A DNA stretch of 62,089 nucleotides from an uncultured Candidatus Saccharibacteria bacterium (GTDB lineage Bacteria > Patescibacteriota > Minisyncoccia > Phycocordibacterales > UBA9973). Positions 1 through 62,089 of the stretch are shown here, piece by piece. The position numbers were made by a program, and so were the translations under genes. A model generated the notes under the pieces. That model made no database searches, was not told the origin of the DNA, and saw only the letters and a list, made by a program, of their open reading frames with translations. Position 1 is the first letter of the stretch. Each line of letters starts with the position of its first letter. The DNA is taken from NCBI GenBank assembly GCA_964622505.1, contig CAZUQJ010000003.1, forward strand, positions 1 through 62,089, written 5' to 3'.

Positions 1-48
1 GGCACTAGTTCCTAAGACTAGCGCGTATACCAATTCCGCCACTCCAGC
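1..48 (-). tRNA. tRNA-Leu(TAG), 5' portion only (cut by window edge)
   Basis: Reverse complement reads GCTGGAGTGGCGGAATTGGTATACGCGCTAGTCTTAGGAACTAGTGCC: acceptor 5' arm, D-arm, anticodon stem CTAGT/ACTAG around loop CTTAGGA (anticodon TAG), then the start of a long variable arm. Confidence 0.75.
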
Positions 49-168
49 ATAGAAGTCAATATACCATATTCTACCCTTTATTACCAATACTCTTTTGCCC
101 ACCTACTACTTGACTTTTGCATTGTTTTGGTGTATAATATAACAAAATTCACAATTAAATAAAAGATT

Positions 169-618
169 ATGACAGCAGCACCCTCAGATCCAACTCACGA
201 TCACGACAAAAAGAAAGAATCCATTTGGCAAAGCCCTATGGGTATTGGTTTAGCAATTGTAGGGATAATCCTACTTATTGTTCTTTTTAGATTTTTGTAT
301 CCGTCTTCACCTACAACTGATGAAGAGGTTACAACTTCCAAACAACAAAAAGCAAGCGTCACGGCTTATTCTTACACGATGCACGTAGATTTCTCTACAG
401 CATACGGTCAAACGTACTATGCACCAGCTGGATACAATTTTAATTTTGTAAACCCTACCGGTGAGTATTGCGTAAAGAATATTGAGGGTGAAGCTTGTGG
501 GGTTGGTGATTTATCTGGCCAACTTTCAGTAGGTTCGGTAAACACCAAAGGTTTATGGTTTAAGGGAGAGCAAGCAGGCTCCTTGGATATCCTGCTAGTA
601 AAAAATGACAACTTGTAA
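169..618 (+). CDS. hypothetical membrane-anchored protein
   Basis: 149-aa ATG ORF with one N-terminal TM helix (GIGLAIVGIILLIVLF); TATAAT at 133..138 upstream; stop overlaps next start (TAATG). Confidence 0.6.
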   Translation: MTAAPSDPTHDHDKKKESIWQSPMGIGLAIVGIILLIVLFRFLYPSSPTTDEEVTTSKQQKASVTAYSYTMHVDFSTAYGQTYYAPAGYNFNFVNPTGEYCVKNIEGEACGVGDLSGQLSVGSVNTKGLWFKGEQAGSLDILLVKNDNL

Positions 619-1499
619 TGGAACTAATTAGCAACAAAACCTACAACTACCCATTCGCAGTTATCGTATGGACAGTTTTATTTCTGATTTTGACATTTCT
701 ACTAAGAATGGTAGATCTTACTAGCCCACTTTGGGGATTAATTACTTTAGTTGGAACGGGGTTTCTGATTTGGGCCACTATGGTTAAAATTGAGCCTCGA
801 CAAACTTTTCCATTGTTATACTTTGGAACTCAGACTGGCGTCTCACTACCTGAAGGCTACTACTTCCTTTTGTTTGCATGGTCTCTTGATGAGCCGGAAA
901 AAATAAATCTTGAATATCAAGATGTTATTATTCCTTCTTTTCAACTAGAGTGCTCAGACAAAGTACTAGACTTTTCCTTTAATGCAAAAATACAATTTGG
1001 GAAAAGCAACGTAAGACGTAGGCCAACTGACCTTCATGCTACCCCAGAAGAAGACGCAGCAGCAAAACGCCGTTTTGTTATGAACAACAAAGAAAACATT
1101 CCCGGAGATTTTACTGCATTGATAAAATCTGTTTGTACTATGCTTTACGGAAACATGTCTTACGCAGGGCGTCCTGCTGAAAACGGTAACCCAGCAATTC
1201 TTGGTATCAAAGGTAGAAATATTACTCAGGAAATCAAGGATGATGATTTTTTCTATCACGAATGCTATGAATGGGGAATCGATCCTAAAAACCTACTTCC
1301 TTTTGTACAGCCACAAGATATGGCACAACAAAACAAAGACAGGAATCGTGTAGAAATAACCAGGATACTAAAAGGTTTGTACCCTAGCTTAAACGATGTG
1401 GAATTAGCGAGATTAGCCAACCTTCAGTTGAATGGTGTAAACTCAAAAGAATACATCGTCACAGGAGCAAGCGCTTACGCTCGAGTTGATCTGGATTAA
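618..1499 (+). CDS. hypothetical membrane protein (weak SPFH/band-7-like layout, unverified)
   Basis: 293-aa ORF translationally coupled to the upstream ORF; two N-terminal TM helices followed by a soluble domain. Confidence 0.55.
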   Translation: MELISNKTYNYPFAVIVWTVLFLILTFLLRMVDLTSPLWGLITLVGTGFLIWATMVKIEPRQTFPLLYFGTQTGVSLPEGYYFLLFAWSLDEPEKINLEYQDVIIPSFQLECSDKVLDFSFNAKIQFGKSNVRRRPTDLHATPEEDAAAKRRFVMNNKENIPGDFTALIKSVCTMLYGNMSYAGRPAENGNPAILGIKGRNITQEIKDDDFFYHECYEWGIDPKNLLPFVQPQDMAQQNKDRNRVEITRILKGLYPSLNDVELARLANLQLNGVNSKEYIVTGASAYARVDLD

Positions 1500-1546
1500 T
1501 CTTTTTTTCTTCTTTATCCGTAAAATTTTACGGTGAACAAATAAGC

Positions 1547-1577
1547 AAAAGGCGGAGTATATTATACCCCGCCTTTT
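1547..1577. terminator. bidirectional intrinsic terminator between convergent genes
   Basis: AAAAGGCGG...CCGCCTTTT hairpin flanked by A and T runs; a second perfect palindrome CCGTAAAATTTTACGG lies at 1518..1533. Confidence 0.6.
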
Positions 1578-1592
1578 CCTATGCCTGATTAC

Positions 1593-1916
1593 CTATTTAA
1601 GTTTTTGAACTTCAAAATTTCCGGTATTGTCTATTTTTATATGCTTCTCCCCTACTGTATTGAGTATGATTTGCATGATCCCAAATACGGACACCATGAT
1701 CACCATTCCCACCACTCCCCATACCATATGAGATTTGCCAGACTTTTTCATCTCCTCATTTGCAGGATTGATAACGAACTGCATAACCCCAAAGAGGAAG
1801 TACGCCAATGCGAGTGCAAACATGAAGAGTATCAAAGGGTTGATTATCACCTTATTTATACTCTTCATTAGCGTGCCTACGCTCGCCTCAGCAATTGGGA
1901 ATAATTCAAACTGCAT
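1593..1916 (-). CDS. TrbC/VirB2-type (T4SS pilin-like) small membrane protein, paralog 5
   Basis: 107 aa; C-terminal block LAYFLFGVMQFVINPANEEMKKSGKSHMVWGVVGMVIMVSVFG, i.e. helix, E/K loop, Gly-spaced helix, shared with the four upstream genes. Confidence 0.6.
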   Translation of the reverse strand: MQFELFPIAEASVGTLMKSINKVIINPLILFMFALALAYFLFGVMQFVINPANEEMKKSGKSHMVWGVVGMVIMVSVFGIMQIILNTVGEKHIKIDNTGNFEVQKLK

Positions 1917-1921
1917 AGTGA

Positions 1922-2287
1922 TTAACAGCCTCCGTTAATACCAAGTGATGGGTTAGGTACACAAGGCAATACTGGAGTTGCGTCATTGCGGACATCGAGT
2001 GTACGAGTGATCACATTTACGATTCCCCAGAATGCAATAATAACAAACAAACCTATCAATCCCATGATGATCTTTGATCGAGCGCCTTTCTTTGCCTCTT
2101 CGTCTTGAGAGATAGTGTATTGGATAACACCCCAGATAAAGTACACAACAGCGACAGTAACCAAGAGTGGAATGATAACATTCAAAAGACTTTGGAAACG
2201 TGTCAAGATACTCCACGCATCAGCTGCCGCAAATGCAAACAATGGCGACAAAGATGCAATACTCCCAAATGCAATATATTTTTTCAT
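1922..2287 (-). CDS. TrbC/VirB2-type pilin-like protein, paralog 4
   Basis: 121 aa; signal peptide (SPLFAFAAA) then VVYFIWGVIQYTISQDEEAKKGARSKIIMGLIGLFVIIAFWG. Confidence 0.6.
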   Translation of the reverse strand: MKKYIAFGSIASLSPLFAFAAADAWSILTRFQSLLNVIIPLLVTVAVVYFIWGVIQYTISQDEEAKKGARSKIIMGLIGLFVIIAFWGIVNVITRTLDVRNDATPVLPCVPNPSLGINGGC

Positions 2288-2398
2288 GTTTATATGACCA
2301 GAATAAATCTGGATAAATTTAATAATAAAACTTAAACGACTATAAATAATAATTTAATGCTTTTTACAGTATACCACAAAAAAGACTGGCAACCAGGG

Positions 2399-2695
2399 CT
2401 AGTTGTTTGACAATTGGGGTATAAAAGTCTGGATACCAAAGGTATTGGAGACGATAGACACGAGTCCCCAGACCGAGACCATAACAAACAATGCCAAAAT
2501 TCCCCAGATCATATACTGCTTGCCCTGTTTGCGCTTCTCGGCATCTTCGGGGTTGATGATCATCTGGATCACTCCCCAGATAAAGCCGGCAGTCGCCAAT
2601 GCAAAAAGGAGTGGCACCACGCTCTTTATGATCAAACAAGTACCATAATCTAGTATCCCAGCAATATTTTTTAAACTAATGTTTGTACAATTCAT
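2399..2695 (-). CDS. TrbC/VirB2-type pilin-like protein, paralog 3
   Basis: 98 aa; AGFIWGVIQMIINPEDAEKRKQGKQYMIWGILALFVMVSVWG. Confidence 0.6.
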   Translation of the reverse strand: MNCTNISLKNIAGILDYGTCLIIKSVVPLLFALATAGFIWGVIQMIINPEDAEKRKQGKQYMIWGILALFVMVSVWGLVSIVSNTFGIQTFIPQLSNN

Positions 2696-2719
2696 ATATA
2701 TAGTGATTTTATAGAACTA

Positions 2720-3223
2720 TTATTTAGCTCCTTCAATAACTTCATTTACTGTCGACCCAATAGCACTAGCCAGCACCCATGCTCCAAGGAGGATAAATGC
2801 TCCTACGATAGTGTACATCAGAGCCCCTTTGGCCTTTTTCAATTCCTCGCTGTTCCCCATAGCTTTTACAAAAAGGAATCCACAATAGATAATGGCAAGC
2901 GCCACAATAGGTATACCAATCATAAGCACGATGTTGAGCACAGACTCTATAAATTGTGGAATAGTATTAACTTTGATAGGATTTTTTATTTTAAAATCTA
3001 TCCCAGTAACTGTTTTGTCGGAACCAGTATTATTTCCAGCACCCGTATTGTTACCAGAACCAGTGTTATTTCCAGATCCAGTATTATTTGCTGTATGCCC
3101 TGCCACATGAGTCGCCTCGACTACCATCACCGGCATTACTAATGTAAAAGCAATAATAAACACAAAACTATACTTCAAAATGTTTGAGAGAATTGAGTAC
3201 TTTTTATTTATCATAAATTTCAT
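2720..3223 (-). CDS. pilin-like protein, paralog 2, with NNTG(S/A)G hexapeptide repeats
   Basis: 167 aa; signal anchor, four NNTGxG repeats, then AIIYCGFLFVKAMGNSEELKKAKGALMYTIVGAFILLGAW. Confidence 0.55.
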   Translation of the reverse strand: MKFMINKKYSILSNILKYSFVFIIAFTLVMPVMVVEATHVAGHTANNTGSGNNTGSGNNTGAGNNTGSDKTVTGIDFKIKNPIKVNTIPQFIESVLNIVLMIGIPIVALAIIYCGFLFVKAMGNSEELKKAKGALMYTIVGAFILLGAWVLASAIGSTVNEVIEGAK

Positions 3224-3263
3224 ATATGTTTATATTATATAGTATGCCGATATGGCACGCAAA

Positions 3264-4181
3264 CTAACTTCTGTCTAAAAATGACCAGTTCATCGCTTCG
3301 GGAGTCAGGAATGCTGAAAGGATAGTGTTGATTATGAGCCATGCTGCCAATGCTATGATGTAGCCTACGAGCACATTTTTAATCATGGCTTTTGCATGAG
3401 TTTTTCCATGTTCATTGCCACCGGATGTGATGAGTGTAAATCCTGCGTAGGCAAAGATAATAGCAGCCAGTGGTGTAGCAAAGTAGACAAGCAAGAAATT
3501 GATCACATTGTTGACGAGCTTCATGAGCATTTCGAAATTACAAGGAGTGCTGAAGCGTAGATAGTAGCCTTCGGTCACTGTCTCACCTGTCTTGTTGCAA
3601 TCGGGTACTATCCCACCTTCGTATCCCCCTGTCTTTAGACCACCACCACTTGAGCTTGCACCACCCGATACGCCAGGATTGGGTATAATGTGAGCTATAA
3701 CCTGATTGTTGATCACATCTACAGATCCGATATACTTGTCCCCAATATAAGAATTAAAAACATTTTCCACAGCATTCTCGATTTTAAAAACGCTGAGTGT
3801 CGCAGGGGTAATACTAGCACGATTGAAAGCGATCTTGCCATTTTGAGCATATACACTACCAGTGATCTTCATACTGCCTGTTGTCGTGCCTATAAATTGA
3901 TATTTTGCATCGTCATAGCCTTCCACCTTGAGCATGTCTACGTCTACGGGCGATGCTGAACCTTCTATCCCTTTGTCTAAAGAAAATGTAAGTCGAGCAT
4001 TTTGAGCCTTGAAGCCGGCTATCTGGTCAAGCTCTTTTTGGAATCGTGTACTTGCAGTGCTCGGCACGATCGTAATAGCATTTGGATTGTTGACAAGTAC
4101 CGTTCCAGCAAGTACCACAGCCGGTGCCACAAAAATAATGGAGAAGTTTATAAGTAATAAAAAAGTAAATAATTTTTTCAT
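3264..4181 (-). CDS. secreted protein with C-terminal pilin-like two-helix module, paralog 1
   Basis: Start taken at MKKLFTFLL (ATG 4181), which gives a signal peptide and avoids overlap with the upstream stop at 4183. About 200-aa extracellular part, Gly/Ser linker, then AAIIFAYAGFTLITSGGNEHGKTHAKAMIKNVLVGYIIALAAW. Confidence 0.55.
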   Translation of the reverse strand: MKKLFTFLLLINFSIIFVAPAVVLAGTVLVNNPNAITIVPSTASTRFQKELDQIAGFKAQNARLTFSLDKGIEGSASPVDVDMLKVEGYDDAKYQFIGTTTGSMKITGSVYAQNGKIAFNRASITPATLSVFKIENAVENVFNSYIGDKYIGSVDVINNQVIAHIIPNPGVSGGASSSGGGLKTGGYEGGIVPDCNKTGETVTEGYYLRFSTPCNFEMLMKLVNNVINFLLVYFATPLAAIIFAYAGFTLITSGGNEHGKTHAKAMIKNVLVGYIIALAAWLIINTILSAFLTPEAMNWSFLDRS

Positions 4182-4182
4182 A

Positions 4183-5487
4183 TTAATTTGCATACAATAG
4201 CTGTGCAAGCTCTGCTTGAGCTTTGCTCAGAGCATCAGCAATATCGAGCTTATTTGATAATATGTTCTGTATCATATTGCGAAATATTGCATCAGTTAGA
4301 TTGGTATCCGGATCAAGCCATGTACGGCCAGAAATTGCAGAATTGTAAAAGACAGTTAGGTACGGATCGGTAGGCCTGTCGGCAAGCAAGTCTCTGCGTG
4401 CTGGTGGTAAGCTGAAAGAAGTTGCTATAGTTTTAGAAATTTCTGGATCAGTAAATAGTATAGCAGTAGATGTAGCCAAGACTGGATCCTTTGCAGTCTT
4501 GGACACTGCAATGGCATTCATAGAGCCAAATGTGCGTCTTACATTGGTACCTTTTGTTTGCAATACTGTCGCAACATCGAAGCTCAAGTTAGGATTGACG
4601 GCTTCTATATTGAAAAGTTCACTCCCACGCCCTACGTAGAATGCCAAACTTCCACCGGTAAAAGCATCTTTTGAATTCAACAAGCCTCTGTTCCAAGAGT
4701 ATAGTGTGCTTGTTGGGTTAGAAAATTGTGAATAGAAGTCGAGCACTGCCTCGCCTGGAATCTTACTCTGGCCGAGCGACTCGCCTAGTACAGAAACCCG
4801 TTTTTCACCATCTTTGCTGACTATTGGATTACCACTTTGAATCATTAGGAGCGAAAGGATATCTTTTGCATGATTGATATTGTCATAAGTACCGAGCGCG
4901 ATCATACTCTGACCTATAGTTCCGTCGCTTGCGCTCTTTGTAAGAGTGTCGTTGAGAGCCAAGAGCTCATCCCAGTACACTGGTGGTTGCGAGATGCCGT
5001 TGTTTGCAAGTAGATCTTTGTTGTAGTAGAGGACTAGTGGATCCACAGTTATCGGCAATGCAATAATACCCTTTTCACCCAAGTAAACTTCTGCTCCATC
5101 TATAAATGTGTCTCGAAAAGTCTTTTCTGCATACGATGCATACGGGATAGGGGTGATAAATTTTTGTTCTTTAAGGATCAGATCATCCGGTACCATAAAC
5201 AGGTCTGGGCCTGTACCGCTTGCTATGCCATCTACGATAGCAGTTGAATATGTCTTGATATCTTTCTGGTAATACTTCACCACCAAACTTGGGTTCTTTG
5301 AGTTGGCATCTTCTATTGCTTTTGCAAAGTCGATAGCAGGCACAGTACCCCACATAGTGACTGTTCCGACCAATTTAGTATTATTGGTCTTTTTTCCGAT
5401 AGGTAACAATCCAGAAAATACGATAACAGCAAATACAAAAAAGGCTAAAAATACTGCGAGAAGAATTGTTTGAAAATTACTTTTCAT
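4183..5487 (-). CDS. extracellular solute-binding protein (ABC family-1, sugar type), orphan
   Basis: 434 aa; N-terminal membrane anchor, then TMWGT...GPDLFMVPDD...LYYNKDLL pattern typical of SBP_bac_1; no permease or ATPase adjacent. Confidence 0.7.
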   Translation of the reverse strand: MKSNFQTILLAVFLAFFVFAVIVFSGLLPIGKKTNNTKLVGTVTMWGTVPAIDFAKAIEDANSKNPSLVVKYYQKDIKTYSTAIVDGIASGTGPDLFMVPDDLILKEQKFITPIPYASYAEKTFRDTFIDGAEVYLGEKGIIALPITVDPLVLYYNKDLLANNGISQPPVYWDELLALNDTLTKSASDGTIGQSMIALGTYDNINHAKDILSLLMIQSGNPIVSKDGEKRVSVLGESLGQSKIPGEAVLDFYSQFSNPTSTLYSWNRGLLNSKDAFTGGSLAFYVGRGSELFNIEAVNPNLSFDVATVLQTKGTNVRRTFGSMNAIAVSKTAKDPVLATSTAILFTDPEISKTIATSFSLPPARRDLLADRPTDPYLTVFYNSAISGRTWLDPDTNLTDAIFRNMIQNILSNKLDIADALSKAQAELAQLLYAN

Positions 5488-6007
5488 GTGTAAAGATTAT
5501 ACCATAATGATAAGCATGTGCGTTAATACGCTCGTGTAGTTTGAAGCCATGTTTGCTAAATAATTCACGAACCATAGTTTCAGACACTATATGATTTTTG
5601 TGTGGGCCCATATTCAAGTATGATTCAGTCCAATCTACAAAAAGTACTTTGCCTCCAGACTTCACAATACGCGAAACCTCGCGGATAAAAGAGTCTTTGT
5701 TCTCAAGCTGAAAAAGTACGTTGGAAACTATGGCCAAGTGCACAGTATTGTCGGCGATCTTTGTACCGCCAAGTTTTTCTATATCACTGCAGATATACTC
5801 TACATTTTTTAGATTTCGATTTTTTGCTTCACTACGAGTACGGTCAAGCAAGCCTTTCTGAATATCTACACTGTATACCACTCCACGACTGCCTACGCGT
5901 TCGGCACAGCTAAGCGTATAAAATCCCGAGCCCGAGCCCAGATCCGCCACGTGACATCCGGTAATGTCTCCGCATTGTAAAAGATTGCGTTCGGGATTTG
6001 TGAACAT
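5477..6007 (-). CDS. class I SAM-dependent methyltransferase
   Basis: 176 aa; motif I VADLGSGSGFYT and post-I VYSVDI. Confidence 0.8.
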   Translation of the reverse strand: MFTNPERNLLQCGDITGCHVADLGSGSGFYTLSCAERVGSRGVVYSVDIQKGLLDRTRSEAKNRNLKNVEYICSDIEKLGGTKIADNTVHLAIVSNVLFQLENKDSFIREVSRIVKSGGKVLFVDWTESYLNMGPHKNHIVSETMVRELFSKHGFKLHERINAHAYHYGIIFTHEK

Positions 6008-6033
6008 GTATTAAATTATATCACAATAAAAAA

Positions 6034-8499
6034 TTAAAGAAATGTAATCGAAGCGATAGAGTCGCCAGCGCGCATCTTCATAATAGTCACGCCTTGTGTT
6101 TGGCGCCCAGATGTTGGGATAGATTTAAGATCTACACGGATGACTTGGCCTTTTTGCGAAACTGCAATAATTTCGGATTCTTCGCCCACAAGTTTTGCAA
6201 CAATCAGCTTGCCAGTCTTTGCTGTCACTTTCGCTGTCTTGATTCCACTTCCTCCGCGCTTTTGTGTTTTGTATTCTTTGATACCAGTTTTCTTGCCAAG
6301 ACCCTGCGAGCCCATAGTCAACAATGCCAAGTTGGTCTCGCCTTTTGCTATTCTGTCTACCCCTATCACACTGTCCCCTTTACTTAGTTTAATTGCGCGC
6401 ACACCACCAGCCGCACGGCCCATCTCGCGAACATCAGATTCAGTAAAGCGTATTGATTGACCGAGCGTTGTCGCAAGCATCACGTCGTCACCTTTTGTGA
6501 TAGGAAGCACAGCTTGGAGTTCGTCACCCTTCTCGAGCTTAATCGCAATCAGTCCACTGCGACGTACATCTTTGAAGCTTTCGGCATTTACTTTTTTCAC
6601 AGTACCATTGGCTGTGACCATCATTAGTGTTTCGACAGTCTTCTTGGTCTCTTTGTCTATCGGCAAGATCGAAGTCACCTTTTCGTCACCTTCAAGTGAG
6701 ATAAAGTTTACAATTGATTTGCCTTTTGTTGCACGCTTGCCTTCTGGTATATCGTACATCTTGATCTGATACGCCTTGCCGAGGTTGGTAAAGAAGAGTA
6801 ATTCGCTGTGAGTATTTGCAGATACGAGCATTGTGACGAAGTCCTCGTCTTTTGGCTCGATATCGATCACACCTACTCCGCCACGCTTTTGGGCACGGTA
6901 TTCACTTGGATCAGTACGCTTTACATAGCCACCTTTTGTAAACACGAGCACCGATTCTTTTTCGGGTATTAGATCTTCTTCATTTATAGCCTTTACTCCA
7001 CCGGCTACCACTCGTGTACGGCGAGCATCTGCATATTTCTCTTTTATAGCTTCGAGTTCAGTCGATATAACTCCAAGCATCTTCTTTGGACTCGCAAGAA
7101 GAGCTTCAAGTTCTTTGATCAATTCTTGTTTTTCTTTGAGTTCCAGTTCTACATTCTTGCGCTCGAGACCTGCGAGCTTTTGCAAACGCATTTCTAGGAT
7201 CGCCACTGCTTGGATCTCGGAGAATTTGAATTCTTTCATCAAATTGAGCTTGGCAACCATCGTGTCTTTGGAAGCACGAATAACAGATATAACTTTGTCG
7301 ATATGATCGAGTGCCTTTTTCAAACCGAGCAAAATATGCTCGCGATCTTTGGCTTTTTGCAGATCGAATTCTGTGCGACGCTTGACCACTACTTGTCGGT
7401 GGCTAATAAATTCCGAAAGCATACTTTTCAGTGACAGTGTCTGAGGCACGCCGTCTACAAGAGCCACGATGTTGAAGTGGAAAGACTGCTCGAGTTGTGT
7501 ATGACGATAGATATAGTTCAGGACTTTTTGTGGCATTACGCCATTTTTCAGATCAATAGCGATGCGGATATCTTTTGCAGATTCGTCACGCAAACCTTTG
7601 ATACCTTCCAATTTCTTTTCTTGGACAAGTGCTGCAATAGACTCAATAAGAGTTGATTTATTTACACGGTACGGGATCGAAGTAATGATGATCTGGAACA
7701 TTCCAGACTTCTGCTCCACGATCTCGGCTTCGCCACGAGTCACAACGCCACCACGACCAGTCGAATACGCATGCAATAGATCTGCACGGTTGTAAACAAT
7801 ACCTCCAATTGGGAAATCGGGGCCTTTGATAAATTGCATCAAGTCTTCTGTTGTTGCATCTTTTTCTTTTATTAGGTGGAGTGTAGCATCTACAACTTCC
7901 GCCAAATTGTGCGGAGGAATGTTGGTCGCCATACCCACAGCAATACCGAGCGTACCATTGAGTAGCAAGCTTGGAACAGCAGTTGGCAAGACAATAGGCT
8001 CTTTACGAGTTTGGTCATAGTTGGGACGGAAATCAACAGTATTTTTCTCTAAATCTCGAAGAATTTCTCCAGAAATTTTTGCCATCTTTGCCTCTGTATA
8101 ACGCATAGCCGCGGCACCGTCGCCGTCGATAGAGCCGAAGTTACCTTGGCCAAATATAAGTGGGTATCGATAAGAGAATTCCTGAGCCATACCCACCATA
8201 GAGTCATACACAGCTACATCGCCGTGCGGGTGGTACTTTCCGAGCACGTCTCCGACTACCGCTGCAGATTTACGGAAACGCCCTGCAGATGTCAGCCCCA
8301 TTTCATGCATTGCAAACAATATTCTGCGGTGCACAGGTTTCAATCCGTCGCGTACATCTGGAAGCGCACGTGAAGTTATCACGCTCATCGCATAGTCTAG
8401 ATACGCCTCTTTCATCTCGGTGCTAATGTTGACCGAGATTGTATTTACATGAGGTTCCTTTGGGTTCTCTTCTTCTTCAACTTTTTTTATTTTTGCCAT
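6034..8499 (-). CDS. gyrA: DNA gyrase subunit A
   Basis: 821 aa; [21 protein letters not shown] (catalytic Tyr), C-terminal beta-pinwheel repeats. Confidence 0.97.
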
Positions 8500-8501
8500 A
8501 T

Positions 8502-8843
8502 TTATTGTGTTTGCGGTTCTACTGGTATAACTTCTATCATCACATCACTTTCTGTCTCGGGTACAGTCTCTCCTTTCATAGTACTCGAAATCGATCCTAC
8601 ATTACCGACACTAGCAGAAATATTGTTGTAAGTATCTTTTAGTGAATTTGCCAAGAGTATGAAAGGTTTAGAGTCAGCTTTTGCCTGAGTTTCTGTATTA
8701 TTAGTACCAAGACGACTTGCCAATCCATATACCCACACACTACCTACGAGCACCATGCAGGCAATAGTCGCTGTCGTAGCTGCTCTTTTGCGATCTACTT
8801 CTGGTTTTGATTTTAAATTTTGGATATAATTTTTTATATTCAT
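8502..8843 (-). CDS. hypothetical membrane-anchored protein
   Basis: ORF directly upstream of gyrA; ATG at 8843 (MNIKNYIQ) chosen because longer starts overlap the upstream gene; one TM ([17 protein letters not shown]). Confidence 0.5.
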
Positions 8844-8871
8844 ATATATATTGTATACCATTATGATGCAA

Positions 8872-9492
8872 TTATACGGAAAGCACAATGATCTCGCCTT
8901 CTTTGTCTGCCAGCTCTTTTGCTTTTATCGTCAATTTTTCTATTGCTTTTACACTCTCTTGACCTCCTTCTTTTAAGAATGCTTTGAGCAGTTTGTCGTC
9001 GTATTCCATAGGGATAATAACTTTTGCATCGAGCGATACTGCCAATTTATACGCCTCAGATGCGTCCATAGTCCCTGACCCACCAACAGAAATAAATACT
9101 ATGTCTGGAGCGTCGATTTGCTCGCGCACATCGGCTGGCAATTTGCCATTGGAAAGCGCACCAAGGAAACAGATCGAAATATTTTCGATAGAAAATGAGT
9201 AGATCGTATTGATGTATTTTTCCTTATCGTATTCTGCTTCTGTGCCGATACCTTTTAGAAATATGCTTTGGATCTCGTAGTCTCCAGGACCAGAAATAGC
9301 AAATGGTACAGTATCGCCATGAGCAACTTGTTCAAAACCGTTGAAATCCGGATGGTTCATAGTAGAGAGTGCGATCCGCGCGCCGAATCGACTTGCCTTT
9401 TCTTTTGAATCTTTGCCAATAGGATTGATAGCCACTACAAGTTCACCTTGCTGGATTTTGAAAAACTCTTTCCCGAGATATGTGATAATCAT
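8872..9492 (-). CDS. MBL-fold (beta-lactamase superfamily) hydrolase-like protein
   Basis: 206 aa; MIITYLGKEFFKI...VAINP start and overall layout resemble UPF0173-type MBL hydrolases; the HxHxDH motif is not obvious. Confidence 0.4.
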   Translation of the reverse strand: MIITYLGKEFFKIQQGELVVAINPIGKDSKEKASRFGARIALSTMNHPDFNGFEQVAHGDTVPFAISGPGDYEIQSIFLKGIGTEAEYDKEKYINTIYSFSIENISICFLGALSNGKLPADVREQIDAPDIVFISVGGSGTMDASEAYKLAVSLDAKVIIPMEYDDKLLKAFLKEGGQESVKAIEKLTIKAKELADKEGEIIVLSV

Positions 9493-9522
9493 AGCTCTAT
9501 TATAGCATGTTTGGGCAAATAA

Positions 9523-9555
9523 AAAAGGGCTGATGTTAGAGACATCAGCCCTTTT
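9523..9555 (-). terminator. intrinsic terminator
   Basis: AAAAGGGCTGATGT-TAGA-GACATCAGCCCTTTT hairpin just downstream of the 9562..9891 ORF. Confidence 0.6.
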
Positions 9556-9561
9556 ATTAGT

Positions 9562-9891
9562 CTAAGCAGAAAGTAAATGTATATCGTAGTATAGTGTATT
9601 AAAATACCCCCGATATAATATATTGTACTCTCCATACTCCTTTATTAAAGGAGAGATTAATTCCTTAGCTTCCTTTTGAACACCTAGATATTTAGCATAT
9701 TCAAGAATTTCAAAAATGGAATGTTTAGAAATTAAATGTAGTTGTTCCTCTTCGATTTCAATTGGCAATTCTAGTAACTCAAAATACTCTATTAAAGCTT
9801 TTTTCTTTATTAATGAGTTTTTCACTGTCCAGAATACGAAACAATTTAACTGATACAATGCTTGGTTTTTACTTCTTTTGATTCGTGACAT
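9562..9891 (-). CDS. hypothetical protein
   Basis: 109-aa ORF with its own terminator; no recognisable motif. Confidence 0.4.
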   Translation of the reverse strand: MSRIKRSKNQALYQLNCFVFWTVKNSLIKKKALIEYFELLELPIEIEEEQLHLISKHSIFEILEYAKYLGVQKEAKELISPLIKEYGEYNILYRGYFNTLYYDIHLLSA

Positions 9892-9975
9892 AATTACTAT
9901 AGTTTAATTTTGAATACAATGAAATTTTTGCACATTATACCCCCAAACCACCTAAAAGTCAAGGTTTATATCCCC

Positions 9976-10004
9976 TTGCAATATATACATATATATAGTA
10001 TATT
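9976..10004 (+). promoter_or_regulatory. candidate sigma70-type promoter of rpsA
   Basis: TTGCAA, 17-nt spacer, TATATT; the AT-rich context allows alternatives. Confidence 0.4.
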
Positions 10005-10130
10005 TGTGGAGTAAATTTATTAGCCCATTTGGGAATTAACCCTGTGAGAGGTAAAACTTGAACAGAAACCCAAGTGTCCCGCTATATGAGCGGTTTTTTT
10101 ACGCCCCAGGCGTTAAAATACAGAATATTT

Positions 10131-11267
10131 ATGAAAAAAACAGACGACAAAAACGAATTGGCAGATAGCGCAAGTGCTATCGCCGAGAGCGCAAAAATCG
10201 AGCTTTCAAGCATCGGCAAGATGCTAGAGAAGTCAGACCTTCCCCCACAAGTGGAGGCTCTTGTTGAAGGTGAAGTTATCGCCATCGAGAAGTCAGCAGT
10301 GTATATAAACCTTGCTCCATTTGGAACAGGTATTATTTACGGACGCGAATTTATTAATGCAAAAGACATCATCCGCAAGATCAACATAGGTGATGTAGTG
10401 AAGGCAAAGGTAGTCAGCGCAGAAAATGAAAACGGCTATGTAGAGCTCTCTCTTAAAGAAGCAAAGCAGGCACTGATCTGGAGCGAAGCCGAGAAAGCGA
10501 TCAAGTCAAAGACTTTGATCGAAATCACAGTCAAGGAAGCCAACAAAGGCGGACTTATCCTCGAATGGCAAGGTATCTCTGGATTCCTTCCAGCAAGTCA
10601 GCTCAAGAGCGAGCACTACCCACGTGTAGAAGATTCCGATAAAGACAAGATCTTGAAAGAGTTAAAGAAATTGATCGGCAAGCGCATCAATGTGATCATG
10701 ATCTCAGCGTTGCCAAAAGAAGGCAAGCTTATCTTCTCTGAAAAAGACAACAACCCAGAAGAGCGCAAAGAAATCATTGGCAAATACGCTGTCGGCGACG
10801 AGCTAGCATGTACTATTGCAGGAATCGTAGACTTTGGAATCTTCCTTAAGGTCGAAGACGGTCTCGAAGGACTTGTCCACATCTCCGAAATCGATTGGGG
10901 CTTGGTAGAAGACCCACGAAGCATGTTCAAAGTTGGCGATCCTATCCGCGCAAAGATCATCGAAATCAAAGACGGCAAGATCTCCCTTTCTATCAAAGCT
11001 CTCAAAGACAATCCATGGAAAGAATTTGAAGAGAAGTTGAAAAAGGGCGACATTATTTCTGGAGTAGTAATCAAATTCAACAAACACGGCGCATTGGTGT
11101 CTATCAAGCAAGGTGTAGCAGGATTGGTCCACAACTCAAGCTTCGGTTCTGAAGAGAAATTGAGAAAGACTTTGGAAATGGGCAAAACATACGACTTCCA
11201 AGTTACACTCTTTGAACCAAAAGACCAAAGAATGACCCTAGTCTACCTAGACAAAGAAAATAAATAG
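10131..11267 (+). CDS. rpsA: 30S ribosomal protein S1 (four S1 domains)
   Basis: Repeated S1 motifs (G.V..V....G..V.L..G..G..H.SE); ATG at 10131 preferred over the GTG at 10074, which lies in a leader hairpin. Confidence 0.9.
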   Translation: MKKTDDKNELADSASAIAESAKIELSSIGKMLEKSDLPPQVEALVEGEVIAIEKSAVYINLAPFGTGIIYGREFINAKDIIRKINIGDVVKAKVVSAENENGYVELSLKEAKQALIWSEAEKAIKSKTLIEITVKEANKGGLILEWQGISGFLPASQLKSEHYPRVEDSDKDKILKELKKLIGKRINVIMISALPKEGKLIFSEKDNNPEERKEIIGKYAVGDELACTIAGIVDFGIFLKVEDGLEGLVHISEIDWGLVEDPRSMFKVGDPIRAKIIEIKDGKISLSIKALKDNPWKEFEEKLKKGDIISGVVIKFNKHGALVSIKQGVAGLVHNSSFGSEEKLRKTLEMGKTYDFQVTLFEPKDQRMTLVYLDKENK

Positions 11268-11274
11268 TTCACAT

Positions 11275-11304
11275 AAAAAAGGCCTTCAATTGAAGGCCTT
11301 TTTT
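11275..11304. terminator. bidirectional intrinsic terminator
   Basis: AAAAAAGGCCTTCAATTGAAGGCCTTTTTT. Confidence 0.8.
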
Positions 11305-11316
11305 AATTTAGCTAAA

Positions 11317-11931
11317 TTAATTTGAAAGTGGTTTAATTATCTGCTCTTCAAATTCCTGAACAGTACCACGAAATTTCCACTCATCATTAGTATTACGATT
11401 ACAAACAATTTCCACCATGTCGTTTTCAGTAGGATCAGCAGGTTTACTTTTCTTATAACCCCACTGTGTGTCCCATACTTTTTCATGGCCTTCATTACTA
11501 CTCCTCATCAAGACAAGCAAAGGATCCTTTTGATCAAAGTATTGTTGCAGTCCTGAAATCACTGCTCGTAGCTTACCAAGACGTTTAGAATTTTCATGTT
11601 TCGGATTATCTAAATCGGTAAATGGTATGAGAGTGCCATCCTCAAGCTGAGCACCAATAATTCTGGCCAACCAACATCCATCGGATAAAGGAAATTGAAT
11701 GGATAGAACTTCTCCTGGTGTATCAGGAGAGAAACTCATATTTGAAAAAAATGTTTTTTCAAATATGGAAAGTGCTTCTTTTGCCTGGTCAGTTTTATAA
11801 GGCCAGAATGAAATTTCATACTGAACAGGAAATTCTCTTTCTTTAGCGGTTACCCACTCTGCTACCTTTTTAGGAACTTTTTTCGAATTCGGGTCTGTAT
11901 TAAACAGATGATGTAAATTTAATGTTATCAT
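11317..11931 (-). CDS. hypothetical protein
   Basis: 204-aa ORF, no recognised family. Confidence 0.5.
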   Translation of the reverse strand: MITLNLHHLFNTDPNSKKVPKKVAEWVTAKEREFPVQYEISFWPYKTDQAKEALSIFEKTFFSNMSFSPDTPGEVLSIQFPLSDGCWLARIIGAQLEDGTLIPFTDLDNPKHENSKRLGKLRAVISGLQQYFDQKDPLLVLMRSSNEGHEKVWDTQWGYKKSKPADPTENDMVEIVCNRNTNDEWKFRGTVQEFEEQIIKPLSN

Positions 11932-12010
11932 AATATTGAATTTTTATATTTTGAGTATTATATCATAATTAAAAATATAAGTCAAGCACTCGTAATGGTT
12001 CAATACCTAC

Positions 12011-12036
12011 AAATGTACCAGTCGGACTGGTACATT
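12011..12036. repeat. REP1 palindrome (3' flank of RAYT-1)
   Basis: AAATGTACCAGTCGGACTGGTACATTT; centre TCGGA. Confidence 0.85.
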
Positions 12037-12043
12037 TATATTT

Positions 12044-12718
12044 TTAACTAGATATCCAATTAAAAATCTCCTTTTTAAAGTCTTTTACTTTGTAAAAATA
12101 GTTTAAGAAATTTTCTCTGTCCAATATTCCATTTTCCTTTCTTTGAATTCCTGCGTAGTCTAAATAACTACTCCACTTATAGGAATCCAAGAAAGTGATT
12201 GTCTTTGAGATATCTTTTATTCCCTCTTTTTTCCAATTGGAATTAATTAATTTTACAGGGTTGAGATGTATATATGAAAATAAATATTTTGCTTGGGTAT
12301 CGAGAGACATATGCACAGATTTAAACCTACCTTCAAAAAGTCCCCCGGTTCTATTATATTTTTTGTTGAAATATAATGTATAGGTAGTAAGTAATTTTCT
12401 CATAAATTCAGATATCCGACTTTTCTCAATTTCTTTCCAAAAATCTGATTTGTGACTAGTGGAAACATAAAGATGAAAATGATTTGGCATCAAAACCCAT
12501 GCTCCAATTGAAACAACTGTCTCCCCTCGATCAAAATCGAAAGGGTCTAATTTTATATCCCGGCCAAATTTAAACTTTTTATATGTGTTACAAATAAAAA
12601 GACAATTAACAAAATGTTGATAGTCGGATTCATCTAAAAATATCTTCTGCTTACTGTTGCCTCTACTATAAATGTGATAGTATTCCCCATCTACAAGGGG
12701 TGTTTTTCTAATACCCAT
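12044..12718 (-). CDS. REP-associated tyrosine transposase (RAYT, IS200/IS605 Y1 HUH family), copy 1
   Basis: HUH motif MPNHFHLYV and Tyr motif YIHLNPVK; start set at MGIRK by alignment with the two paralogs (MSIRK, MALRK). Confidence 0.85.
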   Translation of the reverse strand: MGIRKTPLVDGEYYHIYSRGNSKQKIFLDESDYQHFVNCLFICNTYKKFKFGRDIKLDPFDFDRGETVVSIGAWVLMPNHFHLYVSTSHKSDFWKEIEKSRISEFMRKLLTTYTLYFNKKYNRTGGLFEGRFKSVHMSLDTQAKYLFSYIHLNPVKLINSNWKKEGIKDISKTITFLDSYKWSSYLDYAGIQRKENGILDRENFLNYFYKVKDFKKEIFNWISS

Positions 12719-12741
12719 ATTCCCATTGTATAGCAAATCCA

Positions 12742-12772
12742 AAAAATGTACCAGTCCGACTGGTACATTTTT
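12742..12772. repeat. REP1 palindrome (5' flank of RAYT-1), inverted orientation
   Basis: AAAAATGTACCAGTCCGACTGGTACATTTTT; centre TCCGA is the reverse complement of the centre of the copy at 12011. Confidence 0.85.
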
Positions 12773-13330
12773 TTAATTATATATGTTCATCGCTTGTTGG
12801 TGGCCTGCTGTGACTATTGTTTCTATTATTTGCGCGACTTTTTGTGAGATTGGTTCAAGTTGGGATTGTTCTTCTTGCGAGAAATTGCCGAGGACATCGG
12901 GCTTGCGGATAGTGCCAGTTTCGTCGAGGATTGATACGCCTATACGGATACGTGTGAATTCTTTTGTACCCAACGTACTCTGTATCGATTTGACTCCGTT
13001 GTGCCCGCCGTCTCCCCTGTCGTACGAAATTTTTATTATTCCAAGTGACAGATCGATGTCATCGTGAATGACAACAATATTTTCTGGTGTAGTGCCATAT
13101 GTTTTCATTAAGTATGGAATCACGCGCCCGCTCTCGTTCATAAATGTTTGTGGCTTCACGAGCAAGACATCGGTATCATCGATCCGAGTATTTGCCAGTT
13201 CCGATTCCGCATATTTATTTTTCTGCCAACGTGACTCATCGAAAAGTGAATCCAGAATTATCCACGCGACATTATGCCGTGTATTTTTGTATTCAGTGCC
13301 AGTATTTCCAAGTCCAATAATTGTAAACAT
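12773..13330 (-). CDS. pth: peptidyl-tRNA hydrolase
   Basis: GLGNTGTEYKNTRHNV and GHNGVKS motifs. Confidence 0.93.
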   Translation of the reverse strand: MFTIIGLGNTGTEYKNTRHNVAWIILDSLFDESRWQKNKYAESELANTRIDDTDVLLVKPQTFMNESGRVIPYLMKTYGTTPENIVVIHDDIDLSLGIIKISYDRGDGGHNGVKSIQSTLGTKEFTRIRIGVSILDETGTIRKPDVLGNFSQEEQSQLEPISQKVAQIIETIVTAGHQQAMNIYN

Positions 13331-13433
13331 ATATGAAGTGTAAAACAGTATGGATTAAATATCAATTAAATTATAGTACACCATATAAAATCCTATTACG
13401 TCAAGTGTGTTTTTGTGGTAAAATTCTGCACAT

Positions 13434-14033
13434 ATGGAAGAAGAAAAGAACACAAAAGAGCAGAGCAGTCCAAAGAAAGATGAGTCTCTTTTTAAGAAAA
13501 TTAAAGACAACGCCTTAGAATTCCTCAAGTTTGCACTCATTGCTATTGTTATCGTACTACCGATACGCATGTACATTGCCCAGCCATTTATAGTCAGTGG
13601 GCTCTCTATGTTCCCAACATTCAACGACAGAGAGTACCTGATCATCGACGAGTTATCTTACAACCTTGGCACACCCCATCGACTTGATGTTGCTGTATTT
13701 CATTATCCCAATGACGCAAAGAAATATTTTATAAAAAGAATCATCGGATTACCGAACGAGACTATTGTTATACAAGACGGAGAGGTTACAATTAAAAACG
13801 CAGAGTTCCCCGATGGATTTGTTTTGAAAGAAGAGTATATCAATGAAAAGTTTTCTACAAATGGTACATATGTGATGGGCAAAGAGGATTACTTTGTTAT
13901 GGGAGACAACCGTAACTATAGTTCCGACTCACGAGCCTGGGGCAAAGTACCGAGAAAGTTGATTGTAGGTCGTGCATTGTTACGCTTACTACCAGTAAAT
14001 CATATGTCATTATTACCAGGTAAAATTGAATAA
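13434..14033 (+). CDS. lepB: signal peptidase I
   Basis: SGLSMFPT (catalytic Ser), KRIIGLP, GDNRNYSSDSR. Confidence 0.92.
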   Translation: MEEEKNTKEQSSPKKDESLFKKIKDNALEFLKFALIAIVIVLPIRMYIAQPFIVSGLSMFPTFNDREYLIIDELSYNLGTPHRLDVAVFHYPNDAKKYFIKRIIGLPNETIVIQDGEVTIKNAEFPDGFVLKEEYINEKFSTNGTYVMGKEDYFVMGDNRNYSSDSRAWGKVPRKLIVGRALLRLLPVNHMSLLPGKIE

Positions 14034-14035
14034 AT

Positions 14036-15334
14036 ATGTCTGACAAAAAGAAAAAATCAAATAAAGAACCGATCCAATCAGTCAAAGGTATGCGCGACAT
14101 CCTTGATGAGCAATACTACAACTACCAAGGATTCTTTGAAAAAGCTCAAGAAATTGCAGTGTACTACGGCTTTAAACCAATAGAGGTACCTGTCGTCGAA
14201 CAAGAAGAATTGTTTGTCACCAGTATCGGTATCGGAACAGATGCAATTGATAAAGAAATGTACACCCTTAAAACAAAAGGTGGCGACCATCTGGCATTGC
14301 GCCCCGAGGGTACTGCGGGTGTCATGCGCGCATATATAGAGCACGGTATGCAAAACCTACCACAACCAGTGATGCTCTACTACTATGGTCCAATGTTCCG
14401 CCACGACAGTCCTCAGCGAGGCCGCTACCGTGATTTCCGTCAATTTGGTCTGGAGGTTATCGGTACAGAAAAAAGCATCGTTGACGCATTAGTTATAAAA
14501 ACCACAATGGTCATCCTCGAAGAATGTGGCGCACAAAACATGTCTGTAAATATAAATTCTATCGGGGACAAAGATTGCCGAGGCGCTTATATAAAAGAAC
14601 TTACCAATTATTACAAAAAGCATCTCAGTGACTTGGGGGCTATTGACCGCGAACGCTTGAAGACCAATCCCCTACGAATACTAGATTCCAAAGACCCAAA
14701 AGCAATCGAGATCAATGAAAACGCTCCGGACTCTATATCGTACCTATGTCATGATTGCAAAAAGCACTTCAAAGAAGTCTTGGAATACTTGGAAAAGATG
14801 GACATAGCCTATTCTATCAACAAGAATCTTGTACGAGGACTTTCATACTATACTCGCACCGTGTTCGAAATTATTGAAAACGAGGGCACAGACGGTCTAC
14901 CACCACTAACTATCGCAGGCGGAGGACGTTACGACTATTTGGCAAAAATGCTTGGAAGCAAAAAAGATGTTCCATCAATGGGCGTTTCCATCGGGGTTGA
15001 TCGAGTTGTCGAGAGCGCTTGGTGCGGAAAACTATGCCCACGTATAAGCAAGAAGCCAAAGATGTATTTTATTCAGCTTGGCTTTGATGCAAAATTAAAA
15101 TCACTGAATGTTATTGAGATATTGCGTAAAGCAAAAATTCCAATTGCCCAATCCCTTTCAAAAGACAGCCTTGGTATACAGCTCGCAGTCGCTGAGAAAT
15201 TGGGAGTAAAGTATGCATTGATCTTCGGTCAAAAGGAAGCTTTGGAGGACTCTGTTATCGTCCGCGATATGAACAATCGTTCTCAAGAAACTATCAAGCT
15301 CAATAAACTTTTAGAATATATCAAAGAACTATAA
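14036..15334 (+). CDS. hisS: histidine--tRNA ligase
   Basis: GMRD, LRPEGTA, FRHDSPQRGRYRDF class-II motifs. Confidence 0.95.
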   Translation: MSDKKKKSNKEPIQSVKGMRDILDEQYYNYQGFFEKAQEIAVYYGFKPIEVPVVEQEELFVTSIGIGTDAIDKEMYTLKTKGGDHLALRPEGTAGVMRAYIEHGMQNLPQPVMLYYYGPMFRHDSPQRGRYRDFRQFGLEVIGTEKSIVDALVIKTTMVILEECGAQNMSVNINSIGDKDCRGAYIKELTNYYKKHLSDLGAIDRERLKTNPLRILDSKDPKAIEINENAPDSISYLCHDCKKHFKEVLEYLEKMDIAYSINKNLVRGLSYYTRTVFEIIENEGTDGLPPLTIAGGGRYDYLAKMLGSKKDVPSMGVSIGVDRVVESAWCGKLCPRISKKPKMYFIQLGFDAKLKSLNVIEILRKAKIPIAQSLSKDSLGIQLAVAEKLGVKYALIFGQKEALEDSVIVRDMNNRSQETIKLNKLLEYIKEL

Positions 15335-15335
15335 T

Positions 15336-15878
15336 ATGGTAAAAATAATCCAAAATGGACATCCAACATTACGGACGAGAGCCTTGCCCGTCTTGATAAA
15401 AGATATTGGAAGCCCAAAAATAAAAAAGGTGCTCGCCGAGATGAAGAAAGCTCTATCTCTAGAAAGCGACGGTGTTGCTATTGCAGCTCCTCAGATCAAC
15501 GTCTCCTTGCGCATATTTGTTGTATCAGGCAAAGTTTTTGACGAAGGCTTCATCCATGGAGACCAACTCCAAGAATTAAGTAAAAATACAGATAAAGTAT
15601 TTATAAACCCAAAAATCCTCAAAATGTCGCGCGACAAGAAATTACTTTCTGAGGGTTGCCTCTCTGTACGTCCCATGTATGGCAAAGTGCGCCGTGCTAC
15701 TCGCACAACGCTCGAAGCTTATGATGAAAAAGGGGTCAAATTTGTAACAGAAGCAAGCTCTCTCCTTGCGCATATATTCCAACACGAGACAGATCATCTC
15801 GACGGGATATTGTTTATAGACAAAGCCAAAGATTTACACGAAGCAAGCCCCGAAGAAGAATTCAACAATGGAAAATAA
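15336..15878 (+). CDS. def: peptide deformylase
   Basis: GVAIAAPQI, EGCLS, HETDH. Confidence 0.95.
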   Translation: MVKIIQNGHPTLRTRALPVLIKDIGSPKIKKVLAEMKKALSLESDGVAIAAPQINVSLRIFVVSGKVFDEGFIHGDQLQELSKNTDKVFINPKILKMSRDKKLLSEGCLSVRPMYGKVRRATRTTLEAYDEKGVKFVTEASSLLAHIFQHETDHLDGILFIDKAKDLHEASPEEEFNNGK

Positions 15879-16692
15879 AAAATTAAAATTTGCCTTCTGG
15901 GGTACACCGGATGTAGCAAGCGTTACATTGCAAATTTTGATTGAAAATGGCTTAATCCCAAGTATAGTGATTACTAATCCAGATAGGAAACAAGGCCGGG
16001 GCTTAGAATTAACACAAAGTCCAGTAAAAATCTTGGCGGAAAAACACAATATCCCTGTTCTTACTCCAGAAAAAATTGATGATGATTTTATTAATAATTT
16101 TTCAAAATTAAATATTGACCTATCTATTGTAGTAGCGTACGGTTCAATCCTACCTGAAAATATTATCGATAGACCCGGATTTGGAACTTTGAATATTCAC
16201 TATTCTTTGCTTCCAAAATACAGGGGTGCCTCCCCTGTCGAATCAGCATTGCTCAATGGTGACAAAGAAACTGGGGTAACAATACAGAAAATGATAAAGA
16301 AATTAGATGCAGGAGATATTGTAGCAGTTGAAAAATTTACTATAAATGACACAATTTCGAAAAATGAATTACGAGGTGAGCTTATAAAGCTCGGTGTAAA
16401 TTTACTTATAAAAATACTTCCAGACTATATCGAAAATAAAATAACTCCAGTTCCACAAGACGAAAGTCTTGCAACCCATTGTGGCAAAATAAAGAAAGAA
16501 GATGGCTTGATAGATTTAAATGATGACCCAAAAGAAATATATAACAAATATCGCGCCTATAGTGGCTGGCCCGGCATCTACTTTTTTGAAAATGGTAAAA
16601 GAATCAAGATAACAAAAGCCCGCCTAGGAGATGGTAAATTTGTAATAGAGAGAGTAATCCCCGAAGGCAAAAAAGAAACTATTTGGATGTAA
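15868..16692 (+). CDS. fmt: methionyl-tRNA formyltransferase (short form)
   Basis: FWGTPDVA and HYSLLPKYRGASP; 274 aa. Confidence 0.9.
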   Translation: MENKKLKFAFWGTPDVASVTLQILIENGLIPSIVITNPDRKQGRGLELTQSPVKILAEKHNIPVLTPEKIDDDFINNFSKLNIDLSIVVAYGSILPENIIDRPGFGTLNIHYSLLPKYRGASPVESALLNGDKETGVTIQKMIKKLDAGDIVAVEKFTINDTISKNELRGELIKLGVNLLIKILPDYIENKITPVPQDESLATHCGKIKKEDGLIDLNDDPKEIYNKYRAYSGWPGIYFFENGKRIKITKARLGDGKFVIERVIPEGKKETIWM

Positions 16693-17059
16693 AAGGATTT
16701 CTGTTAGATAGTCCTTTAAGCATTTTCTTTACGCTTATTGCTCCTCTTTTATACAATGTTCTTTCTCGGTCTTTGTTGTGTGTAAGCTCACTTATCATAG
16801 ACTCTCGAGCCATATCCACAGCCGAGTACAAATCCTCACTTTCCGCTACTGTAAAAAATTTCTTGCCATCGGCTCGGATATCAAATTCGGCTTTGTAAAC
16901 AACGCCTTGCTTGTGATGATTGGTCGTCTTTGCGACTTCTACTTGGACTTGTACATTTGAATTATTTAGGAATTTTTCTAAGCTATCAACCTTTTTATTG
17001 ACATAGTCTTTGACTGCATCAGTGAGTTCTATGTTTGTTGCTTTGATGTTTGTATTCAT
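16679..17059 (-). CDS. hpf: ribosome hibernation promoting factor / RaiA family
   Basis: MNTNIKATNIELTDAVKDYVNKKVDSLEKF is a typical sigma54-modulation/S30EA N-terminus. Confidence 0.85.
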   Translation of the reverse strand: MNTNIKATNIELTDAVKDYVNKKVDSLEKFLNNSNVQVQVEVAKTTNHHKQGVVYKAEFDIRADGKKFFTVAESEDLYSAVDMARESMISELTHNKDRERTLYKRGAISVKKMLKGLSNRNPFTSK

Positions 17060-17105
17060 ACAATAATTATATCACAACTAATTGTGAATGGTATACAAAC
17101 AAAAA

Positions 17106-17134
17106 CTTGAAAAAGCCTAAAAGTATGCTATAAT
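17106..17134 (+). promoter_or_regulatory. sigma70-type promoter
   Basis: TTGAAA, 17 nt, TGcTATAAT. Confidence 0.6.
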
Positions 17135-17152
17135 ATAAAAAAACCAAAAAGA

Positions 17153-18238
17153 ATGATAGATAATACTACTCTCGACCCCGCAAAGCTCTTCAAAAGAGCT
17201 ATTTCTTTTTTTATGATGTTCCTTCCGATTTTTATGGTGGAAACAACCTTTGCACATTCATCGGATACAACCGACCTTAGATGGGTGAGCACTCAAATTA
17301 CCTCAAAGACTTTTAAGGTAAAGTTGCAGATGAAGCCCCGTACCAACTACAAAACTGGCAGTTTTACTGTTGTTTTTGAAAACAATGAAGATGCATTAGC
17401 ATACAGAAGCTACACTTCTTTAGCTCTAAAAACAGGAGACTATAAAAATAGCCTCTATGCTGGATCCGATGGCGGATCAATCGTTGTAAAATACAAGGGC
17501 ACAGAAAGTAATGGAACAACACTTTCTAGTACAACCTGGACTGACGTTGGAGAAATACTATTTGACGTAACTGATAGCACTCAAAGTTCTGAGTTATCGA
17601 TTGTCAAAAGTAACACAATACTGCACACAAGCAATAATAGTGATACAGATTGTGTAATCTTGGGTACACTAACTCAAAATGATGTTGCATTACCTGTAAC
17701 ATGGCTTTTTGTAAAAGCTATGAGCTACACAGATTTCATAAACCAAATCGTATGGGCCACAGCGGCAGAAATCAACAACGACCGATTTGAGGTTGAGCGA
17801 AGCTTCATTCCTAATCATGAAAATTTCTCAAGAGTAGCCTCAGTTAAAGGCAGAGGTAATTCTATGGAAATAACCCACTACAAAATCAATGATACTTTAT
17901 CTGCAGTATTCACAGGAGAAACTGTGTACTATCGTATCAAACAAATTGATCTTGATGGGACAGTGAGCTATTCAAAAATAGTAAAAGTGGTAGAGAAAGT
18001 AACAGAGGACACACAGATTGGGGCCTCACTCTCGTCAAACCCTCTTACTATCCATTTAAAGGAAATTCCAGAAAATTTAACCAACCTGGTCGTACTCGAT
18101 ACGTCTGGTAGAGAATTACTGGCAATAGAATTAAAAGAAAAAGCAACAATCATCAATACAGAAAACTACCCTCCAGGCATGTATTCGATTATTGTTTACA
18201 GTTACTATAATCAAGAAAAATTCAAGGTTATAAAGTAA
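17153..18238 (+). CDS. secreted protein with T9SS-type C-terminal sorting-domain-like tail
   Basis: Signal peptide (FMMFLPIFMVETTFA); C-terminus VVLDTSGRELLAIELKEKATIINTENYPPGMYSIIVYSYYNQEKFKVIK fits the Por_Secre_tail pattern. Confidence 0.6.
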   Translation: MIDNTTLDPAKLFKRAISFFMMFLPIFMVETTFAHSSDTTDLRWVSTQITSKTFKVKLQMKPRTNYKTGSFTVVFENNEDALAYRSYTSLALKTGDYKNSLYAGSDGGSIVVKYKGTESNGTTLSSTTWTDVGEILFDVTDSTQSSELSIVKSNTILHTSNNSDTDCVILGTLTQNDVALPVTWLFVKAMSYTDFINQIVWATAAEINNDRFEVERSFIPNHENFSRVASVKGRGNSMEITHYKINDTLSAVFTGETVYYRIKQIDLDGTVSYSKIVKVVEKVTEDTQIGASLSSNPLTIHLKEIPENLTNLVVLDTSGRELLAIELKEKATIINTENYPPGMYSIIVYSYYNQEKFKVIK

Positions 18239-18254
18239 TTTCTAAAAAAATATA

Positions 18255-18284
18255 AAAGCCCGATAAATATCATCGGGCTTTTTA
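18255..18284 (+). terminator. intrinsic terminator
   Basis: AAAAGCCCGAT...ATCGGGCTTTTT. Confidence 0.75.
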
Positions 18285-18310
18285 TGTGGTCAAAATTTCA
18301 TACACAAAAC

Positions 18311-18337
18311 AAAAGACCCCCGTTTGGGGGTCTTTTG
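18311..18337 (-). terminator. intrinsic terminator of csp
   Basis: AAAAGACCCCCGTTTGGGGGTCTTTTG. Confidence 0.75.
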
Positions 18338-18354
18338 TTTTATCCATAAATGGA

Positions 18355-18552
18355 TTATGCTCGTTGTACGTTTACAGCGTTCATTCCTTTTGGAGAGTTT
18401 TCTGTTTCGAAAGAAACAGCATCGCCTTCGCGAAGTTCGTCAAACGATACTCCGACTAGAGAATTGCTATGGAAGAATAAATCCTTTGCCATACCTTCAC
18501 CAGTGATGAAACCGAAACCTTTGTCAGTAAGCTTTTTTATAGTACCTGTCAT
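18355..18552 (-). CDS. csp: cold-shock protein (CSD)
   Basis: GTIKKLTDKGFGFI (RNP1) and DLFFH (RNP2). Confidence 0.93.
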   Translation of the reverse strand: MTGTIKKLTDKGFGFITGEGMAKDLFFHSNSLVGVSFDELREGDAVSFETENSPKGMNAVNVQRA

Positions 18553-18705
18553 AAAGTTTTTAAATTATTTAATAATATACAAAAATAAAGATATAAGAAA
18601 ATCGACTTGTGTTCTACAATAGCTCTTTTGTCTGTGTACAGAGTACCATATATTGATAGAATAAGTCAATAGGTACGGCGCCCTAGAAAGCGTTATAATA
18701 CAAGC

Positions 18706-19575
18706 ATGAATAAACTCAGACATATTCTCTCAGGAATCTTACTCACTCTATATCTTGCTGCTTTGATGTACGCAATGCTCAACAATGCGACAATTACAGC
18801 CCTCTACAACCTGCCACTTATGACAATACCGATCCTTGGACTTATCAGTGTGATTATTTTAGGCTATTACTACACACATTTATTCCTTAAAATAGAGAAA
18901 CTGGAATTTGAATTCACTTCTATCGTCAATCACGCATTTCGTACACCACTCACTCGTATTATGTGGCTTACAAAAGAATTAGAAAAAGAAATCCCTCGAG
19001 AACAGCGACTACTGTTCTTGCAAAATGTAGAGAACACCGCAAGCCGAGTGATCGGAATCGTCGATTTGATCGCAGGTATGAAAGAAGCGAGCAATGCATT
19101 TGGATACATCTTTCAAGCTGTATCTATACGTGAGATTGTAGAGAAGTCTATCGAGAAGCACCGCGAAGCCATCAAGCAAAAAAATCTAGCTTTCCAAGTC
19201 TCTACATTTAAAGACATTCCCCTTTTGACCGTTGATATCAAAAAGATATCTTTTGTGTTTGATGTCCTTATCGAAAATGCAGTTTTCTATACTCCAAAGG
19301 ATGGCCACATCAGCATCGACTGTATACCAAAATCAAATAAAATAATCTTCTTTGTCAGCGATTCTGGTCTCGGGCTCACATTTATGGAGAAATTTAGAGT
19401 ATTCTCCAAGTTTTATCGTTCCGAAAAAGCGCGGTTGATGAACACCGACGGTATGGGACTCGGACTCTATCTTGCAAAAATCATTATCGAGCGCCACAAA
19501 GGACGGATCTATGTAGAGTCCAGAGGCCGAGACAAAGGCTCCAAGTTCTACGTTGAGCTCCCTTTTGGTAGATAA
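18706..19575 (+). CDS. sensor histidine kinase, orphan
   Basis: Two TM helices, H-box NHAFRTPLT, N-box ENAVFYTP, G-boxes DSGLGL and GMGLGLYLAK; no response regulator nearby. Confidence 0.88.
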   Translation: MNKLRHILSGILLTLYLAALMYAMLNNATITALYNLPLMTIPILGLISVIILGYYYTHLFLKIEKLEFEFTSIVNHAFRTPLTRIMWLTKELEKEIPREQRLLFLQNVENTASRVIGIVDLIAGMKEASNAFGYIFQAVSIREIVEKSIEKHREAIKQKNLAFQVSTFKDIPLLTVDIKKISFVFDVLIENAVFYTPKDGHISIDCIPKSNKIIFFVSDSGLGLTFMEKFRVFSKFYRSEKARLMNTDGMGLGLYLAKIIIERHKGRIYVESRGRDKGSKFYVELPFGR

Positions 19576-19576
19576 G

Positions 19577-20731
19577 CTATTTGCAGACTTTCATTATTTT
19601 TTTATAATACTCTATATAGTGCTCTACAATTTTTGTACCCGAGAACCCTGACAGGGCTCGAACTTTTGCCTGCTCTCCAAGCTCGAGTACCAATGCTTTA
19701 TTGAAAGAGAGCTCTTTGAGCTTTTTTGCAAATGCATCAACCTTACCTACAGGAAAAAGGAATCCTGTAATGCCTGATTGCATAAACTCGCCAATACCAC
19801 CAGCATTTGTCGCTAATACCGGCTTGCCATAACTCATAGTCTCGAGTATTCCCATCCCGAAACTCTCTTCTCCAGAAGTGTATATTCCAATATCACTTGC
19901 ATTTATATAGTTCTCGACATCAAGTACATTTTTCTTTATGGTTACTTGCTTTTCTATCCCCAACTTTTTTATCAATGGCAAATACTCGTCCGAGTTACCA
20001 CCAGCTAGAATCAAAAGTTTTATCTTTTTGTTATTTTTTACCTTTGACATCATTGCCAAAAGATCTGGTATCCTCTTAACTGGTCTCATGTTTGAAAGGT
20101 GGATAGCAAGAAAATCATCTTGCTCAATTCCAATCATTTTGCGAATTAACTGTGGGGATTTTTTTATCTTTTTAGGATTGTAAAAATTATGAATTACACT
20201 AATATCCTTTTTTGTGTTTAGAACCTTGACTGTATCCCCCTTCAAGCTTTCCGAAACTGCCGTAACTCCACAAGAACTTTCGATAGAATATTTTATAACC
20301 GGCATCAAGCTTTTATCACGAGCAAGAAGTGTGATATCTGTACCATGCAATGTAGTTACGACATTTGGAAAATGTATTTTTTGGGTCTCGGAAATATCTT
20401 TTGCAAGTAATGCAGCAGTCGCATGAGGGACGGCATAATGCACGTGTAAAATATCTAATTTATACTTAGTATTTACATCTACAATCTTTACAGCCAATGG
20501 CAATGTGTAATCTGGGTATTTAAAAAGCTCATAGCTGTTGAATACTACTTTGTGAAAGAATATATTCTTTTGGTCTGTATCGAGTGCAAAAGGAGGATCG
20601 TAACTAATAAAGTGGACCTTGTGCCCAAGCCGTGCCAATTCACTCCCAAGCCCTGTGGCGACAATTCCACTACCACCCACGCTCGGATAGCATACAATAC
20701 CAATTTTTAATATTTTATTTTTTTTAGCCAT
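19577..20731 (-). CDS. bshA: N-acetyl-alpha-D-glucosaminyl L-malate synthase (GT4)
   Basis: KIGIVCYPSVGGSGIVATGLG and TTLHGTDIT match the BshA N-terminus and core as I recall them from Bacillus BshA. Confidence 0.8.
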   Translation of the reverse strand: MAKKNKILKIGIVCYPSVGGSGIVATGLGSELARLGHKVHFISYDPPFALDTDQKNIFFHKVVFNSYELFKYPDYTLPLAVKIVDVNTKYKLDILHVHYAVPHATAALLAKDISETQKIHFPNVVTTLHGTDITLLARDKSLMPVIKYSIESSCGVTAVSESLKGDTVKVLNTKKDISVIHNFYNPKKIKKSPQLIRKMIGIEQDDFLAIHLSNMRPVKRIPDLLAMMSKVKNNKKIKLLILAGGNSDEYLPLIKKLGIEKQVTIKKNVLDVENYINASDIGIYTSGEESFGMGILETMSYGKPVLATNAGGIGEFMQSGITGFLFPVGKVDAFAKKLKELSFNKALVLELGEQAKVRALSGFSGTKIVEHYIEYYKKIMKVCK

Positions 20732-20732
20732 C

Positions 20733-21437
20733 TTAATAATTGCGAGAAGAATTTTTAAAGTCTGAGAAACTTTCTATCCTTATTGGGTCATTGGCCCATA
20801 ACCCTGTAGCGTATTCTACTCCTATAGATGCACCAATAGCTTTCGCTTTACTTGTAACTAGGTTTATATACGACCTCGTTTGCATTTGGCTTTTGTGCAT
20901 AGACATAGACTGTGCCCATGCTTCGTATTGATCTGTGACATCAATAACGATATCCGGTTTCTCGTCAATTTCAGCACTGGATTGATAATAATACAACCCA
21001 TCTATATTGTGAGTTGTATATTTTTTAATTTCTTTAAGTCCTCCATATCGAGCAAAGCGTGATGCGTCGCGTACCATATCTGACAAATTTTTGTGATCTG
21101 GATGTTGATTGTCTGTTTGCGATGTTACCAGCACTACATTTGGTTTGTATTTGCGAATCATTTCGGCAAGCTTGAGAGTATTTTTAGTATTTTTCTCAAT
21201 ATGGCAGTCCCCTCCTAGATTTATAAATTCAATTTCTGCACCCATCAATTTGGCAGAATTTATAGCCTCCTTTTTACGACTCGCCGGTGTACCATTGGTC
21301 CCCGCTTCACCAAGTGAAGTAACCACAATCATAACCCGATTGCCATTCTGAATTTCCTTTATCAGTAGCCCTCCACAGCCAAACTCGACATCGTCTGGAT
21401 GAGCCCCAAAAGCTAAAATCTTTTTCATATATTTCAA
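20733..21437 (-). CDS. bshB: PIG-L family deacetylase, BshB-like
   Basis: LAFGAHPDDVEFGCGG and HPDH motifs; adjacent to bshA. Confidence 0.8.
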   Translation of the reverse strand: MKYMKKILAFGAHPDDVEFGCGGLLIKEIQNGNRVMIVVTSLGEAGTNGTPASRKKEAINSAKLMGAEIEFINLGGDCHIEKNTKNTLKLAEMIRKYKPNVVLVTSQTDNQHPDHKNLSDMVRDASRFARYGGLKEIKKYTTHNIDGLYYYQSSAEIDEKPDIVIDVTDQYEAWAQSMSMHKSQMQTRSYINLVTSKAKAIGASIGVEYATGLWANDPIRIESFSDFKNSSRNY

Positions 21438-21468
21438 TTTACATTAAATACTAATATTACACAACTTG

Positions 21469-22248
21469 CTAATCTGGGATATATGCATAGTCAGAATTGT
21501 CTATAATATCTCTATTTACAAACATCACATCAGGGAAATCTTCTTTTTTTAAGTAGTTACCTTCGCCCAATCCTGTTACATAGTGTGTGCAGTGCAGGAC
21601 AGATTGCATCCAGGCGAATCTGTTGTCGCGGTTTGGATTCTTTTGATATTTTTCTATTTGATTTGGAGTTGGAGTTGGAATATTAAAATATTTGCCTCCG
21701 CCTTCGTGTAGGCGCAATTTACCTTCGTATAATTCTGCTCTTACAATTTGCCCGTCGTATTCTACATCGGCAAAATATGTATCCAGATCTAATGCTTGCT
21801 TGCGGAAATCTTTATCACTTGAACGGACAACTTCGATACCATCGAGTAATCCCAGCTTTTTATACATTGATAGGCAAAAGTCGGCGACAGTTTTCTCTTT
21901 CACGCTTGCGAAAATATCAATCAAATTTTTTCCCATAAATCTTGGTAACTTACGAGCAATTTCATCTTGCCAATTTGCGTCTATTCCTTTTATATAAAGT
22001 GGTGAATACTTCTTCTGAATTTTGTTACCTTGGGTGAAATTAAGCCTGACTTCTTCTTTAGTCTTTGGGTCAATCAATACTGTAATCGTCTCACGATAGT
22101 CAGCATCGGAATCGTGATAAAAGAATACGATCTTGCCTCCAATTTCTTTTTGCAATTTACGAGCACTATTTATCTTGGCATACAAATACCTCTTAGGAAA
22201 AAATCCATTGGGTTGCTGACCGAAGCATATGACGGGTGTAGTACTCAT
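21469..22248 (-). CDS. short BshC-like protein (putative cysteine-adding enzyme core)
   Basis: PVICFGQQPNGFF...KI...VFFYHDSDAD parallels the BshC GGQQ(x)GL..GPLY..K...FW.AGEDHD segment; only 259 aa. Confidence 0.4.
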   Translation of the reverse strand: MSTTPVICFGQQPNGFFPKRYLYAKINSARKLQKEIGGKIVFFYHDSDADYRETITVLIDPKTKEEVRLNFTQGNKIQKKYSPLYIKGIDANWQDEIARKLPRFMGKNLIDIFASVKEKTVADFCLSMYKKLGLLDGIEVVRSSDKDFRKQALDLDTYFADVEYDGQIVRAELYEGKLRLHEGGGKYFNIPTPTPNQIEKYQKNPNRDNRFAWMQSVLHCTHYVTGLGEGNYLKKEDFPDVMFVNRDIIDNSDYAYIPD

Positions 22249-22252
22249 ACAA

Positions 22253-23995
22253 TTAAACTCTTTCTCCTATTTGTTGGCGCCACATTGCAGAATACAAGCC
22301 TTTTTTATCTAGAAGTTCAGTATGCTTTCCTGATTCAGTAATTGAACCTTTTTCTAATACATATATAGTATCGGCATGCATAATAGTCGACAAACGGTGT
22401 GCTATAAGAATAGTAATATGCGAACTAGCCAAAGAAACATCTTTTATAGTCTTGCTAATCTCTTCTTCTGTAAGTGAATCAAGCGAACTTGTAGCTTCGT
22501 CAAAGATAAGGATATTCGGTTTCCGTAACAATGCTCGCGCAATAGATAGCCTTTGCTTCTCTCCTCCTGAAACTTTGACCCCTCCTTCACCGATGAGTGT
22601 ATCGAGGCCCTTGCCCCCACGAGCGAGCAAATTTTGGCATTGGGCGCTATGTAGAGCTTTCAAGCATTCCTCATCTGTGGCAGTCGGCTTTACAAAGAGC
22701 AAATTCTCGCGAATACTACCCGAGAAAAGCTGAGTATCCTGAGTCACAAAGCCGATCTGTCTTCGCAAGTCTTCTTTGTCCGAATCTTCAAATGGTATGT
22801 CATTGAAGCAAACTTTGCCTTCTGTAGGCACATAGAGCCCTACGAGCAACTTTACAAGCGAGGTCTTGCCAGAACCAGATGGGCCGACAAAGGCAATAGT
22901 CTGACCACGCTCTGCTTGGAAAGTAATATTTTCTAGTGCTTTATTGTTATCTATACCATAGCCGAAAGAAACATTTTTGAGAGATAAAGTCTTTATCTCT
23001 CCCAAACTTTTTGGATTGTTTGGAGTTGGTTCTTTTGGTATTTTCATTAATGTTTCAAAATTTGCAAGCGAGGCTTGGGCTTCACGATATGTATTTATCA
23101 CATTTCCCATTTCTTGTAATGGATTGAAAACAAAAAATGAGTAGAACAATAAAGAAAAAAATTCACCAATAGTTATAACCTTTAAAAAGATCAAATACAG
23201 CATAAAAAGCATGATACTGGTACGAACCAGATTGATAACCGTGCCTTGGATAAAAGATAGGCTTCGTAAGTATCGAAGCTTCTTTAATTCCAATTTCAAA
23301 ATCTTTTCGGTTGTTGAGTTTAGGCGGTCCATTTCCTGTGTTGCCAAACCCAAACTTTTTACAAGCTCAATATTGCGCAAAGACTCTGTGGTAGAGCCAG
23401 CGAGAGCTGTCGTCTCGGCCACAATTACTTTTTGAATATTTTTTATTTTCTTTGAAAGAAGTAAACTCATTCCAACAATAATTGGAATTGTACAAAAGAA
23501 TGCCAAGGCTATGCCCCAGTAGACACTCGTAGCGTAAATAGCCACAAAGGTAAAGCCGACAAGTGATACAAATAAAATATTTACAGCGGCTGCAATCAAC
23601 TTCTCTGTGTCTTGGCGAACTTTTTGTAATTTACCCAGAGTCTCGCCACTGCGCTCGTCTTCAAAAACACTATACGGCAAAGAAAGAGAATGAGAAATTC
23701 CATCACGATATAGATCTGCTCCAACCCGCTGGCTAATACCATTGAGGAAATAGTCTTGGAAATTCTTTGCAATACGAGAAACAAAAGCCACACCTATAGT
23801 TGCGAGTAACAACAAGCCCACACCTCTGAAAAATTGTTCACTTGTGTAGGAATCTATTTTTGTAGCATAGTCATCGATAACATGACGGAAAATGTACGGA
23901 TCAAGCAGTGCAAATATCTGGTTGATAGATGCAAGTAACAGGGTCAACAAACACAGTTTCCAATATTTCTTTAAATAATGATAGAAAATTTTCAT
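22253..23995 (-). CDS. ABC exporter, fused permease and ATPase
   Basis: Six-TM domain then Walker A GPSGSGKTS, signature VSGGEKQR, Walker B ILIFDEATS; ATG at 23995 preferred over the TTG at 24019. Confidence 0.9.
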   Translation of the reverse strand: MKIFYHYLKKYWKLCLLTLLLASINQIFALLDPYIFRHVIDDYATKIDSYTSEQFFRGVGLLLLATIGVAFVSRIAKNFQDYFLNGISQRVGADLYRDGISHSLSLPYSVFEDERSGETLGKLQKVRQDTEKLIAAAVNILFVSLVGFTFVAIYATSVYWGIALAFFCTIPIIVGMSLLLSKKIKNIQKVIVAETTALAGSTTESLRNIELVKSLGLATQEMDRLNSTTEKILKLELKKLRYLRSLSFIQGTVINLVRTSIMLFMLYLIFLKVITIGEFFSLLFYSFFVFNPLQEMGNVINTYREAQASLANFETLMKIPKEPTPNNPKSLGEIKTLSLKNVSFGYGIDNNKALENITFQAERGQTIAFVGPSGSGKTSLVKLLVGLYVPTEGKVCFNDIPFEDSDKEDLRRQIGFVTQDTQLFSGSIRENLLFVKPTATDEECLKALHSAQCQNLLARGGKGLDTLIGEGGVKVSGGEKQRLSIARALLRKPNILIFDEATSSLDSLTEEEISKTIKDVSLASSHITILIAHRLSTIMHADTIYVLEKGSITESGKHTELLDKKGLYSAMWRQQIGERV

Positions 23996-24025
23996 ATATG
24001 GAATGTCATTATAGCACAAGTTGCC

Positions 24026-24247
24026 CTACTTCTTTACAGACAGTAATTTGCTCGGGCTGTGGTGCCCGCTAAAAATTTTGACGGCTTTTGGGCTTATTTT
24101 ATATAGGAGAGCGACAAGTTCTATGACCCGAGTATTGGCCATATTGCGCTCGGCCTTTTCCTTCACATGTATTTCATACCTGTTCTCACCTACTTCCTTT
24201 ACAGATTCTTTTCGCGCCCCTGATACAACTTTTATTTTGATATACAT
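24026..24247 (-). CDS. DUF167 (YggU) family protein
   Basis: IKIKVVSGARKESV...EKAERNMANTRVIELVA...SGHHSPSKLL; ATG at 24247. Confidence 0.7.
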   Translation of the reverse strand: MYIKIKVVSGARKESVKEVGENRYEIHVKEKAERNMANTRVIELVALLYKISPKAVKIFSGHHSPSKLLSVKK

Positions 24248-24819
24248 ATTTTCTTCCTTCTTATTAAACAAATAATTATTAAGACAATATTGCAAGAACA
24301 TATCGTTACAAGATAGCTTAAAGTAAGAATATTGTATTCAGCTAGTGCGATGATTGCAAAAATATTACCTATAGAAAATAACACCCACGAAAGGACTGTT
24401 TCGCCCCATGGATCAGTCCATGATTTGCGATAGCTTGGGATATACCCCAGAGCATCAGCAAGACACACCATAAGTACTGCCAGGATCGGGTTGTGCAGTT
24501 GCCACCAGATCACTATCGCCGAGAGTGCCATAATCAGAATTATAGTATCACCGAGAGTTATCTTTTTTGTTCCATTTTTTAAAGAAAATAAAAATACAAA
24601 AATTACAAGCACTGCGCCAATAGAGAGACCGAGCGCCCCGAAACCCGCATTGCCATACCACATACCTGCCACAGCCACACCTTGGGTAATCGCCCAAATG
24701 AGCCAAGTATAGGTATGAGGTCTCGTCCGCTTCAGGAATATATCCCGAATATAAGGATAAAAAGCAATAATACCAATTATTACAGCCAACCCAGCAGATA
24801 TAGTTTTAAAAGTTTGCAT
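24232..24819 (-). CDS. hypothetical polytopic membrane protein
   Basis: 195 aa, about six TM helices. Confidence 0.6.
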   Translation of the reverse strand: MQTFKTISAGLAVIIGIIAFYPYIRDIFLKRTRPHTYTWLIWAITQGVAVAGMWYGNAGFGALGLSIGAVLVIFVFLFSLKNGTKKITLGDTIILIMALSAIVIWWQLHNPILAVLMVCLADALGYIPSYRKSWTDPWGETVLSWVLFSIGNIFAIIALAEYNILTLSYLVTICSCNIVLIIICLIRRKKICISK

Positions 24820-24915
24820 TATAGTTAAATTTCATATGGATTTCTCTGTAAAATATTATACCATGGCAACCATTGGGATTACTGTAGATTTTGCTTTTTA
24901 GAGCATTTTTTGCTA

Positions 24916-26574
24916 CTATAATCTAGTATTCCCCGGTAGCTCAGCGGCAGAGCAGAGAACTGTTAATTCTAAGGTCGTAGGTTCGATCCCTACCCGGGGA
25001 GCCAGATAAGATGATGGTATACCATTTTCACTACTTAAGCCTTTTGCGATAAAGGTTTTTTGTAGTTCGTAGGCTTCATTTAACTTAGGAATCCATTCAA
25101 GCAAATAATTACACGCTAAATTATAGTTTGGCTTTATTTCATAAACGTTTTGTGTAAAGTTCGTAAACAATTGAGAGAATAATAATCGTTTCTCGTCTAC
25201 TGTTGCTTTTTCGTAAATTTCTTTTGCTTTAAAAGCAAGGTCATGCATAACTAAACGAAGTTCTTGATACTCATCACTTTGAGAAGCAATTTTTTCAAGA
25301 GCAGATTCTAAAATACTTTCCTCTGTTTTACATTCAGCTATTTTTCTTTCGCAATATTCAAGGTCTACCTCTCTATTTATCTTTGCCTCAAAGTACTTAT
25401 CTTTTTGTTTTCGTATTCCCTGAAGTAAGCCGTTGAGCCTTTGGACTTCAATTTCTCTTAATTTAACTTGACCAGCATTTTCTTCTAGAATTATACTTTC
25501 AATCCATTTAAGTACAGCTTCGTTTTTAGGAGCTATTTTACCAAAGATGCTAGCTATCTGCTTTTCCGCTTCTTCTTGCTTAATATAGGTCTTTTTGGAG
25601 CAATAACGAGATTTTAAATGATTATTACAATGTCCATAGATAGTTCCTTTCTGTAATTCCCAACTTAATACACCACCACAACCATCACAGAAGATTTTAC
25701 TTTGAAAAAGATAATTATGCTTAGTAGAAAGAGAAGTTTTACCTCGTCTTCTTAATACACTGTTTACTTTTTCAAATAAATCTTTAGAAATTATAGGTTC
25801 ATGTTTGGCTGGATATATTTCACCACTCCATCTCATTTTTCCACAATAGAATGGGTCTAAAAGTAGTTCATATATTCTACCTTGATAAATCTTGCCTCCA
25901 TTTCTTGTACGAAGTCCGAGTTTATTCATTTCATCTTCTAATCCAATGACGGAATAGTTTCCTGTCGCATAGAGTTCAAACATTTTTTTTAAAAGCGGGG
26001 CAGTTTCATTATCAATGACATGTATTTTATGACCCTTTTCTCCGATAGTTTTATATCCAAGGGGTGGTTTTGTAGGCAACCATCCTTGAGCGATTTTTTC
26101 CTTTTGCCCTTTTTTAACTTCCTCGGATAAGTTGGAAATATATTTCTTTGCAAGAACAATTTCAATATCCCAACGAAATTTTTCATCAGATTTAGCATTC
26201 TTATGTATCACGAGGTTCTGTTTTACAAAATGGATTTGTCTTTCATCGTTAGCTTCAATCCAATCATTTGCTACCACAGCTTCTTTAAGGTTTCTGGTAA
26301 GGCGGTCCACTTTCTCACACAATAGTATTTGGATATTTTTCTTCCTCATATATTCCATCATTTCAGCAAAGGTTTTTCTTTGTTTTGCTCCACTAGCAGA
26401 TTCAGCTACTGAAAATACTTTTATTACAGTAAGACTTTTTCTTTGAGCATATTCCATAAGAAGCTTTTCTTGTGCTGGCAATGAATAGCCTGTATCTTCT
26501 TGTTCTTTAGAAGATACTCGACAATAAATTACAGCCTCATTTTTTATGTTTTTAATTTTTTCTTGTTTTTTCAT
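24916..26574 (-). CDS. large serine recombinase (integrase)
   Basis: AVIYCRVSSKEQ catalytic Ser region, recombinase domain, Cys-rich zinc ribbon (CDGCGG...HCNNH...C), coiled coil; the last ~30 codons are antisense to tRNA-Asn. Confidence 0.88.
   Translation of the reverse strand: MKKQEKIKNIKNEAVIYCRVSSKEQEDTGYSLPAQEKLLMEYAQRKSLTVIKVFSVAESASGAKQRKTFAEMMEYMRKKNIQILLCEKVDRLTRNLKEAVVANDWIEANDERQIHFVKQNLVIHKNAKSDEKFRWDIEIVLAKKYISNLSEEVKKGQKEKIAQGWLPTKPPLGYKTIGEKGHKIHVIDNETAPLLKKMFELYATGNYSVIGLEDEMNKLGLRTRNGGKIYQGRIYELLLDPFYCGKMRWSGEIYPAKHEPIISKDLFEKVNSVLRRRGKTSLSTKHNYLFQSKIFCDGCGGVLSWELQKGTIYGHCNNHLKSRYCSKKTYIKQEEAEKQIASIFGKIAPKNEAVLKWIESIILEENAGQVKLREIEVQRLNGLLQGIRKQKDKYFEAKINREVDLEYCERKIAECKTEESILESALEKIASQSDEYQELRLVMHDLAFKAKEIYEKATVDEKRLLFSQLFTNFTQNVYEIKPNYNLACNYLLEWIPKLNEAYELQKTFIAKGLSSENGIPSSYLAPRVGIEPTTLELTVLCSAAELPGNTRL
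24930..25004 (+). tRNA. tRNA-Asn(GTT) with encoded CCA
   Basis: TCCCCGG/CCGGGGA acceptor, GCTC/GAGC D-stem, anticodon loop CTGTTAA, T-arm GTAGG-TTCGATC-CCTAC, GCCA end; TATAAT at 24915..24920. Confidence 0.93.
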
Positions 26575-26846
26575 TTAATTAGATTTTTATTTATAAACTC
26601 ATTAAAACTTTCTTCATCTATCCTATATTCCTTGCCAAACTTATATGCTTTAATTTTTTTTGCTCTTATATAACGATATATTGTTATTATGTTTAACTTA
26701 AGTTTTTCAGCCAATTCTTCAGCTGTGTAAAAATTTCCAGTCGCTCTTTTTAATGCGTTTATTGTTATTGCCCCATAGTCAGTCTTACTTCTTTTTATGT
26801 TTGGGTTGCTAACAAAATTAAATAGGTTTGTTTTTTTACTTCTCAT
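26571..26846 (-). CDS. excisionase-family helix-turn-helix DNA-binding protein
   Basis: YTAEELAEKLKLNIITIYRYIRAKKIKAYKFGKEYRI; stop overlaps the recombinase start (ATGA). Confidence 0.7.
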   Translation of the reverse strand: MRSKKTNLFNFVSNPNIKRSKTDYGAITINALKRATGNFYTAEELAEKLKLNIITIYRYIRAKKIKAYKFGKEYRIDEESFNEFINKNLIK

Positions 26847-26897
26847 ATATTAATAATACCATACTGGACTTTTCTATACAAACAAATTTATCAACTT

Positions 26898-27086
26898 TTA
26901 CCACTCTATTGTTTTTAAGTTCTCACTGTCTTTTTTGATACGTTGATAGACCTTAAAGAGGTGTAAATAATAATTAGCGACCCCATTAGCAATTTCCTTA
27001 AGCTGGTCTTCCGAATAATCCTCAAAATTAGCTAGGTCTTTTTGGAGTTCAATAAATTCTTTTATCTGTTCTGGTTTGAGTTCCAT
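26898..27086 (-). CDS. hypothetical small protein
   Basis: 62-aa ORF in the same operon. Confidence 0.4.
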   Translation of the reverse strand: MELKPEQIKEFIELQKDLANFEDYSEDQLKEIANGVANYYLHLFKVYQRIKKDSENLKTIEW

Positions 27087-27090
27087 CTTT

Positions 27091-28452
27091 TTAAAACCCT
27101 AGCTCTTCAGCCGTTGGTGGCTCTATAATGTTCACGACGTTCACATCATTCACTTCTTCACCTTTAATATCCGCATCCGTGATGCCGTATCGTTCTTTCC
27201 AAAAATCCAGTCGTTCTCTGTTCCTTGCTAATTCAAGCACATACCCTCGTCTTGTTTTATAGGGTTTAAGTTGTAATTTTGATCTAAGATACCAGCCGAT
27301 TTTTCTTGGCGTTAGTTTTTCCTCAAAATCAAATAAATCTTGATTCACATATTCTGATATTTCACCAACTGTGATTTCTTTATTGCCTTTATCGTGTTCA
27401 AACTTAAAAATTGCAAAGATAATATCTGATTCTCTTGAAAGCCCTCTGTCTGCAATAAGCTCGGTGTTGTATTTTTGCACGAACTCTTTCAAAGACTGCT
27501 TCATTTCCTTAGATTCAATTATGGTCATAAGGGGAATTACAATCTGATGCAGTCGTGGGTGAATATCCTCAATAAGTGTCTCGTCGAAAACAAGTTCCTT
27601 TTGATAGTTTCTAAAACGCCACATAAGAAGTTTATTTCGGAGTATCAAGGCTTCTCCCCAAAACTCATCACTTAATCTTCTAGGAATATCCTCTCGTAGC
27701 TTTCCACGCCCCATTTCTTCCACCAAGAAACGGCTCTCAAGTGCTTTGTCGCTGAATGTCTCTCTGGTGGCTACTATCTTGGGAGAAAATACATCAAATG
27801 CTCGCATCTCCATTAAATCTTTTCCTTGCATTCTTAAAACAGACCCACCTTTTTGGTAGCCCATATTCAGTATTTTTATTATGTCCTGTGTCATATCACT
27901 GAAACGCAAATCCGCCTCATCAAGTATTAGAGTGCCTCTTACTTCGTCTAGAATGCGGAATATAGGGGCTGTGGTAGTTGCTCCGCCTGTGAATATAGGA
28001 CGATAGCATATAGAACCAATTACCTGTAAAAACCTGCTCTTACCGCTTCCAAAATCTCCTATAGCTCTTAAGTACGGTACTTCGCTGAAACGGTCATATA
28101 CCCAACTAAAAAGGGCGTAATATGAGGCAATCTGCTCAAACATAGGTGATATGTCTAAGTAGTGATGTATGAACTTTCTAATCTCTTCTAGAAGCTCTTC
28201 TTCTGTTACGTATTCAAGTGGCTCAGATGGTAGTAAAACTATCCCTTTACTTACAACATCACTTCTAGCATCAAGTGGAAATATTTCTTGTTCTCCTTGT
28301 TTTACTTTGTCTAGAAATTGAATTTCTCCATTTTTATATACTACAAATTGCGTCTGCTGTTTATTTTTATCGTAAACTGTTTCGGCAAGTTTATTATCTG
28401 ATACAAGGGATGCTTTTCTATTTTTCTTTACATTTTTATCTTCATTTTTCAT
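27091..28452 (-). CDS. P-loop NTPase, possibly replication or primase-associated
   Basis: Walker A GDFGSGKS and Walker B LILDEADL. Confidence 0.55.
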   Translation of the reverse strand: MKNEDKNVKKNRKASLVSDNKLAETVYDKNKQQTQFVVYKNGEIQFLDKVKQGEQEIFPLDARSDVVSKGIVLLPSEPLEYVTEEELLEEIRKFIHHYLDISPMFEQIASYYALFSWVYDRFSEVPYLRAIGDFGSGKSRFLQVIGSICYRPIFTGGATTTAPIFRILDEVRGTLILDEADLRFSDMTQDIIKILNMGYQKGGSVLRMQGKDLMEMRAFDVFSPKIVATRETFSDKALESRFLVEEMGRGKLREDIPRRLSDEFWGEALILRNKLLMWRFRNYQKELVFDETLIEDIHPRLHQIVIPLMTIIESKEMKQSLKEFVQKYNTELIADRGLSRESDIIFAIFKFEHDKGNKEITVGEISEYVNQDLFDFEEKLTPRKIGWYLRSKLQLKPYKTRRGYVLELARNRERLDFWKERYGITDADIKGEEVNDVNVVNIIEPPTAEELGF

Positions 28453-28479
28453 ATTTTTATTTCTATTTAATCTAATAAT

Positions 28480-28758
28480 TTAAAACTTCCTATTAAACCC
28501 GTTATCTTTCAGAAAAGACAATAACTGTCGGCGAGCTTCCTCGTATACATGCACTTGTACTAGCAAGTCTGGGTCATCCTTGTCGCCAAATTTATATTTT
28601 TCTTCAAGTTCTTCCAGTCTGGGGCTTTGGATAAACACGAACTCTTTAATTCCATTTCCTAATGAGTTTACATTCGCCAGCTTTTGACCTTTAGCGTATA
28701 GAAAGTTGCATTTCTGAAAATCGCTATCTCTAAAATACCTTTCATTTTTTATTTTCAT
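28480..28758 (-). CDS. hypothetical protein (DUF5659-like by recollection)
   Basis: 92 aa; the FRDSDFQKCNFLYAKGQKL...FVF pattern resembles small proteins common in CPR mobile elements. Confidence 0.4.
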   Translation of the reverse strand: MKIKNERYFRDSDFQKCNFLYAKGQKLANVNSLGNGIKEFVFIQSPRLEELEEKYKFGDKDDPDLLVQVHVYEEARRQLLSFLKDNGFNRKF

Positions 28759-28912
28759 CTTATTTCTTTATTACTATTAATTTTGTAGCTACATGACTGA
28801 GAATAGCCGAATAAAATAGTTAAAAATAGTTCAGCCTTAGTAGGAGTAAAATGAAAAAGACCCCTATTAAATAAGGGTGCTTTTGGGCTAGTTAACAAGA
28901 AGTTAAACTTAA

Positions 28913-29692
28913 CTAAACAAAAATGGGTTCAAAAAAATCCCTGTTGATTTCGTAGCCAGAATTATTATCATTTTTTATGACATCATAAACTAACTCTAAA
29001 TCAACCGTTAGTCTTTTATTAATTTTACCAATTTCTGTGCTCAAGTTTTGAGCACTTGTATTACTTAATTTTGAGCCACTAATTTTTTTACCTTGTGCAA
29101 GTTTTACTATATATTCAAAACGCTTATTTTTACCATTACCACCCCTAAAGGCACAACTCAAAGTTTTATTATTACAGTTTTTTATAATTTTTTTATCTTT
29201 CTTATCTATTTTTAAAATAATTTTACTACTAGTACTAAATTGGCTTTCTTTTTTAAAATTTTCCGTTGTTTTACTAGACTGAGTATTTTCACTATCAAAA
29301 AGGATTCCAATCTTCTTTAATGTGGTTGGGTTATTCACCGACAGCAACAAATTATTAGTGTGAAATTCATAATCATGGTCATCCTTATTTGTATACTTAT
29401 TCGTAGAAGTAATAAAATCTATTTTAGAAAATTCACGTAATTTGCTAACTAATATTTCAGCTTCTGTTAAACTAAAACAAGAACACTCTTGCTCAAGCAA
29501 CTTGAGGGGTACAGAGAAAACATAGCTAAGCGAAGAGGTGGATTCACCCCTCCCTACATGTAATTCCTCTCTACTGAGTATAATGTCTACAAATCTCTTA
29601 AGCTTGTTACGACTTTCCTCGGATAAAGACTTTATTTTTTCAACCTGAATCTCAGCATAAGATTCAGGGGTATTTTTTATCTTAATCTTCAT
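28913..29692 (-). CDS. hypothetical protein, possible C-terminal winged-helix
   Basis: 259 aa; C-terminal ...GKINKRL...NNSGYEI resembles the end of an OmpR-type wHTH; weak. Confidence 0.4.
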   Translation of the reverse strand: MKIKIKNTPESYAEIQVEKIKSLSEESRNKLKRFVDIILSREELHVGRGESTSSLSYVFSVPLKLLEQECSCFSLTEAEILVSKLREFSKIDFITSTNKYTNKDDHDYEFHTNNLLLSVNNPTTLKKIGILFDSENTQSSKTTENFKKESQFSTSSKIILKIDKKDKKIIKNCNNKTLSCAFRGGNGKNKRFEYIVKLAQGKKISGSKLSNTSAQNLSTEIGKINKRLTVDLELVYDVIKNDNNSGYEINRDFFEPIFV

Positions 29693-29834
29693 TTATATAT
29701 TCATTGTTAAATATGCACATTGTGAATGTTGTGAACATTGTACTAGCACATTTTACCATTTTATGGCATACTTTTAAAGTCAATTAAATACGAGACCTAA
29801 CCCTTAAATTTTAATATTTAAGGTATGGTCAAAT

Positions 29835-29936
29835 CCAGCTAAGGTGTTAAAAACCCATCATTGGGGTTACCTTAGCTGGTCATACAGGGAAACTTGTATT
29901 GGATGGCGAAAGCTGTCACCTAGTGGTGGGCTTTTT
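29835..29936 (+). ncRNA. candidate structured RNA (unknown class)
   Basis: 11-bp perfect stem CCAGCTAAGGT/ACCTTAGCTGG enclosing AACCC/GGGTT, then two GAAA-tetraloop hairpins (ATACAGG-GAAA-CTTGTAT; GATGGC-GAAA-GCTGTC with G-U pairs), then CACC-TAGT-GGTG and a T-run. Confidence 0.4.
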
Positions 29937-29957
29937 GCTACTAATTATCATACTAAG

Positions 29958-30578
29958 ATGAAAATAAATATGAAAAAATATCTAGCAGTTTTATTTCTAA
30001 TAGCATTTATTGTTCCCTCAGTTGCGTCTGCTTCTTGGTGGAATCCTTTTGGTTGGTCAAAGAATTCTAAAGAAAACATAAATGTTATCGAACCAACACT
30101 AGTTAAACAAACTGAGAAGTCTGATTCTAAGGTTGAAACCAAACCTAAAGAAGTCAAAGAAACTAAAGTTATTGAGAGAATAGTAGAAAAACCCGTCATC
30201 CAAAAAATAACTGTACAGGACCCAACACTTCAAGCTAAAATTGATTCTTTAATTTTAGAAAATAGTAATCTTAAAGCGGAGATAGAAAGGTTGAAAAAAG
30301 CAAACGAATCATTAAGTGCTGAGCCAAAATCAACAGTGCTTTCTAAATTTGCTTCGAAATGTTTAAACGTAAAAGAAGACATATTAGATTACAAAGAACA
30401 GATCGAAGAGATAGACGATAAGTATAATAATATTTACGAAGAAGATATGAATAGAAATCCAAAAAGAAATCCCGATACATATAGAAAAGTAGTTGATGGC
30501 AGGAAACAAAAAGAACTATCATCTCTTAAGTCTATTTTAAGTGGTGCCTTAGCTGATAAGGAATTATATTGCGATTAA
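29958..30578 (+). CDS. secreted coiled-coil protein
   Basis: ATG at 29958 gives the signal peptide MKINMKKYLAVLFLIAFIVPSVASA; the GTG extension from 29844 would translate the RNA structure. Confidence 0.55.
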   Translation: MKINMKKYLAVLFLIAFIVPSVASASWWNPFGWSKNSKENINVIEPTLVKQTEKSDSKVETKPKEVKETKVIERIVEKPVIQKITVQDPTLQAKIDSLILENSNLKAEIERLKKANESLSAEPKSTVLSKFASKCLNVKEDILDYKEQIEEIDDKYNNIYEEDMNRNPKRNPDTYRKVVDGRKQKELSSLKSILSGALADKELYCD

Positions 30579-30584
30579 AAATAT

Positions 30585-31118
30585 ATGGAAAATAAAAATT
30601 TTTGGTGGTATCGTCTAGCAATAATTATTTATATAATAATATATATTGTACTATTTTTAGCTGTAACTCTTGGTATTTTTTATGAAACTAAACCCTATGT
30701 GATATATAATATAAATAAAGAAAAATCGTATATTCAATGTAAAGTCGATGATTCTACCTTTGCGTTTAATCTAAATCCACAATTAACTATTATTTCATAT
30801 TTCGAAAAGCCAACGCTCGACAGTTATTCTGTTGATTGGGCAACTAAAGTTTGCTTGGAGCGTACTGTAACAAAATCAAATATACAGGAAGACCTTGAGT
30901 CATATAGATTATCTAAACAAACAAGAAATTTTACTGAGTATATTGAAGTCACAGAAGAAACACACGGTAGTTGGAAAGAAAACATAGTCTACACCCTAGT
31001 TTCAATGTTAGGCGTTTATTTTCTAATGTATATAATTTTTTCAATTTTTAATTGGATAGCATTTGGTGAAAGTTTTAAAAAACCTAAGTTACTTAAGATG
31101 TGGCAAGAAGAAGATTAA
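30585..31118 (+). CDS. hypothetical membrane protein (2 TM)
   Basis: 177 aa with N- and C-terminal TM helices. Confidence 0.5.
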   Translation: MENKNFWWYRLAIIIYIIIYIVLFLAVTLGIFYETKPYVIYNINKEKSYIQCKVDDSTFAFNLNPQLTIISYFEKPTLDSYSVDWATKVCLERTVTKSNIQEDLESYRLSKQTRNFTEYIEVTEETHGSWKENIVYTLVSMLGVYFLMYIIFSIFNWIAFGESFKKPKLLKMWQEED

Positions 31119-31191
31119 GGTTTTGTAAGCAGAAAACCCTATAAATCTTGTCATTTTTAACAAAAAGTTACTTTAGGTTGGCAATTTGTAC

Positions 31192-31197
31192 TATACT
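31192..31197 (+). promoter_or_regulatory. -10 box 6 nt upstream of the ATG (leaderless geometry)
   Basis: TATACT-tgaaag-ATG. Confidence 0.45.
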
Positions 31198-31203
31198 TGA
31201 AAG

Positions 31204-32802
31204 ATGTTTAAGAATGACAAAGGAGAAATAGTACTTCATTTAGATATGCGACTTGGACAAATTACTGGTGGTGAGCCAGTAGTGACGGAAGAACAACTAA
31301 AACAAGCCTTTAAAGCTTATAATTTAAAAGAGGCACTTCTAACTTTAGCTGAGTTGTCAAAGAACATTTTTAATGGAAACATTCCTCAACCATTTACAAT
31401 GATTGGTAAAACTAGCGTACAACACCCTGCTGGAACGTTCATTTCACAATTTACTATTGAGTATTTAGCAAATATTTTTCTTATATCTGGAGCTAATGAT
31501 TATAAAAGTGAGAGCATTAAAAGCAAAGATAATCTTCTGGGTCTTTTCAATATTTACAATAATTCTGTGATACATCAAGGTCTCATCGATGGTCAGTTGT
31601 CATCTTTATTAGTTCCTATGTATTTCGAACAAATCAAAGGTCAAGCTAGTGTTCAAGACCTTTTAGTTAGACAATGGATGATTTTTAGTGAGGTCAGAAA
31701 GCAAATAGGTAATGGAGATTTTGAAGACATTGATAGTACTATTTTACAGAGTACAAATCTTTGTGTCGAAGAAATCATAGGACTTTCCTTTACTATTTTT
31801 TCTTACCTTATACATAATCCGTTATTTAATATTGGCAATCTAGATGGACACAAAATTGAAAGCTTTAAAAATCTTGTAACAACAGAAAAGGTTAATCATT
31901 TTTTAAATTTATACTCGGCAACATATTCAGAGATTCGTGAATTAGACCAGAAATTAAATCCAAAAGATACAAAAGAGTACACAAAAACAAGATTCAATCC
32001 TCTCTGGAAAAAACCAATTCTACGTTTGGAAACAAATTTATTTCTTGCTCCTAGCTTAACTGCTTACACAACAGCGAGCTTTTATGGATTATTTTGGTGG
32101 TTTGATGATTATTATAGAAACCAATCCAAAAAAAGACAGATGGACTTTAGGAAGTATTTTGGTCTTCTTTTTGAGAACTACACTGGAGAGGTTCTTAAAG
32201 ATATATATGGAGAAGCCTCAGTAAGAAGACAAGTTAAATATGGTCCTTCAGGAAAAGAAATTGATTTTATTGATTGGACTGTTATACAAGAGAATAAAGT
32301 TTATCTATTTGAAGTTAAAGCTTATCAATTTCCCCTAGAGACACTTCAAAAAGGAAAGCCTGATGATGTTAGAAAAGAGGTAGTCAATAAAATTGTTGAA
32401 TCTATAAGGCAAATTTACCAAAGAACACTGGATATAGATATTTATGACGAACTCTCTGAATTTAGAGCTAAGAACATAATACCCATCGTAGTTTTTTATG
32501 ACATCCCTTTTGCATCTTCATCTATGTATAAAGACAATATCAGTAAAGCTCTTACTGATTTAAACCCCAAATACTCTGGAATTAAAGATTTTAGATATTA
32601 CTTAATCGGCATTAGTGAATTAGAAGACTTTTATTATTGCTCTGACAACATAGTAATAGAAGATATTTTTGAAACTATAAAAGATAATCCAGCGACAGGA
32701 TTTAACTCAGAAGTTTCTAATAACTTCAAGGACAAGACCAGAAAGAATTTTCTTGATAGAAATTTTGACAGGTATCTAGACAACTTAGTGCCTGAATTAT
32801 AA
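31204..32802 (+). CDS. predicted PD-(D/E)xK-fold nuclease with large unknown N-terminal domain
   Basis: 532 aa; C-terminal GKEIDFIDWTVIQENKVYLFEVKAYQF fits a D...ExK restriction-endonuclease-like core. Confidence 0.5.
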   Translation: MFKNDKGEIVLHLDMRLGQITGGEPVVTEEQLKQAFKAYNLKEALLTLAELSKNIFNGNIPQPFTMIGKTSVQHPAGTFISQFTIEYLANIFLISGANDYKSESIKSKDNLLGLFNIYNNSVIHQGLIDGQLSSLLVPMYFEQIKGQASVQDLLVRQWMIFSEVRKQIGNGDFEDIDSTILQSTNLCVEEIIGLSFTIFSYLIHNPLFNIGNLDGHKIESFKNLVTTEKVNHFLNLYSATYSEIRELDQKLNPKDTKEYTKTRFNPLWKKPILRLETNLFLAPSLTAYTTASFYGLFWWFDDYYRNQSKKRQMDFRKYFGLLFENYTGEVLKDIYGEASVRRQVKYGPSGKEIDFIDWTVIQENKVYLFEVKAYQFPLETLQKGKPDDVRKEVVNKIVESIRQIYQRTLDIDIYDELSEFRAKNIIPIVVFYDIPFASSSMYKDNISKALTDLNPKYSGIKDFRYYLIGISELEDFYYCSDNIVIEDIFETIKDNPATGFNSEVSNNFKDKTRKNFLDRNFDRYLDNLVPEL

Positions 32803-33837
32803 TGATTCCAATTTATTTAAAATTGCTCCCTTTGCTAACTTTTTCAAGAAATACCAAGTAGGTATCAGGAAAAAATATGTGTCTTTGAATTTTAAGCCTT
32901 CAGCACCAATAATGTCGTGTATATCAATTTCATCATCCTTTTGCCATCCTGTTTTCGGCCTATTAAATCGAGCAAAAGACATTCCCAGAACGGGACTTAT
33001 ATAGGCTGTACCAGAATCATCTTCTACTCCATAACTATCTTTAACTACACTAGGAAAAGGAAATCCCTGATGAACAAATTTACTTCTATATTGATAAGCA
33101 CTGAAAAAACAAGAGAAAACTAGTTTGTCTGCTTCATTAAACGCAGACATCTCCTTTGCACATCTCCAGCGTTCTTTATTGGCTTTAGTTAAACAAGAAT
33201 CAAATAAAGTCACTCCTTTTTCTAGCCTCTCTCTATAAACTTCCATTGCTTTTAACTTGTCATATACTACCTTATTTAGTTTTGGAGAAATTTTACTTGC
33301 AAATGTAGCAAAATCCCAGCTACCCTCTGCTCCACTAAGTGCATCAATAATTCTCATTAGGCTTAGGTAACTGTCAGCATAGAAATTAGGATATAAAAGA
33401 CGAGCATTGTTATACTCACTAATCAAATATTGAATTCTCATAGCTTCTACTTCTTTTTGCTTATTTCCTGACTGAAAATTTGAATCAATAGTAGTACCTA
33501 TCTTTTCAAATAGCTCTAGATTAAAGTCGGACTGAGAAACCTTCCTAATGGACTGAGCGGGTATCATTTTTGTGCCGAAATAAAAGCCATGTCCTACGGT
33601 TAAGCGTTTCTTTTTCTGTATACCAATATCTAGAACAAATCCAAGTGTAGATTCAGGGTCAAAGAACCCTGTTGGAGTATCTTTTTCTTGGTCAATACGT
33701 CCATATTTAGCATATTCAGCTAAAATTACAAGCCCATCATCTGACCTCATCATTTTTAACTGCCCAAACTTTTGGCTTAGGGCAATATGTCCATCAATAT
33801 TAAAATCAGTCAGTTCCCAAGATTCTAATTCATCCAT
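32797..33837 (-). CDS. HEPN-domain protein, ApeA-like architecture
   Basis: 346 aa; beta-rich N-terminal part, helical C-terminal part with Rx4H motif YRSKFVHQG. Confidence 0.5.
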   Translation of the reverse strand: MDELESWELTDFNIDGHIALSQKFGQLKMMRSDDGLVILAEYAKYGRIDQEKDTPTGFFDPESTLGFVLDIGIQKKKRLTVGHGFYFGTKMIPAQSIRKVSQSDFNLELFEKIGTTIDSNFQSGNKQKEVEAMRIQYLISEYNNARLLYPNFYADSYLSLMRIIDALSGAEGSWDFATFASKISPKLNKVVYDKLKAMEVYRERLEKGVTLFDSCLTKANKERWRCAKEMSAFNEADKLVFSCFFSAYQYRSKFVHQGFPFPSVVKDSYGVEDDSGTAYISPVLGMSFARFNRPKTGWQKDDEIDIHDIIGAEGLKFKDTYFFLIPTWYFLKKLAKGAILNKLESL

Positions 33838-33843
33838 TTTTTA

Positions 33844-33852
33844 ATTATAGCA
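33844..33852 (-). promoter_or_regulatory. extended -10 promoter, leaderless geometry
   Basis: Minus strand reads TGCTATAAT-taaaaa-ATG. Confidence 0.55.
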
Positions 33853-33929
33853 CCCCTTGACACCTAATGCATGTATACTATTTTGAGGTATTTGTACAAT
33901 TTATAAAAAGGTCTATTATATAGGTATAT

Positions 33930-34598
33930 ATGAAAATTAAAGAAAAACTAAACAAAATAAAGTCCTATATCTCAAATACTAAATTTGGGGTTTTCCTTGT
34001 GGTAGTTTTAATCATCCTGAGCGCACTTTTTTTGTTATCTGAAAATAGAGATGGAGAATGTTCTAAGGAGTATAAAATACAAAGAAAATATTTAAGTAGA
34101 GACACATCTTCTGTGGGGTTTACCTTTAATAGGTATGAAACCGCTAATTCAAGTCCTGAAATATTAAAAAATTTAGACTTAAATTCTAGTAAAACAGCAA
34201 AAGAATTTAGGTCTAGTATAGATTCTCAACTTAAAGATAAAGTTGATTTTGATGGCAAATATACCGTAGTGGGTGTCGGCATGACGGGCTGGGATGGACC
34301 TGTGTGGATAGTAGACAGATTGGACGGCAAGGCTTATGAATTTCCATATCACCACTATTATTTTTCTTTAGCTTACTCCAAGGATAGCAATTTGATTGTT
34401 GTAAATTCTAAAGATAAAATAAAAGAAATGCATAAAATCCATGGTTGTTCTTATCTTAATATTACGGGAGATGGGATTAGTGGAGCTTATGATTTGAGAC
34501 CTCACTATTTTCTATGGGAAGATGGTCAGTTTAAATATTTAGGACCCGATAATTATATTCCTAGTAAAAATACTTTTTGGGAAGGTTATTTTAAATAA
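33930..34598 (+). CDS. hypothetical membrane-anchored protein
   Basis: 222 aa with an N-terminal TM helix. Confidence 0.5.
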   Translation: MKIKEKLNKIKSYISNTKFGVFLVVVLIILSALFLLSENRDGECSKEYKIQRKYLSRDTSSVGFTFNRYETANSSPEILKNLDLNSSKTAKEFRSSIDSQLKDKVDFDGKYTVVGVGMTGWDGPVWIVDRLDGKAYEFPYHHYYFSLAYSKDSNLIVVNSKDKIKEMHKIHGCSYLNITGDGISGAYDLRPHYFLWEDGQFKYLGPDNYIPSKNTFWEGYFK

Positions 34599-34671
34599 TA
34601 ATCAAAATTAAATATTTTTTATGATTTCAAAATAGTACAAAAAGACCAAAAGAAAACGAACTACCTTTCGC

Positions 34672-35085
34672 CTATTCCAAATCCCTATTTAATATCTGTT
34701 CTTTTAAGTTCTGATCATAGTTCTTAATGTTTTGTTGGAACTTTGGCTCAAAGAAGAAGTTATAGACGTTTTCTTTAGGTTTTTCTATATCTTCATTTTT
34801 ATAATGCCCCTTTAGTTTAAGCCCTGTTTCAAGGTATTTGTGTCTTACTGCATAATCTGGCTCTATTCCTTCTTCCGTTTTCTTTCCTGCTTCTAGTCCC
34901 TCATCAAGCACTTTAGCCAACTTATCGTCAGAAATAAACTTCTCCATCAATTCTTTCCACCCATTACTTTGAGTTAACTTTTCTGTTTTCTGTGGGTTAG
35001 CATAAATACCCTCCATAGCTTTACTTATAACTCCCCCCGTTTCCCCCAATCTTTCAAACACTTTTTTCTGTTTTATGGTAGGCAT
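34672..35085 (-). CDS. hypothetical protein (faint terminase-small-subunit-like N-terminus)
   Basis: 137 aa; KQKKVFERLGETGGVISKAM and DYAVRHKYLETGLKLKG; weak. Confidence 0.4.
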   Translation of the reverse strand: MPTIKQKKVFERLGETGGVISKAMEGIYANPQKTEKLTQSNGWKELMEKFISDDKLAKVLDEGLEAGKKTEEGIEPDYAVRHKYLETGLKLKGHYKNEDIEKPKENVYNFFFEPKFQQNIKNYDQNLKEQILNRDLE

Positions 35086-35190
35086 AGTAATTTAAGTAAT
35101 AGCTAATAATTGCCGTATCTGCATTAAAGAAACCGAAGGATAAGGAAATACCTCTTCCCAATTTGTGTTCGTAAGTTGTAGTTTCCAGCG

Positions 35191-35234
35191 AGCATAATAA
35201 AAAAGCACCAGTAATGGTGCTTTTTTATTATGCT
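35191..35234. repeat. perfect 20-bp-stem hairpin (bidirectional terminator-like insulator)
   Basis: AGCATAATAAAAAAGCACCA-GTAA-TGGTGCTTTTTTATTATGCT. Confidence 0.8.
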
Positions 35235-35274
35235 CCCCGGAGCAAGCAAACTGCTTTGCTTGCATGTAGGGAGC
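35232..35274. repeat. nested imperfect palindrome, possible recombinase site
   Basis: GCTCCC-cgga-GCAAGCAAA-ctgc-TTTGCTTGC-atgta-GGGAGC. Confidence 0.5.
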
Positions 35275-35367
35275 GAAAAGCTTTTCTGTATTTTTGAAAA
35301 TCTTTGATTTTTAAAAATTAGAAAAGGTATACTGTTCCTGTAAGGAAAGATACCCTACCCACGGAGC

Positions 35368-35396
35368 TTGACGTTTAACACTATTTATGCTATTAT
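35368..35396 (+). promoter_or_regulatory. promoter, copy 1 of a duplicated promoter-leader module
   Basis: TTGACG, 17 nt, TATTAT; about 65 nt similar to 36253..36321. Confidence 0.55.
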
Positions 35397-35734
35397 ATAA
35401 AGATAGTAGTTCTTTAATATTTGGTTATCTTGTTTTGTATATTGCTCTCTGGACATCAATTATTGGTTTCTATAGAGCAATAATACAAAACAATTTTAAA
35501 ATCATAAAAATGGAACAGCAAGAAAAAAGCCCAAGGGCACAACTCCACACTCTCGTTGGTAAGGAGATGAGATTCGAAAAACGCGCAGATATGAATGGAG
35601 GTACTGTGCCTCATCACGTGGAAGAGCATAAACAAGCTCAGAAGGAACTTGAAGAGTTTCTTCTCAAAAATCCATCAATGAGGGAGCATTTGGAAACGGT
35701 TCAAGACCATTTCTTTAAACAGTTGTATGAATAA
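35387..35734 (+). CDS. hypothetical protein (start uncertain; alternative ATG at 35510)
   Basis: The longest ORF starts inside the predicted promoter; if the promoter is real the product is the 74-aa MEQQEKSPR... form. Confidence 0.45.
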   Translation: MLLYKDSSSLIFGYLVLYIALWTSIIGFYRAIIQNNFKIIKMEQQEKSPRAQLHTLVGKEMRFEKRADMNGGTVPHHVEEHKQAQKELEEFLLKNPSMREHLETVQDHFFKQLYE

Positions 35735-35736
35735 CA

Positions 35737-35771
35737 AAACCCACCAGTAGTAACCTACTTCGGTGGGTTTT
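35737..35771 (+). terminator. intrinsic terminator
   Basis: AAAACCCACC...GGTGGGTTTT. Confidence 0.75.
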
Positions 35772-35848
35772 CTATTTATTCTTGTGTTATATAACTCTTC
35801 GAACATCATCCCAAGTTCGGAGCAATATAATAGTTTGAATCATAACGT

Positions 35849-36211
35849 ATGCTTGAAAGTTTATTATTAAATAGCTATAATACCCTCGTGAGTGTAATTA
35901 AAAATCAAGACAGATATCATATAATTACGGCAATTATTCTAATACTAGTACTAATAAGTATTGGAACAGTCGCATTTCATATTCTAGAGGGTTGGGATTT
36001 TGCTACCAGCTTTTACTTTTCTGTAGCTACTTTGACTACTGTTGGGTATGGTGACATACACCCCACTACAGATCTTTCTCGTATTGTTGTTGCAATATAT
36101 ATACTCATAGGTGTTGGTACAATGTTGGCGTCTCTAACAGTAATAGCCACAGATCGTATCAACAAAACAGCAGGCCGAATGCGTGGTATTGCAGATAAAA
36201 AACAACAGTAA
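35849..36211 (+). CDS. two-TM potassium channel (KcsA-like pore only)
   Basis: Selectivity filter TLTTVGYGD between two TM helices; 120 aa. Confidence 0.85.
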   Translation: MLESLLLNSYNTLVSVIKNQDRYHIITAIILILVLISIGTVAFHILEGWDFATSFYFSVATLTTVGYGDIHPTTDLSRIVVAIYILIGVGTMLASLTVIATDRINKTAGRMRGIADKKQQ

Positions 36212-36252
36212 GAATCCTTGCCACCACTCGCAAATACTCCAAAGTGTGTAGT

Positions 36253-36281
36253 TTGACTTATAACACTATTTATGCTACAGT
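36253..36281 (+). promoter_or_regulatory. promoter, copy 2 of the duplicated module
   Basis: TTGACT, 17 nt, TACAGT; shares TAACACTATTTATGCTA with copy 1. Confidence 0.5.
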
Positions 36282-36364
36282 ATAAAAATAGGATAGTTCT
36301 TGGATATTGGGATTTTAAATTGTTTCCAGAGATTCTTCTGGAGTTTGTGGTAACAATTTAAAAT

Positions 36365-36718
36365 ATGAACAAAAAAACAAACCTAGCACTCGGAGTTATT
36401 TTTGTAACTTCAGTATTAATCTTTACTTATTCCTACCTAAACCATTTGTATAGAATGAGCCGACTGAACTTATCCTTCATAGAAGGAATATTGATGCTCG
36501 TTTTGGCAGTAATAGTGTTAATGATTCCAGGAAATTGGAGCGCAAAAATCATTGCGGCGATTGCTTCGCTGGTTGTGGTGGTAACTACAAAACCTGAATT
36601 TGATAGTGCATTTTTTACTGCATTGCATTCTGCATGCTATGCAGTAACACTAATCTCACTTTGTGTTCTTCATCACGATACACAAAAAAATCTAAAATCG
36701 AAAGACCCATCTCAATGA
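36365..36718 (+). CDS. hypothetical membrane protein
   Basis: 117 aa, about four TM helices. Confidence 0.55.
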   Translation: MNKKTNLALGVIFVTSVLIFTYSYLNHLYRMSRLNLSFIEGILMLVLAVIVLMIPGNWSAKIIAAIASLVVVVTTKPEFDSAFFTALHSACYAVTLISLCVLHHDTQKNLKSKDPSQ

Positions 36719-36785
36719 TAGGCCTTTTCATAAATATTCAACCAAACATCATCTCACGTTCGGAGTGTTGGGATAGTCCCATAAA

Positions 36786-38111
36786 TTATTTCAATATAAG
36801 ATCATCCTTGCCTGCACCGACAGATACGATAGAGATCGGTAATCCAACTTGAGCTTCGATGAATTCTAGATACCCCCTCGCTTGTTCGGGCAAATCTTCG
36901 TATTTTTTTATACCCTCAGATTTTTGGCCTTGCCAGTTTTTGAAATCTGCATACACCGGTACTACACTATCGCTCTTTGCCACTAGGTCGAAATCTATCG
37001 TATTTTTTTCTACACCATTTACCATGTAATGTGTACAAATTTTAAAACCCTCTTTTACATAGTCAAATATGTCGAGCTTGGTCAGCACAAGCGATGTCGC
37101 ACCATTTAGTGCTATAGCATAGCGGAGTGTCGGCAGGTCGAGCCATGCTACGTTGCGAGGGCGTCCTGTACGTGCACCACGCTCGTGAGCTACTTCTTGC
37201 AAGTATGCTTCGAGTGCCTCTGGTACGCGTGTTGCAAGCGGTCCACCACCCACGCGTGTTGTATATGCTTTGAGCACTCCATAGACATTACGTACGTACT
37301 GCGCCCCTACTCCGAGCTCGGCTGGAGCGGCACTGGCAAGAGTACGAGATGAAGTCACAAAAGGATACGTCCCAAAAGAGATATCGAGCATAGTTGCTTG
37401 CGCACCTTCTGCAAGAATCTTTTTGCCATTTTTTAAATATTCATTTACAAAGGCAGATGTGTTCACAAAATTATTTTGATATTGCTTGATGTATTCAATG
37501 CACTCAAAAAATTCCTCTGTCATTTTTGCCAGTTCCTCTTTGCAATCATAGTTATATAATTCCTTTAAAATTTTGCAATGCTTGGCAACTTGCTTATCGT
37601 AAATTTCTCTAAAATTAGGTTGCAATACGTCCCCAATTCGTACACCTTCACGGCCTGCCTTGTCACGATAAACTGGGCAAATTCCCATTTGGGTCGAGCC
37701 TATCTTGTTGTCACCTTTTGACAATTCTTCTGCTTTGTCGAGTAACTGATGTGTAGGTAGTATTACATGTACCCCTTCTCCAATATAAAAGTTCTTTTTT
37801 ACATCTGCACCATATTTAATAACTTTTTCAATTTCCTCTTTTAATAAAATTGGATTCACTACCATGCCATCTGCACAAAGTGAAGCTCCTGAGAATATTC
37901 CACAAGAAATACTATTAAGGACTACACTTTCGTTGTTGATATAAATTGTGTGTCCTGCATTTGGTCCTCCGTTGAATCGGCATACCAAGTCATAACTGTC
38001 TGCTAGGTATTGTACTATTTTCCCCTTGCCTTCGTCGCCATAATAGAGGCCAATGAGCACGTCGAGCGTCCCAGTAGTATTATTTCTGATCTCTTTATTT
38101 TTTAATTCCAT
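36786..38111 (-). CDS. purA: adenylosuccinate synthetase
   Basis: GDEGKGK, GPNAGHT, GTTRVGGGP-type motifs. Confidence 0.95.
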   Translation of the reverse strand: MELKNKEIRNNTTGTLDVLIGLYYGDEGKGKIVQYLADSYDLVCRFNGGPNAGHTIYINNESVVLNSISCGIFSGASLCADGMVVNPILLKEEIEKVIKYGADVKKNFYIGEGVHVILPTHQLLDKAEELSKGDNKIGSTQMGICPVYRDKAGREGVRIGDVLQPNFREIYDKQVAKHCKILKELYNYDCKEELAKMTEEFFECIEYIKQYQNNFVNTSAFVNEYLKNGKKILAEGAQATMLDISFGTYPFVTSSRTLASAAPAELGVGAQYVRNVYGVLKAYTTRVGGGPLATRVPEALEAYLQEVAHERGARTGRPRNVAWLDLPTLRYAIALNGATSLVLTKLDIFDYVKEGFKICTHYMVNGVEKNTIDFDLVAKSDSVVPVYADFKNWQGQKSEGIKKYEDLPEQARGYLEFIEAQVGLPISIVSVGAGKDDLILK

Positions 38112-38117
38112 AGTAAA

Positions 38118-39596
38118 TTACTTTGTGTAGTTAGGCGCCTCTTTGGTAATAGTGACATCGTGGGGGTGACTCTCTTTTATACCGCTCGTTGTAATCTTGG
38201 TAAATGAGGCTGTCCAGAGCTCTTTAATATTCTTTGCGCCCACATAGCCCATACCAGCACGCAATCCTCCAACGTATTGATACATAATCTCTGATACAGG
38301 ACCTTTGTATGGCACTATACCGACAATACCTTCAGGGACAAGCTTGCTCGCCTCTTTTTCTTTGTCTTGGAAATAGCGGTCTTTTGAGCCTTCTTCCATG
38401 GCTTCGATCGATCCCATACCTCTGTAGCTCTTGAACTTGCGCCCATCGAGAAGCACTACTTCCCCTGGAGCTTCTTCTGTCCCGGCAAACATTGAGCCAG
38501 CCATGATCAGTGATGCACCAGCAACAAGAGCCTTGACCATATCACCACTATATCGGATACCACCATCAGCGATTACTGGAATATCCAATTTAGCTTTTTT
38601 TAATTCTTGAGCCACATTCATGATCGCTGATAGTTGCGGTACCCCAATACCTGCTATGATACGAGTCGTGCAGATTGATCCTGGGCCAACTCCTACTTTG
38701 ATAGCATCGGCTCCAGCACGTGCAAGTGCGATAGCCCCCTCGCCAGTTGCCACATTGCCGACGATCAATTGCATATTTGGAAATTTCTTTTTTAAATTCT
38801 TTGTTGCGTCGATTATTCCTTTGGAGTGACCATGAGCGCTGTCGAGCACAAGCACATCGGCCCCTGCCTCGATCAATGCCTCTGCACGCTCCACAGTCTC
38901 GGCACCCACGCCGATCGCAGCTCCCACACGCAAGCGTCCACGCTCATCACGACATGCATTTGGATATGCTTCGGATTTCAAAATATCTTTGTAAGTGATC
39001 AGTCCAACAAGGACACCCTTTTTGTCTATAATGGGAAGTTTTTTTATTTTATTTTGTTCGAGAATATTCTTTGCTTCTACAAGCGAACAACCCAAAGAAG
39101 CAGTAGTTGGATTCTTTGTCATAATATCCACAACCTTTTTAGAAAGATTTGTTTCTGAGCGCAGATCGCGACTTGTGACAATACCAACAAGCATGCCGTT
39201 TTTCTCTACAATAGGCACACCGCCGATCTTCTTGTCGTTGATCAATTTTCGCGCTTCAGTTAATGTCGCATCTGGATACAACTTGAAAGGGTCTTCGATG
39301 ATTGCATTTTCTGAGCGTTTGACATCACGTATTTTGGAAGCTTGGCGCTCTATGGTCATGTTCTTGTGTACGATACCGAGTCCTCCTGCTTGCGCAACAG
39401 CAATAGCAAGTCTGGACTCTGTAACAGTGTCCATAGCAGCCGAGATTATAGGTATATTGAGAGTTATCTTTTTAGTGAGTTTTGTCGCCACCACCACATC
39501 CCGAGGCAGTATTTCCGAGTAGCGTGGGACAATCAGCACATCGTCAAAGGTCAATGATTCGGTAATTTTATTTGTATGTATAGAAATTTTATTCAT
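38118..39596 (-). CDS. guaB: IMP dehydrogenase
   Basis: [13 protein letters not shown] pair, GSICTTR; ATG at 39596 (MNKISIH) preferred over the upstream extension. Confidence 0.95.
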
Positions 39597-39675
39597 AAAT
39601 TGATTATAAACTTTTATCTCTTTTGAGTCAAAAAAATCCGTAAGTTTAAAACTTGCGGATTTTTTTGATTTTTTA

Positions 39676-40365
39676 TTAATGATGCGCCACAGCATGTACG
39701 TCGTGAGACGCGCGTTTTCTAAATTGACGGATCAGTATGATGATCACAAGCATTAGGAAGAATACACATATCCACTCCCACACTGTGTCTGGCAAGAAAC
39801 TGTTACTTCCATGAAGTGACAATGCAGTTAGACTGTTGTTGTTCATTTCAGATTCTTGACTCACGCTCGCGTTATCATTGCTTACATTTGTTGTAGTAGT
39901 ATCGTTAGTATTATCTCTTTTTGTTGTTGTGTTTGTTGCGACTTTGTTGTTGGTTACTGTTCTTGTAATAGTAGTGTTACGGTTTGTGTTAGTAGCTGCT
40001 CCGTTTGAAGTATTTGTCGTGTTTACTACTTCAGGACCATTGCTAGTATATATGTTGCCATATTGAGGAGCAGTACCGTATGTAGACGAACCAGAATTAA
40101 CGCTAACATAGTTTGGATTATAATTTGTATAAGCGCTAGTGTCATTGCGTGATGTATCTATATTTGCATACGCTGTCTCTCTATAGTATGCCCCTCCATC
40201 GTCAGATACAATACGTGGTTGGTTACCAGTATAATTAGTATAATTTGCTTGATTACAATTGGTACTTCCATTAAAATATGGCTCACAAGCACTGGCGGTA
40301 TAAGTCAATCCGAAAAAGAGTGCAAATACACCGAGAAATATGAAGTTTTTGTTTATCTTATTCAT
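39676..40365 (-). CDS. secreted Asn/Thr-rich protein with C-terminal TM anchor
   Basis: ATG at 40365 gives the signal peptide MNKINKNFIFLGVFALFFGLTYTASA; low-complexity N/T region; C-terminal TM. Confidence 0.6.
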   Translation of the reverse strand: MNKINKNFIFLGVFALFFGLTYTASACEPYFNGSTNCNQANYTNYTGNQPRIVSDDGGAYYRETAYANIDTSRNDTSAYTNYNPNYVSVNSGSSTYGTAPQYGNIYTSNGPEVVNTTNTSNGAATNTNRNTTITRTVTNNKVATNTTTKRDNTNDTTTTNVSNDNASVSQESEMNNNSLTALSLHGSNSFLPDTVWEWICVFFLMLVIIILIRQFRKRASHDVHAVAHH

Positions 40366-40371
40366 ATGGGT

Positions 40372-40401
40372 ATTATAGCATACTTGATACCATTTTGTCA
40401 A
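40372..40401 (-). promoter_or_regulatory. consensus promoter, leaderless geometry
   Basis: Minus strand reads TTGACA, 18 nt, TGCTATAAT, acccat, ATG. Confidence 0.7.
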
Positions 40402-40464
40402 GCCCCCTAGAATCCCCCAAAATAGGCTCAAAAATAAGGCTTTTGTGCTATACTTTTTATATAT

Positions 40465-40884
40465 ATGACAATAGAGAACAAAAAAGTAATGATCTTTGGA
40501 GTCTTCGACAACCTGCACGACGGGCACAGATTCTTCATCCAAAATGCCCTCCTTTCGGGCAATGAACTCTACATTGTTGTTACTCCTACTCAGGCAGTAC
40601 AGAAGATTAAAGGCAAACTCCCCTTTTACTCCATAAAGGAACGGATACAAGTATTGGAAAAAGAATACCCAAATGCAAGAATCGTAGAGGGTGATGTAAA
40701 TCCTGATTTATGGACTCCAATAACAAAATACATGCCAAACATAATCGTCTGTGGTTATGACCAAACAGAACTCTACGACGCTCTCTTTAAAATAGCCGAC
40801 AATAATAAATTTGAATTACTGCAAATACAAGAGAATCACAACGGTAGCGAGCTCCACTCGCGCTATATAAATAAAAGTGTATAA
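40465..40884 (+). CDS. cytidylyltransferase-like nucleotidyltransferase
   Basis: GVFDNLHDGH (HxGH motif); 139 aa. Confidence 0.7.
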   Translation: MTIENKKVMIFGVFDNLHDGHRFFIQNALLSGNELYIVVTPTQAVQKIKGKLPFYSIKERIQVLEKEYPNARIVEGDVNPDLWTPITKYMPNIIVCGYDQTELYDALFKIADNNKFELLQIQENHNGSELHSRYINKSV

Positions 40885-40932
40885 TGAGAAAATATTATTA
40901 GTAGTTTGTCCGCTACTTGCGGATTATATTGT

Positions 40933-42153
40933 ATGAATAACCCATTCCAAAACGCATTATCACAACTAGAACGAGCAAACAAAGTCAAAAATTTTAGCCC
41001 AGAATTTATGTCGCGCCTCCACCAGCCGAACCGTGAATTGCATATTGCCATTCCTGTCACTATGGATGATGGGTCTTTGAAAATTTTTGAGGGCTACCGC
41101 GTACAATACAACAATGCTCGTGGACCATACAAAGGCGGTATCCGCTACCACCAAGACACCGAGATCAACGAAGTCAAAGCACTCGCATTCTGGATGGCGC
41201 TCAAATGTGCAGTTGCCAATATCCCAATGGGTGGAGGCAAAGGTGGTATAACTGTCGATCCAAAGCAATTATCAAAAGGAGAACTGGAAAGATTGTCACG
41301 CGGATGGGTCAAGCTCATGGCCCCCGTCATCGGCCCACAAGTAGACGTACCCGCTCCAGATGTCAACACTACTCCAGAAATAATGTCATGGATGGTAGAT
41401 GAATATGCAAAAATAAGTGGTGATACAACCAATGCCACATTTACAGGCAAGCCACTTGAAATTGGTGGGTCAGAAGGCCGTGGTGCAGCCACAGGGCTTG
41501 GTGGATTTTATTCATTTAAAGCCATGCAAGAAAAATTGGGCCTACCTGCATCTTGTACTGTAGTCATCCAAGGATTTGGCAATGTTGGCAGTAACGCCGC
41601 CGAGTCATTTGTAAATGATGGACACAAAGTGATCGCAATCTCCAATTCCAAAGGTGGAATTGTAAAAGAAGATGGCATTGATATAAAAGCATTGACTGAA
41701 TACTATAAAGCAAATGGCAAAGTAATGGATTTCCCAGGAGCAAAAAATATTACCAATGCAGAATTACTAGAACTTGAATGTGATGTGTTGGTACCAGGTG
41801 CATTTGAAAACCAGATCACAGATAGTAATGCCAAGAATGTAAAAACAAAATTAGTATTAGAGTTAGCCAACGGCCCAACTACTCCAGAAGCTGATGACAT
41901 ACTATTCTCTCGCGGTATCCCAGTGATCCCAGATATCTTGGCCAACGCTGGAGGCGTAACTGTATCAACATTTGAATGGGAGCAAAATCTCAAAAACGAA
42001 CGCTGGACTGAAGCTGATGTCTTTGCCAAATTAAACAAGATCATGACTGAACAAACACACCTTATCTACCAAAGGTCCCTCGACCTATCAACCGACATTC
42101 GCCGCGCCGCATTTATAGTAGCCCTCGAAAGAATCGAACAAGCTACAAAATAA
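40933..42153 (+). CDS. gdhA: NAD(P)-specific glutamate dehydrogenase
   Basis: KGGIRYH and GGGKGG motifs; ATG at 40933 preferred over the TTG at 40906. Confidence 0.93.
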   Translation: MNNPFQNALSQLERANKVKNFSPEFMSRLHQPNRELHIAIPVTMDDGSLKIFEGYRVQYNNARGPYKGGIRYHQDTEINEVKALAFWMALKCAVANIPMGGGKGGITVDPKQLSKGELERLSRGWVKLMAPVIGPQVDVPAPDVNTTPEIMSWMVDEYAKISGDTTNATFTGKPLEIGGSEGRGAATGLGGFYSFKAMQEKLGLPASCTVVIQGFGNVGSNAAESFVNDGHKVIAISNSKGGIVKEDGIDIKALTEYYKANGKVMDFPGAKNITNAELLELECDVLVPGAFENQITDSNAKNVKTKLVLELANGPTTPEADDILFSRGIPVIPDILANAGGVTVSTFEWEQNLKNERWTEADVFAKLNKIMTEQTHLIYQRSLDLSTDIRRAAFIVALERIEQATK

Positions 42154-42156
42154 ACC

Positions 42157-42176
42157 CTTACAGGTCTTGCCTGTAA
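42157..42176. repeat. REP2 palindrome, copy a
   Basis: CTTACAGGTCTTGCCTGTAA. Confidence 0.8.
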
Positions 42177-42628
42177 AAAAGACTAAAGATAGGGCTCAAA
42201 TATACTGAAATCAAAAACATAGGAGTAATTATTGGACCACCTAAGAAAATAACACTTATTCCATCTTTAACCGTCACCATAAATAGATTATCCTTAGTGA
42301 AAATTTTTCCAAGATCAAATCCCCAGAAATCATAATAACTATCACCATTATAAAAAACACCTAAGCTAATAGTGACTGAAATAAACAACAATACAGAGCA
42401 AATTCCAAATGCTTTAAATTTTTTACGATGTAGTAATATGGAAAGTAAAATTAATAAAGCTGAATTAAAGATATAGTAGATACTTATAAAAATAGGTCCA
42501 TCCCCACTCATCGGAGATGGATGATATGGGTGTGATCCAAAAGCAAAAATTGAAAGCCCTAATGCCCCAATCCCTGAAACTAATAAAAAGTTTGCAAATA
42601 ACCTTCGATTTTTGTTTATTACATTCAT
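42158..42628 (-). CDS. hypothetical polytopic membrane protein
   Basis: 156 aa, four to five TM helices; the last five codons and the stop lie inside REP2a. Confidence 0.55.
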   Translation of the reverse strand: MNVINKNRRLFANFLLVSGIGALGLSIFAFGSHPYHPSPMSGDGPIFISIYYIFNSALLILLSILLHRKKFKAFGICSVLLFISVTISLGVFYNGDSYYDFWGFDLGKIFTKDNLFMVTVKDGISVIFLGGPIITPMFLISVYLSPIFSLFYRQDL

Positions 42629-42671
42629 AAAATATATTATAAACTACTATTTCCCTCAGAACAAACCCAAC

Positions 42672-42692
42672 CTTACAGGTCTTGCCTGTAAG
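42672..42692. repeat. REP2 palindrome, copy b
   Basis: CTTACAGGTCTTGCCTGTAAG. Confidence 0.85.
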
Positions 42693-43332
42693 AAAGCCAT
42701 TCAAAAATTTCTTTTTGGAATTTCTCCTTTGTATGGAAATAGTTTGGAAATGCTTTTGTTGCTAAGATTAAACCTTCCTGTCTCGGTATCAGAAGGTAGT
42801 CCAGATAACTTGAATATTTATAATCCTGAAGGAAATCAAGTGTCTTATTTTTGTTTCTTATTCCATTTATTTTCCAATTTTTATCAATCATTTTGACAGG
42901 ATTTAAATGAATATAAGAAAATAAATATTTCAAATACCTATCGTTGTTTGCATGCTCTGATTTAAATTTTCCTTCAAATAAAGAACCAGTTCTTTCGTAT
43001 TTTTTATTATAATACATAGAATACCCAGTCGTGAGCTTTTGCATAAATTTACTTATACTTCCCTCCTTTGTCTGAGTTATTAAAATATGAAAATGGTTTG
43101 GCATTAAACAGTAAGCTCCGATACTGACTAATAAGTTTTTTCTTTCATGGTTAAAGATATCATTCATTCTAATAAATTGAATCTTAAAATTTTTTTCATT
43201 ATTTGAAAGAAACAAAAGTTTAATAAAACGGTCATAATCTTCCTTATCGTGAAAAATTTCCTGTTTACTATTTCCTCTATTATATAAATGATAATACTCA
43301 CCAGGAACAAATGCTGTTTTTCGTATTGACAT
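42673..43332 (-). CDS. REP-associated tyrosine transposase (RAYT), copy 2
   Basis: MPNHFHILI (HUH) and YIHLNPVK; stop lies inside REP2b. Confidence 0.85.
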   Translation of the reverse strand: MSIRKTAFVPGEYYHLYNRGNSKQEIFHDKEDYDRFIKLLFLSNNEKNFKIQFIRMNDIFNHERKNLLVSIGAYCLMPNHFHILITQTKEGSISKFMQKLTTGYSMYYNKKYERTGSLFEGKFKSEHANNDRYLKYLFSYIHLNPVKMIDKNWKINGIRNKNKTLDFLQDYKYSSYLDYLLIPRQEGLILATKAFPNYFHTKEKFQKEIFEWLSYRQDL

Positions 43333-43357
43333 ATATTATATTATATAAAAACTAAAT

Positions 43358-43378
43358 CTTACAGGCAAGACCTGTAAG
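43358..43378. repeat. REP2 palindrome, copy c (inverted)
   Basis: CTTACAGGCAAGACCTGTAAG; centre is the reverse complement of copies a and b. Confidence 0.85.
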
Positions 43379-43388
43379 ATACTTAATT

Positions 43389-43421
43389 AAAAAATCCCTC
43401 GACAAATGTCGGGGATTTTTT
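43389..43421 (-). terminator. intrinsic terminator
   Basis: AAAAAATCCCTCGACAAATGTCGGGGATTTTTT. Confidence 0.65.
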
Positions 43422-43441
43422 ATAATTAGTTTATTGACTGC

Positions 43442-44077
43442 TTATATTAAACAGTAGCGATTTTCTTTGAAGGATCTGGGGAATTCAAAAATATGAAGAT
43501 GGATTTCTTCAACTTCTCCATTCTGCCCTCTTTTGAATTCAAGGTGTACATTATACGCGACTTCTGGTTCATACAAATCTTTAATCATTGGTTTCTTTAA
43601 AATAATTAAACCTAAATCAAGATTTTCTTGACCATTGATTAAAATTTCATTTGCAACAGAAGGACGACCCATCAGATGCTGTTCCATAATATACACGGCA
43701 GTACATAAAACTTCCTGTACAGAACGTATTCCATACTCTTCTGGAAAAAAATGTCCAATTAAGTCAAAAGAACTTGATTTATTTGATCTTTTGAATAAAT
43801 TATAGGACCTTTCTTGATCAGAAATTTCTCCGTCTCCGGATTTGAAAAGTTCTTTCATTTCTGAATTAAGTGGTTCATCAACCAAAAGTTTAACCTTGTA
43901 TGAATCTAATCTTTTTAAGAAGCCATCAGATTCAATTGAGAATTCAGGTCTCTCGAAATTATACGTCTTTTCGTAATCGTAAAGAGAGCTTGGTACATAC
44001 TTTTCACTCACTTCACGCAGCGTGTATAATTCTTTTTGTTTTAAGGACAACAGAGCGTCCATTACTTCATTTTTCAT
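43442..44077 (-). CDS. hypothetical protein
   Basis: 211-aa ORF, no recognised family. Confidence 0.5.
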   Translation of the reverse strand: MKNEVMDALLSLKQKELYTLREVSEKYVPSSLYDYEKTYNFERPEFSIESDGFLKRLDSYKVKLLVDEPLNSEMKELFKSGDGEISDQERSYNLFKRSNKSSSFDLIGHFFPEEYGIRSVQEVLCTAVYIMEQHLMGRPSVANEILINGQENLDLGLIILKKPMIKDLYEPEVAYNVHLEFKRGQNGEVEEIHLHIFEFPRSFKENRYCLI

Positions 44078-44142
44078 ATTTATTTTCTATTTTTTACCAA
44101 ACTACCATAAATAATGACAAAAGTCCATAGGGGCTCTTTTTT

Positions 44143-44169
44143 TTGTAAATTACTACTTTCTGCTATAAT
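44143..44169 (+). promoter_or_regulatory. extended -10 promoter of purH, leaderless geometry
   Basis: TGCTATAAT-cactcc-ATG. Confidence 0.6.
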
Positions 44170-44175
44170 CACTCC

Positions 44176-45657
44176 ATGGAAAAACAAATTAAAAGTGCAC
44201 TTATTTCTGTCTTCAACAAAGACGGCCTCGGGGATATTGTAAAATTACTCAATAATAAAGGGGTTAAACTGTATTCGACTGGCGGGACATCCAAATTTAT
44301 CAAAGAGTTGGGCGCACCTGTGACCGAAGTCGAGGAACTTACGGGCTTCCCTTCTATTTTCGATGGCCGGGTCAAAACACTGCACCCTGCTATCGCCGGA
44401 GGTATACTCAAGATCCGTGGCAACGAAGTACATGAAGCCGAAGCAGTCAAACACAACATTCCAGAAATTGATTTAGTAATTGTAGACTTGTATCCATTCG
44501 AAGAAACTCTCGCAAGTGGCGCAAGTGAGGCTGATATTATAGAGAAAATCGATATCGGTGGAGTAGCACTGATTCGTGCAGCTGCCAAGAATTTCAATGA
44601 TGTAGTTATCGTGCCATCCAAAAACCAATACTCATACCTAAAAGATATCCTATCGAAGTCGGACTTCACTATATTAGAACAGAGGAAGTTTTTAGCTGGT
44701 TGTGCATTTGAAGTTACGAGCGGATACGACTTTGCAATCCGAAGCTACTTCCAAGGCAACACATTGCGCTATGGCGAAAACTCACACCAGACTGCAAGCT
44801 TCATCGGTGATATCGCTAAATCTTGGAATCAACTTCACGGCAAAGAAATGTCTTACAACAACTTCATCGATACCGAATCTGCGATCGCACTCGTGTATGA
44901 TTTCAGCGATCCTGCATTTACAATCATCAAGCATACCAATGCCTGCGGATTTGCAGTCGATGCTGACATTACTGTTGCATATAAAAAAGCCTATGATGCC
45001 GATCCAGTATCTGCATTCGGCGGAATCTTGGCATCAAATCGCTCAATCACCAAAGGCATTGCCGAGAAAATTCGTGAAGATAAATTGTTTGTGGAAGTTA
45101 TCATCGCACCAGATTATGATGTGGAAGCTTTGGAAATCTTGGAACAGAAAAAGGATATTAGAATATTGAAATGGAACAATCCTACCCTACCAAAATCCCA
45201 GATCCGCACTTGCCTCTCGGGCATCATCATGCAAGACCGCGACGCTCATGTGGAAACAAGCACTGATCTTACTTGCACTACCAATCGCAAGCCAACAGAG
45301 CAAGAAGAAAAAGATTTGTTAATTGCAAATCTTGTAGCCAAACATATTAAATCCAATGCAATTACAATAGTAAAAAATGGCCAATTGTTCGCTATGGGCT
45401 GTGGGCAGACATCGCGCATCGACGCACTCAAGCAAGCACTCGCAAAAGCCAAAAATTTCAACTTCGATGTTACAGGTGCAGTTATGGCATCGGAAGCATT
45501 CTTCCCTTTCCCTGACTGTGTAGAAACCGCAGGGCAAGCTGGTGTAACATCAGTCATCCACCCAGGCGGATCCAAAAACGACCAAGCTTCAATAGATAAA
45601 TGCAACGAGTTAGGAATGGCCATGGTCACTACAGGCTACCGACATTTCAAACATTAA
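44176..45657 (+). CDS. purH: bifunctional AICAR formyltransferase / IMP cyclohydrolase
   Basis: MGS-like N-terminus ALISVFNKDGL...TGGT and an AICARFT domain. Confidence 0.95.
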   Translation: MEKQIKSALISVFNKDGLGDIVKLLNNKGVKLYSTGGTSKFIKELGAPVTEVEELTGFPSIFDGRVKTLHPAIAGGILKIRGNEVHEAEAVKHNIPEIDLVIVDLYPFEETLASGASEADIIEKIDIGGVALIRAAAKNFNDVVIVPSKNQYSYLKDILSKSDFTILEQRKFLAGCAFEVTSGYDFAIRSYFQGNTLRYGENSHQTASFIGDIAKSWNQLHGKEMSYNNFIDTESAIALVYDFSDPAFTIIKHTNACGFAVDADITVAYKKAYDADPVSAFGGILASNRSITKGIAEKIREDKLFVEVIIAPDYDVEALEILEQKKDIRILKWNNPTLPKSQIRTCLSGIIMQDRDAHVETSTDLTCTTNRKPTEQEEKDLLIANLVAKHIKSNAITIVKNGQLFAMGCGQTSRIDALKQALAKAKNFNFDVTGAVMASEAFFPFPDCVETAGQAGVTSVIHPGGSKNDQASIDKCNELGMAMVTTGYRHFKH

Positions 45658-45664
45658 AATTTTT

Positions 45665-45700
45665 AAAACAGTCCGAACTTTTATAGTTCGGACTGTTTTG
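45665..45700 (+). terminator. intrinsic terminator
   Basis: AAAACAGTCCGAAC...GTTCGGACTGTTTT. Confidence 0.8.
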
Positions 45701-45707
45701 CTATAAT
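45699..45707 (+). promoter_or_regulatory. extended -10 promoter of pepN, leaderless geometry
   Basis: TGCTATAAT-agccct-ATG. Confidence 0.55.
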
Positions 45708-45713
45708 AGCCCT

Positions 45714-48266
45714 ATGAATAAAGCTAAAACAAAAACAAAATCTGTTCGACTTCCCTCTCATATTACACCAGTACGATACAACCTGACTCTCAAGCCGGAT
45801 TTAGAAAGTTTTACTTTCTGGGGAAAGGAAGTTATTGATATTGTGATTGATAAAGAAGTAAAAGAAATAACTCTTCACTCCAAAGATATCGATATTGAAA
45901 CTGCACAAATTGGCGAGCAATTTACTACAAAAATTTCATACGATACTAAAGCTGAAACTGCAACTTTTACTTTCAAGAATAAAATCAAAGGCAAAATAAA
46001 ATTGACTATTGTATTTGCTGGAATTATTAGCGAAACTTTACGTGGATTTTACCGTAGCAAATACGAGATCGATGGTGTGACCAAACACTTGGCAACCACC
46101 CAATTCGAAGCAACCGATGCACGCCGCGCATTCCCCTGTTTTGACGAACCAGCACAAAAGGCAGTCTTTGATGTGTCACTTATCATTGCAAATGAACACA
46201 CCGCGATCTCCAATACTTTGCCAACCAGCATCAAAGAGCATGAAGCTGGATACAAGGTCGTTTCTTTCGCACCAACACCAAAAATGTCGACATATCTATT
46301 GGCATTTATCATCGGAGATTTTGAATACGTAGAAGGATTCACAAAAGGTAAAACCCAGGTTAGGGTCTTCACCACTCCCGGCAAAAAGCATCAAGCCAAA
46401 TTTGCGCTCGATGTCGCTATACGCTCGCTTGAATTTTATAATGAATATTTCGGCATCGCCTATCCACTACCAACCCTCGACATGATCGCTATCCCCGACT
46501 TTGAGTCTGGTGCGATGGAGAATTGGGGCGCAATCACATATCGCGAAACCGCGATCCTTGTCGACGAAGAACACAGTTCTCTTTCAAACAAGCAGTGGGT
46601 GGCCCTTGTGATCTCACACGAGCTTGCACACCAATGGTTCGGCAACTTGGTCACCATGCACTGGTGGACAGACTTGTGGCTCAACGAAGGCTTTGCATCA
46701 TATATAGAATATTTAGCAGTCGATAAACTGTTCCCCGATTGGAAGATCTGGGACCAATTCCTCACCAGCGACACAGCTGTGGCACTGCGCCTCGATGCCT
46801 TGGCCAATTCACACCCGATCGAAGTCAAAGTCAATCACCCAAGCGAGATCAACGAGATCTTTGACGCAGTCTCGTATTCCAAAGGCGCATCGGTTATCCG
46901 AATGCTTGCCGAATATCTGGGTGAAGAAAAATTCCGCGACGGACTACGGCATTATCTAAAGAAGCATAGCTACAAGAATACTCAGACGACTGATCTCTGG
47001 AAATCATTTGAACAAGTAAGCAAGAAAGATGTGGTAAAAATAATGGCTCAATGGACAAGTAAAACCGGCTACCCATTACTGACTCTTTCAAAAAATAAAC
47101 ACATCTGCAGTCTCTCTCAAGAGCGATTCTTCTCTAGTCGTATTTCAGCAAAGACAAATAAAGAAAAAACTGTCTGGCAAGTGCCCGTAAGTTATGATAC
47201 AAACGATGAGGCATTGAAAATTTTGCTTACAAAAAACAAATCACCCCTTATTGGAACAGAAATCGGTAAAGTAAACAAAGGTGAGGGTACGCTTGCGCGA
47301 GTTCGCTACGACAAAGACACATTAGCTTTCTTAAAGGACGAAATTATTTCTGGAAAACTTTCAGTCCATGACCGTCTTGGAATTATTCGCGACTTGTTTG
47401 CCCTCGCTGAGGGTGGATATATTCCTACAACTGAAGCGATGGAGTTCGCGCTCGTATACAGAGGCGAAACAGAATATATTGTATGGGCAGAAATATCAGC
47501 TGGTATTAGCAGAACATACAACATCATTTCCGATCAAGTTTTTAAAGAACAATACAAGAAGTACGCTCTGTCATTATTCTCTCCTCTTGCAGAGCGTATG
47601 GGCTGGGAAAAACAAAAAGGCGAGCATCATTCACATACATTTCTACGCAATCTTGCGCTCGGAAATGCAGGAAGCTATGGAGATAAAAATATTATCAAGC
47701 ATGCACAAAAATTGTTTGTAGGAAGAATCAAAAATCCGCTACCTGCAGATATCCGTGGAGTGGTCTATGGAATTGTTGCAAGCAATGGTGGTGACAAAGA
47801 ATACGCTTTGTTCCAAAAATTATACAATGCTGAGAAGATGCATGAAGAGAAGAATCGATACGCAATGGCCCTCGCAAGCTTTAGAAATAAAAAATTACTT
47901 GCCAAGACATTAGCATTTGCAATGTCCAAAAATGTTCGTGGACAAGATGGCCCATCGCTCATAGGCGCTGTATGGGGCAATAGCTATGGACGTGATATTA
48001 CTTGGGTATTCATCAAGCGCAATTGGAAGGAACTCGTCAAACGCTATGGCGAAGGCGGGCATTTCCTCGGCCGACTACTAGCTCCTATGGGAGTCCATAC
48101 AAAGACAAAGAGCGGGGATGATATCAAGAAATTCTTTAAGAAAAATGTGGCTCCCGGAGCCGAGCGTACTATCGAGCAAGGTCTTGAACGCATCTATAGC
48201 AATGCGAGCTGGCTCGCAGCTGACAAAGCTAAAATTAAAACTTGGTTAAAAAAATACTATGGCTAA
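45714..48266 (+). CDS. pepN: M1-family aminopeptidase N
   Basis: GAMENWG and HELAHQWFGNLVT...WLNEG. Confidence 0.95.
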   Translation: MNKAKTKTKSVRLPSHITPVRYNLTLKPDLESFTFWGKEVIDIVIDKEVKEITLHSKDIDIETAQIGEQFTTKISYDTKAETATFTFKNKIKGKIKLTIVFAGIISETLRGFYRSKYEIDGVTKHLATTQFEATDARRAFPCFDEPAQKAVFDVSLIIANEHTAISNTLPTSIKEHEAGYKVVSFAPTPKMSTYLLAFIIGDFEYVEGFTKGKTQVRVFTTPGKKHQAKFALDVAIRSLEFYNEYFGIAYPLPTLDMIAIPDFESGAMENWGAITYRETAILVDEEHSSLSNKQWVALVISHELAHQWFGNLVTMHWWTDLWLNEGFASYIEYLAVDKLFPDWKIWDQFLTSDTAVALRLDALANSHPIEVKVNHPSEINEIFDAVSYSKGASVIRMLAEYLGEEKFRDGLRHYLKKHSYKNTQTTDLWKSFEQVSKKDVVKIMAQWTSKTGYPLLTLSKNKHICSLSQERFFSSRISAKTNKEKTVWQVPVSYDTNDEALKILLTKNKSPLIGTEIGKVNKGEGTLARVRYDKDTLAFLKDEIISGKLSVHDRLGIIRDLFALAEGGYIPTTEAMEFALVYRGETEYIVWAEISAGISRTYNIISDQVFKEQYKKYALSLFSPLAERMGWEKQKGEHHSHTFLRNLALGNAGSYGDKNIIKHAQKLFVGRIKNPLPADIRGVVYGIVASNGGDKEYALFQKLYNAEKMHEEKNRYAMALASFRNKKLLAKTLAFAMSKNVRGQDGPSLIGAVWGNSYGRDITWVFIKRNWKELVKRYGEGGHFLGRLLAPMGVHTKTKSGDDIKKFFKKNVAPGAERTIEQGLERIYSNASWLAADKAKIKTWLKKYYG

Positions 48267-48966
48267 AAAAATCCACCGATTTATATATAATTATACTGTT
48301 GCAAATGGCACAATTTCTGTAAATGAAATCGAGCTCATTCATCAATGGAAAAATGTACTTAAATTTAAAATTGGCGAGCAACTAATCCTTGCCAATCCAA
48401 GTGGTATGGAAGCCCTGTGTGAAATCGAAAGTTTAGACAAAAAACAAGCAACACTAAAACTGATAAGTGAATCAGAAAATACAAAAGTAGTAAAAAGAAT
48501 GGTTACACTTTACGCATCAATACTCAAAAGAGAGAATTTTGAATTTATAGCTCAAAAGGCCACAGAGCTTGGCGTTAAAACTATTGTACCGATAAAAACA
48601 GAAAGGACAATAAAACAAAATATAAACATGGAGCGCTTAAATAAAATTGTAACTGAAGCGAGTGAACTCTGTGGGCGCAATACTGTGCCCGAAATTAAAG
48701 AAACCATGAACTTTAAAGATGCCATTGTGGAAAGTATTCAGCAAAATTACTCTGTATTGTTTGATGCAACAGGCGAGAATCTTGCACAAAGTATGCATAA
48801 TTGGGAGAAAAAAATGGCTATATTCATAGGCCCCGAAGGTGGATTCACCGAAAAAGAATTGGAGATAGCTCGCGAAAATAATATAAAAATAATCTCCATC
48901 TCGCCCCTGATGCTCCGTGGGGAAACCGCAGCCATAGTAGCCACCTATCTCGCAGTAAATCTATAA
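48259..48966 (+). CDS. rsmE: 16S rRNA (uracil1498-N3)-methyltransferase
   Basis: IGPEGGFTEKE and LRGETA motifs. Confidence 0.88.
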   Translation: MAKKIHRFIYNYTVANGTISVNEIELIHQWKNVLKFKIGEQLILANPSGMEALCEIESLDKKQATLKLISESENTKVVKRMVTLYASILKRENFEFIAQKATELGVKTIVPIKTERTIKQNINMERLNKIVTEASELCGRNTVPEIKETMNFKDAIVESIQQNYSVLFDATGENLAQSMHNWEKKMAIFIGPEGGFTEKELEIARENNIKIISISPLMLRGETAAIVATYLAVNL

Positions 48967-49629
48967 AATACCTTTTAGGAAAGTTTTGCGATGCTGTGGT
49001 GTTGCCCCGTGTTTTTTGATTGCTTCATAGTGAGCTTTTGTGCCATAGCCTGAATGATTCTCAAAGCCATACTCGGGATATTCTTTTCCGTGAGTGGCCA
49101 TTATTTTATCTCGCGAAACTTTGGCCACAATTGAAGCACAGGAAATTACTGGGTGAAGTTCGTCCCCTTTTATAATAGTTTGCTGGTTGGTATATTCCAC
49201 TGGCGCTTTCAGTCCCCCGTCGAGAAAAACAGAGACCTCTTCTGGAGAAATTGGATTTTGGAAATTTTCTGCGTGTCGGAGCCCCCGTAGAGAGGGTAAA
49301 GCGCGGAAATTTACATAAGCCAATTTCTCCAGACTCGTATTTAATGCTTTCTGAATAGCTTTTACAATTCCAAATTTATCAATCATCTCGGCGCTCACAT
49401 ACGACACAACAAAGTCACAATTGCCTTTCTTTTTCTCTTCTTTTAAATATTCAAACCATTTTTCCCGCTGTATTTTAGTCAGCTTTTTTGAATCACGCAT
49501 TGGTAATTCAATTTCCTTAATAGGGAAAAAAGTAGGTGCACAAAGAAAAGCACAAACAGCCACCGGCCCTGCAATAGGCCCCCTCCCCACTTCGTCTATA
49601 CCTATAATATAATTACTGTTTTTGTCCAT
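48961..49629 (-). CDS. rnhB: ribonuclease HII
   Basis: GIDEVGRGPIAGPV and DSKKL. Confidence 0.93.
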   Translation of the reverse strand: MDKNSNYIIGIDEVGRGPIAGPVAVCAFLCAPTFFPIKEIELPMRDSKKLTKIQREKWFEYLKEEKKKGNCDFVVSYVSAEMIDKFGIVKAIQKALNTSLEKLAYVNFRALPSLRGLRHAENFQNPISPEEVSVFLDGGLKAPVEYTNQQTIIKGDELHPVISCASIVAKVSRDKIMATHGKEYPEYGFENHSGYGTKAHYEAIKKHGATPQHRKTFLKGIL

Positions 49630-49650
49630 CTATTACAATAGTATAGCATT

Positions 49651-49659
49651 TGCTATAAT
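49651..49659 (+). promoter_or_regulatory. extended -10 promoter of dnaE
   Basis: TGCTATAAT, 9 nt, ATG. Confidence 0.55.
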
Positions 49660-49668
49660 ACTCAAATC

Positions 49669-52600
49669 ATGGACTCAAAATTCATCCATTTACATACCCA
49701 CAGTCACTATTCCCTGCTCGATGGGCTATCAAAAGTGGAGGATATGGTACGCATTGCAAAGGAACACAACATGAGTGCTATGGCTATCACAGACCACGGC
49801 AATATGTATGGAGCTATCGAATTCTATAAAAAATGTAACTATGCGGGCATCAAGCCGATCATTGGCTGTGAAGTCTATGTGGCTGAGCGCGGACGCACAG
49901 ATAAAGAGCCCGGTATCGACAACAAACGTTATCACTTGATCCTCTTGGCAAAAAATATTACTGGGTACAAGAACTTGATGAAGATCGTCACCAAGGCAAA
50001 CTTGGAAGGTTACTACTACAAGCCGAGAGTTGATAGCGAACTTTTGCGAGAACACAGCAAAGGTATTATTGCCCTATCTGGCTGTATGGGTGGCAAACTT
50101 TCCAAAGCTATTTTGGCCGGCAATATGGAGCGAGCTGAGGCGCTCGTGCTCGAGCATCAAGAAATATTTGGTAAAGAAAATTATTTTATCGAGATCCAAT
50201 CACATCCGCATATTGATCGAGACAAAGAGCTCCGCGATAAATTGGTAACACTTGCCGGCAAATTCAACATTCCCCTTGTTGCAACCCAAGACTCGCACTA
50301 TCCGTGCAAAGACGACCACAAAGCCCACCACACACTCCTACAAGTAAATACCGGTACCGATGGTAAAGACAGTAGTAAGTTTGAATTCTCCGACGACGAC
50401 TTCTCATTGATTGATGAAAAGACAGCTCTGGAATATTTCGAAGGTTATGAGGAAGCAGTGACCAATACAAAAATGATAGCCGATATGTGTGAATCTTACG
50501 ACTTGGAATTAGGCAAGGCATACTTTCCAAATTACGTCCTAGAAAATGGAGTTACAGCAGAGCAAGAGCTTCGTAGGTTAGTAGAAGAAGGATTGATAAA
50601 AAGAAGCACAGAAAGAAGTGAGGAAGTAAATACTCGTATAGAATACGAGCTTGGGATTATTGTAAGCAAAGGTTACCCTTCGTATTTTCTAGTAGTGGCA
50701 GATTTGCTCAAATTCTCTAAAGAGCAAGGCATCCTGACCAACACTAGAGGTTCGGCTGCGGGATCACTCGTATCGTATCTCATCGGTATTACCAATATCA
50801 ACCCTATCGAATACAAGCTCCCTTTCGAGCGATTCCTCAACCCAGAGCGCCCCTCACTGCCCGATATCGATATGGACTTTGCCGACAACAGGCGCGATGA
50901 AGTGATCGAATACGCCAAACAAAAATACGGCGAGGACAAAGTCGCGCAGATCGGGACATTTGGTACGATGATGGCCAAAGGCTCCGTACGCGATGTGGCA
51001 CGAGCACTCGGCTACCCGTACAATGTTGGCGACCGAATATCAACTATGATCCCTATGGGCTCACAAGGATTTGCTATGACGATCAATCACGCGCTCGAGA
51101 TCGTACCCGAGCTGGCAGAGGCGTATGAAAAAGAAAAAGAAACAAAAGAGATCATAGACTTGGCAAAAAAGATGGAAGGCTGTGTCCGTCACGTCTCAGT
51201 CCACGCGGCAGGGATTGTAATTGCTCCGACAGAATTATACAATTACACGCCAATACAATACGATCCTAAAGGCGGACACATAATTACGCAGTACGATATG
51301 TACAACATCGAAGACGTTGGTCTACCAAAATTTGACTTCCTTGGTATTCGTAACTTATCGATCCTTTCCGAAGCTATCCGACTTGTAAAATTACTACACA
51401 ATTTAGATATAGACATCGAAAAAATTCCAATCAATGACAAGTTGACATACGAGATGCTCGCTCGTGGCGAAACGATCGGCTTATTCCAACTCAATGGCTC
51501 TGGGATGACTAAATATCTCAAGGATCTACGACCGACCGATATCAACGATATCAACGCTATGGTAGCGCTATATCGCCCAGGACCAATGGCATTTATCCCA
51601 GACTATATCAAGCGCAAGCACAATCCAACTCTCGTAAAATATCTTGATCCAAGATTGAAGGAATTCCTGGAAACTACATACGGTATTTTGATTTACCAAG
51701 ACGATGTGCTTTTGATAGCGGTAAACTTGGCAGGTTACACTTGGGGAGAAGCCGATACATTCCGCAAAGCCATCGGTAAAAAGATTCCCGAGGAAATGGA
51801 TGCGCAAGAGGAGAAATTTACCAAAGGATTGATTGCAAACAAGATGACTCCTGCAAAAGCAAAGGCAATGTGGGCCATGATCGAAACCTTTGCCGCCTAT
51901 GGATTCAACAAAGCCCATGCGGCAAGCTACGGCATGGTCGCCTACCAAACAGCGTACATGAAGGCCAACTTCCCCGTTGAATACATGTGTGCCATCCTAA
52001 CTGCAGAATCTGGAGATGTAGAAAAAATCAATGAAATCGTGGCTGAGTGTAAAAAGATGGATATCATCGTGCTACCGCCAGATGTAAACGAAAGCTTTGG
52101 AGGATTTACTGTAATCAATGGAAGTGCAAGTGGCGATAATAAAACAATACGATTCGGCCTCTATACAATCAAAAACTTGGGGACCGATATAGCAGACGCA
52201 ATAATCGAGGAACGTAAAAATAAAGGCCCCTTCAAAACACTTGCTGATTTCTTTGAACGTATCAATCACAAAAATTTAAACAAAAAGTCTGTTGAGGCTT
52301 TGGCCAAAACTGGTGCAATGGACAACTTTAGTGAAAGAGCAAATATTATCGGAAACCTAGAGAGACTCTTGGCATTCAACAAAGATGCTCGAGGGACAAA
52401 CACACAGGACTCGCTATTTGGCTCCATTGGAGGCCTCGTATCAACTCTAACTCTTGTACCACTTGATCCTGCAACCCAAACTGAAAAATTGGCATGGGAA
52501 AGAGAGCTATTGGGCCTCTATGTCTCCGGTCACCCACTAGATGCATTTAAAGAGAAGATTGAAAAATTTGGCACAGTAATAAAAAAGATTCGAGACGAAA

Positions 52601-52854
52601 GTGAGAATGGTATGCCAGTAACGGTAGCCTGCATTATAGACAGCGTCCGCCCGATCATGACCAAGAAGAATGATCGCATGGCATTTATTAAAATATCAGA
52701 CTTTACCGGCACGATCGAAGCTGTTGTATTTTCTAAACTTTTTGAAACACAAAAGGATCTTCTTGTACCCGATACAATCATAGCCATCTCGGGTAAAGTC
52801 ACACTCCGAAACGGGGAAAAAAGTTTGGTTATAGAAAATTTAAAAAAGATATAA
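49669..52854 (+). CDS. dnaE: DNA polymerase III alpha subunit
   Basis: PHP domain FIHLHTHSHYSLLDG, polymerase core, OB fold; 1061 aa. Confidence 0.96.
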   Translation: MDSKFIHLHTHSHYSLLDGLSKVEDMVRIAKEHNMSAMAITDHGNMYGAIEFYKKCNYAGIKPIIGCEVYVAERGRTDKEPGIDNKRYHLILLAKNITGYKNLMKIVTKANLEGYYYKPRVDSELLREHSKGIIALSGCMGGKLSKAILAGNMERAEALVLEHQEIFGKENYFIEIQSHPHIDRDKELRDKLVTLAGKFNIPLVATQDSHYPCKDDHKAHHTLLQVNTGTDGKDSSKFEFSDDDFSLIDEKTALEYFEGYEEAVTNTKMIADMCESYDLELGKAYFPNYVLENGVTAEQELRRLVEEGLIKRSTERSEEVNTRIEYELGIIVSKGYPSYFLVVADLLKFSKEQGILTNTRGSAAGSLVSYLIGITNINPIEYKLPFERFLNPERPSLPDIDMDFADNRRDEVIEYAKQKYGEDKVAQIGTFGTMMAKGSVRDVARALGYPYNVGDRISTMIPMGSQGFAMTINHALEIVPELAEAYEKEKETKEIIDLAKKMEGCVRHVSVHAAGIVIAPTELYNYTPIQYDPKGGHIITQYDMYNIEDVGLPKFDFLGIRNLSILSEAIRLVKLLHNLDIDIEKIPINDKLTYEMLARGETIGLFQLNGSGMTKYLKDLRPTDINDINAMVALYRPGPMAFIPDYIKRKHNPTLVKYLDPRLKEFLETTYGILIYQDDVLLIAVNLAGYTWGEADTFRKAIGKKIPEEMDAQEEKFTKGLIANKMTPAKAKAMWAMIETFAAYGFNKAHAASYGMVAYQTAYMKANFPVEYMCAILTAESGDVEKINEIVAECKKMDIIVLPPDVNESFGGFTVINGSASGDNKTIRFGLYTIKNLGTDIADAIIEERKNKGPFKTLADFFERINHKNLNKKSVEALAKTGAMDNFSERANIIGNLERLLAFNKDARGTNTQDSLFGSIGGLVSTLTLVPLDPATQTEKLAWERELLGLYVSGHPLDAFKEKIEKFGTVIKKIRDESENGMPVTVACIIDSVRPIMTKKNDRMAFIKISDFTGTIEAVVFSKLFETQKDLLVPDTIIAISGKVTLRNGEKSLVIENLKKI

Positions 52855-52856
52855 AA

Positions 52857-52884
52857 CAAAAACCACCTGTATAGGTGGTTTTTG
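52857..52884. terminator. bidirectional intrinsic terminator
   Basis: AAAAACCACCTGTATAGGTGGTTTTTG. Confidence 0.8.
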
Positions 52885-52891
52885 TTTTATA

Positions 52892-53485
52892 TTAAGCTAT
52901 TTCTTGGCTATCATCGATCATTTTCATAATTCTAACTACTTGCTTGGAATACCCAGGGACAATAGAGTCAGGATTGTACTTTTTTAGAATTTGATCACTA
53001 GTCATCTTGTCGTGATAATGTTTAAGCTTCGGGTCATTGCCTCCCAATTTCTTAGAGACAACTTCGATTGATTCATCGATAGACTTAAAGCTAATCTTAC
53101 AAGAACCATATCCAAATGCATTATTAACAATACCTGCTCTTTTACACATAAATCGAGGGTCAGCGAATCCTGTTTCGCGTCCAGAGATTGCTACAAGAAG
53201 ACGGTAATCGATTCCATTCTTGTAAGCTTCGTCTACGAACTTCTGTCCATAGCCAGCCAATGGAGAATTTCTCTTTTCAAGGAAATCATCAATCTCACGA
53301 GCTTGTTCTTTACGTATCGCCTCTTCTTGCGGGGTTATTGCAGGTAGAGTAGAAACGGTAACTATTTTATCAGATTCTGGAGCCATGGGAGCTGTGATAG
53401 CTACCCCTGAGAGTGGCATCGTTACCGCAAAGAGCGGGATGGCCACAAATGACTGCAAGAACTGTGTTATTTGTGTTTTTTTCAT
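52892..53485 (-). CDS. secreted protein, possibly a glucosaminidase or muramidase-like cell-wall hydrolase
   Basis: ATG at 53485 gives a signal peptide; GIDYRLLVAISGRETGF...NNAFGYG resembles the glucosaminidase-domain pattern; weak. Confidence 0.45.
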   Translation of the reverse strand: MKKTQITQFLQSFVAIPLFAVTMPLSGVAITAPMAPESDKIVTVSTLPAITPQEEAIRKEQAREIDDFLEKRNSPLAGYGQKFVDEAYKNGIDYRLLVAISGRETGFADPRFMCKRAGIVNNAFGYGSCKISFKSIDESIEVVSKKLGGNDPKLKHYHDKMTSDQILKKYNPDSIVPGYSKQVVRIMKMIDDSQEIA

Positions 53486-53662
53486 AACGTGCGATTGTGC
53501 TTCGCAAACCCTTAGAGGTATTTCCAAACCTTACGATTTGGGTAAACTAAAAAGCCCTCATATATAATCAATAGATAACATATTCGGACTTACTCTTATA
53601 TAGTAGCATAAAGGATATAAAAAGTCAATAGTTATACTACACATTTTAGTGGTGTCAAACAG

Positions 53663-53691
53663 AAAAAACCCTTATTTTATAAGGGTTTTTT
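53663..53691 (-). terminator. intrinsic terminator downstream of RAYT-3
   Basis: AAAAAACCCTTATTTTATAAGGGTTTTTT. Confidence 0.7.
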
Positions 53692-53813
53692 GTCTATTGA
53701 CCTTTGACATCTATATAAAATAATGGTTAAATCATGCCTATTTTATAAGGGTTAAACCCAAATTTTGACAAAAATAGGACTCTGTTCTATAAAAACACTT
53801 ATTTTTCAAGGAA

Positions 53814-54494
53814 TTACTCTAGTTTCAATTTAAACCAAGTAAGGATATCTTTTTTAAATGCTTGCTCGTCTTTAAAATAGTCTATAAAATTCTCTCTATC
53901 TAAAATGGCACTTTCAGGCCTTTTTCGACCTAAAAAGTCATTATAACTACTCCATCTGTAGGTATCTAAAAACACAAAAGCTTTTCTATTAGCACTAATA
54001 CCCTTCTCTTTCCAATCTGACTGGAATAATTTTACTGGATTTAGATGAATGTAGCTAAACAAGTACTGAGCCTGTGGCTCGCTTGAAATATGAACAGATT
54101 TAAACCTGCCTTCAAACAAACTCCCCGTTCTAGAATACTTTTTATTGAAATACATAGTATAAGCTGTACACAACTTTCTCATAAAAATAGAAATCCCATT
54201 ACTGCCCAAGGACCGTCCTTGGGCAAGAGTTATATACAGATGGAAATGATTTGGCATTAAAACCCAAGCACCTACACATACAAGCTGGTCTCCTCGTTTG
54301 AAATCCCATGCGTCTATTCTTTGCTTAACGATATCTTCTTTAAAATTTACCCTTGTAGTAGAGTTACACAAATAAAGTAATTTTATAAATCTATCATAAT
54401 CTTCGTTATCTAAGAAAATTTCCTGCTTACTATTACCACGGTTAAAAATATGAAAAAATTCTCCTTCTACAAAATTTACTTTACGTAGTGCCAT
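53814..54494 (-). CDS. REP-associated tyrosine transposase (RAYT), copy 3
   Basis: MPNHFHLYI (HUH) and YIHLNPVK; carries a REP3 copy in frame (LAQGRSLG). Confidence 0.85.
   Translation of the reverse strand: MALRKVNFVEGEFFHIFNRGNSKQEIFLDNEDYDRFIKLLYLCNSTTRVNFKEDIVKQRIDAWDFKRGDQLVCVGAWVLMPNHFHLYITLAQGRSLGSNGISIFMRKLCTAYTMYFNKKYSRTGSLFEGRFKSVHISSEPQAQYLFSYIHLNPVKLFQSDWKEKGISANRKAFVFLDTYRWSSYNDFLGRKRPESAILDRENFIDYFKDEQAFKKDILTWFKLKLE
54205..54223. repeat. REP3 palindrome inside the RAYT-3 coding sequence
   Basis: CCCAAGGACCGTCCTTGGG. Confidence 0.85.
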
Positions 54495-54524
54495 TTATAA
54501 AGTATATAACAAAAATTATATTCA

Positions 54525-54543
54525 CCCAAGGACCGTCCTTGGG
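54525..54543. repeat. REP3 palindrome between RAYT-3 and maf
   Basis: CCCAAGGACCGTCCTTGGG. Confidence 0.85.
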
Positions 54544-54545
54544 CA

Positions 54546-55115
54546 TTATGCTACCTGTTCTATTAAATTTTTTGTTATTTCTTTTGGTAAGCCAATAACA
54601 CTGTCTCTTGTTCCTTGTATTTCTTTGATGTGACTTACCCATTTATCACCCTGGATAGTAAAGCCACCAGCATAGTTAAAAAGCGAGCCGTCTTTTATAA
54701 AAGCATCTATGTCTTCTTCTGTAAAAGAATTGTTAAAATAAATTTTAGCTACATCAACTTTTTCTCTGGTTTTACCTGTTTGTAAGTTTGTAACAATGAC
54801 AGAAGTTACTGTTTCAGCAGGATACGTATTATACCCTCTTAAAAATTCTCGTGCTTCTTTTTCATTTTCTGGTTTTTCTCTTATTTGTCCATTCCAAACA
54901 ACAACCTGATCGGATGTAATTAAAATCGCCGGTTCAGAAATTCTTTCTTTTAATGCTTCAGCTTTAGCTCTCGCAATAACCAATACTAAATCTTTTGGAT
55001 TGTCTAAACGAATAGCCTTTTCATCTATATTTGCAGGAACAATATTAAACTCAATACCCATTTCTTCGAGCATGAGCTTTCTGCCTTTAGATTGTGAACC
55101 TAATATTATTTTCAT
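54546..55115 (-). CDS. maf: Maf-like nucleoside triphosphate pyrophosphatase
   Basis: MKIILGSQSKGRKLML...YAGGFTIQG; the ATG at 55115 avoids overlap with secA and with REP3. Confidence 0.88.
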   Translation of the reverse strand: MKIILGSQSKGRKLMLEEMGIEFNIVPANIDEKAIRLDNPKDLVLVIARAKAEALKERISEPAILITSDQVVVWNGQIREKPENEKEAREFLRGYNTYPAETVTSVIVTNLQTGKTREKVDVAKIYFNNSFTEEDIDAFIKDGSLFNYAGGFTIQGDKWVSHIKEIQGTRDSVIGLPKEITKNLIEQVA

Positions 55116-55122
55116 TTTATTG

Positions 55123-55141
55123 CCCAAGGACCGTCCTTGGG
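55123..55141. repeat. REP3 palindrome between secA and maf
   Basis: CCCAAGGACCGTCCTTGGG. Confidence 0.85.
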
Positions 55142-55144
55142 TGA

Positions 55145-57598
55145 TTACTCTTTGCCGTGGCACTTTTTGTACTTCTTGCCACTTCCACAATGGCATGGGT
55201 CGTTGCGACCTACCTTTGGGTCAGCGTTGGAGGTCCCTTTCCCTTGCTCTTCGCCTAGATTGAGTATGATTTGAGGCTTTTCTTCTATTATCTGCTCTGC
55301 CGACTCGCCTTGTAAATGCATTGTTTTGATTAGTGATGCAACTTGCTCTCGGAATAAGGCTTCCATTTCTTTAAATAGATGCAAGCCTTCCTTCTTGTAT
55401 TCTATAAGAGGCTCACGCTGGCCATAGGCACGCAAGTTGACCGAGCTCCGAGTGTACTCCATAGTTTCGAGGTGCTCTACCCATAGAGTATCAGTAACAT
55501 GAAGAGCCACACGACGGACAGTTTCGAAGAATGGTCCGTCACCAAAATTGGTACGCTTCTCAGCAACAACAGGAGATAGATCCGGATATATAGACTCCAA
55601 TTCCTTTATAAATTCTTCTAGATGAGCAACGTCTCCGTTGAGCATAAGCTTGCGACGAGCGTATACAGTATTGCGCTGATGGTTCATAACATTATCATAT
55701 TCCAGAGTATGCTTGCGAGAGTCGAAGTTGAATCCTTCAATCTTTGCTTGTGCACTCTCCAACGAACGAGAGATGAAGCTGTTTTGGATCGGCTGGTCTT
55801 CGGGTATACCGAAACGACCCATCATAGTCTTGATTCTTTCACTGCCGAATACGCGCATGAGGTCGTCTTCGAGAGATACAAAGAATTGGGTCTCGCCTGG
55901 GTCACCCTGACGACCCGCACGGCCTCGGAGCTGGTTGTCGATACGGCGAGCTTCGTGGCGCTCGGTACCGAGCACAAACAATCCACCAAGCTCTTTGACT
56001 TCATTAAAAGAGCTTTCGTTGTATGGTACACCGCCGAGTTTGATATCAACTCCACGCCCTGCCATGTTGGTAGCAATTGTAACTGCACCCTTGCGTCCTG
56101 CATTGGCTGTGATCTCACCTTCGCTTTCATGGTTCTTTGCATTTAGTACTATATGAGGTACACCCTCTTGCTTGAGATATGCCGACAGCAACTCGTTGCG
56201 CTCGATCGATACAGTACCGATCAAAACCGGCTGGCCTTTCTCGTTGAGCTCTTTGACTTTCTTTGCTATCGCCTTCCATTTACCCTTTTCTGTTTGGTAG
56301 ATCAAGTCGTTGCTGTCGATACGAGCAATAGGCCGGTGTGTCGGCACAACAGCAACATCGAGTCCATATACTTTCAGAAACTCTTCTTTGGAAGTCTCGG
56401 CCGTACCGGTCATACCAGAAAGCTTCTTATAAAATTTAAAATAGTTTTGGAATGTAATACTTGCCACAGCTCGAGTCTCTTTTTGGATCTTTACTCCCTC
56501 CTTTGCCTCTATGGCTTGGTGCAGACCCTCGCTCCAGCGACGGCCAGGTTGCAACCGGCCTGTAAAGGCGTCAACAATGATGATCTCGCCATCTTTGACA
56601 ACGTAATCTTTATTTTCTTCATACAAAGCTCGGGCTCGGACAGCAGTTTCTAAATGGTGGACATACTTGATGCCCTTTTCTGTATAAATATTTGTTATAC
56701 CAAGCAGTGTCTCAGCTTTGGTGATACCCACATCGGATAGTGATATTGCCTTTAGCTTTTCATCCACAGTATAATCCACCTCTTTCACTAGTTCTTTTGA
56801 GATATCAGCAAACTTGTAGTATAGATCCTCAGAATCTTCTGCGGGGCTTGAGATAATAAGTGGTGTACGAGACTCATCGATCAGGATAGAGTCGACCTCG
56901 TCGACTATCGCGTAGTGATGCGGACGCTGAGAGACCTCGTCGATAGTGCGAGCTAGGTTGTCACGCAAATAGTCGAAGCCGAATTCATTGTTGGTACCAT
57001 AAGTAATGTCTGCATTGTATGCATCCTTTCGACTGACAGGGCGCAAGCATTCATACAATACTTTGAAAGATGCAGTTTCATCTTCACCCTCTTTGGAAAC
57101 GTGCTCGCTATCATAAACATATGAAGTGTTTTGTGAATTCACAACGCCGACAGACATACCGAGTAATGAAAAGATCGGTGCCATCCACACAGCGTCACGG
57201 CGAGAAAGATAATCGTTGACTGTCACAATATGCACACCCTTTGCTTCAAGCGCATTTAAATACGCAGGAAGTGTTGCAACGAGTGTCTTGCCTTCACCAG
57301 TACGCATCTCGGCAATGATACCTCTGTGTAAAATAATTCCTCCTACAAGTTGTACGTCGTAGTGCCGCTCATTGCGAGTCCTATGAGCTGCTTCACGCAC
57401 CAATGCGTATGCTTCCGATAGTATGTCGTCAAGCGACTCACCTGTACTCAGGCGTTCTTTGAATTGTGCTGTTTTTAATATGAAATCTTCTGTTTTGAGC
57501 TCTTTCATCTCCCCTTCTAGCTCATTGATGCGGGCCACAATTCCCTTGGTATTTTTGATTATTTTGGTTGTTTCGTCTCCGAAAATTGATTTAAACAT
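55145..57598 (-). CDS. secA: preprotein translocase ATPase SecA
   Basis: MRTGEGKT Walker A, DEAD-like motor, C-terminal zinc motif CHCGSGKKYKKCHG; TGCTAAAAT lies 9 nt upstream of the ATG (57608..57616). Confidence 0.97.
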   Translation of the reverse strand: MFKSIFGDETTKIIKNTKGIVARINELEGEMKELKTEDFILKTAQFKERLSTGESLDDILSEAYALVREAAHRTRNERHYDVQLVGGIILHRGIIAEMRTGEGKTLVATLPAYLNALEAKGVHIVTVNDYLSRRDAVWMAPIFSLLGMSVGVVNSQNTSYVYDSEHVSKEGEDETASFKVLYECLRPVSRKDAYNADITYGTNNEFGFDYLRDNLARTIDEVSQRPHHYAIVDEVDSILIDESRTPLIISSPAEDSEDLYYKFADISKELVKEVDYTVDEKLKAISLSDVGITKAETLLGITNIYTEKGIKYVHHLETAVRARALYEENKDYVVKDGEIIIVDAFTGRLQPGRRWSEGLHQAIEAKEGVKIQKETRAVASITFQNYFKFYKKLSGMTGTAETSKEEFLKVYGLDVAVVPTHRPIARIDSNDLIYQTEKGKWKAIAKKVKELNEKGQPVLIGTVSIERNELLSAYLKQEGVPHIVLNAKNHESEGEITANAGRKGAVTIATNMAGRGVDIKLGGVPYNESSFNEVKELGGLFVLGTERHEARRIDNQLRGRAGRQGDPGETQFFVSLEDDLMRVFGSERIKTMMGRFGIPEDQPIQNSFISRSLESAQAKIEGFNFDSRKHTLEYDNVMNHQRNTVYARRKLMLNGDVAHLEEFIKELESIYPDLSPVVAEKRTNFGDGPFFETVRRVALHVTDTLWVEHLETMEYTRSSVNLRAYGQREPLIEYKKEGLHLFKEMEALFREQVASLIKTMHLQGESAEQIIEEKPQIILNLGEEQGKGTSNADPKVGRNDPCHCGSGKKYKKCHGKE

Positions 57599-57610
57599 AG
57601 TTTTCCTATT

Positions 57611-57655
57611 TTAGCACAAAAAGAAAATCCCCGATAGAGAGGGGATTTTCTTTTT
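57611..57655. terminator. bidirectional intrinsic terminator
   Basis: 10-bp stem GAAAATCCCC/GGGGATTTTC with T-runs on both strands. Confidence 0.75.
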
Positions 57656-57667
57656 GTGAAGTGAGTA

Positions 57668-57766
57668 TTAAGCTCTCTTCTTTGTTGTCTTTTTTGCTGC
57701 CTTTTTTACAGTCTTCTTTACTGCTTTCTTAACTGTTTTTTTAGCTGCTTTCTTTTTTGCTGCCAT
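57668..57766 (-). CDS. Lys/Ala-rich basic peptide, histone-H1-like
   Basis: MAAKKKAAKKTVKKAVKKTVKKAAKKTTKKRA (32 aa) followed by a strong terminator; the longer ORF extension is AT-rich and implausible. Confidence 0.5.
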   Translation of the reverse strand: MAAKKKAAKKTVKKAVKKTVKKAAKKTTKKRA

Positions 57767-57977
57767 ATATTTATATAAAAAGTTATTTTTTAAAGATATG
57801 TGATAACACGACCTTACAAAAAAATTTAAAAAAATAATTTGTAAAAAATTTTTATCACACTCACTCATACATTATCCTACAAAAAAAATGTATAAGCAAT
57901 ATATTTTCACAAAAAAGTGTGGATAACTTTTTATTTTTATTTTTTGTAAAAGATTTTTAAAAAATAAATTTATAAAA

Positions 57978-58094
57978 CGAATATTGAAATTAGTTCTTGA
58001 GAAATGACTTGCGCAGGCCGACTGGGCCGAGCAGAGCAATTTTTCAGCAGAAAAATATGTCGTGCATTTTGAGAGAAGCTAATTTTTATATTCG
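57978..58094 (+). ncRNA. candidate long-hairpin RNA (class unknown; weak SRP-like apex)
   Basis: CGAATATTGAAATTAGTTCTTGAGAAATGAC pairs with GTCGTGCATTTTGAGAGAAGCTAATTTTTATATTCG using several G-U pairs that work only on the + strand; the apex contains GGCC-GACUG-GGCC and a GAGCAG segment. Confidence 0.3.
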
Positions 58095-58118
58095 CATATA
58101 AAAGAGTAGGTAGAAACA

Positions 58119-58147
58119 TTGACTTTTATACAACCAACAGCTATACT
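58119..58147 (+). promoter_or_regulatory. near-consensus promoter with no ORF downstream
   Basis: TTGACT, 17 nt, TATACT. Confidence 0.6.
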
Positions 58148-58153
58148 ATGTGT

Positions 58154-58224
58154 GTGAGTTATTGATTCCCAATAATTATTAAAAGCAGATGCCTGTACAA
58201 AGCCCGCCCTTGGCGGGTTTTGTG
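58154..58224 (+). ncRNA. candidate small RNA (about 70 nt)
   Basis: Promoter at 58119; internal hairpin TTATTG-attcc-CAATAA; terminator GCCCGCC-cttg-GGCGGGTTTT; no plausible ORF. Confidence 0.4.
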
Positions 58225-58261
58225 TTGGTGGTATTTTATTGCAAAATGTTATATACTATTT

Positions 58262-58385
58262 AAGCAGTCGTTCGGTGTTTTCAATCAGCGGCTGCGCTCA
58301 CATAGGCATTTGTGTTGGGGTTAGCACCCGCTGATTAAAGACACAGAACAAAAAATACCCCCTAGGCGGGGGTATTTTTTGTTGT
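58262..58385 (+). ncRNA. candidate small RNA with a 17-bp closing stem
   Basis: Extended -10 TGTTATATA at 58247..58255; GTGTTTTCAATCAGCGG pairs with CCGCTGATTAAAGACAC (one G-U, one mismatch) around a 35-nt loop; ends at terminator ATACCCCC-tagg-CGGGGGTATTTTTT. Confidence 0.35.
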
Positions 58386-58386
58386 A

Positions 58387-60183
58387 TTAGATTCCTCTGT
58401 CGTGATACTCATTCTTCATAAGTAGTCGGACTAGAATGATTCCAACGATTATAACAAGTATCAGTATCAACCATCCTAGAAATGTATGCGGGATCAAGCT
58501 AAAGGAAGCGGAGCCTGCCGATGCCGACAATCCTCCATTTGAATTCTCATCATTGTATGAATCCACAGATCCATTGTCATTTGAATTTGTTGTACCATTA
58601 TTTGTGTTGTTGTTTGTATTATTGTTTACACGATTTGTGACTGTAGTATTGCGATAGTCATTTATCGATCGGTCAGTAGTAAAGCTTAGTATATTTCCAT
58701 AAGTTATACCGTATGAATTACGCGCAGCCAATCTGTAGTAGTAAGTAGTGTTCGATGATAGTCCTCCAAGGAATCCATTGGCATTGGTTGCTCCCCCGCC
58801 GTATTGAGTGGAAGTAACTGCACCAAGGTTTGGAGTCTTGCCGTATTCGAACCATACATTTATGTTTGAACCTTTACCATGTGCATAACCATGAACCACT
58901 GCCCCGCCCGATTTGATATCACTTGCAACGTCAGTTCGTACAGTTGGCTTCAAGCTATTATTGGGTGAACCACAACCAACACAACCTCCACCTCCTCCAT
59001 TGTTATTGTTTACGATAATATTTAGAGTTGAAGTCACGCCATTTGATCCAGTCAATCTGTAAGTTGTATTTGATGTTGGGTATACAGCGTATCGTAATGC
59101 ATTTGTCGCACTATAACCTAACGGTGACAATGTAGCAGACGAACAGTTGCTTGTACTCCAAGACAGGTATGAAGCTCCGCCTGAAGTGACAGTGTAATCA
59201 CTTGCAGTAAATGAGTCTATAGTACAGTTGGTCGGATTTGGATTATAAGTAGTTACATTCACTGTAAAGCTTCGGCTGTCTGAAGTTGATCCGTTTGAAG
59301 CATTCAATGTGTAGCGAGTAGTCCGTGTAGGATTCACGATATAACCTGTAGAACTGAGTCTACTATAGCCACTTGGTGACAAAGTTGCACTTGTACAGTT
59401 GCTAGTATTCCAGTAGATATACACAGCCGATCCAGAATTTATACTTGATGTACTAGGTGAGAAGTTTGTAATCACACAATTATTTGTGGAACCCCCACCG
59501 CCACTTGTAGTAGCGAAATGATATGTAGATCCAGACACTTGCCCCCCAGCATTTGTTCCAGAGAGACGATACCAATATGTTGTATTTTGTGCTAGACCAG
59601 AGATACTAACAGTAGCTGTACCAGATGTACCATACGAAGATACATTTTTTATATTACCAAGTGATGATGAGGTACCATATTCAAACATTAGATTTGAAAG
59701 TGATGATCCGTTGTCGCTATAAAAACCAGAGAGGGTTGCGCTACTTGTGCTAATTCCTGTTGGGTTAGGATTTGTCTGAATTGTAGGCTTTACCACACCT
59801 GCTGTAGTAAATGTATATCTGCTGCTAGAAACTGTTCCACTGCTAGACACACCGATTGCCTCGAAATAGTAAAGGGTGCCTGAAGTAAGACCACTTGCAG
59901 AAAAAGTTAGGTTACCAGAGCTTGCACTTGGAGACTGTGAAGATGTCTGGCTTGTCATAGCAGGATTTGTGCCGTATGTGATAGCAACAGATGTAAGGAC
60001 ATCCCCGTTTGTATTATAGAAAACAGAGAAAGAGGCACTGTTAGTAGTAACAGTAGGATTTGGATTGAGAGCTAAAGTAGGCGTAGCGGCGAGAGCCGTA
60101 AAAGCCATGCCAAACAATGCAAAAACTGTCGCAATACCTAATATAGATTTTTTATATGTGTTTTTCATAATGTTTTGAGCCAT
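58387..60183 (-). CDS. surface protein with Fn3-like repeats and a C-terminal TM anchor
   Basis: Signal peptide; repeated ...TYYF/YWYR...YTFTT modules; two Cys-containing ~85-aa repeats; Asn-rich linker; C-terminal TM LGWLILILVIIVGIILV. Confidence 0.7.
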   Translation of the reverse strand: MAQNIMKNTYKKSILGIATVFALFGMAFTALAATPTLALNPNPTVTTNSASFSVFYNTNGDVLTSVAITYGTNPAMTSQTSSQSPSASSGNLTFSASGLTSGTLYYFEAIGVSSSGTVSSSRYTFTTAGVVKPTIQTNPNPTGISTSSATLSGFYSDNGSSLSNLMFEYGTSSSLGNIKNVSSYGTSGTATVSISGLAQNTTYWYRLSGTNAGGQVSGSTYHFATTSGGGGSTNNCVITNFSPSTSSINSGSAVYIYWNTSNCTSATLSPSGYSRLSSTGYIVNPTRTTRYTLNASNGSTSDSRSFTVNVTTYNPNPTNCTIDSFTASDYTVTSGGASYLSWSTSNCSSATLSPLGYSATNALRYAVYPTSNTTYRLTGSNGVTSTLNIIVNNNNGGGGGCVGCGSPNNSLKPTVRTDVASDIKSGGAVVHGYAHGKGSNINVWFEYGKTPNLGAVTSTQYGGGATNANGFLGGLSSNTTYYYRLAARNSYGITYGNILSFTTDRSINDYRNTTVTNRVNNNTNNNTNNGTTNSNDNGSVDSYNDENSNGGLSASAGSASFSLIPHTFLGWLILILVIIVGIILVRLLMKNEYHDRGI

Positions 60184-60220
60184 CGGATATTATGACGGCC
60201 TTTTATTGATTAACTTACAG

Positions 60221-60250
60221 ATTATAGCACAAAGCACCCTATTTTGTCAA
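60221..60250 (-). promoter_or_regulatory. consensus promoter
   Basis: Minus strand reads TTGACA, 18 nt, TGCTATAAT. Confidence 0.7.
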
Positions 60251-60294
60251 GCCCCAAATATTAACCTAAATATCCTTATAAATCAATAGTTCTA

Positions 60295-60323
60295 TTGACA
60301 AATCTATTTAAGTATGCTAATGT
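60295..60323 (+). promoter_or_regulatory. sigma70-type promoter
   Basis: TTGACA, 17 nt, TAATGT. Confidence 0.55.
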
Positions 60324-60380
60324 TGTAACAAAAGCGTGACGTAAACGTCATAATAAAAAACACATTAAAAATCAAAGAAC

Positions 60381-61865
60381 ATGAAAAAATTAAACATCTT
60401 GGTGGCTTTCGTAGCTACCCTTTTCGCATCCCTTGGAGCAAATGCTCAGGACACTATCACTATTCTTCCTCCTTTTAAAGGAATTGAAGAGGCATTCGTA
60501 ATGAAGTATTATCAGGTTAATTACGACAGTGTTTATCAGGTAACTTCTGTAAGCACCTCCGGTGCCAGTGGTTATTATCCTATTGGTTATAAAAAAATCA
60601 ACCGGGACACTATCAAAAAGCTTTTTACAAATGACACTATGCGTAAAGGACTGCCAACTATTAAGTACGCAACTGCGTTTGACGTAAAGATTGAATTATT
60701 CCTTATGGATAAAACAACCTTGGTAGCTTCCAGTGCAGTAACAACAGTTACAGTACAGCCGAAACCCTTCAAACCGTTAGTATCGGTAGTCTCTTCAGTA
60801 AACAACAACAAAGTTTTTGTAAATTTAGGATTGGATATAAATGTGCAATGCATATTGCGCGCTTATACAGTGACCAAAGCATCCGACACTCTAAATCCAC
60901 CGTTTCCAAGAAAAAGTTGGACGTTATCTAACACGTCTATGAAATCTTTCATAGATTCCAGTTACATCACGAAAAATGATGTGTGGATGTGCTATGAAAT
61001 AGCAACTACAATAGATGGAAAATTAACTATGCGAACCAAGTGGGTATTTGTACCAGGCTACACCAAACCGGCAATAGCTGATGTTGGAATCACTTACACC
61101 AAGGACAGTACAACATCAATTCTAAAAGTAAGTGGATGGGCTATAACCAAAAACCTTCCGCTTTTGATTAAGCTTGCAATTGCATCGGGTGATACAATTC
61201 TCATCAACTTACCAGCAAGCAATGGATTGACCTACTGGTCAGTAGTTGTAGTTAATCGTATCCCGGGTAAAACTTATAACATTATTGCGTATGCAATTAA
61301 TTCTATAGGTAAAGGCTTAAGTAATATTATGGTACACACAATGGGGTCAAACCCAACTACAGTTACCATTACAGCACTGTCTCCCTATAGCGACGGTTAC
61401 AACTTAGTTGTTGATTTCAGCTATGCACTGCCGGCAGGTAAAACTGGTTCAGCTATCATTAGCTACACCAAGGATACGGATCCAGATTTCAACGAGCCCG
61501 AAAAAGGAAGTTCCTTCTATGGACTCATTGGATCAGGTGCTAAAAACTCTCTCTTTCCCGACCTTGCCCCAGGTAAGTACTGGGTAAGATGCGAGCTAAA
61601 TGACGGTGAAAATCTGGTAACAAAAATTGTTCCATTTACTCTACATGCACTAAGTGCAAAAAAAGTAACTATGGTTCCAATTTCTGTGTATCCTAACCCA
61701 GCTAAAGATGTAATTCACGCAAGCCAACCAATTACCCTATTTAATTCTTTGGGTGAGAAAGTTGCTGAAGGTGATAATTTTTCAGTTTTAGATCTTCCAA
61801 GAGGTTTATATTTTTATAAATCTCTTAATCAAAATACTTTTTCAGGTAAAGTAATACTTGAATAA
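60381..61865 (+). CDS. secreted protein with T9SS type-A C-terminal sorting domain
   Basis: Signal peptide MKKLNILVAFVATLFASLGANAQ; C-terminus VYPNPAKDVIHAS...LFNSLGEKV...LDLPRGLYFYK...GKVILE. Confidence 0.75.
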   Translation: MKKLNILVAFVATLFASLGANAQDTITILPPFKGIEEAFVMKYYQVNYDSVYQVTSVSTSGASGYYPIGYKKINRDTIKKLFTNDTMRKGLPTIKYATAFDVKIELFLMDKTTLVASSAVTTVTVQPKPFKPLVSVVSSVNNNKVFVNLGLDINVQCILRAYTVTKASDTLNPPFPRKSWTLSNTSMKSFIDSSYITKNDVWMCYEIATTIDGKLTMRTKWVFVPGYTKPAIADVGITYTKDSTTSILKVSGWAITKNLPLLIKLAIASGDTILINLPASNGLTYWSVVVVNRIPGKTYNIIAYAINSIGKGLSNIMVHTMGSNPTTVTITALSPYSDGYNLVVDFSYALPAGKTGSAIISYTKDTDPDFNEPEKGSSFYGLIGSGAKNSLFPDLAPGKYWVRCELNDGENLVTKIVPFTLHALSAKKVTMVPISVYPNPAKDVIHASQPITLFNSLGEKVAEGDNFSVLDLPRGLYFYKSLNQNTFSGKVILE

Positions 61866-61883
61866 AATATTTTTACAAAACAA

Positions 61884-61917
61884 AAAAAAGACGCTTCATT
61901 TCTGAAGCGTCTTTTTT
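61884..61917 (+). terminator. intrinsic terminator
   Basis: AAAAAAGACGCTTCATTTCTGAAGCGTCTTTTTT. Confidence 0.8.
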
Positions 61918-62089
61918 CTATGTAATTTCATTGAATATTGAATTAAGTATGTATAGATAACTATTCTTTCTTTTGTTCCGTTCTACCGTTTTGATACGAG
62001 ATCAAAACTATTTTCTTGTCTTTCCAAGATGTCGTGTAGTTGTGGAAATCTACCAATTCATTGTGTGCTCAATTGAGGCACACAACATC

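Follow-up and report, generated by a model that had tools for sequence, protein, structure and literature searches.

Work on REP-RAYT systems has been confined almost entirely to Proteobacteria, in which hundreds of repeats occur, and the E. coli enzyme TnpAREP is thought to position cleavage through a GT[AG]G guide foot. REPtron/RAYT pairs are known from E. coli (YafM), Pseudomonas, and Stenotrophomonas (Nunvar 2010, PMC2817692; Bertels & Rainey 2011, PMC3116915; structure 4ER8), and their repeats usually exceed 100 copies genome-wide (Nunvar 2010, PMC2817692). RAYTs, or TnpAREP, constitute class 2 of the TnpAY1 transposases, the criterion for which is the signature Y---NP (Quentin 2018, PMC6006769). 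Within this class, subclass 2.4 is found in Cyanobacteria and Bacteroidetes (Quentin et al. 2018, PMC6006769), and subclass 2.1 corresponds to Bertels Group 1, or TIRYT-TIRtron (Di Nocera 2013, PMC3733652; Quentin 2018, PMC6006769). The searchable literature holds no paper tying REP-RAYT to Patescibacteria.

The 62 kb stretch of Patescibacteria DNA analyzed here (the window) carries three such genes, RAYT-1 (R1), RAYT-2 (R2), and RAYT-3 (R3), associated with the hairpins P1, P2, and P3, respectively. The system is REPtron-like but low in copy number, lacks the GTAG foot, and is common in the CPR. Its hairpin-flanked layout is the standard one for a very large gene family in the ultra-small CPR/Patescibacteria and has so far gone undescribed. 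The preferred reading, held with a probability of about 0.7, is that each unit is a REPtron-like pair, composed of a RAYT-class HUH/Y1 single-strand DNA nuclease-ligase and a cognate hairpin of 19-33 nt. This reading builds on four observed properties of the units: (i) architecture, (ii) covariation, (iii) conservation, and (iv) fold. For the family, the predicted partnership of enzyme and hairpin draws on sequence and predicted structure.

The resemblance to REPtrons extends over several traits. Each unit holds a lone, diverged HUH/Y1 gene with the Y---NP signature and copies of a short palindrome at its flanks; a genome contains several paralogs, every one with a palindrome family to itself; the protein evolves together with its hairpin; inheritance is vertical under purifying selection; and the best structural match is a REPtron enzyme. 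Unlike those of REPtrons, the hairpins have no GT[AG]G foot, amount to about 1 copy per 85 kb rather than hundreds per genome, and flank their genes in random orientation; the units reside in a Patescibacteria host and encode proteins of ~225 aa with a ~70-aa C-terminal extension that score below the NCBIfam equivalog cutoff. As for the REPtron flanking criterion, units 1 and 2 have a hairpin on either side of the gene, and unit 3 combines an upstream copy with an internal one. The first-pass annotation had described the locus as an established REP/RAYT arrangement. The RAYT-like proteins, the separate hairpin of each paralog, and an apex that follows the protein clade uphold part of that description. 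High copy number, a GT[AG]G foot, and an inverted-pair rule are not supported.

R1 (12044..12718, minus strand) is a 224-aa HUH/Y1 nuclease gene downstream of pth, R2 (42673..43332, minus strand) encodes 219 aa, of which hairpin P2 supplies the final five codons and the stop, and R3 (53814..54494, minus strand) is an intact gene of 226 aa with its own P3 hairpin in-frame inside it. The initial identification of three HUH/Y1 genes with PNHFH and YIHLNPVK at these positions was correct, and all three lie on the minus strand. The proteins are 54-56% identical in pairwise comparison. The HUH motif PNHFH and the tyrosine of YIHLNP are invariant in the three paralogs and 59 family members; in the AF2 model of RAYT-3 (pLDDT 88) the former lies on strand 83-90 and the latter within helix 139-156. 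YIHLNP provides the Y---NP signature in R1, R2, and R3.

The best Foldseek match of the RAYT-3 model is 4ER8, E. coli TnpAREP bound to a REP hairpin (E = 4.6e-7), followed by the TnpA proteins of ISDra2, IS608, and IS200 (E = 1e-4 to 1e-3), with ISDra2 and IS608 at about 1e-4. A PDB sequence search with 3- and 59-sequence profiles returned nothing significant (E = 0.4), which leaves the fold comparison alone informative. The best NCBIfam match is NF047646 (REP_Tyr_transpos), at 44, 50.9, and 45 bits for R1, R2, and R3, all under the equivalog cutoff of 80. Against Pfam PF01797 (Y1_Tnp; gathering score 23 bits), R2 lies above the threshold with 43.4 bits, R3 lies below it with 18.8, and R1 has no match. 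The Pfam search found no other domain in R1-R3, HTH and Bac_DnaA_C included. Judged by sequence, the resemblance to characterized RAYTs is weak, and this counts against the REPtron-like pair. That the proteins are ordinary IS200 TnpA, an outcome allowed for at the outset, is not what the signature, the best NCBIfam match, and the best fold indicate; motif and model support their classification as class-2 RAYT-like proteins.

Among the described subclasses, 2.1 is similar in its NH[YF]H, F[QE], and Y[IV]HLNP motifs (a match made by inspection), in its length of ~238 aa, in a conserved SS in the proximal tail, in its low-copy flanking repeats, and in having several differently decorated paralogs per genome, with three in Koribacter versatilis. 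However, that group is reported without REP-like hairpins and with just GGGGWSAS terminal inverted repeats, and its members end in HTH or DnaA_C-like domains, which the Pfam search did not detect here. The flanks in the window are instead perfect hairpins without the GGGGWSAS consensus, supplemented by an internal copy. Subclass 2.4 shares the in-frame hairpin between HuH and Y, which is present in RAYT-3 and 40/57 relatives. Its motifs, however, read WQ and YIxNNP, its proteins have a median of 194 aa and lack a C-terminal extension, and its GT[AG]G REPs are long or “double-foot” (PMC6006769), as opposed to FE, YIHLNP, ~225 aa, and a WSSY-containing tail in the present proteins.

P1 is located downstream of R1 at 12011..12037 (core 12015-12033; AAATGTACCAGTCGGACTGGTACATTT) and upstream of it at 12741..12773 (core 12748-12766). 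The downstream copy folds as single-stranded DNA with -11.1 kcal/mol (z = -6.4) and is flagged as terminator-like; the upstream copy abuts the pth stop and forms a 16-bp stem accompanied by runs of A and T (-14 kcal/mol, z = -8.4). P2 is located downstream of R2 at 42672..42692 (plus strand; CTTACAGGTCTTGCCTGTAAG), where it encodes YRQDL and the stop of R2, and, in inverted orientation, upstream at 43356..43380 (core 43358-43378, minus strand). A third P2 copy with 1 mismatch, at 42157..42177 (plus strand), occupies a 4-nt gap after gdh and encodes YRQDL and the stop of a 156-aa membrane ORF (42158..42628, minus strand) that has no Pfam family. P3 has three copies in one shared orientation and none downstream of R3: (i) 54203..54225 (core 54205-54223), in-frame inside RAYT-3, where it encodes AQGRSLG, (ii) 54525..54543, in the spacer that follows the stop of maf and precedes the start of RAYT-3, and (iii) 55123..55141, in the 28-nt spacer that separates the secA stop from the start of maf. 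AQGRSLG forms the loop joining the HUH strand to the next helix and has the lowest pLDDT of the core. R1 holds a decayed internal relic at 12437..12457 (minus strand; AGTCACAAATCAGATTTTTGG), encoding SHKSDFW in-frame. It differs at 4/19 positions from the intact internal palindromes of two related loci, L008 and L011 (TCACAAGTCGGACTTGTGG, encoding SHKSDLW), and its folding is lost according to the fold calculation. The third P2 copy, the YRQDL tails, the in-frame P3 copy inside RAYT-3, the common orientation of the three P3 copies, and the R1 relic had been overlooked in the first-pass annotation.

Such palindromes arose by chance in 0 of 100 shuffles. A search with <=3 mismatches agrees with the original observation that each gene has a different palindrome found nowhere else in the window, and units 1 and 2 are indeed bracketed by oppositely oriented copies, with centers G versus C for P1 and plus versus minus strand for P2. 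Every hairpin copy in the 62 kb lies within ~700 bp of its RAYT gene. The apex sequences are GTCSGAC, GACSGTC, and GGTCTTGCC. The feet read AATGTACC, CTTACAGG, and GCCCAAGG, those of the family being mostly TTCCC.. or TTGC.., and the canonical GT[AG]G REP foot is absent from the window hairpins. The hairpin regions are not assembly artefacts because Logan assemblies of two wastewater runs are identical to the window there, with zero differences. When the Logan contigs of runs X1 and X2 were compared with the hairpins, the RAYT contig alone matched, the shortest match reported being 30 nt; a control 20-nt match on another contig went unreported, which deprives the lack of other matches of any power.

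The layout recurs in a survey of 80 related Patescibacteria loci with 75 usable genes and 267 control ORFs. A perfect matching hairpin pair flanks 57/75 usable family genes, and at least 12 nt are common to both gene flanks in 67/75 loci. Matched flanks occur in 4/267 control ORFs, all of which are second RAYT paralogs or their neighbor gene, and in 0 unrelated ORFs. A third, in-frame copy with 0-2 mismatches relative to the flanking copies lies just past the HUH motif in 40 of the 57. With respect to the HUH codon, the register of the internal copy shifts from clade to clade by distances not divisible by three; this implies that insertion or turnover has happened repeatedly and disfavors a single ancestral internal insertion. 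The family comprises >7,851 clusters (90% identity) in Patescibacteria metagenomes, or 408 clusters (50% identity) at E<=1e-30. The suggestion that several REP-RAYT pairs are unexpected in this kind of organism does not survive these figures.

The flanking pairs of the family are direct in 29 cases and inverted in 27, and the R1 ortholog in L088 has a direct pair. An inverted orientation was therefore rejected as a REPtron diagnostic, since the center base or loop is free to flip, even between orthologs of R1. The apex tracks the protein clade, the observed value being reached in 0/2000 permutations, and the lower stem varies, being common to only 26/206 same-apex pairs. P1 is unchanged next to RAYT orthologs that are 91, 77, 73, and 66% identical; with the 91% ortholog the 19-nt hairpin differs at the center base only, and the adjoining spacer is unalignable. 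P2 is likewise identical in L061, whose RAYT-2 ortholog is 73.5% identical and also ends in SYRQDL*. A second family member occurs in only 3/82 loci (L022, L057, and L074) and is always diverged, with 37-61% identity to the best-matching window query. In three other genomes with two paralogs in one locus, the hairpins of the second paralog differ from those of the first, so that the pairing of each paralog with its own hairpin, proposed for the window, is replicated.

Part of the hairpin conservation could be due to a host function because many of the hairpins resemble intrinsic terminators. Taken further, the hairpins would be mainly host terminators or attenuators, insulating a potentially dangerous nuclease gene and holding down its expression, perhaps at the RNA level, with gene conversion keeping the copies alike and the enzyme not moving them. 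Many copies do have A and T runs reminiscent of bidirectional terminators, the hairpins fall precisely into the spacers within strings of co-directional genes, and the downstream copy overlaps the stop codon in 26/57 cases. Furthermore, no promoter-like site was found upstream of R1, so that R1 would owe its expression solely to transcripts that read through the P1 hairpin following pth. Yet matched flanking palindromes never occur at ordinary genes of the same loci, the apex covaries with the protein clade, and the internal copies are translated and have no T runs. Both orientations occur, which gives differing RNA loops, and an Rfam search at the hairpins yields no family. In relatives, moreover, solitary copies lie far from RAYTs and in-frame in murE, pheT, and a class II tRNA synthetase-like ORF (likely proS). 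Regulation by the host as the main role of the hairpins is accordingly considered unlikely.

The same solitary copies bear on the question of whether the hairpins are simple IS ends. They are not merely element ends, as gene-less hairpins exist away from RAYTs, contrary to an objection raised when the arrangement was first proposed. A unit of hairpin, gene, and hairpin could nevertheless be an autonomous IS200/IS605-type insertion sequence that transposes as a whole, the palindromes being its left and right ends. IS200/IS605 TnpA proteins (IS608, ISDra2) share the HUH/Y1 fold and DNA hairpins next to the gene, the present genes have hairpins at both ends, and half of the pairs are direct, like IS608 ends. 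Position also varies: a unit of the P1/R1 type adjoins pth in the window, L087, and L088, but lies between secA and a homolog of a 211-aa ORF in L006 and L003/L004, and this secA/211-aa ORF site holds RAYT-3 in the window. An empty-site search in related strains, where coverage was low and noisy, gave one 364-nt contig of a ~85% identical relative that joins 11258 to 12815 and skips ORF204 and unit 1; with only 36 nt on one side, this contig is not relied on.

Characteristic IS200/IS605 features are nonetheless absent, namely (i) Y---Q, (ii) a length of ~150 aa, (iii) distinct imperfect ends on one strand, (iv) multi-copy near-identical elements, and (v) a frequent tnpB. The units have Y---NP instead of the Y---Q of IS200 transposases (PMC6006769) and one perfect palindrome at both ends, pair orientation is random, and the internal copy would divide an element of this kind into two parts. 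Near-identical copies are absent: the window paralogs are diverged and have different ends, and second family members are as rare as stated above. In close relatives, position is conserved and purifying selection is strong, a comparison of R1 with its L087 ortholog (91% identical) giving dN/dS of 0.045 and dS of 1.35. Viral contigs contain no family member, just relatives 22-27% identical, and give no sign of phage carriage. The RAYT genes are stable, vertically inherited, and under purifying selection, and they are not jumping insertion sequences; transposition of whole units is highly improbable.

Abundant dispersed REPs, which the initial description implied, are not found. The window has no copy more than ~700 bp from a RAYT, and related loci contain 5 distant copies in 423 kb, ~1 per 85 kb. 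A scan of GTDB species representatives with the P1 21-mer, in which the source genome was not among the matches, found 2 solitary P1 copies in one MAG. With a copy number far below that of classical REPs, dissemination must be rare or mostly purged. This low number counts against the REPtron-like pair, as do the missing GT[AG]G foot and the terminator-like look of many hairpins.

Among the extra copies in relatives, 5/10 are separated from the RAYT by 650-1300 nt, a distance of exactly one or two small genes (p = 0.02). Two P2 copies of the same orientation enclose the 156-aa membrane ORF of the window, and two P3 copies, again of the same orientation, enclose maf (54546..55115, minus strand; Pfam Maf, 148 bits). 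One-gene brackets like that around the 156-aa ORF recur in related loci, and the bracketed genes are small accessory-type ORFs. Same-orientation pairs could accordingly mark single-gene cassettes, in which the RAYT excises a neighboring accessory gene as a single-stranded circle and reinserts it in trans, in the manner of IS608. The additional 314-aa ORF between pth and unit 1 in L087 would fit such traffic. The sample is small, however, and an identical pattern is expected if hairpins hop locally into whichever spacer is nearest in a gene-dense genome. No bracketed gene was found at more than one place, and maf is a conserved, housekeeping-type gene. Cassette movement is regarded as very unlikely.

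A more ambitious version, rather unlikely in its entirety, combines three proposals into an active, self-referential Patescibacteria system: (i) the in-frame own hairpin would act as a feedback or homogenization device, (ii) same-orientation pairs would bracket single genes (the 156-aa ORF, maf) that are moved as cassettes in IS608 style, and (iii) stray insertions would write 5-9-residue loops and new stops into essential proteins. If this were true, stray insertions would contribute to the odd protein insertions and the gene-content flux of tiny genomes. In-frame palindromic repeats in essential genes of a reduced genome have precedents in the Rickettsia palindromic elements (RPE) and intragenic REPs (Di Nocera 2013, PMC3733652). 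RPE measure ~100-150 bp and have no known cognate transposase, unlike the present repeats of 19-27 nt with an identifiable, putatively cognate enzyme.

In the preferred REPtron-like reading, the enzyme would recognize the hairpin extruded from single-stranded DNA, mainly via the conserved upper stem and apex, and would cut at the hairpin foot through a phosphotyrosine link. A copy would occasionally be pasted into a new single-stranded site, mostly nearby. Binding, cleavage, dependence on single strands, and the preference for nearby sites are components of the proposed mechanism, and such activity could account for the copies that flank the gene on either side, for the one in the permissive stretch that codes for the loop after the HUH motif, and for those one gene away. 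Of the rare distant copies, only those in very small spacers, at the 3′ ends of genes (where they donate stops), or in-frame in surface loops would persist. Continued activity or selection for recognition may keep the copies of one unit alike as the units diverge, and with copies alike within a unit and diverging between units, the three paralogs could coexist without cross-talk.

With its thousands of members, the family belongs to the most gene-dense of all known bacteria, and in it the predicted enzyme-hairpin partnership appears to be kept at minimal copy number, with the hairpin placed inside the enzyme gene and hairpins apparently reused as stop codons, terminators, and protein loops. 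Its covariation, with an apex conserved per clade, a free lower stem, and three exclusive pairs in 45 kb, offers a ready data set for how Y1 enzymes read hairpins. The family is also relevant to the question of whether RAYTs remain mobile or have become domesticated. Its genes are currently annotated just as “transposase” or “hypothetical”, and the hairpins lengthen ORF calls, as in the YRQDL tails and a wrongly called upstream start of maf.

The window carries three intact HUH/Y1 nuclease genes, all on the minus strand: RAYT-1 (R1, 12044-12718), RAYT-2 (R2, 42673-43332) and RAYT-3 (R3, 53814-54494). They share the motifs PNHFH and YIHLNPVK, as the first-pass annotation had described, and are 54-56% identical pairwise. 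Its claim that each gene has a private palindrome also holds: P1, P2 and P3 lie only beside R1, R2 and R3, respectively, and, even when up to three mismatches are allowed, the 62,089 bases contain no further copies, nor do shuffled sequences yield any by chance. Every copy is predicted by folding to form a stable single-strand hairpin (z-scores -3.6 to -8.4), and the hairpin regions are matched without difference by two independent public wastewater metagenome assemblies. Several details had been overlooked. The P2 copy at 42672 supplies the last five codons (YRQDL) and stop codon of R2, and a third copy at 42157 does the same for a 156-aa membrane ORF. All three P3 copies share one orientation: an in-frame copy within R3 (54205, encoding AQGRSLG), one in the spacer between R3 and maf, and one in the 28 nt that separate maf from secA; none lies downstream of R3. 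In R1, an internal hairpin survives as a decayed relic (12437-12457). Hairpins inflate ORF calls at maf and also in P0002: the longest maf ORF (54546-55196) starts at 55196 and takes in the P3 hairpin as well as the end of secA, and the true start, by homology, is 55115.

Known-family models match the three proteins weakly. R2 scores 43 bits and R3 19 bits against Pfam Y1_Tnp, which does not match R1, and NCBIfam REP_Tyr_transpos gives 44-51 bits across all three (cutoff 80); sequence searches of the PDB with the family returned nothing significant. The AlphaFold model of R3 is confident (pLDDT 88), and its best fold match is E. coli TnpAREP bound to a REP hairpin (4ER8, E = 4.6e-7), followed by the ISDra2 and IS608 TnpA proteins. 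The Y motif of R1-R3 is of the Y---NP type (YIHLNP), the signature of class 2 (RAYT), whereas IS200 transposases have Y---Q (Quentin et al. 2018, PMC6006769). Both fold and motif speak against ordinary IS200 TnpA, the identity that the first-pass annotation had named as fatal to its reading. Compared by description, R1-R3 resemble subclass 2.1 in NHFH / FE / YIHLNP, a length of ~225 aa and a WSSY tail, and the hairpin that R3 carries in-frame between its HuH and Y motifs recalls subclass 2.4; subclass 2.1 is reported to lack REPs (Quentin et al. 2018, PMC6006769). The family is very large, with more than 7,851 clusters at 90% identity (E<=1e-5) and 408 at 50% identity (E<=1e-30), and its members, where a source is named, come from Patescibacteria. 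REP-RAYT pairs are typical of this lineage, not the exception that had been supposed for a streamlined organism.

The hairpin-gene-hairpin layout is a rule for the family. A single metagenome scan provided 80 loci whose family members share 48-69% identity with R1; 75 of these loci have both flanks. An exact stretch of at least 12 nt is common to both gene flanks in 67 of the 75 and a matching pair of perfect hairpins in 57. The upstream hairpin of the pair precedes the start codon by a median of 23 nt, and the downstream one follows the gene end by 0-45 nt. Of 267 other, similarly sized ORFs from the same loci, only four have a matched flanking pair, all of them second RAYT paralogs or a gene adjoining one. 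The hairpin of each second paralog differs from that of the first, an independent replication of the private-palindrome rule. At 26 of the 57 loci, as in R2, the stop codon and the downstream hairpin overlap. Pair orientation is direct in 29 cases and inverted in 27 and varies even among R1 orthologs; thus, the opposite orientation emphasized earlier is not a defining feature here.

Some loci elaborate this layout. The left arm alone is directly repeated immediately 5′ of the downstream hairpin (arm-arm-loop-arm′) at L007 10700-10737, L014 3417-3455, L029 10706-10753, where the extra repeat is present twice, and L035 2834-2870; it could be a slippage footprint or serve guide-like or alternative pairing. 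On both sides of the L070 gene (599-1240), a 33-41-nt palindrome (CAGGTCTTGCCTGTCAGGCAAGACCTG) built from two fused, inverted P2-type units resembles a REPIN doublet; doublets with close spacing are also present in L010, L014, L021, L031, L055 and L058.

At 40 of the 57 loci, a third, in-frame copy lies ~270 nt into the gene, directly past the HUH strand, with 0-2 mismatches to the flanking copies. In the R3 model, this stretch forms the loop that joins strand 83-90 to helix 97-119, the lowest-confidence part of the core. Measured from the HUH codon, the register of the hairpin centre is fixed within clades and differs between clades by non-multiples of three, which disfavours a single inherited event and points to repeated re-insertion or replacement. 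The R2-like clade lacks the internal copy, and in R1 and a few others it is reduced to a relic.

Hairpins sort by apex on the protein tree: ..GTCSGAC.. accompanies R1-like proteins, ..GGTCTTGCC.. R2-like proteins, and ..GACSGTC.., ..GCCTTGC.. and ..CCSGG.. other clades. Protein identity is 63.5% for same-apex versus 56.6% for different-apex pairs (reached in 0 of 2000 permutations), and the lower stem is common to only 26 of 206 same-apex pairs. Thus, the apex is kept per clade, while the lower stem varies yet stays paired. Between R1 and its 91% identical ortholog (dN/dS 0.045, dS 1.35), only the centre base of the 19-nt hairpin has changed, and the surrounding spacer is unalignable. P1 is identical beside orthologs at 91, 77, 73 and 66% identity from other metagenomes and three GTDB species; P2 is identical beside a 73.5% ortholog, as is the SYRQDL* tail. 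The upstream P1 of the 77% R1 ortholog (L088 4154-4204) is lengthened to a perfect 25-bp stem, so palindromes extend symmetrically past the conserved core.

Whether the palindromes occur only at RAYT loci is answered in part: relatives have copies elsewhere, and the window has no distant ones. P1 flanks a RAYT and recurs on two other contigs in MAG JBAYHJ01, and is present alone in JBBABB01. The flanking DNA of the 57 loci (513 kb) holds ten extra copies, five of them at a distance of 650-1300 nt from the RAYT, which equals one or two small genes (expected 18%, p = 0.02), and five 3.7-5.7 kb off, or about one per 85 kb. The lack of a distant copy in the window is compatible with this density, which by extrapolation would give roughly ten per family per ~1-Mb genome, far below classical REPs. 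A role in cassette mobilisation for the like-oriented pairs that bracket the 156-aa ORF and maf is suggestive, but less well supported, being indistinguishable from local hopping.

Some solitary copies lie in-frame within essential genes: at those in murE and pheT, the loop exceeds that of homologs by 5-6 residues, and in a class II tRNA synthetase-like ORF (likely proS) length is unchanged. MurE of L057 (~251-430) has a longer loop (RAGNASPRPSGRG) where that of L002 has an in-frame P1; this loop, too, may derive from a hairpin. A solely regulatory function of the hairpins is less well supported, as covariation with protein clade, the control ORFs and in-frame copies within unrelated genes contradict it; termination is a likely secondary role.

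The pth gene adjoins R1 in the window and in the 91% and 77% relatives, which favours vertical inheritance. Two more distant species (L006; L003/L004) have a P1/R1-type unit between secA and a homolog of a 211-aa ORF, a site that in the window (52892-57598) holds R3 with P3, plus maf. Units therefore move or replace each other over the long term, and this may be a site where units repeatedly land or are replaced. One low-coverage contig of a public sequencing run (X3), from an ~85% identical relative, joins 11258 to 12815, hinting that this relative might lack ORF204 and the entire R1 unit. An autonomous IS moving as a whole is less well supported: there are no identical copies, and the motif class, internal hairpin copy and solitary hairpins contradict it.

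A REPtron-like system, that is, a RAYT with cognate REP hairpins, is the best-supported reading of the three units. The REP/RAYT arrangement first proposed stands as to the RAYT-like class and private hairpins; the units depart from it in very low copy number and a missing GTAG foot. Each paralog would be a single-strand DNA nuclease-ligase specific to its own hairpin, holding its copies alike and now and then seeding new ones, mainly nearby. With spacer nearly absent in the genome, surviving copies would double as terminators, stop codons and surface loops. Genomes with several REPtrons, each having private REPs, REPs in-frame within tnpAREP, and intragenic REPs and RPEs are already known (PMC6006769, PMC3733652). 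The searchable literature yielded no account of a Patescibacteria-wide RAYT-like family, of its three-hairpin layout with concerted change, or of its very low copy number, random orientation and missing GTAG foot.

The window also contains many unique, perfect intergenic hairpins framed by A-runs and T-runs, with 14-21-bp stems, at 9523-9555, 11274-11305, 18306-18341, 35190-35235, 52849-52892, 58347-58383 and 61884-61917. They look like bidirectional intrinsic terminators and bear no relation to P1-P3. A full-length match to the Rfam LOOT RNA (RF03000) lies at 29794-29917 on the plus strand (81.6 bits; gathering score 46.4). At 18359-18559, where the ORF listing at 80 aa gives only a spurious plus-strand ORF, the minus strand reads as a 66-aa cold-shock protein gene, whose conserved KGFGFI-coding stretch accounts for a depth spike in public contigs.

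Follow-up and report, generated by a model that had tools for sequence, protein, structure and literature searches.

The window, by which we mean the whole stretch of 62,089 nt that was analysed, contains a single tRNA gene, tRNA-Asn(GTT) at 24930-25004 on the plus strand, and facing it a recombinase open reading frame (ORF) of 552 aa that reads antisense through the whole tRNA gene. Both had been proposed from the sequence alone and both are confirmed here, the tRNA by ARAGORN and the ORF by the ORF list and the sequence, down to its stop codon (CTA on the plus strand, 24916-24918), which overlaps a TATAAT box at 24917-24922, 7 nt upstream of the tRNA. The three genes at this end of the locus are the following.

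24930-25004, plus strand: tRNA-Asn(GTT), intact, forming the B' arm of the integration site (ARAGORN, sequence)
24916-26574, minus strand: integrase ORF in its integrated form, 552 aa (ORF list, Pfam)
26571-26846, minus strand: HTH_17 / excisionase-like ORF overlapping the integrase start (ATGA), a candidate directionality factor

Pfam matches to Resolvase (PF00239, E 1.8e-20, residues 14-164) and Recombinase (PF07508, E 4.2e-17) bear out the identification of the ORF as a large serine recombinase, while Zn_ribbon_recom (PF13408) reaches 24.7 bits, just below its cut-off of 25.3. Residue S15 is invariant across an alignment of 78 integrase sequences. A phmmer search of one family member against PDB sequences gave no match and only a profile search gave one, to the A118 integrase (4kis) over positions 180-478, and in the 521-position alignment model this homology does not extend past ~478, so that it ends before the C-terminal tail described below. 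Additionally, an AlphaFold2 model of the relative P0078, a circular-form protein, was obtained with a mean pLDDT of 84.7; it has long helices at 348-452, a linker of low confidence at 501-530 and a confident last helix at 539-550, and in Foldseek it matches the SPbeta integrase (E 2e-17) as well as those of Bxb1, phiC31 and A118. The enzyme has the domain set of a large serine recombinase, i.e. catalytic, recombinase and zinc ribbon domains, the last with an inserted coiled coil.

This serine recombinase is the sole recombinase of the element, with no tyrosine recombinase integrase among the element's genes, and the other ORFs between the flanks encode proteins without Pfam matches. Host genes make up the left flank (a DUF167 protein and an ABC exporter) and the right flank (a K+ channel, purA and guaB). 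Homologues of the integrase number more than 2,000 and come mainly from metagenome-assembled genomes of the Nomurabacteria/Paceibacteria type; no relative of it was found in IMG/VR, and none of the RNA runs searched for the integrase gene contains it.

A detached 3' end of the integrase gene

The G+C content drops to ~0.31 in the element as compared with 0.39 in the flanks, and the drop spans 25,000-35,500. At the far end of this low-G+C island a six-frame search of the window revealed, on the integrase strand, a short coding piece that reads ...ARWKLQLTNTNWEEVFPYPSVSLMQIRQLLAIT and then a stop (from 35193 to 35092). The tetranucleotide GAGC is the only in-register identity between the two ends of the element, and a join of the two copies is in frame and gives a protein of 557 aa, in which a tail of 32 residues (...W..vFPyPSVSL.QI..LL) replaces the tRNA-antisense end.

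25003-35193: integrative element, 10,191 bp (G+C, Pfam, joined-gene analysis)
24999-25002: attL core GAGC, comprising the last acceptor bases, the discriminator and the first base beyond
35190-35193: attR core GAGC, where homology between elements stops exactly
35092-35193, minus strand: far-end 3' portion of the integrase gene (A-RWKLQLTNTNWEEVFPYPSVSLMQIRQLLAIT-stop), which continues the reading frame of codon 525 (tail HMM, E 7.8e-12)

The junction of the window falls in codon 525, and 84 nt separate it from the downstream stop of the 552-aa ORF, in support of the earlier proposal that the attachment junction lies inside the 3' end of the integrase ORF. Residues 1-525 of this ORF come from the element and residues 526-552 are the antisense of tRNA-Asn and its promoter, so that the C-terminal end (...SSYLAPRVGIEPTTLELTVLCSAAELPGNTRL) has 27 residues beyond the recombination core, 25 of whose codons are tRNA antisense. 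On the tRNA side, the last two bases (the terminal CA of CCA) are derived from the element.

Of the three antisense frames of this tRNA-Asn a single one is open; the others run into a TAG within the T-stem or into a TGA further on. Relatives that are in another reading phase stop after 2-18 codons; their phase brings the T-stem TAG of the antisense strand (GGTAGGG) into frame, so that the protein ends in ...LLGR. Their host-encoded ends vary from 2 to more than 25 residues without conservation. Because the phase of the window is off by one base and falls in the sole open frame, the 27 extra residues are an accident, and the full read-through of the tRNA is a one-in-three chance of frame that is particular to the window element.

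Two other candidates for the boundary were considered and dropped. One was a palindrome, ATGGTATACCAT (25013-25024), together with GGTATAC near 35327, in place of which the tail and the break in homology give GAGC. The other was a second GAGC at 35240-35243, where the join is out of frame and has no support from relatives.

Related loci

We compared 72 related loci. Among 48 related loci with an intact integrase 3' end, 28 adjoin a tRNA called by ARAGORN (mostly Asn, but also Tyr, Lys-CTT, Leu-GAG and Gln), 7 run into tRNA-Asn-like antisense sequence that ARAGORN missed, 9 have a contiguous tail and 4 are fused to degenerate tails. Six of the seven missed sequences break off at the anticodon loop, and one of these that was tested (L025) contains a group I intron; the seventh is cut by the contig end. 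Convergent overlap between a tRNA and the 3' end of the integrase is systematic across the related loci.

Nine integrated loci of our first survey (the window, L001, L004, L005, L006, L008, L009, L012 and L017) carry a tail piece 6-9 kb upstream of their integrase and on the same strand as it, and a scan of metagenomes gave four further tail pieces (L028, L033, L040 and L046). All eight independent elements for which both ends were available join in phase and regain the consensus tail, for which the probability by chance is ~(1/3)^8. The cores at which they join are GCTC, GCTCG or TTGCTCG for tRNA-Asn, CTTGTGC for tRNA-Tyr and TTGTGCGC for tRNA-Lys; the identity shared at the core, which would include the 2-bp central dinucleotide of the serine-integrase crossover, is only 4-8 bp across elements. 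Homology between elements starts exactly at GCTCGCTTGGA..., and the DNA upstream of the core is specific to each locus. The core of the window element is at codon position 1, as opposed to position 3 in its relatives, and its spacer from core to TGG is 1 nt shorter; these two changes, separated by 10 kb, compensate for each other only once the gene is joined.

The joined gene itself occurs in several of the loci. A contig of 9,039 nt (L022) has a 55-nt terminal overlap, and a contig from another sample (L023) is a rotation of the same circle of ~8,984 bp, which encodes a contiguous integrase of 553 aa. All contiguous forms have the predicted P'-core-P sequence, TGCTCGCTTGG...CGAAC. One further locus (L006) is a tandem array, in which the integrase of element A continues in frame into the tail that belongs to element B; the integrase of element B, 52% identical to that of the window, adjoins tRNA-Asn. 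An observation that speaks against the split-gene reading comes from a subclade labelled Bacteroidota, where the intact gene resides in contigs of 150-490 kb with no adjacent tRNA. The sequence-only reading had held that integrated and excised forms would encode different C-termini, and this is supported by the 552-aa and 557-aa forms and by the contiguous gene of the circular contig. Taken across these loci, the split-integrase layout is general in this family of the candidate phyla radiation.

For the window element, the predicted attP junction is ...GTTTCCAGCGAGCCAGATAAGATG... and the predicted attB junction ...CCCGGGGAGCATAATAAAAAAGC..., and neither joint occurs in the Logan contigs of four wastewater runs. 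The search for a circular element or an empty site that had been suggested earlier was successful for the circle of the relatives and negative, within these contigs, for the window element. A Logan contig from the wastewater runs, read in part, joins the tRNA up to 25002, ACCGAGCAA and the sequence from 35244 onwards at a depth of 7.4, and looks like a diverged element-free relative.

Conservation of the tail

The C-termini of the homologues fall into three classes. The majority ends in ...LLRG or ...LLGR at ~521-527 aa, a second class is extended by peptides such as DSNLRP and GSNLRP, which are antisense T-arm, and the third, of ~550-556 aa, ends in ...LLAW.D.LRT..W..vFPfPSVSL.QI..LL. The comparison of homologue C-termini proposed from the sequence alone thus separates host-encoded ends, which vary, from the conserved tail of the contiguous class.

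The first ~30 nt of the detached piece are also the P arm of attP. Selection was assessed on the distal 19 tail codons, i.e. those outside the ~25-bp att arm, in 20 distinct DNA versions. These codons differ by codon position as 0.34/0.20/0.57, with a pN of 0.25 against a pS of 0.84 (pN/pS ~0.30), a pattern of purifying selection which indicates that the tail is translated. The earlier description of the C-terminal tail as dispensable does not hold in evolutionary terms: the variable, unselected portion is the tRNA-antisense tail, and the conserved one the tail at the far end.

As for how the tail would be translated, in L001 the stretch from the preceding stop to the tail lacks a start codon (as judged by eye), the only start in L004 is a TTG inside the junction identity, and the in-frame ATG of the window is 27 codons away on the upstream side, with two hairpins in between. 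Because its own start is absent or distant, the tail piece is most simply part of the joined gene. In the window, the conserved LRT residues of the tail have been lost by a local, compensated frame change, with KLQLTNTN where the relatives have K..LRT, so that the window copy may be impaired.

These data also bear on the possibility that the far-end piece is a decaying relic of a longer ancestral gene, the integrated-form protein being the sole working enzyme and the tail having no role. This would agree with the retention of all catalytic and DNA-binding domains in the integrated forms and with the missing LRT residues of the window tail, but we consider it very unlikely in view of the purifying selection across 20 versions, the phase that is kept in all eight elements with compensating changes in length, the tail versions without an adjacent start codon and the circular forms that encode the tail contiguously.

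Attachment arms and tRNA targeting

On the integrase strand, both attachment arms contain the pentanucleotide CGAAC, which in the tRNA arm is the antisense of the T-loop.

24981-24985, minus strand: CGAAC, antisense of the T-loop, at a distance of 13 nt to the core; putative motif for the zinc ribbon domain in an attB-type half-site
35167-35171, minus strand: CGAAC, at a distance of 18 nt to the core; putative motif for the zinc ribbon domain in an attP-type half-site

The distance from CGAAC to the core is 11-13 nt in the tRNA arm and 16-18 nt in the element arm, and the difference is 5 in each of the eight elements. In the Listeria integrase, the motif of the zinc ribbon domain is 5 bp nearer the centre in attB than in attP (Rutherford et al., PMC3783163), and by this likeness the tRNA side would be an attB-type half-site and the tail-coding DNA an attP-type one. 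As the distance between the T-loop and the 3' end of a tRNA is fixed, such a recognition would explain how the family could be retargeted to tRNA-Tyr, -Lys, -Leu and -Gln by a change of the core alone. The window element keeps its 18-nt spacing by means of an extra base, and the same base shifts the local reading frame; in the window tail the constraint on the DNA outweighs that on the protein.

A boundary further to the right also has to be weighed, since a degenerate copy of the 3' end of tRNA-Asn is found beyond the element.

35232-35367: host-side module of ~135 bp outside the element, with a covarying hairpin and a degenerate copy of the tRNA-Asn 3' end (35353-35367)

The locus could then be a classical tRNA island that extends from the tRNA to this copy, with the crossover in the direct repeat and an integrase that was never fused to a tail. 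The copy matches the tRNA 3' end in 13 of 15 positions, and in L001 a perfect copy of 16 nt occupies the same place. Sequencing run X1 shows a step in depth near 35351-35378: its unitig 34579-35351 continues unbroken across the proposed junction at the depth of the element, 13.8, compared with 22-25 in the flanks, and therefore an element-free strain, if present, differs in sequence up to ~35351. The unitig fits either a boundary at 35353-35367 or such a strain with differing sequence there. Nevertheless, we regard the classical island as extremely improbable. The module, and with it the repeat, is confined to the window, L001 and L004 and absent from the other six of the nine loci (L005, L006, L008, L009, L012 and L017), and homology between elements stops at the GCTC core, ~160 bp inside the copy, which lacks a T-loop motif at the spacing needed. 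All eight joins at the core are in phase, and the circular contig has exactly the core-fused sequence. Further, a tyrosine recombinase integrase and a repeat at the far boundary would be expected of such an island, and neither was found. A search of 34900-35500 against Rfam gave nothing above noise.

Terminators of the tRNA

With the crossover at the discriminator the body of the tRNA is untouched, whereas its native terminator is displaced by 10.2 kb.

35190-35235, plus strand: perfect 21-bp hairpin followed by a T-run and starting at the core, the displaced native terminator of the tRNA (z -8.7)
25030-25066, plus strand: hairpin and U-run within integrase codons ~503-515, a candidate surrogate terminator of the tRNA (-17.5 kcal/mol, z -3.5)

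On the tRNA strand of the far-end host DNA, a strong hairpin with a T-run was present in 8 of 13 loci. The hairpin and U-run in the integrase linker occur in 6 of 8 loci, with z values in the relatives of -5.6 (L033), -5.3 (L012 and L040), -4.4 (L028) and -3.0 (L009) and weak signals in L001 and L046; a simple consensus terminator scan did not call the hairpin at 25030-25066. We read the linker hairpin as a probable surrogate terminator that may also shield the integrase gene from antisense transcription. The suggestion that convergent transcription with the tRNA may matter finds in this hairpin, located on the tRNA strand inside the integrase linker, a partial answer.

Proposed mechanism and role of the tail

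We consider it highly probable that the locus holds a 10,191-bp element whose integrase gene is split at GAGC and is whole only in the circle. According to the mechanism we propose, the element has inserted at the very 3' end of tRNA-Asn by means of its own large serine recombinase. The sequence places its attP within the coding region of the integrase, in codon 525 out of 557, and the circle encodes the whole gene with the conserved 32-residue tail. The crossover in GAGC at the discriminator leaves codons 1-525 beside the tRNA and moves the tail piece 10.2 kb away, and the integrated gene reads on into host DNA, in the window through the whole antisense tRNA-Asn. The native terminator of the tRNA being displaced, the hairpin and U-run on the antisense strand of the integrase linker would stand in for it. 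In both arms CGAAC would serve as the motif of the zinc ribbon domain, that of the T-loop in an attB-type arm and that located 5 bp further out in an attP-type arm.

The two isoforms may differ in activity or stability, which would let the element sense whether it is integrated. In the likeliest version of such a difference, integration would be the task of the full-length enzyme, and the tail-less form would then either act in excision together with the neighbouring HTH_17 protein or have weak activity. More specifically, we tentatively propose, as a possibility, that the tail is a cis-encoded determinant of directionality or activity, by which a serine integrase would tell from the arrangement of its own gene whether the element is integrated. 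Full-length enzyme made only from the circle would then carry out attP x attB recombination, and the tail-less form made only from the integrated copy would permit or limit attL x attR recombination. If this is true, control would gain a second level, which could act alongside a separate directionality factor or replace it, and the same 100 bp would serve as protein code, attP arm, mimic of the tRNA T-loop and tRNA terminator.

Two other roles of the tail would be compatible with the split gene. The tail might be needed for all catalysis, in a 'suicidal' lock by which a single integrated copy could excise only if a circle or a tandem neighbour supplied a full-length gene. Such a concept has been described for SSV-type archaeal integrases (PMC8371274), the tandem array of L006 does restore a full-length gene, and many decayed remnants adjoin elements (L004, L008 and L028). 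However, the split takes away no known catalytic or DNA-binding domain, as the A118 homology ends before the tail, and an excisionase-like gene is retained beside the integrase, and we hold the lock to be rather unlikely. Alternatively, the hydrophobic C-terminus (..LLAIT, ..LLAIV) could be a stability tag that triggers proteolysis, so that the integrase would be active only briefly after entry. The conserved and hydrophobic nature of these C-termini and the analogy with the integration-dependent system of mycobacteriophage BPs, as far as it is described in the passages concerned (PMC4557955), would favour such a tag, but the confident model of the last helix (539-550, AlphaFold2) is unlike a disordered degron, and we think the tag an unlikely role for the tail.

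Comparison with known systems

Serine integrases are major tools of genome engineering, and the control of their directionality is under active structural study. In this regard, the present loci represent a large natural family, in uncultivated bacteria of the candidate phyla radiation, in which the C-terminus of the enzyme changes with the integration state. For annotation, this means that the 552-aa 'protein' of the databases is a junction artefact of the integrated state, and that the short ORF piece at the far end is a part of the same gene. Because what the family targets in a tRNA is the universal T-loop together with the acceptor end, its att sites are predictable from the sequence. Our literature search revealed no paper with a conserved detached tail, a phase rule, the shift of the T-loop motif or a surrogate terminator. 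To our knowledge, the large serine integrases of phages have attP outside the integrase ORF and attB in protein genes or intergenic DNA. The integrases of A118/LI, Bxb1, phiC31 and SPbeta (SprA) share with the present family the domain set, the fold and the 5-bp shift of the att motif (PMC3783163). According to Islander (2014), no serine integrase was known to have a tRNA gene as its target (PMC4383910). The present loci show that such integrases do use tRNA genes, a use that a standard tool for finding islands had left out by assumption (PMC4383910).

An integrase gene that spans attP is already known from Mx8 IntP, the SSV-type integrases and DsiB. Mx8 IntP/IntX is, like the present enzyme, bacterial, attP falls within its coding sequence, and insertion at a tRNA gene yields an integrase gene whose 3' end is new and whose properties are altered (PMC6070905; PMC4383910), but it is a tyrosine recombinase of unrelated fold and mechanism. 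The SSV-type integrases, from viruses and plasmids of archaea, likewise have att within their own gene, and insertion into a tRNA gene divides that gene (PMC8371274, PMC7253208); they are, however, archaeal tyrosine recombinases in which essential parts of the enzyme are separated, whereas here only the last 32 of 557 residues are. In the mycobacteriophages BPs and Brujita, as described in the passages concerned, attP is in a coding sequence and integration alters the C-terminus and the stability of a protein (PMC4557955), but the split gene is that of the repressor and the integrase is a tyrosine recombinase.

DsiB (DhcVS_1282) of the Dehalococcoides ssrA-specific islands is, like the present enzyme, a large serine recombinase, encoded next to attL at the 3' end of a tRNA-like gene, the tmRNA (PMC3146451). 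Its overlap with attL was noted, and it was speculated that the gene might be completed, or its full function reached, on the circle or by a neighbouring island (McMurdie et al. 2011, PMC3146451). Compared by description, DsiB differs in its target, ssrA, and in the presence of a second small recombinase, DsiA, and the passages on DsiB describe no conserved far-end tail, conservation of phase, selection on a tail, 5-bp shift of a motif or surrogate terminator (PMC3146451), features by which the present family is distinguished from that description.

Displaced terminators and the far-end module

The tRNA terminators displaced by insertion, both in the window and at the far ends of three related loci (L004, L017 and L028), are perfect palindromes of 20-24 bp with the recombination core as their exact starting point (GAGC...GCTC). 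When the window's empty site is rebuilt, the terminator stem reaches into the acceptor strand of the tRNA (CCGGGGAGC.../...GCTCCCCGG). Between the host flank and the far end of the element, the window and the related loci L001 and L004 carry a module of about 135-165 bp, which is absent in the other six loci compared.

Window 35190-35235 (+), displaced tRNA terminator
Window 35232-35367, far-end module
L001 699-878, far-end module
L004 about 3758-3930, far-end module
Window 35320-35358, AAAGGTATACTGTTCCTGTAAGGAAAGATACCCTACC

The hairpin of this module has three compensatory pairs, with GCAAGCAAA/TTTGCTTGC in the window versus GTGAGTAAA/TTTACTCAC in L001. A partial copy of the tRNA-Asn 3' end forms the start of the module. 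In wastewater sequencing run X1, the motif AAAGGTATACTGTTCCTGTAAGGAAAGATACCCTACC reaches a summed contig depth of up to 155 with many differing flanks on both sides, and is apparently a short repeat widespread in the community sampled in that run.

Related loci and tandem arrays

Locus L006 holds two different elements in tandem at one tRNA-Asn, and its integrase A forms an in-frame fusion with the tail of element B. Integrase B adjoins the tRNA.

L006 1804-20323, two-element tandem array
L006 10001-11662, integrase A
L006 18728-20092 and on, integrase B

L004, L005 and L008 contain integrases joined to degenerate or stop-containing tails from decayed neighbours.

In L025 (3679-3973), a group I intron (Rfam RF00028, 64.8 bits) splits the anticodon loop of the tRNA-Asn adjoining the integrase, and ARAGORN misses this tRNA because of the interruption. 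By eye, the tRNA-Asn sequence of L007, L028, L029, L034 and L035 ends at the same point, just downstream of the integrase stop; the Rfam scan covered L025.

A subclade comprising L002/L010, L070, L071 and L072, at 61-65% identity to the window integrase, resides on contigs of 150-490 kb that are Bacteroidota by label or look, with TrwB-like, ArdC and OLD-nuclease genes as neighbours. No tRNA lies beside the integrase gene in this subclade, and the gene and an attP-like sequence are both intact.

Compared over window 24977-35203, an 8,616-nt contig from wastewater samples of another study (runs X3 and X4) has an integrase module about 96% identical to that of the window, located at the same tRNA and sharing its right junction. 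Most of 28446-34673 is missing from this contig, which therefore has a different cargo set.

Follow-up and report, generated by a model that had tools for sequence, protein, structure and literature searches.

Two large convergent genes, A and B, are probably independent single-gene defense candidates that lie tail to tail by chance, as cargo of an integrative element in the genome of a member of the Patescibacteria within the candidate phyla radiation (CPR). The window, meaning the whole stretch of DNA that was analyzed, comprises 62,089 nucleotides. Gene A (31204..32802, + strand) encodes a predicted GapS1-like PD-(D/E)xK nuclease of 532 aa, and gene B (32797..33837, − strand) encodes a 346-aa protein of a rare unnamed family, a candidate HEPN-like RNase. 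The two had been read in the preliminary description as a DNase plus RNase pair. This attractive reading is removed here as a false lead: the pairing is a neighborhood accident of one shallow clade and not a system.

Members of the CPR are uncultured, their genomes are tiny, and little of their anti-phage repertoire has been charted. The GAPS1 superfamily, characterized in Vibrio and E. coli, is shown by gene A to reach the Patescibacteria in a highly diverged form, on serine-recombinase elements. The family of gene B is newly exposed, with a confident predicted structure and an invariant HEPN-type motif.

Convergent genes on an integrative element

The last 6 nt of the open reading frames of A and B are shared and form the palindrome TTATAA (32797..32802), which reads as a Leu codon followed by a stop on each strand. 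The coordinates and lengths of the convergent frames are exactly as first described. The stop codons had also been said to share the palindrome. Both do lie inside it, but they are adjacent and do not occupy the same bases, with the TAA stop of A placed over the last Leu codon (TTA) of B and vice versa. The 6-nt overlap is peculiar to the source genome: at the related locus L043 the two genes are separated by a 5-nt gap, and at locus L047 a 244-aa gene lies between B and the GapS1-like gene. A generic promoter and terminator scan called no terminator between A and B. The term orphan does not suit either gene; they are rather unannotated, with 38 relatives in the A family (the window copy counted) and 89 homologs of B, none of which carries an annotation.

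The location of both genes inside a mobile element is borne out. A large serine recombinase gene (24916..26574, − strand; Pfam Resolvase, Recombinase and Zn_ribbon_recom) and an excisionase-like gene (26571..26846, − strand; PHROG 66/4370 excisionase) make up an integration module (24916..26846, − strand) that abuts a tRNA-Asn gene (24930..25004, + strand), and the GC content is 0.30-0.33 over 25-36 kb compared to 0.37-0.47 in the flanks. A recombinase and an excisionase beside a tRNA gene, together with a deviant composition, mark this low-GC stretch as a mobile element. A search of positions 24000-37500 returned no att direct repeat of ≥16 nt involving the tRNA end. It is noted that serine recombinases recur near the A and B families elsewhere, on the A side in the c2 cluster.

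As previously claimed, each gene has its own −10-like box 6 nt 5′ of its ATG. The box of A is TATACT (31192..31197, + strand), and that of B is the extended −10 box TGCTATAAT (33844..33852, − strand). A −10-like box is found at the same distance in the A homologs L013, L014, L047 and L016, and about 10 B homologs have, 6-7 nt 5′ of the ATG, either TGnTATAAT or a near match to it in which the core is TAGAAT or the TG is lacking. Because the boxes recur in homologs of both genes, they are conserved and not a chance occurrence. Neither was called by the generic sigma-70 scan, since neither has a −35 element. As a −10 box stands 6 nt from each ATG, A and B are probably transcribed as separate leaderless units, and the mRNA of A would probably be leaderless or near-leaderless.

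Gene A and the GapS1 superfamily

The product of gene A aligns with the NCBIfam model NF047931 (antiphage_GapS1) with an E-value of 1.4e-16 and 60.4 bits, residues 136-492 corresponding to positions 90-438 of the 455 in the profile. The curated cutoff of this model is 320 bits, of which A falls short. Judged from this alignment, A is homologous to GapS1/GAPS1 yet outside the curated NF047931 subfamily, and is a distant but full-length member of the GapS1/GAPS1 superfamily. The preliminary description had recognized no motif upstream of the nuclease core and knew of no named system; both statements give way to the match with a named anti-phage model.

The D...ExK core noted earlier in GKEIDFIDWTVIQENKVYLFEVKAYQF is present at aa 350-376, but the protein does not end there and continues for ~155 aa to the C-terminus. 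The predicted catalytic core D357...E370-x-K372 (FIDW...FEVK; 32272..32319, + strand) is invariant in all three residues among the 36 homologs aligned. The D-to-K spacing is 15 residues, equal to that between D313 and K328 of GAPS1, whose alanine substitutions lead to loss of defense (bioRxiv 10.1101/2023.03.28.534373). The AF2 model of A has a pLDDT of 89.7. Its best Foldseek match is Upx (9wuf, E 6.9e-6, prob 1.00), with further matches to Can2/Card1, Nt.BspD6I and LmuA, and these matches together with the invariant D, E and K support the PD-(D/E)xK nuclease core that had been proposed. The A profile found no real match among PDB sequences.

By analogy with the known systems compared below, A is a candidate single-protein anti-phage sensor-effector. 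The helical N-terminal two-thirds of the protein would sense a phage protein, upon which the C-terminal PD-(D/E)xK domain (D357/E370/K372) would cleave nucleic acid and bring growth or infection to a halt.

Gene B and its R-x4-H motif

An exhaustive profile search of 1.84e9 representative proteins returned 67 representatives of the B family and no bridge from it to any named family. A word-indexed profile search with B at E≤10 added no relatives, and the most distant family members have no Pfam domain. Based on these searches, the B family is small, sharply bounded, unnamed and unannotated. Its spread is patchy and crosses phyla, with members in several CPR lineages, Binatia and Hyphomicrobiaceae.

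The motif YRSKFVHQG (Rx4H) pointed out earlier is present in B. R251-S-K-F-V-H256 (33070..33087, − strand) is a putative HEPN-type active-site motif that agrees with the Rx4-6H definition of HEPN, and R251 and H256 do not vary among the 80 sequences compared. The family consensus is YQYRNKFVHxG, with N after R, where the window copy has S. In HEPN proteins the residue after R of the Rx4-6H motif is usually N, D or H, and the motif is located where helix 3 ends and the loop to helix 4 starts (PMC3710099). In the AF2 model of B (pLDDT 92.1), R251 closes the helix 235-253 and H256 follows just after, in keeping with this description. The model is beta-rich over aa 1-100 and has a helical domain over aa 107-346; the beta-then-helical order described before is retained, but the beta part covers just the first ~100 aa and not half of the protein.

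The top Pfam match of the family consensus is PF18730 HEPN_Cthe2314, sub-threshold at 19-20.5 bits against a gathering cutoff (GA) of 27.1 (E 5e-4 to 2e-3); individually, 2 of the 80 family members match it. The match ends on the R-x4-H motif and runs partly over a K/E-rich helix, which attracts coiled-coil families too. No significant match was obtained for B singly or for any of the 80 family members in Pfam, PADLOC, NCBIfam and PHROGs, PADLOC giving only single weak CARF_HEPN matches. When the B profile was run against PDB sequences at E≤10, only spurious coiled-coil and Fab matches came up, and Foldseek found no structural neighbor of the model in PDB or BFVD, whether a solved or a viral HEPN. 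The earlier assignment of B to HEPN is compatible with the motif and its position, but not confirmed by the profile and fold searches. Because these gave no significant match, the enzymatic nature of B is read from one motif and a sub-threshold match. The conserved RNxxxH at a helix end suggests that B is a metal-independent HEPN-like RNase, which would act via this motif, and the small beta-rich N-terminal domain may be a sensor or regulator.

It is unlikely that B is neither a nuclease nor a defense effector, with the R/H pair used for ligand binding or by another kind of enzyme and the gene being a mobile-element accessory, e.g. for immunity, anti-defense or regulation. The absence of any HEPN match in the fold and profile searches would agree with such a role, as would the other invariant polar residues D70, N143, D302 and H307, which are foreign to the HEPN signature, and the setting of some homologs, one downstream of an RHS toxin-immunity array and others among housekeeping genes. 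However, the RNxxxH is invariant and placed at a helix end as described for HEPN, the best Pfam match, to a HEPN family, stops at this motif, and the patchy cross-phylum spread and single-gene cassette behavior are typical of conflict genes. If B is a phage-restricting RNase, it would represent a new single-gene defense family whose HEPN-like fold would be a new variant. Pairing aside, B may found a fold-novel family of leaderless single-gene RNase defense cassettes.

Association of A with B, and known systems

The proposed two-gene module does not agree with the distribution of the families, which almost never co-occur. The suggested check on whether their homologs are neighbors in other genomes gave a GapS1-like gene adjoining B in 3 of ~19 distinct contexts, these three falling in a single shallow clade of B, and B nearby in 2 of ~24 A-family contexts. 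B occurs without any A-like gene in ~16 of the 19: none of its 12 genome loci has an A-like gene, 12 further B contexts confine the GapS1-like neighbor to the one clade, and all 15 of the more distant B contexts lack such a partner. B was found at 1 of 30 A-family metagenome loci (L024) and is missing from the other 29; the remaining cases of B near the A family are the contigs L047 and L048, reached from the B side. The 30 loci have no conserved neighbor gene, and the closest relative of A, at L013 with 71% identity, is without B. In diverse genomes the A and B families show no conserved co-localization.

The blastn homology to related loci extends over 31188..32807 for A and 32777/32812..33848/33853 for B. 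It ends at each ORF plus ~15 nt of its own promoter, the homology of A with L013 starting at 31188 and the box TGCTATAAT of B being within the block that ends at 33848-33853. A and B would each travel between genomes as a one-gene cassette. Conflict genes found beside B homologs include type I HsdR with SocA/Panacea, Fic, an RHS toxin with Imm26, BpuJI, a DUF4011-helicase-REase and serine recombinases; about half of the sampled B neighborhoods have no obvious defense link. The defense role suggested for each gene is at the level of plausibility.

Three close B homologs stand by three different GapS1-like genes, always in convergent orientation, which is more regular than random island placement and is a point against independence.

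A genuine two-component system of a facultative kind, made up of A and B or of B and any GapS1-like protein, is decidedly unlikely; in it a fast-evolving GapS1-like sensor-nuclease would work with a conserved HEPN-like partner. In the shallow clade (84-90% identity), a GapS1-superfamily gene is convergent with B in 3 of 4 contexts. The partners are A in the window, a 544-aa protein at L047 (NF047931 E 1e-22, 80.6 bits) and a 513-aa protein at L043 (E 2e-18, 66.6 bits), the latter two likewise under the 320-bit cutoff. The other flank of B is different in each of these contexts, and the pairs are tightly packed (−6 and +5 nt). However, the three cases come from one clade and therefore count as one evolutionary event, and L049, a member of the same clade, has no GapS1-like partner. 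Such a partner is also absent from every more distant B context, as is B from nearly all A-family metagenome loci. The GapS1-like partners are from under 25% to 54% identical to each other while their B genes are 82-89% identical, which speaks against co-evolution, and an unrelated 244-aa gene lies between partner and B in L047 and L024. Convergent genes with separate promoters are not an operon, and GAPS1 alone is sufficient.

The near-identity of B genes convergent with three different GapS1-superfamily proteins is also the basis for considering a modular system in which B would be the conserved effector and GapS1-like sensor nucleases, interchangeable and diverging fast, would occupy the partner slot. 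We consider this improbable; if true, CPR bacteria would have a HEPN-like/PD-(D/E)xK partnership that is new. An addiction or toxin-antitoxin-like module, in which one protein would neutralize the other and stabilize the island, fits how closely the convergent genes are packed on a mobile element but is rejected as highly improbable, because both proteins are large and carry catalytic-type motifs, each gene is alone in most genomes, the genes do not form an operon, and neither matches any toxin-antitoxin family.

We have compared the two candidates, taken as the independent genes that we favor, to the known systems nearest to each. GAPS1/GapS1 is GMT-island anti-phage system 1 of Vibrio parahaemolyticus (WP_005477165.1; NCBIfam NF047931). 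A and GAPS1 both have the PD-(D/E)xK core toward the C-terminus, at an equal distance from D to K, and each is a stand-alone single gene that mobile elements carry as cargo. They differ in the ~100 extra N-terminal residues of A, in their hosts (Patescibacteria and other uncultured lineages for A, gamma-proteobacteria for GAPS1) and in their carriers (a serine-recombinase element versus the GMT island). GAPS1 has the T7 capsid as trigger and dormancy as outcome. Upx (PDB 9wuf), the best structural neighbor of the A model, is a single-protein dual PD-(D/E)xK anti-phage nuclease activated by a phage protein (PMC13099982), and its C-terminal PD-(D/E)xK core is buttressed by helical domains, as in A. 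However, Upx has 1212 aa and two nuclease domains compared to the 532 aa of A, and the likeness has a low TM-score (0.31/0.17) and 14% sequence identity, with no sequence-level match.

With the HEPN RNases (PF18730, HepT; Anantharaman et al. 2013, PMC3710099), B shares the invariant R-x4-H and the N after R in its family; in the model of B the motif lies at a helix end and following loop, and helical inserts occur where HEPN domains commonly carry them. B differs in having no Ex3[KR] motif and in the extra invariant D70, N143, D302 and H307. ApeA is a single-gene HEPN anti-phage anticodon nuclease of ~580 aa; it is mostly alpha-helical, is built from N-terminal, Mid and split-HEPN domains, and assembles into decamers (bioRxiv 10.64898/2026.01.26.701840). 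The ApeA architecture once ascribed to B does not apply and B is rejected as an ApeA member, because it has no match to any PADLOC model (ApeA included if the library carries one) or to Pfam HEPN_Apea, is 346 aa long, and has a different domain layout with a ~100-aa beta domain. B and ApeA do have in common a stand-alone gene, a non-HEPN N-terminal part, a C-terminal R...H region and insertions after the motif-bearing helix, and the logic of ApeA, a sensor pocket joined to a HEPN domain, is a possible analogy for B.

Gene order and the carrying element

Gene A (31204..32802, + strand, an ORF of 532 aa) and gene B (32797..33837, - strand, an ORF of 346 aa) are convergent with a 6-base overlap, TTATAA, so that the TAA stop of either gene sits on the last Leu codon of the other. 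The ORFs, this tight overlap and the peptide motifs quoted for both proteins were all found as the preliminary description had them. A -10-like box is located 6 nt before the ATG of each gene, TATACT at 31192-31197 (+) for A and TGCTATAAT at 33844-33852 (-) for B. Neither box was called in a generic sigma-70 scan because no -35 is present, and no terminator was found between A and B in the generic promoter/terminator scan. TGnTATAAT or a close variant lies 6-7 nt before the ATG in ~10 B homologs, and a -10-like box is seen at equal distance from the ATG in several A homologs. This conservation supports the boxes as real, and their closeness to the ATG suggests that A and B are probably leaderless units, each with its own promoter.

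A large serine recombinase (24916..26574; Pfam Resolvase, Recombinase and Zn_ribbon_recom) abuts tRNA-Asn (24930-25004), which the 3' end of its ORF overlaps, and is preceded by an excisionase-like gene of 91 aa (26571..26846; PHROG 66/4370). The GC content is 0.30-0.33 over 25 to 36 kb versus 0.37-0.47 outside, and the housekeeping genes purA and IMPDH (Pfam) begin at 36.8 kb. This gives good support to the earlier placement of A and B in a mobile element. A search for att repeats that would mark its borders found none.

Several other features were observed in the window and on related contigs. A full-length LOOT RNA (Rfam RF03000; 81.6 bits versus a gathering score of 46.4) lies in the island at 29794-29917 (+), just upstream of the 29844..30578 gene and overlapping its annotated start; L013, the locus of the closest A homolog, has a homolog of that gene ahead of its A-family gene as well. 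A 42-nt direct repeat, 83% identical (35365-35406 and 36250-36291), contains a promoter-like TTGAC(G/T)...TGCTA(TTAT/CAGT)AT, and just downstream of each copy there is an ORF for a small membrane protein (35387.. and 36365..). The excisionase-like gene (cluster c8) has homologs in L027 and in L033 as well. On a Patescibacteria contig (L005), a tRNA-Asn-like sequence (9489-9564, 85% identical) is found ~420 nt upstream of a B homolog, which suggests tRNA-Asn as a recurrent island site; a BpuJI-type restriction endonuclease is encoded there 1.4 kb downstream.

Distribution of the two genes

The proposal that A and B form a two-gene system is not supported by counts from either side. No A-family or A-like ORF occurs within 10 kb of B in any of 12 genome loci (B homologs of 38-54% identity). 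Twelve more B homologs were examined on their contigs, and those with downstream sequence are listed here. In L047/L048 (B 89%), B is followed by a 244-aa gene and, beyond it, an A-family gene, both convergent with B, and in L043-46 (B 82%) there is a 513-aa convergent protein that is A-like only distantly. An A-like neighbour is absent from L049 (84%), L051 (73%), L053 (66%), L055 (63%), L057 (68%), L058 (64%) and L060 (61%). All three partners of B (window, L047/L048, L043-46) match the GapS1 model, giving a GapS1-like neighbour in 3 of ~19 distinct B contexts. From the side of A, B is present only in L024 (1 of 30 metagenome loci), arranged as in L047. The 244-aa gene (L047 3559-4293, -; likewise in L048 and L024) matches phage protein families of unknown function, phrog_19960 (E 4.5e-24) and phrog_7075.

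DNA homology between the window and the B loci extends only from 32777-32812 to 33848-33853. With L013 (71% identity to A), only 31188 to 32807 is covered, together with a separate stretch of the upstream gene, which both loci have; the downstream gene differs. Confinement of the homology to single ORFs and their promoters argues that A and B each travel as a separate cassette, promoter included. The pattern is what two autonomous modules, brought side by side once in a recent ancestor, would leave, and not that of a co-evolving system. A partnership, in which GapS1-like genes take the neighbour slot of B, is retained as a residual rival and the more novel reading: three very different GapS1-like genes occupy the slot within one B clade. 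All three paired contexts fall in this clade (84-90% identical), to which the unpaired L049 also belongs. The preliminary interpretation is supported in part: the mobile element stands; the two-gene system, A as an orphan and B as ApeA-like are not supported.

The homologs with a named source belong to Paceibacterota, Taylorbacteria, Saccharibacteria, Peregrinibacteria and Buchananbacteria and, beyond these, to Binatia, Brocadiales and Hyphomicrobiaceae; they point to a CPR/Patescibacteria genome as the most likely source of the window. Serine recombinases, cluster c2 among them, recur near both families. B homologs are adjoined by type I HsdR with a SocA/Panacea gene, by Fic, by an RHS/SpvB toxin with Imm26, and by BpuJI, a DUF4011-helicase-MTES_1575 nuclease and SMC-like ATPases; ordinary genes adjoin others. 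Qualitatively, these neighbourhoods resemble defence islands. In L032, two different GapS1-superfamily genes are adjacent and convergent (3597-5264, +; 5275-7062, -) at 2 kb from a serine recombinase, so GapS1-like genes also cluster with each other. A LexA-like repressor fused to an adenine DNA methyltransferase (L025 4792-6279, -; TIGR00498 E 9e-58 and PRK11524; cluster c4) is also found in L002, L008 and L028, near A-family and B-family genes on CPR contigs. L002 (Buchananbacteria) further encodes a 1054-aa protein with Major Vault Protein shoulder and repeat domains (12970-16134, -; PF11978 E 5e-24).

Gene B, a possible HEPN-like protein

None of 89 B homologs is annotated or has a Pfam domain. 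Among 1.84 billion representatives, searched exhaustively with the family profile, only 67 proteins matched at E <= 0.001, the most distant also lacking Pfam domains; the family is therefore small and sharply bounded. Homologs in L010, L011 and L012 are truncated or split (97-170 aa fragments), which suggests decaying copies.

Among the invariant residues are R251 and H256 (consensus YQYRNKFVHxG), Y142/N143, D70/G72 and D302/H307. AF2 gives a confident model (pLDDT 92.1), with beta strands in aa 4-90 and a helical remainder (aa 107-346). R251 closes helix 235-253, H256 lies just after it, and a beta-hairpin insertion and two further helices follow. This motif placement and the elements after it would, in the model, agree with the published description of HEPN (PMC3710099). 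The top Pfam match of the family consensus is PF18730 (Cthe_2314-like HEPN), ending on the motif, at 19-20.5 bits, below the gathering score of 27.1, and aligned partly on a K/E-rich helix that also draws coiled-coil families. Foldseek against PDB and BFVD gave no neighbour, a PDB sequence profile search gave nothing, and PADLOC gave nothing except single weak CARF_HEPN matches. HEPN is our best guess for B, as a candidate only; B is probably a new HEPN-like variant in an unnamed family. The ApeA-like architecture once suggested for it was rejected, as there is no model match and size and architecture differ: ApeA has ~580 aa in three domains, is mostly helical and forms decamers (bioRxiv 10.64898/2026.01.26.701840). 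What is of interest at the locus lies mainly in B and in the CPR setting.

Gene A and GapS1

In Pfam, A has only a weak NERD match. Against NCBIfam antiphage_GapS1 (NF047931), aa 136-492 align with profile positions 90-438 of 455 (E 1.4e-16) at 60 bits, well under the family cutoff of 320 bits. No variation occurs at D357, E370 or K372 across 36 homologs. The structure predicted with AF2 is confident (pLDDT 89.7, pTM 0.90), and its Foldseek neighbours are the PD-(D/E)xK defence nucleases Upx, Can2/Card1, Nt.BspD6I and LmuA, with the best figure for Upx (9wuf, E 6.9e-6).

GAPS1 is a described single-protein system whose defence needs D313 and K328, with T7 capsid protein as trigger and dormancy as outcome (bioRxiv 10.1101/2023.03.28.534373). 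By homology, the helical N-terminal part of A would sense a phage protein and its C-terminal part would act as the nuclease effector. A and GAPS1 share a D-to-K spacing of 15 residues, which, with the profile match, the D/E/K residues and the fold, argues that A, earlier considered an orphan, is a distant, full-length relative of this named defence family. Within the GapS1 superfamily, A is thus a member that is both new and divergent.
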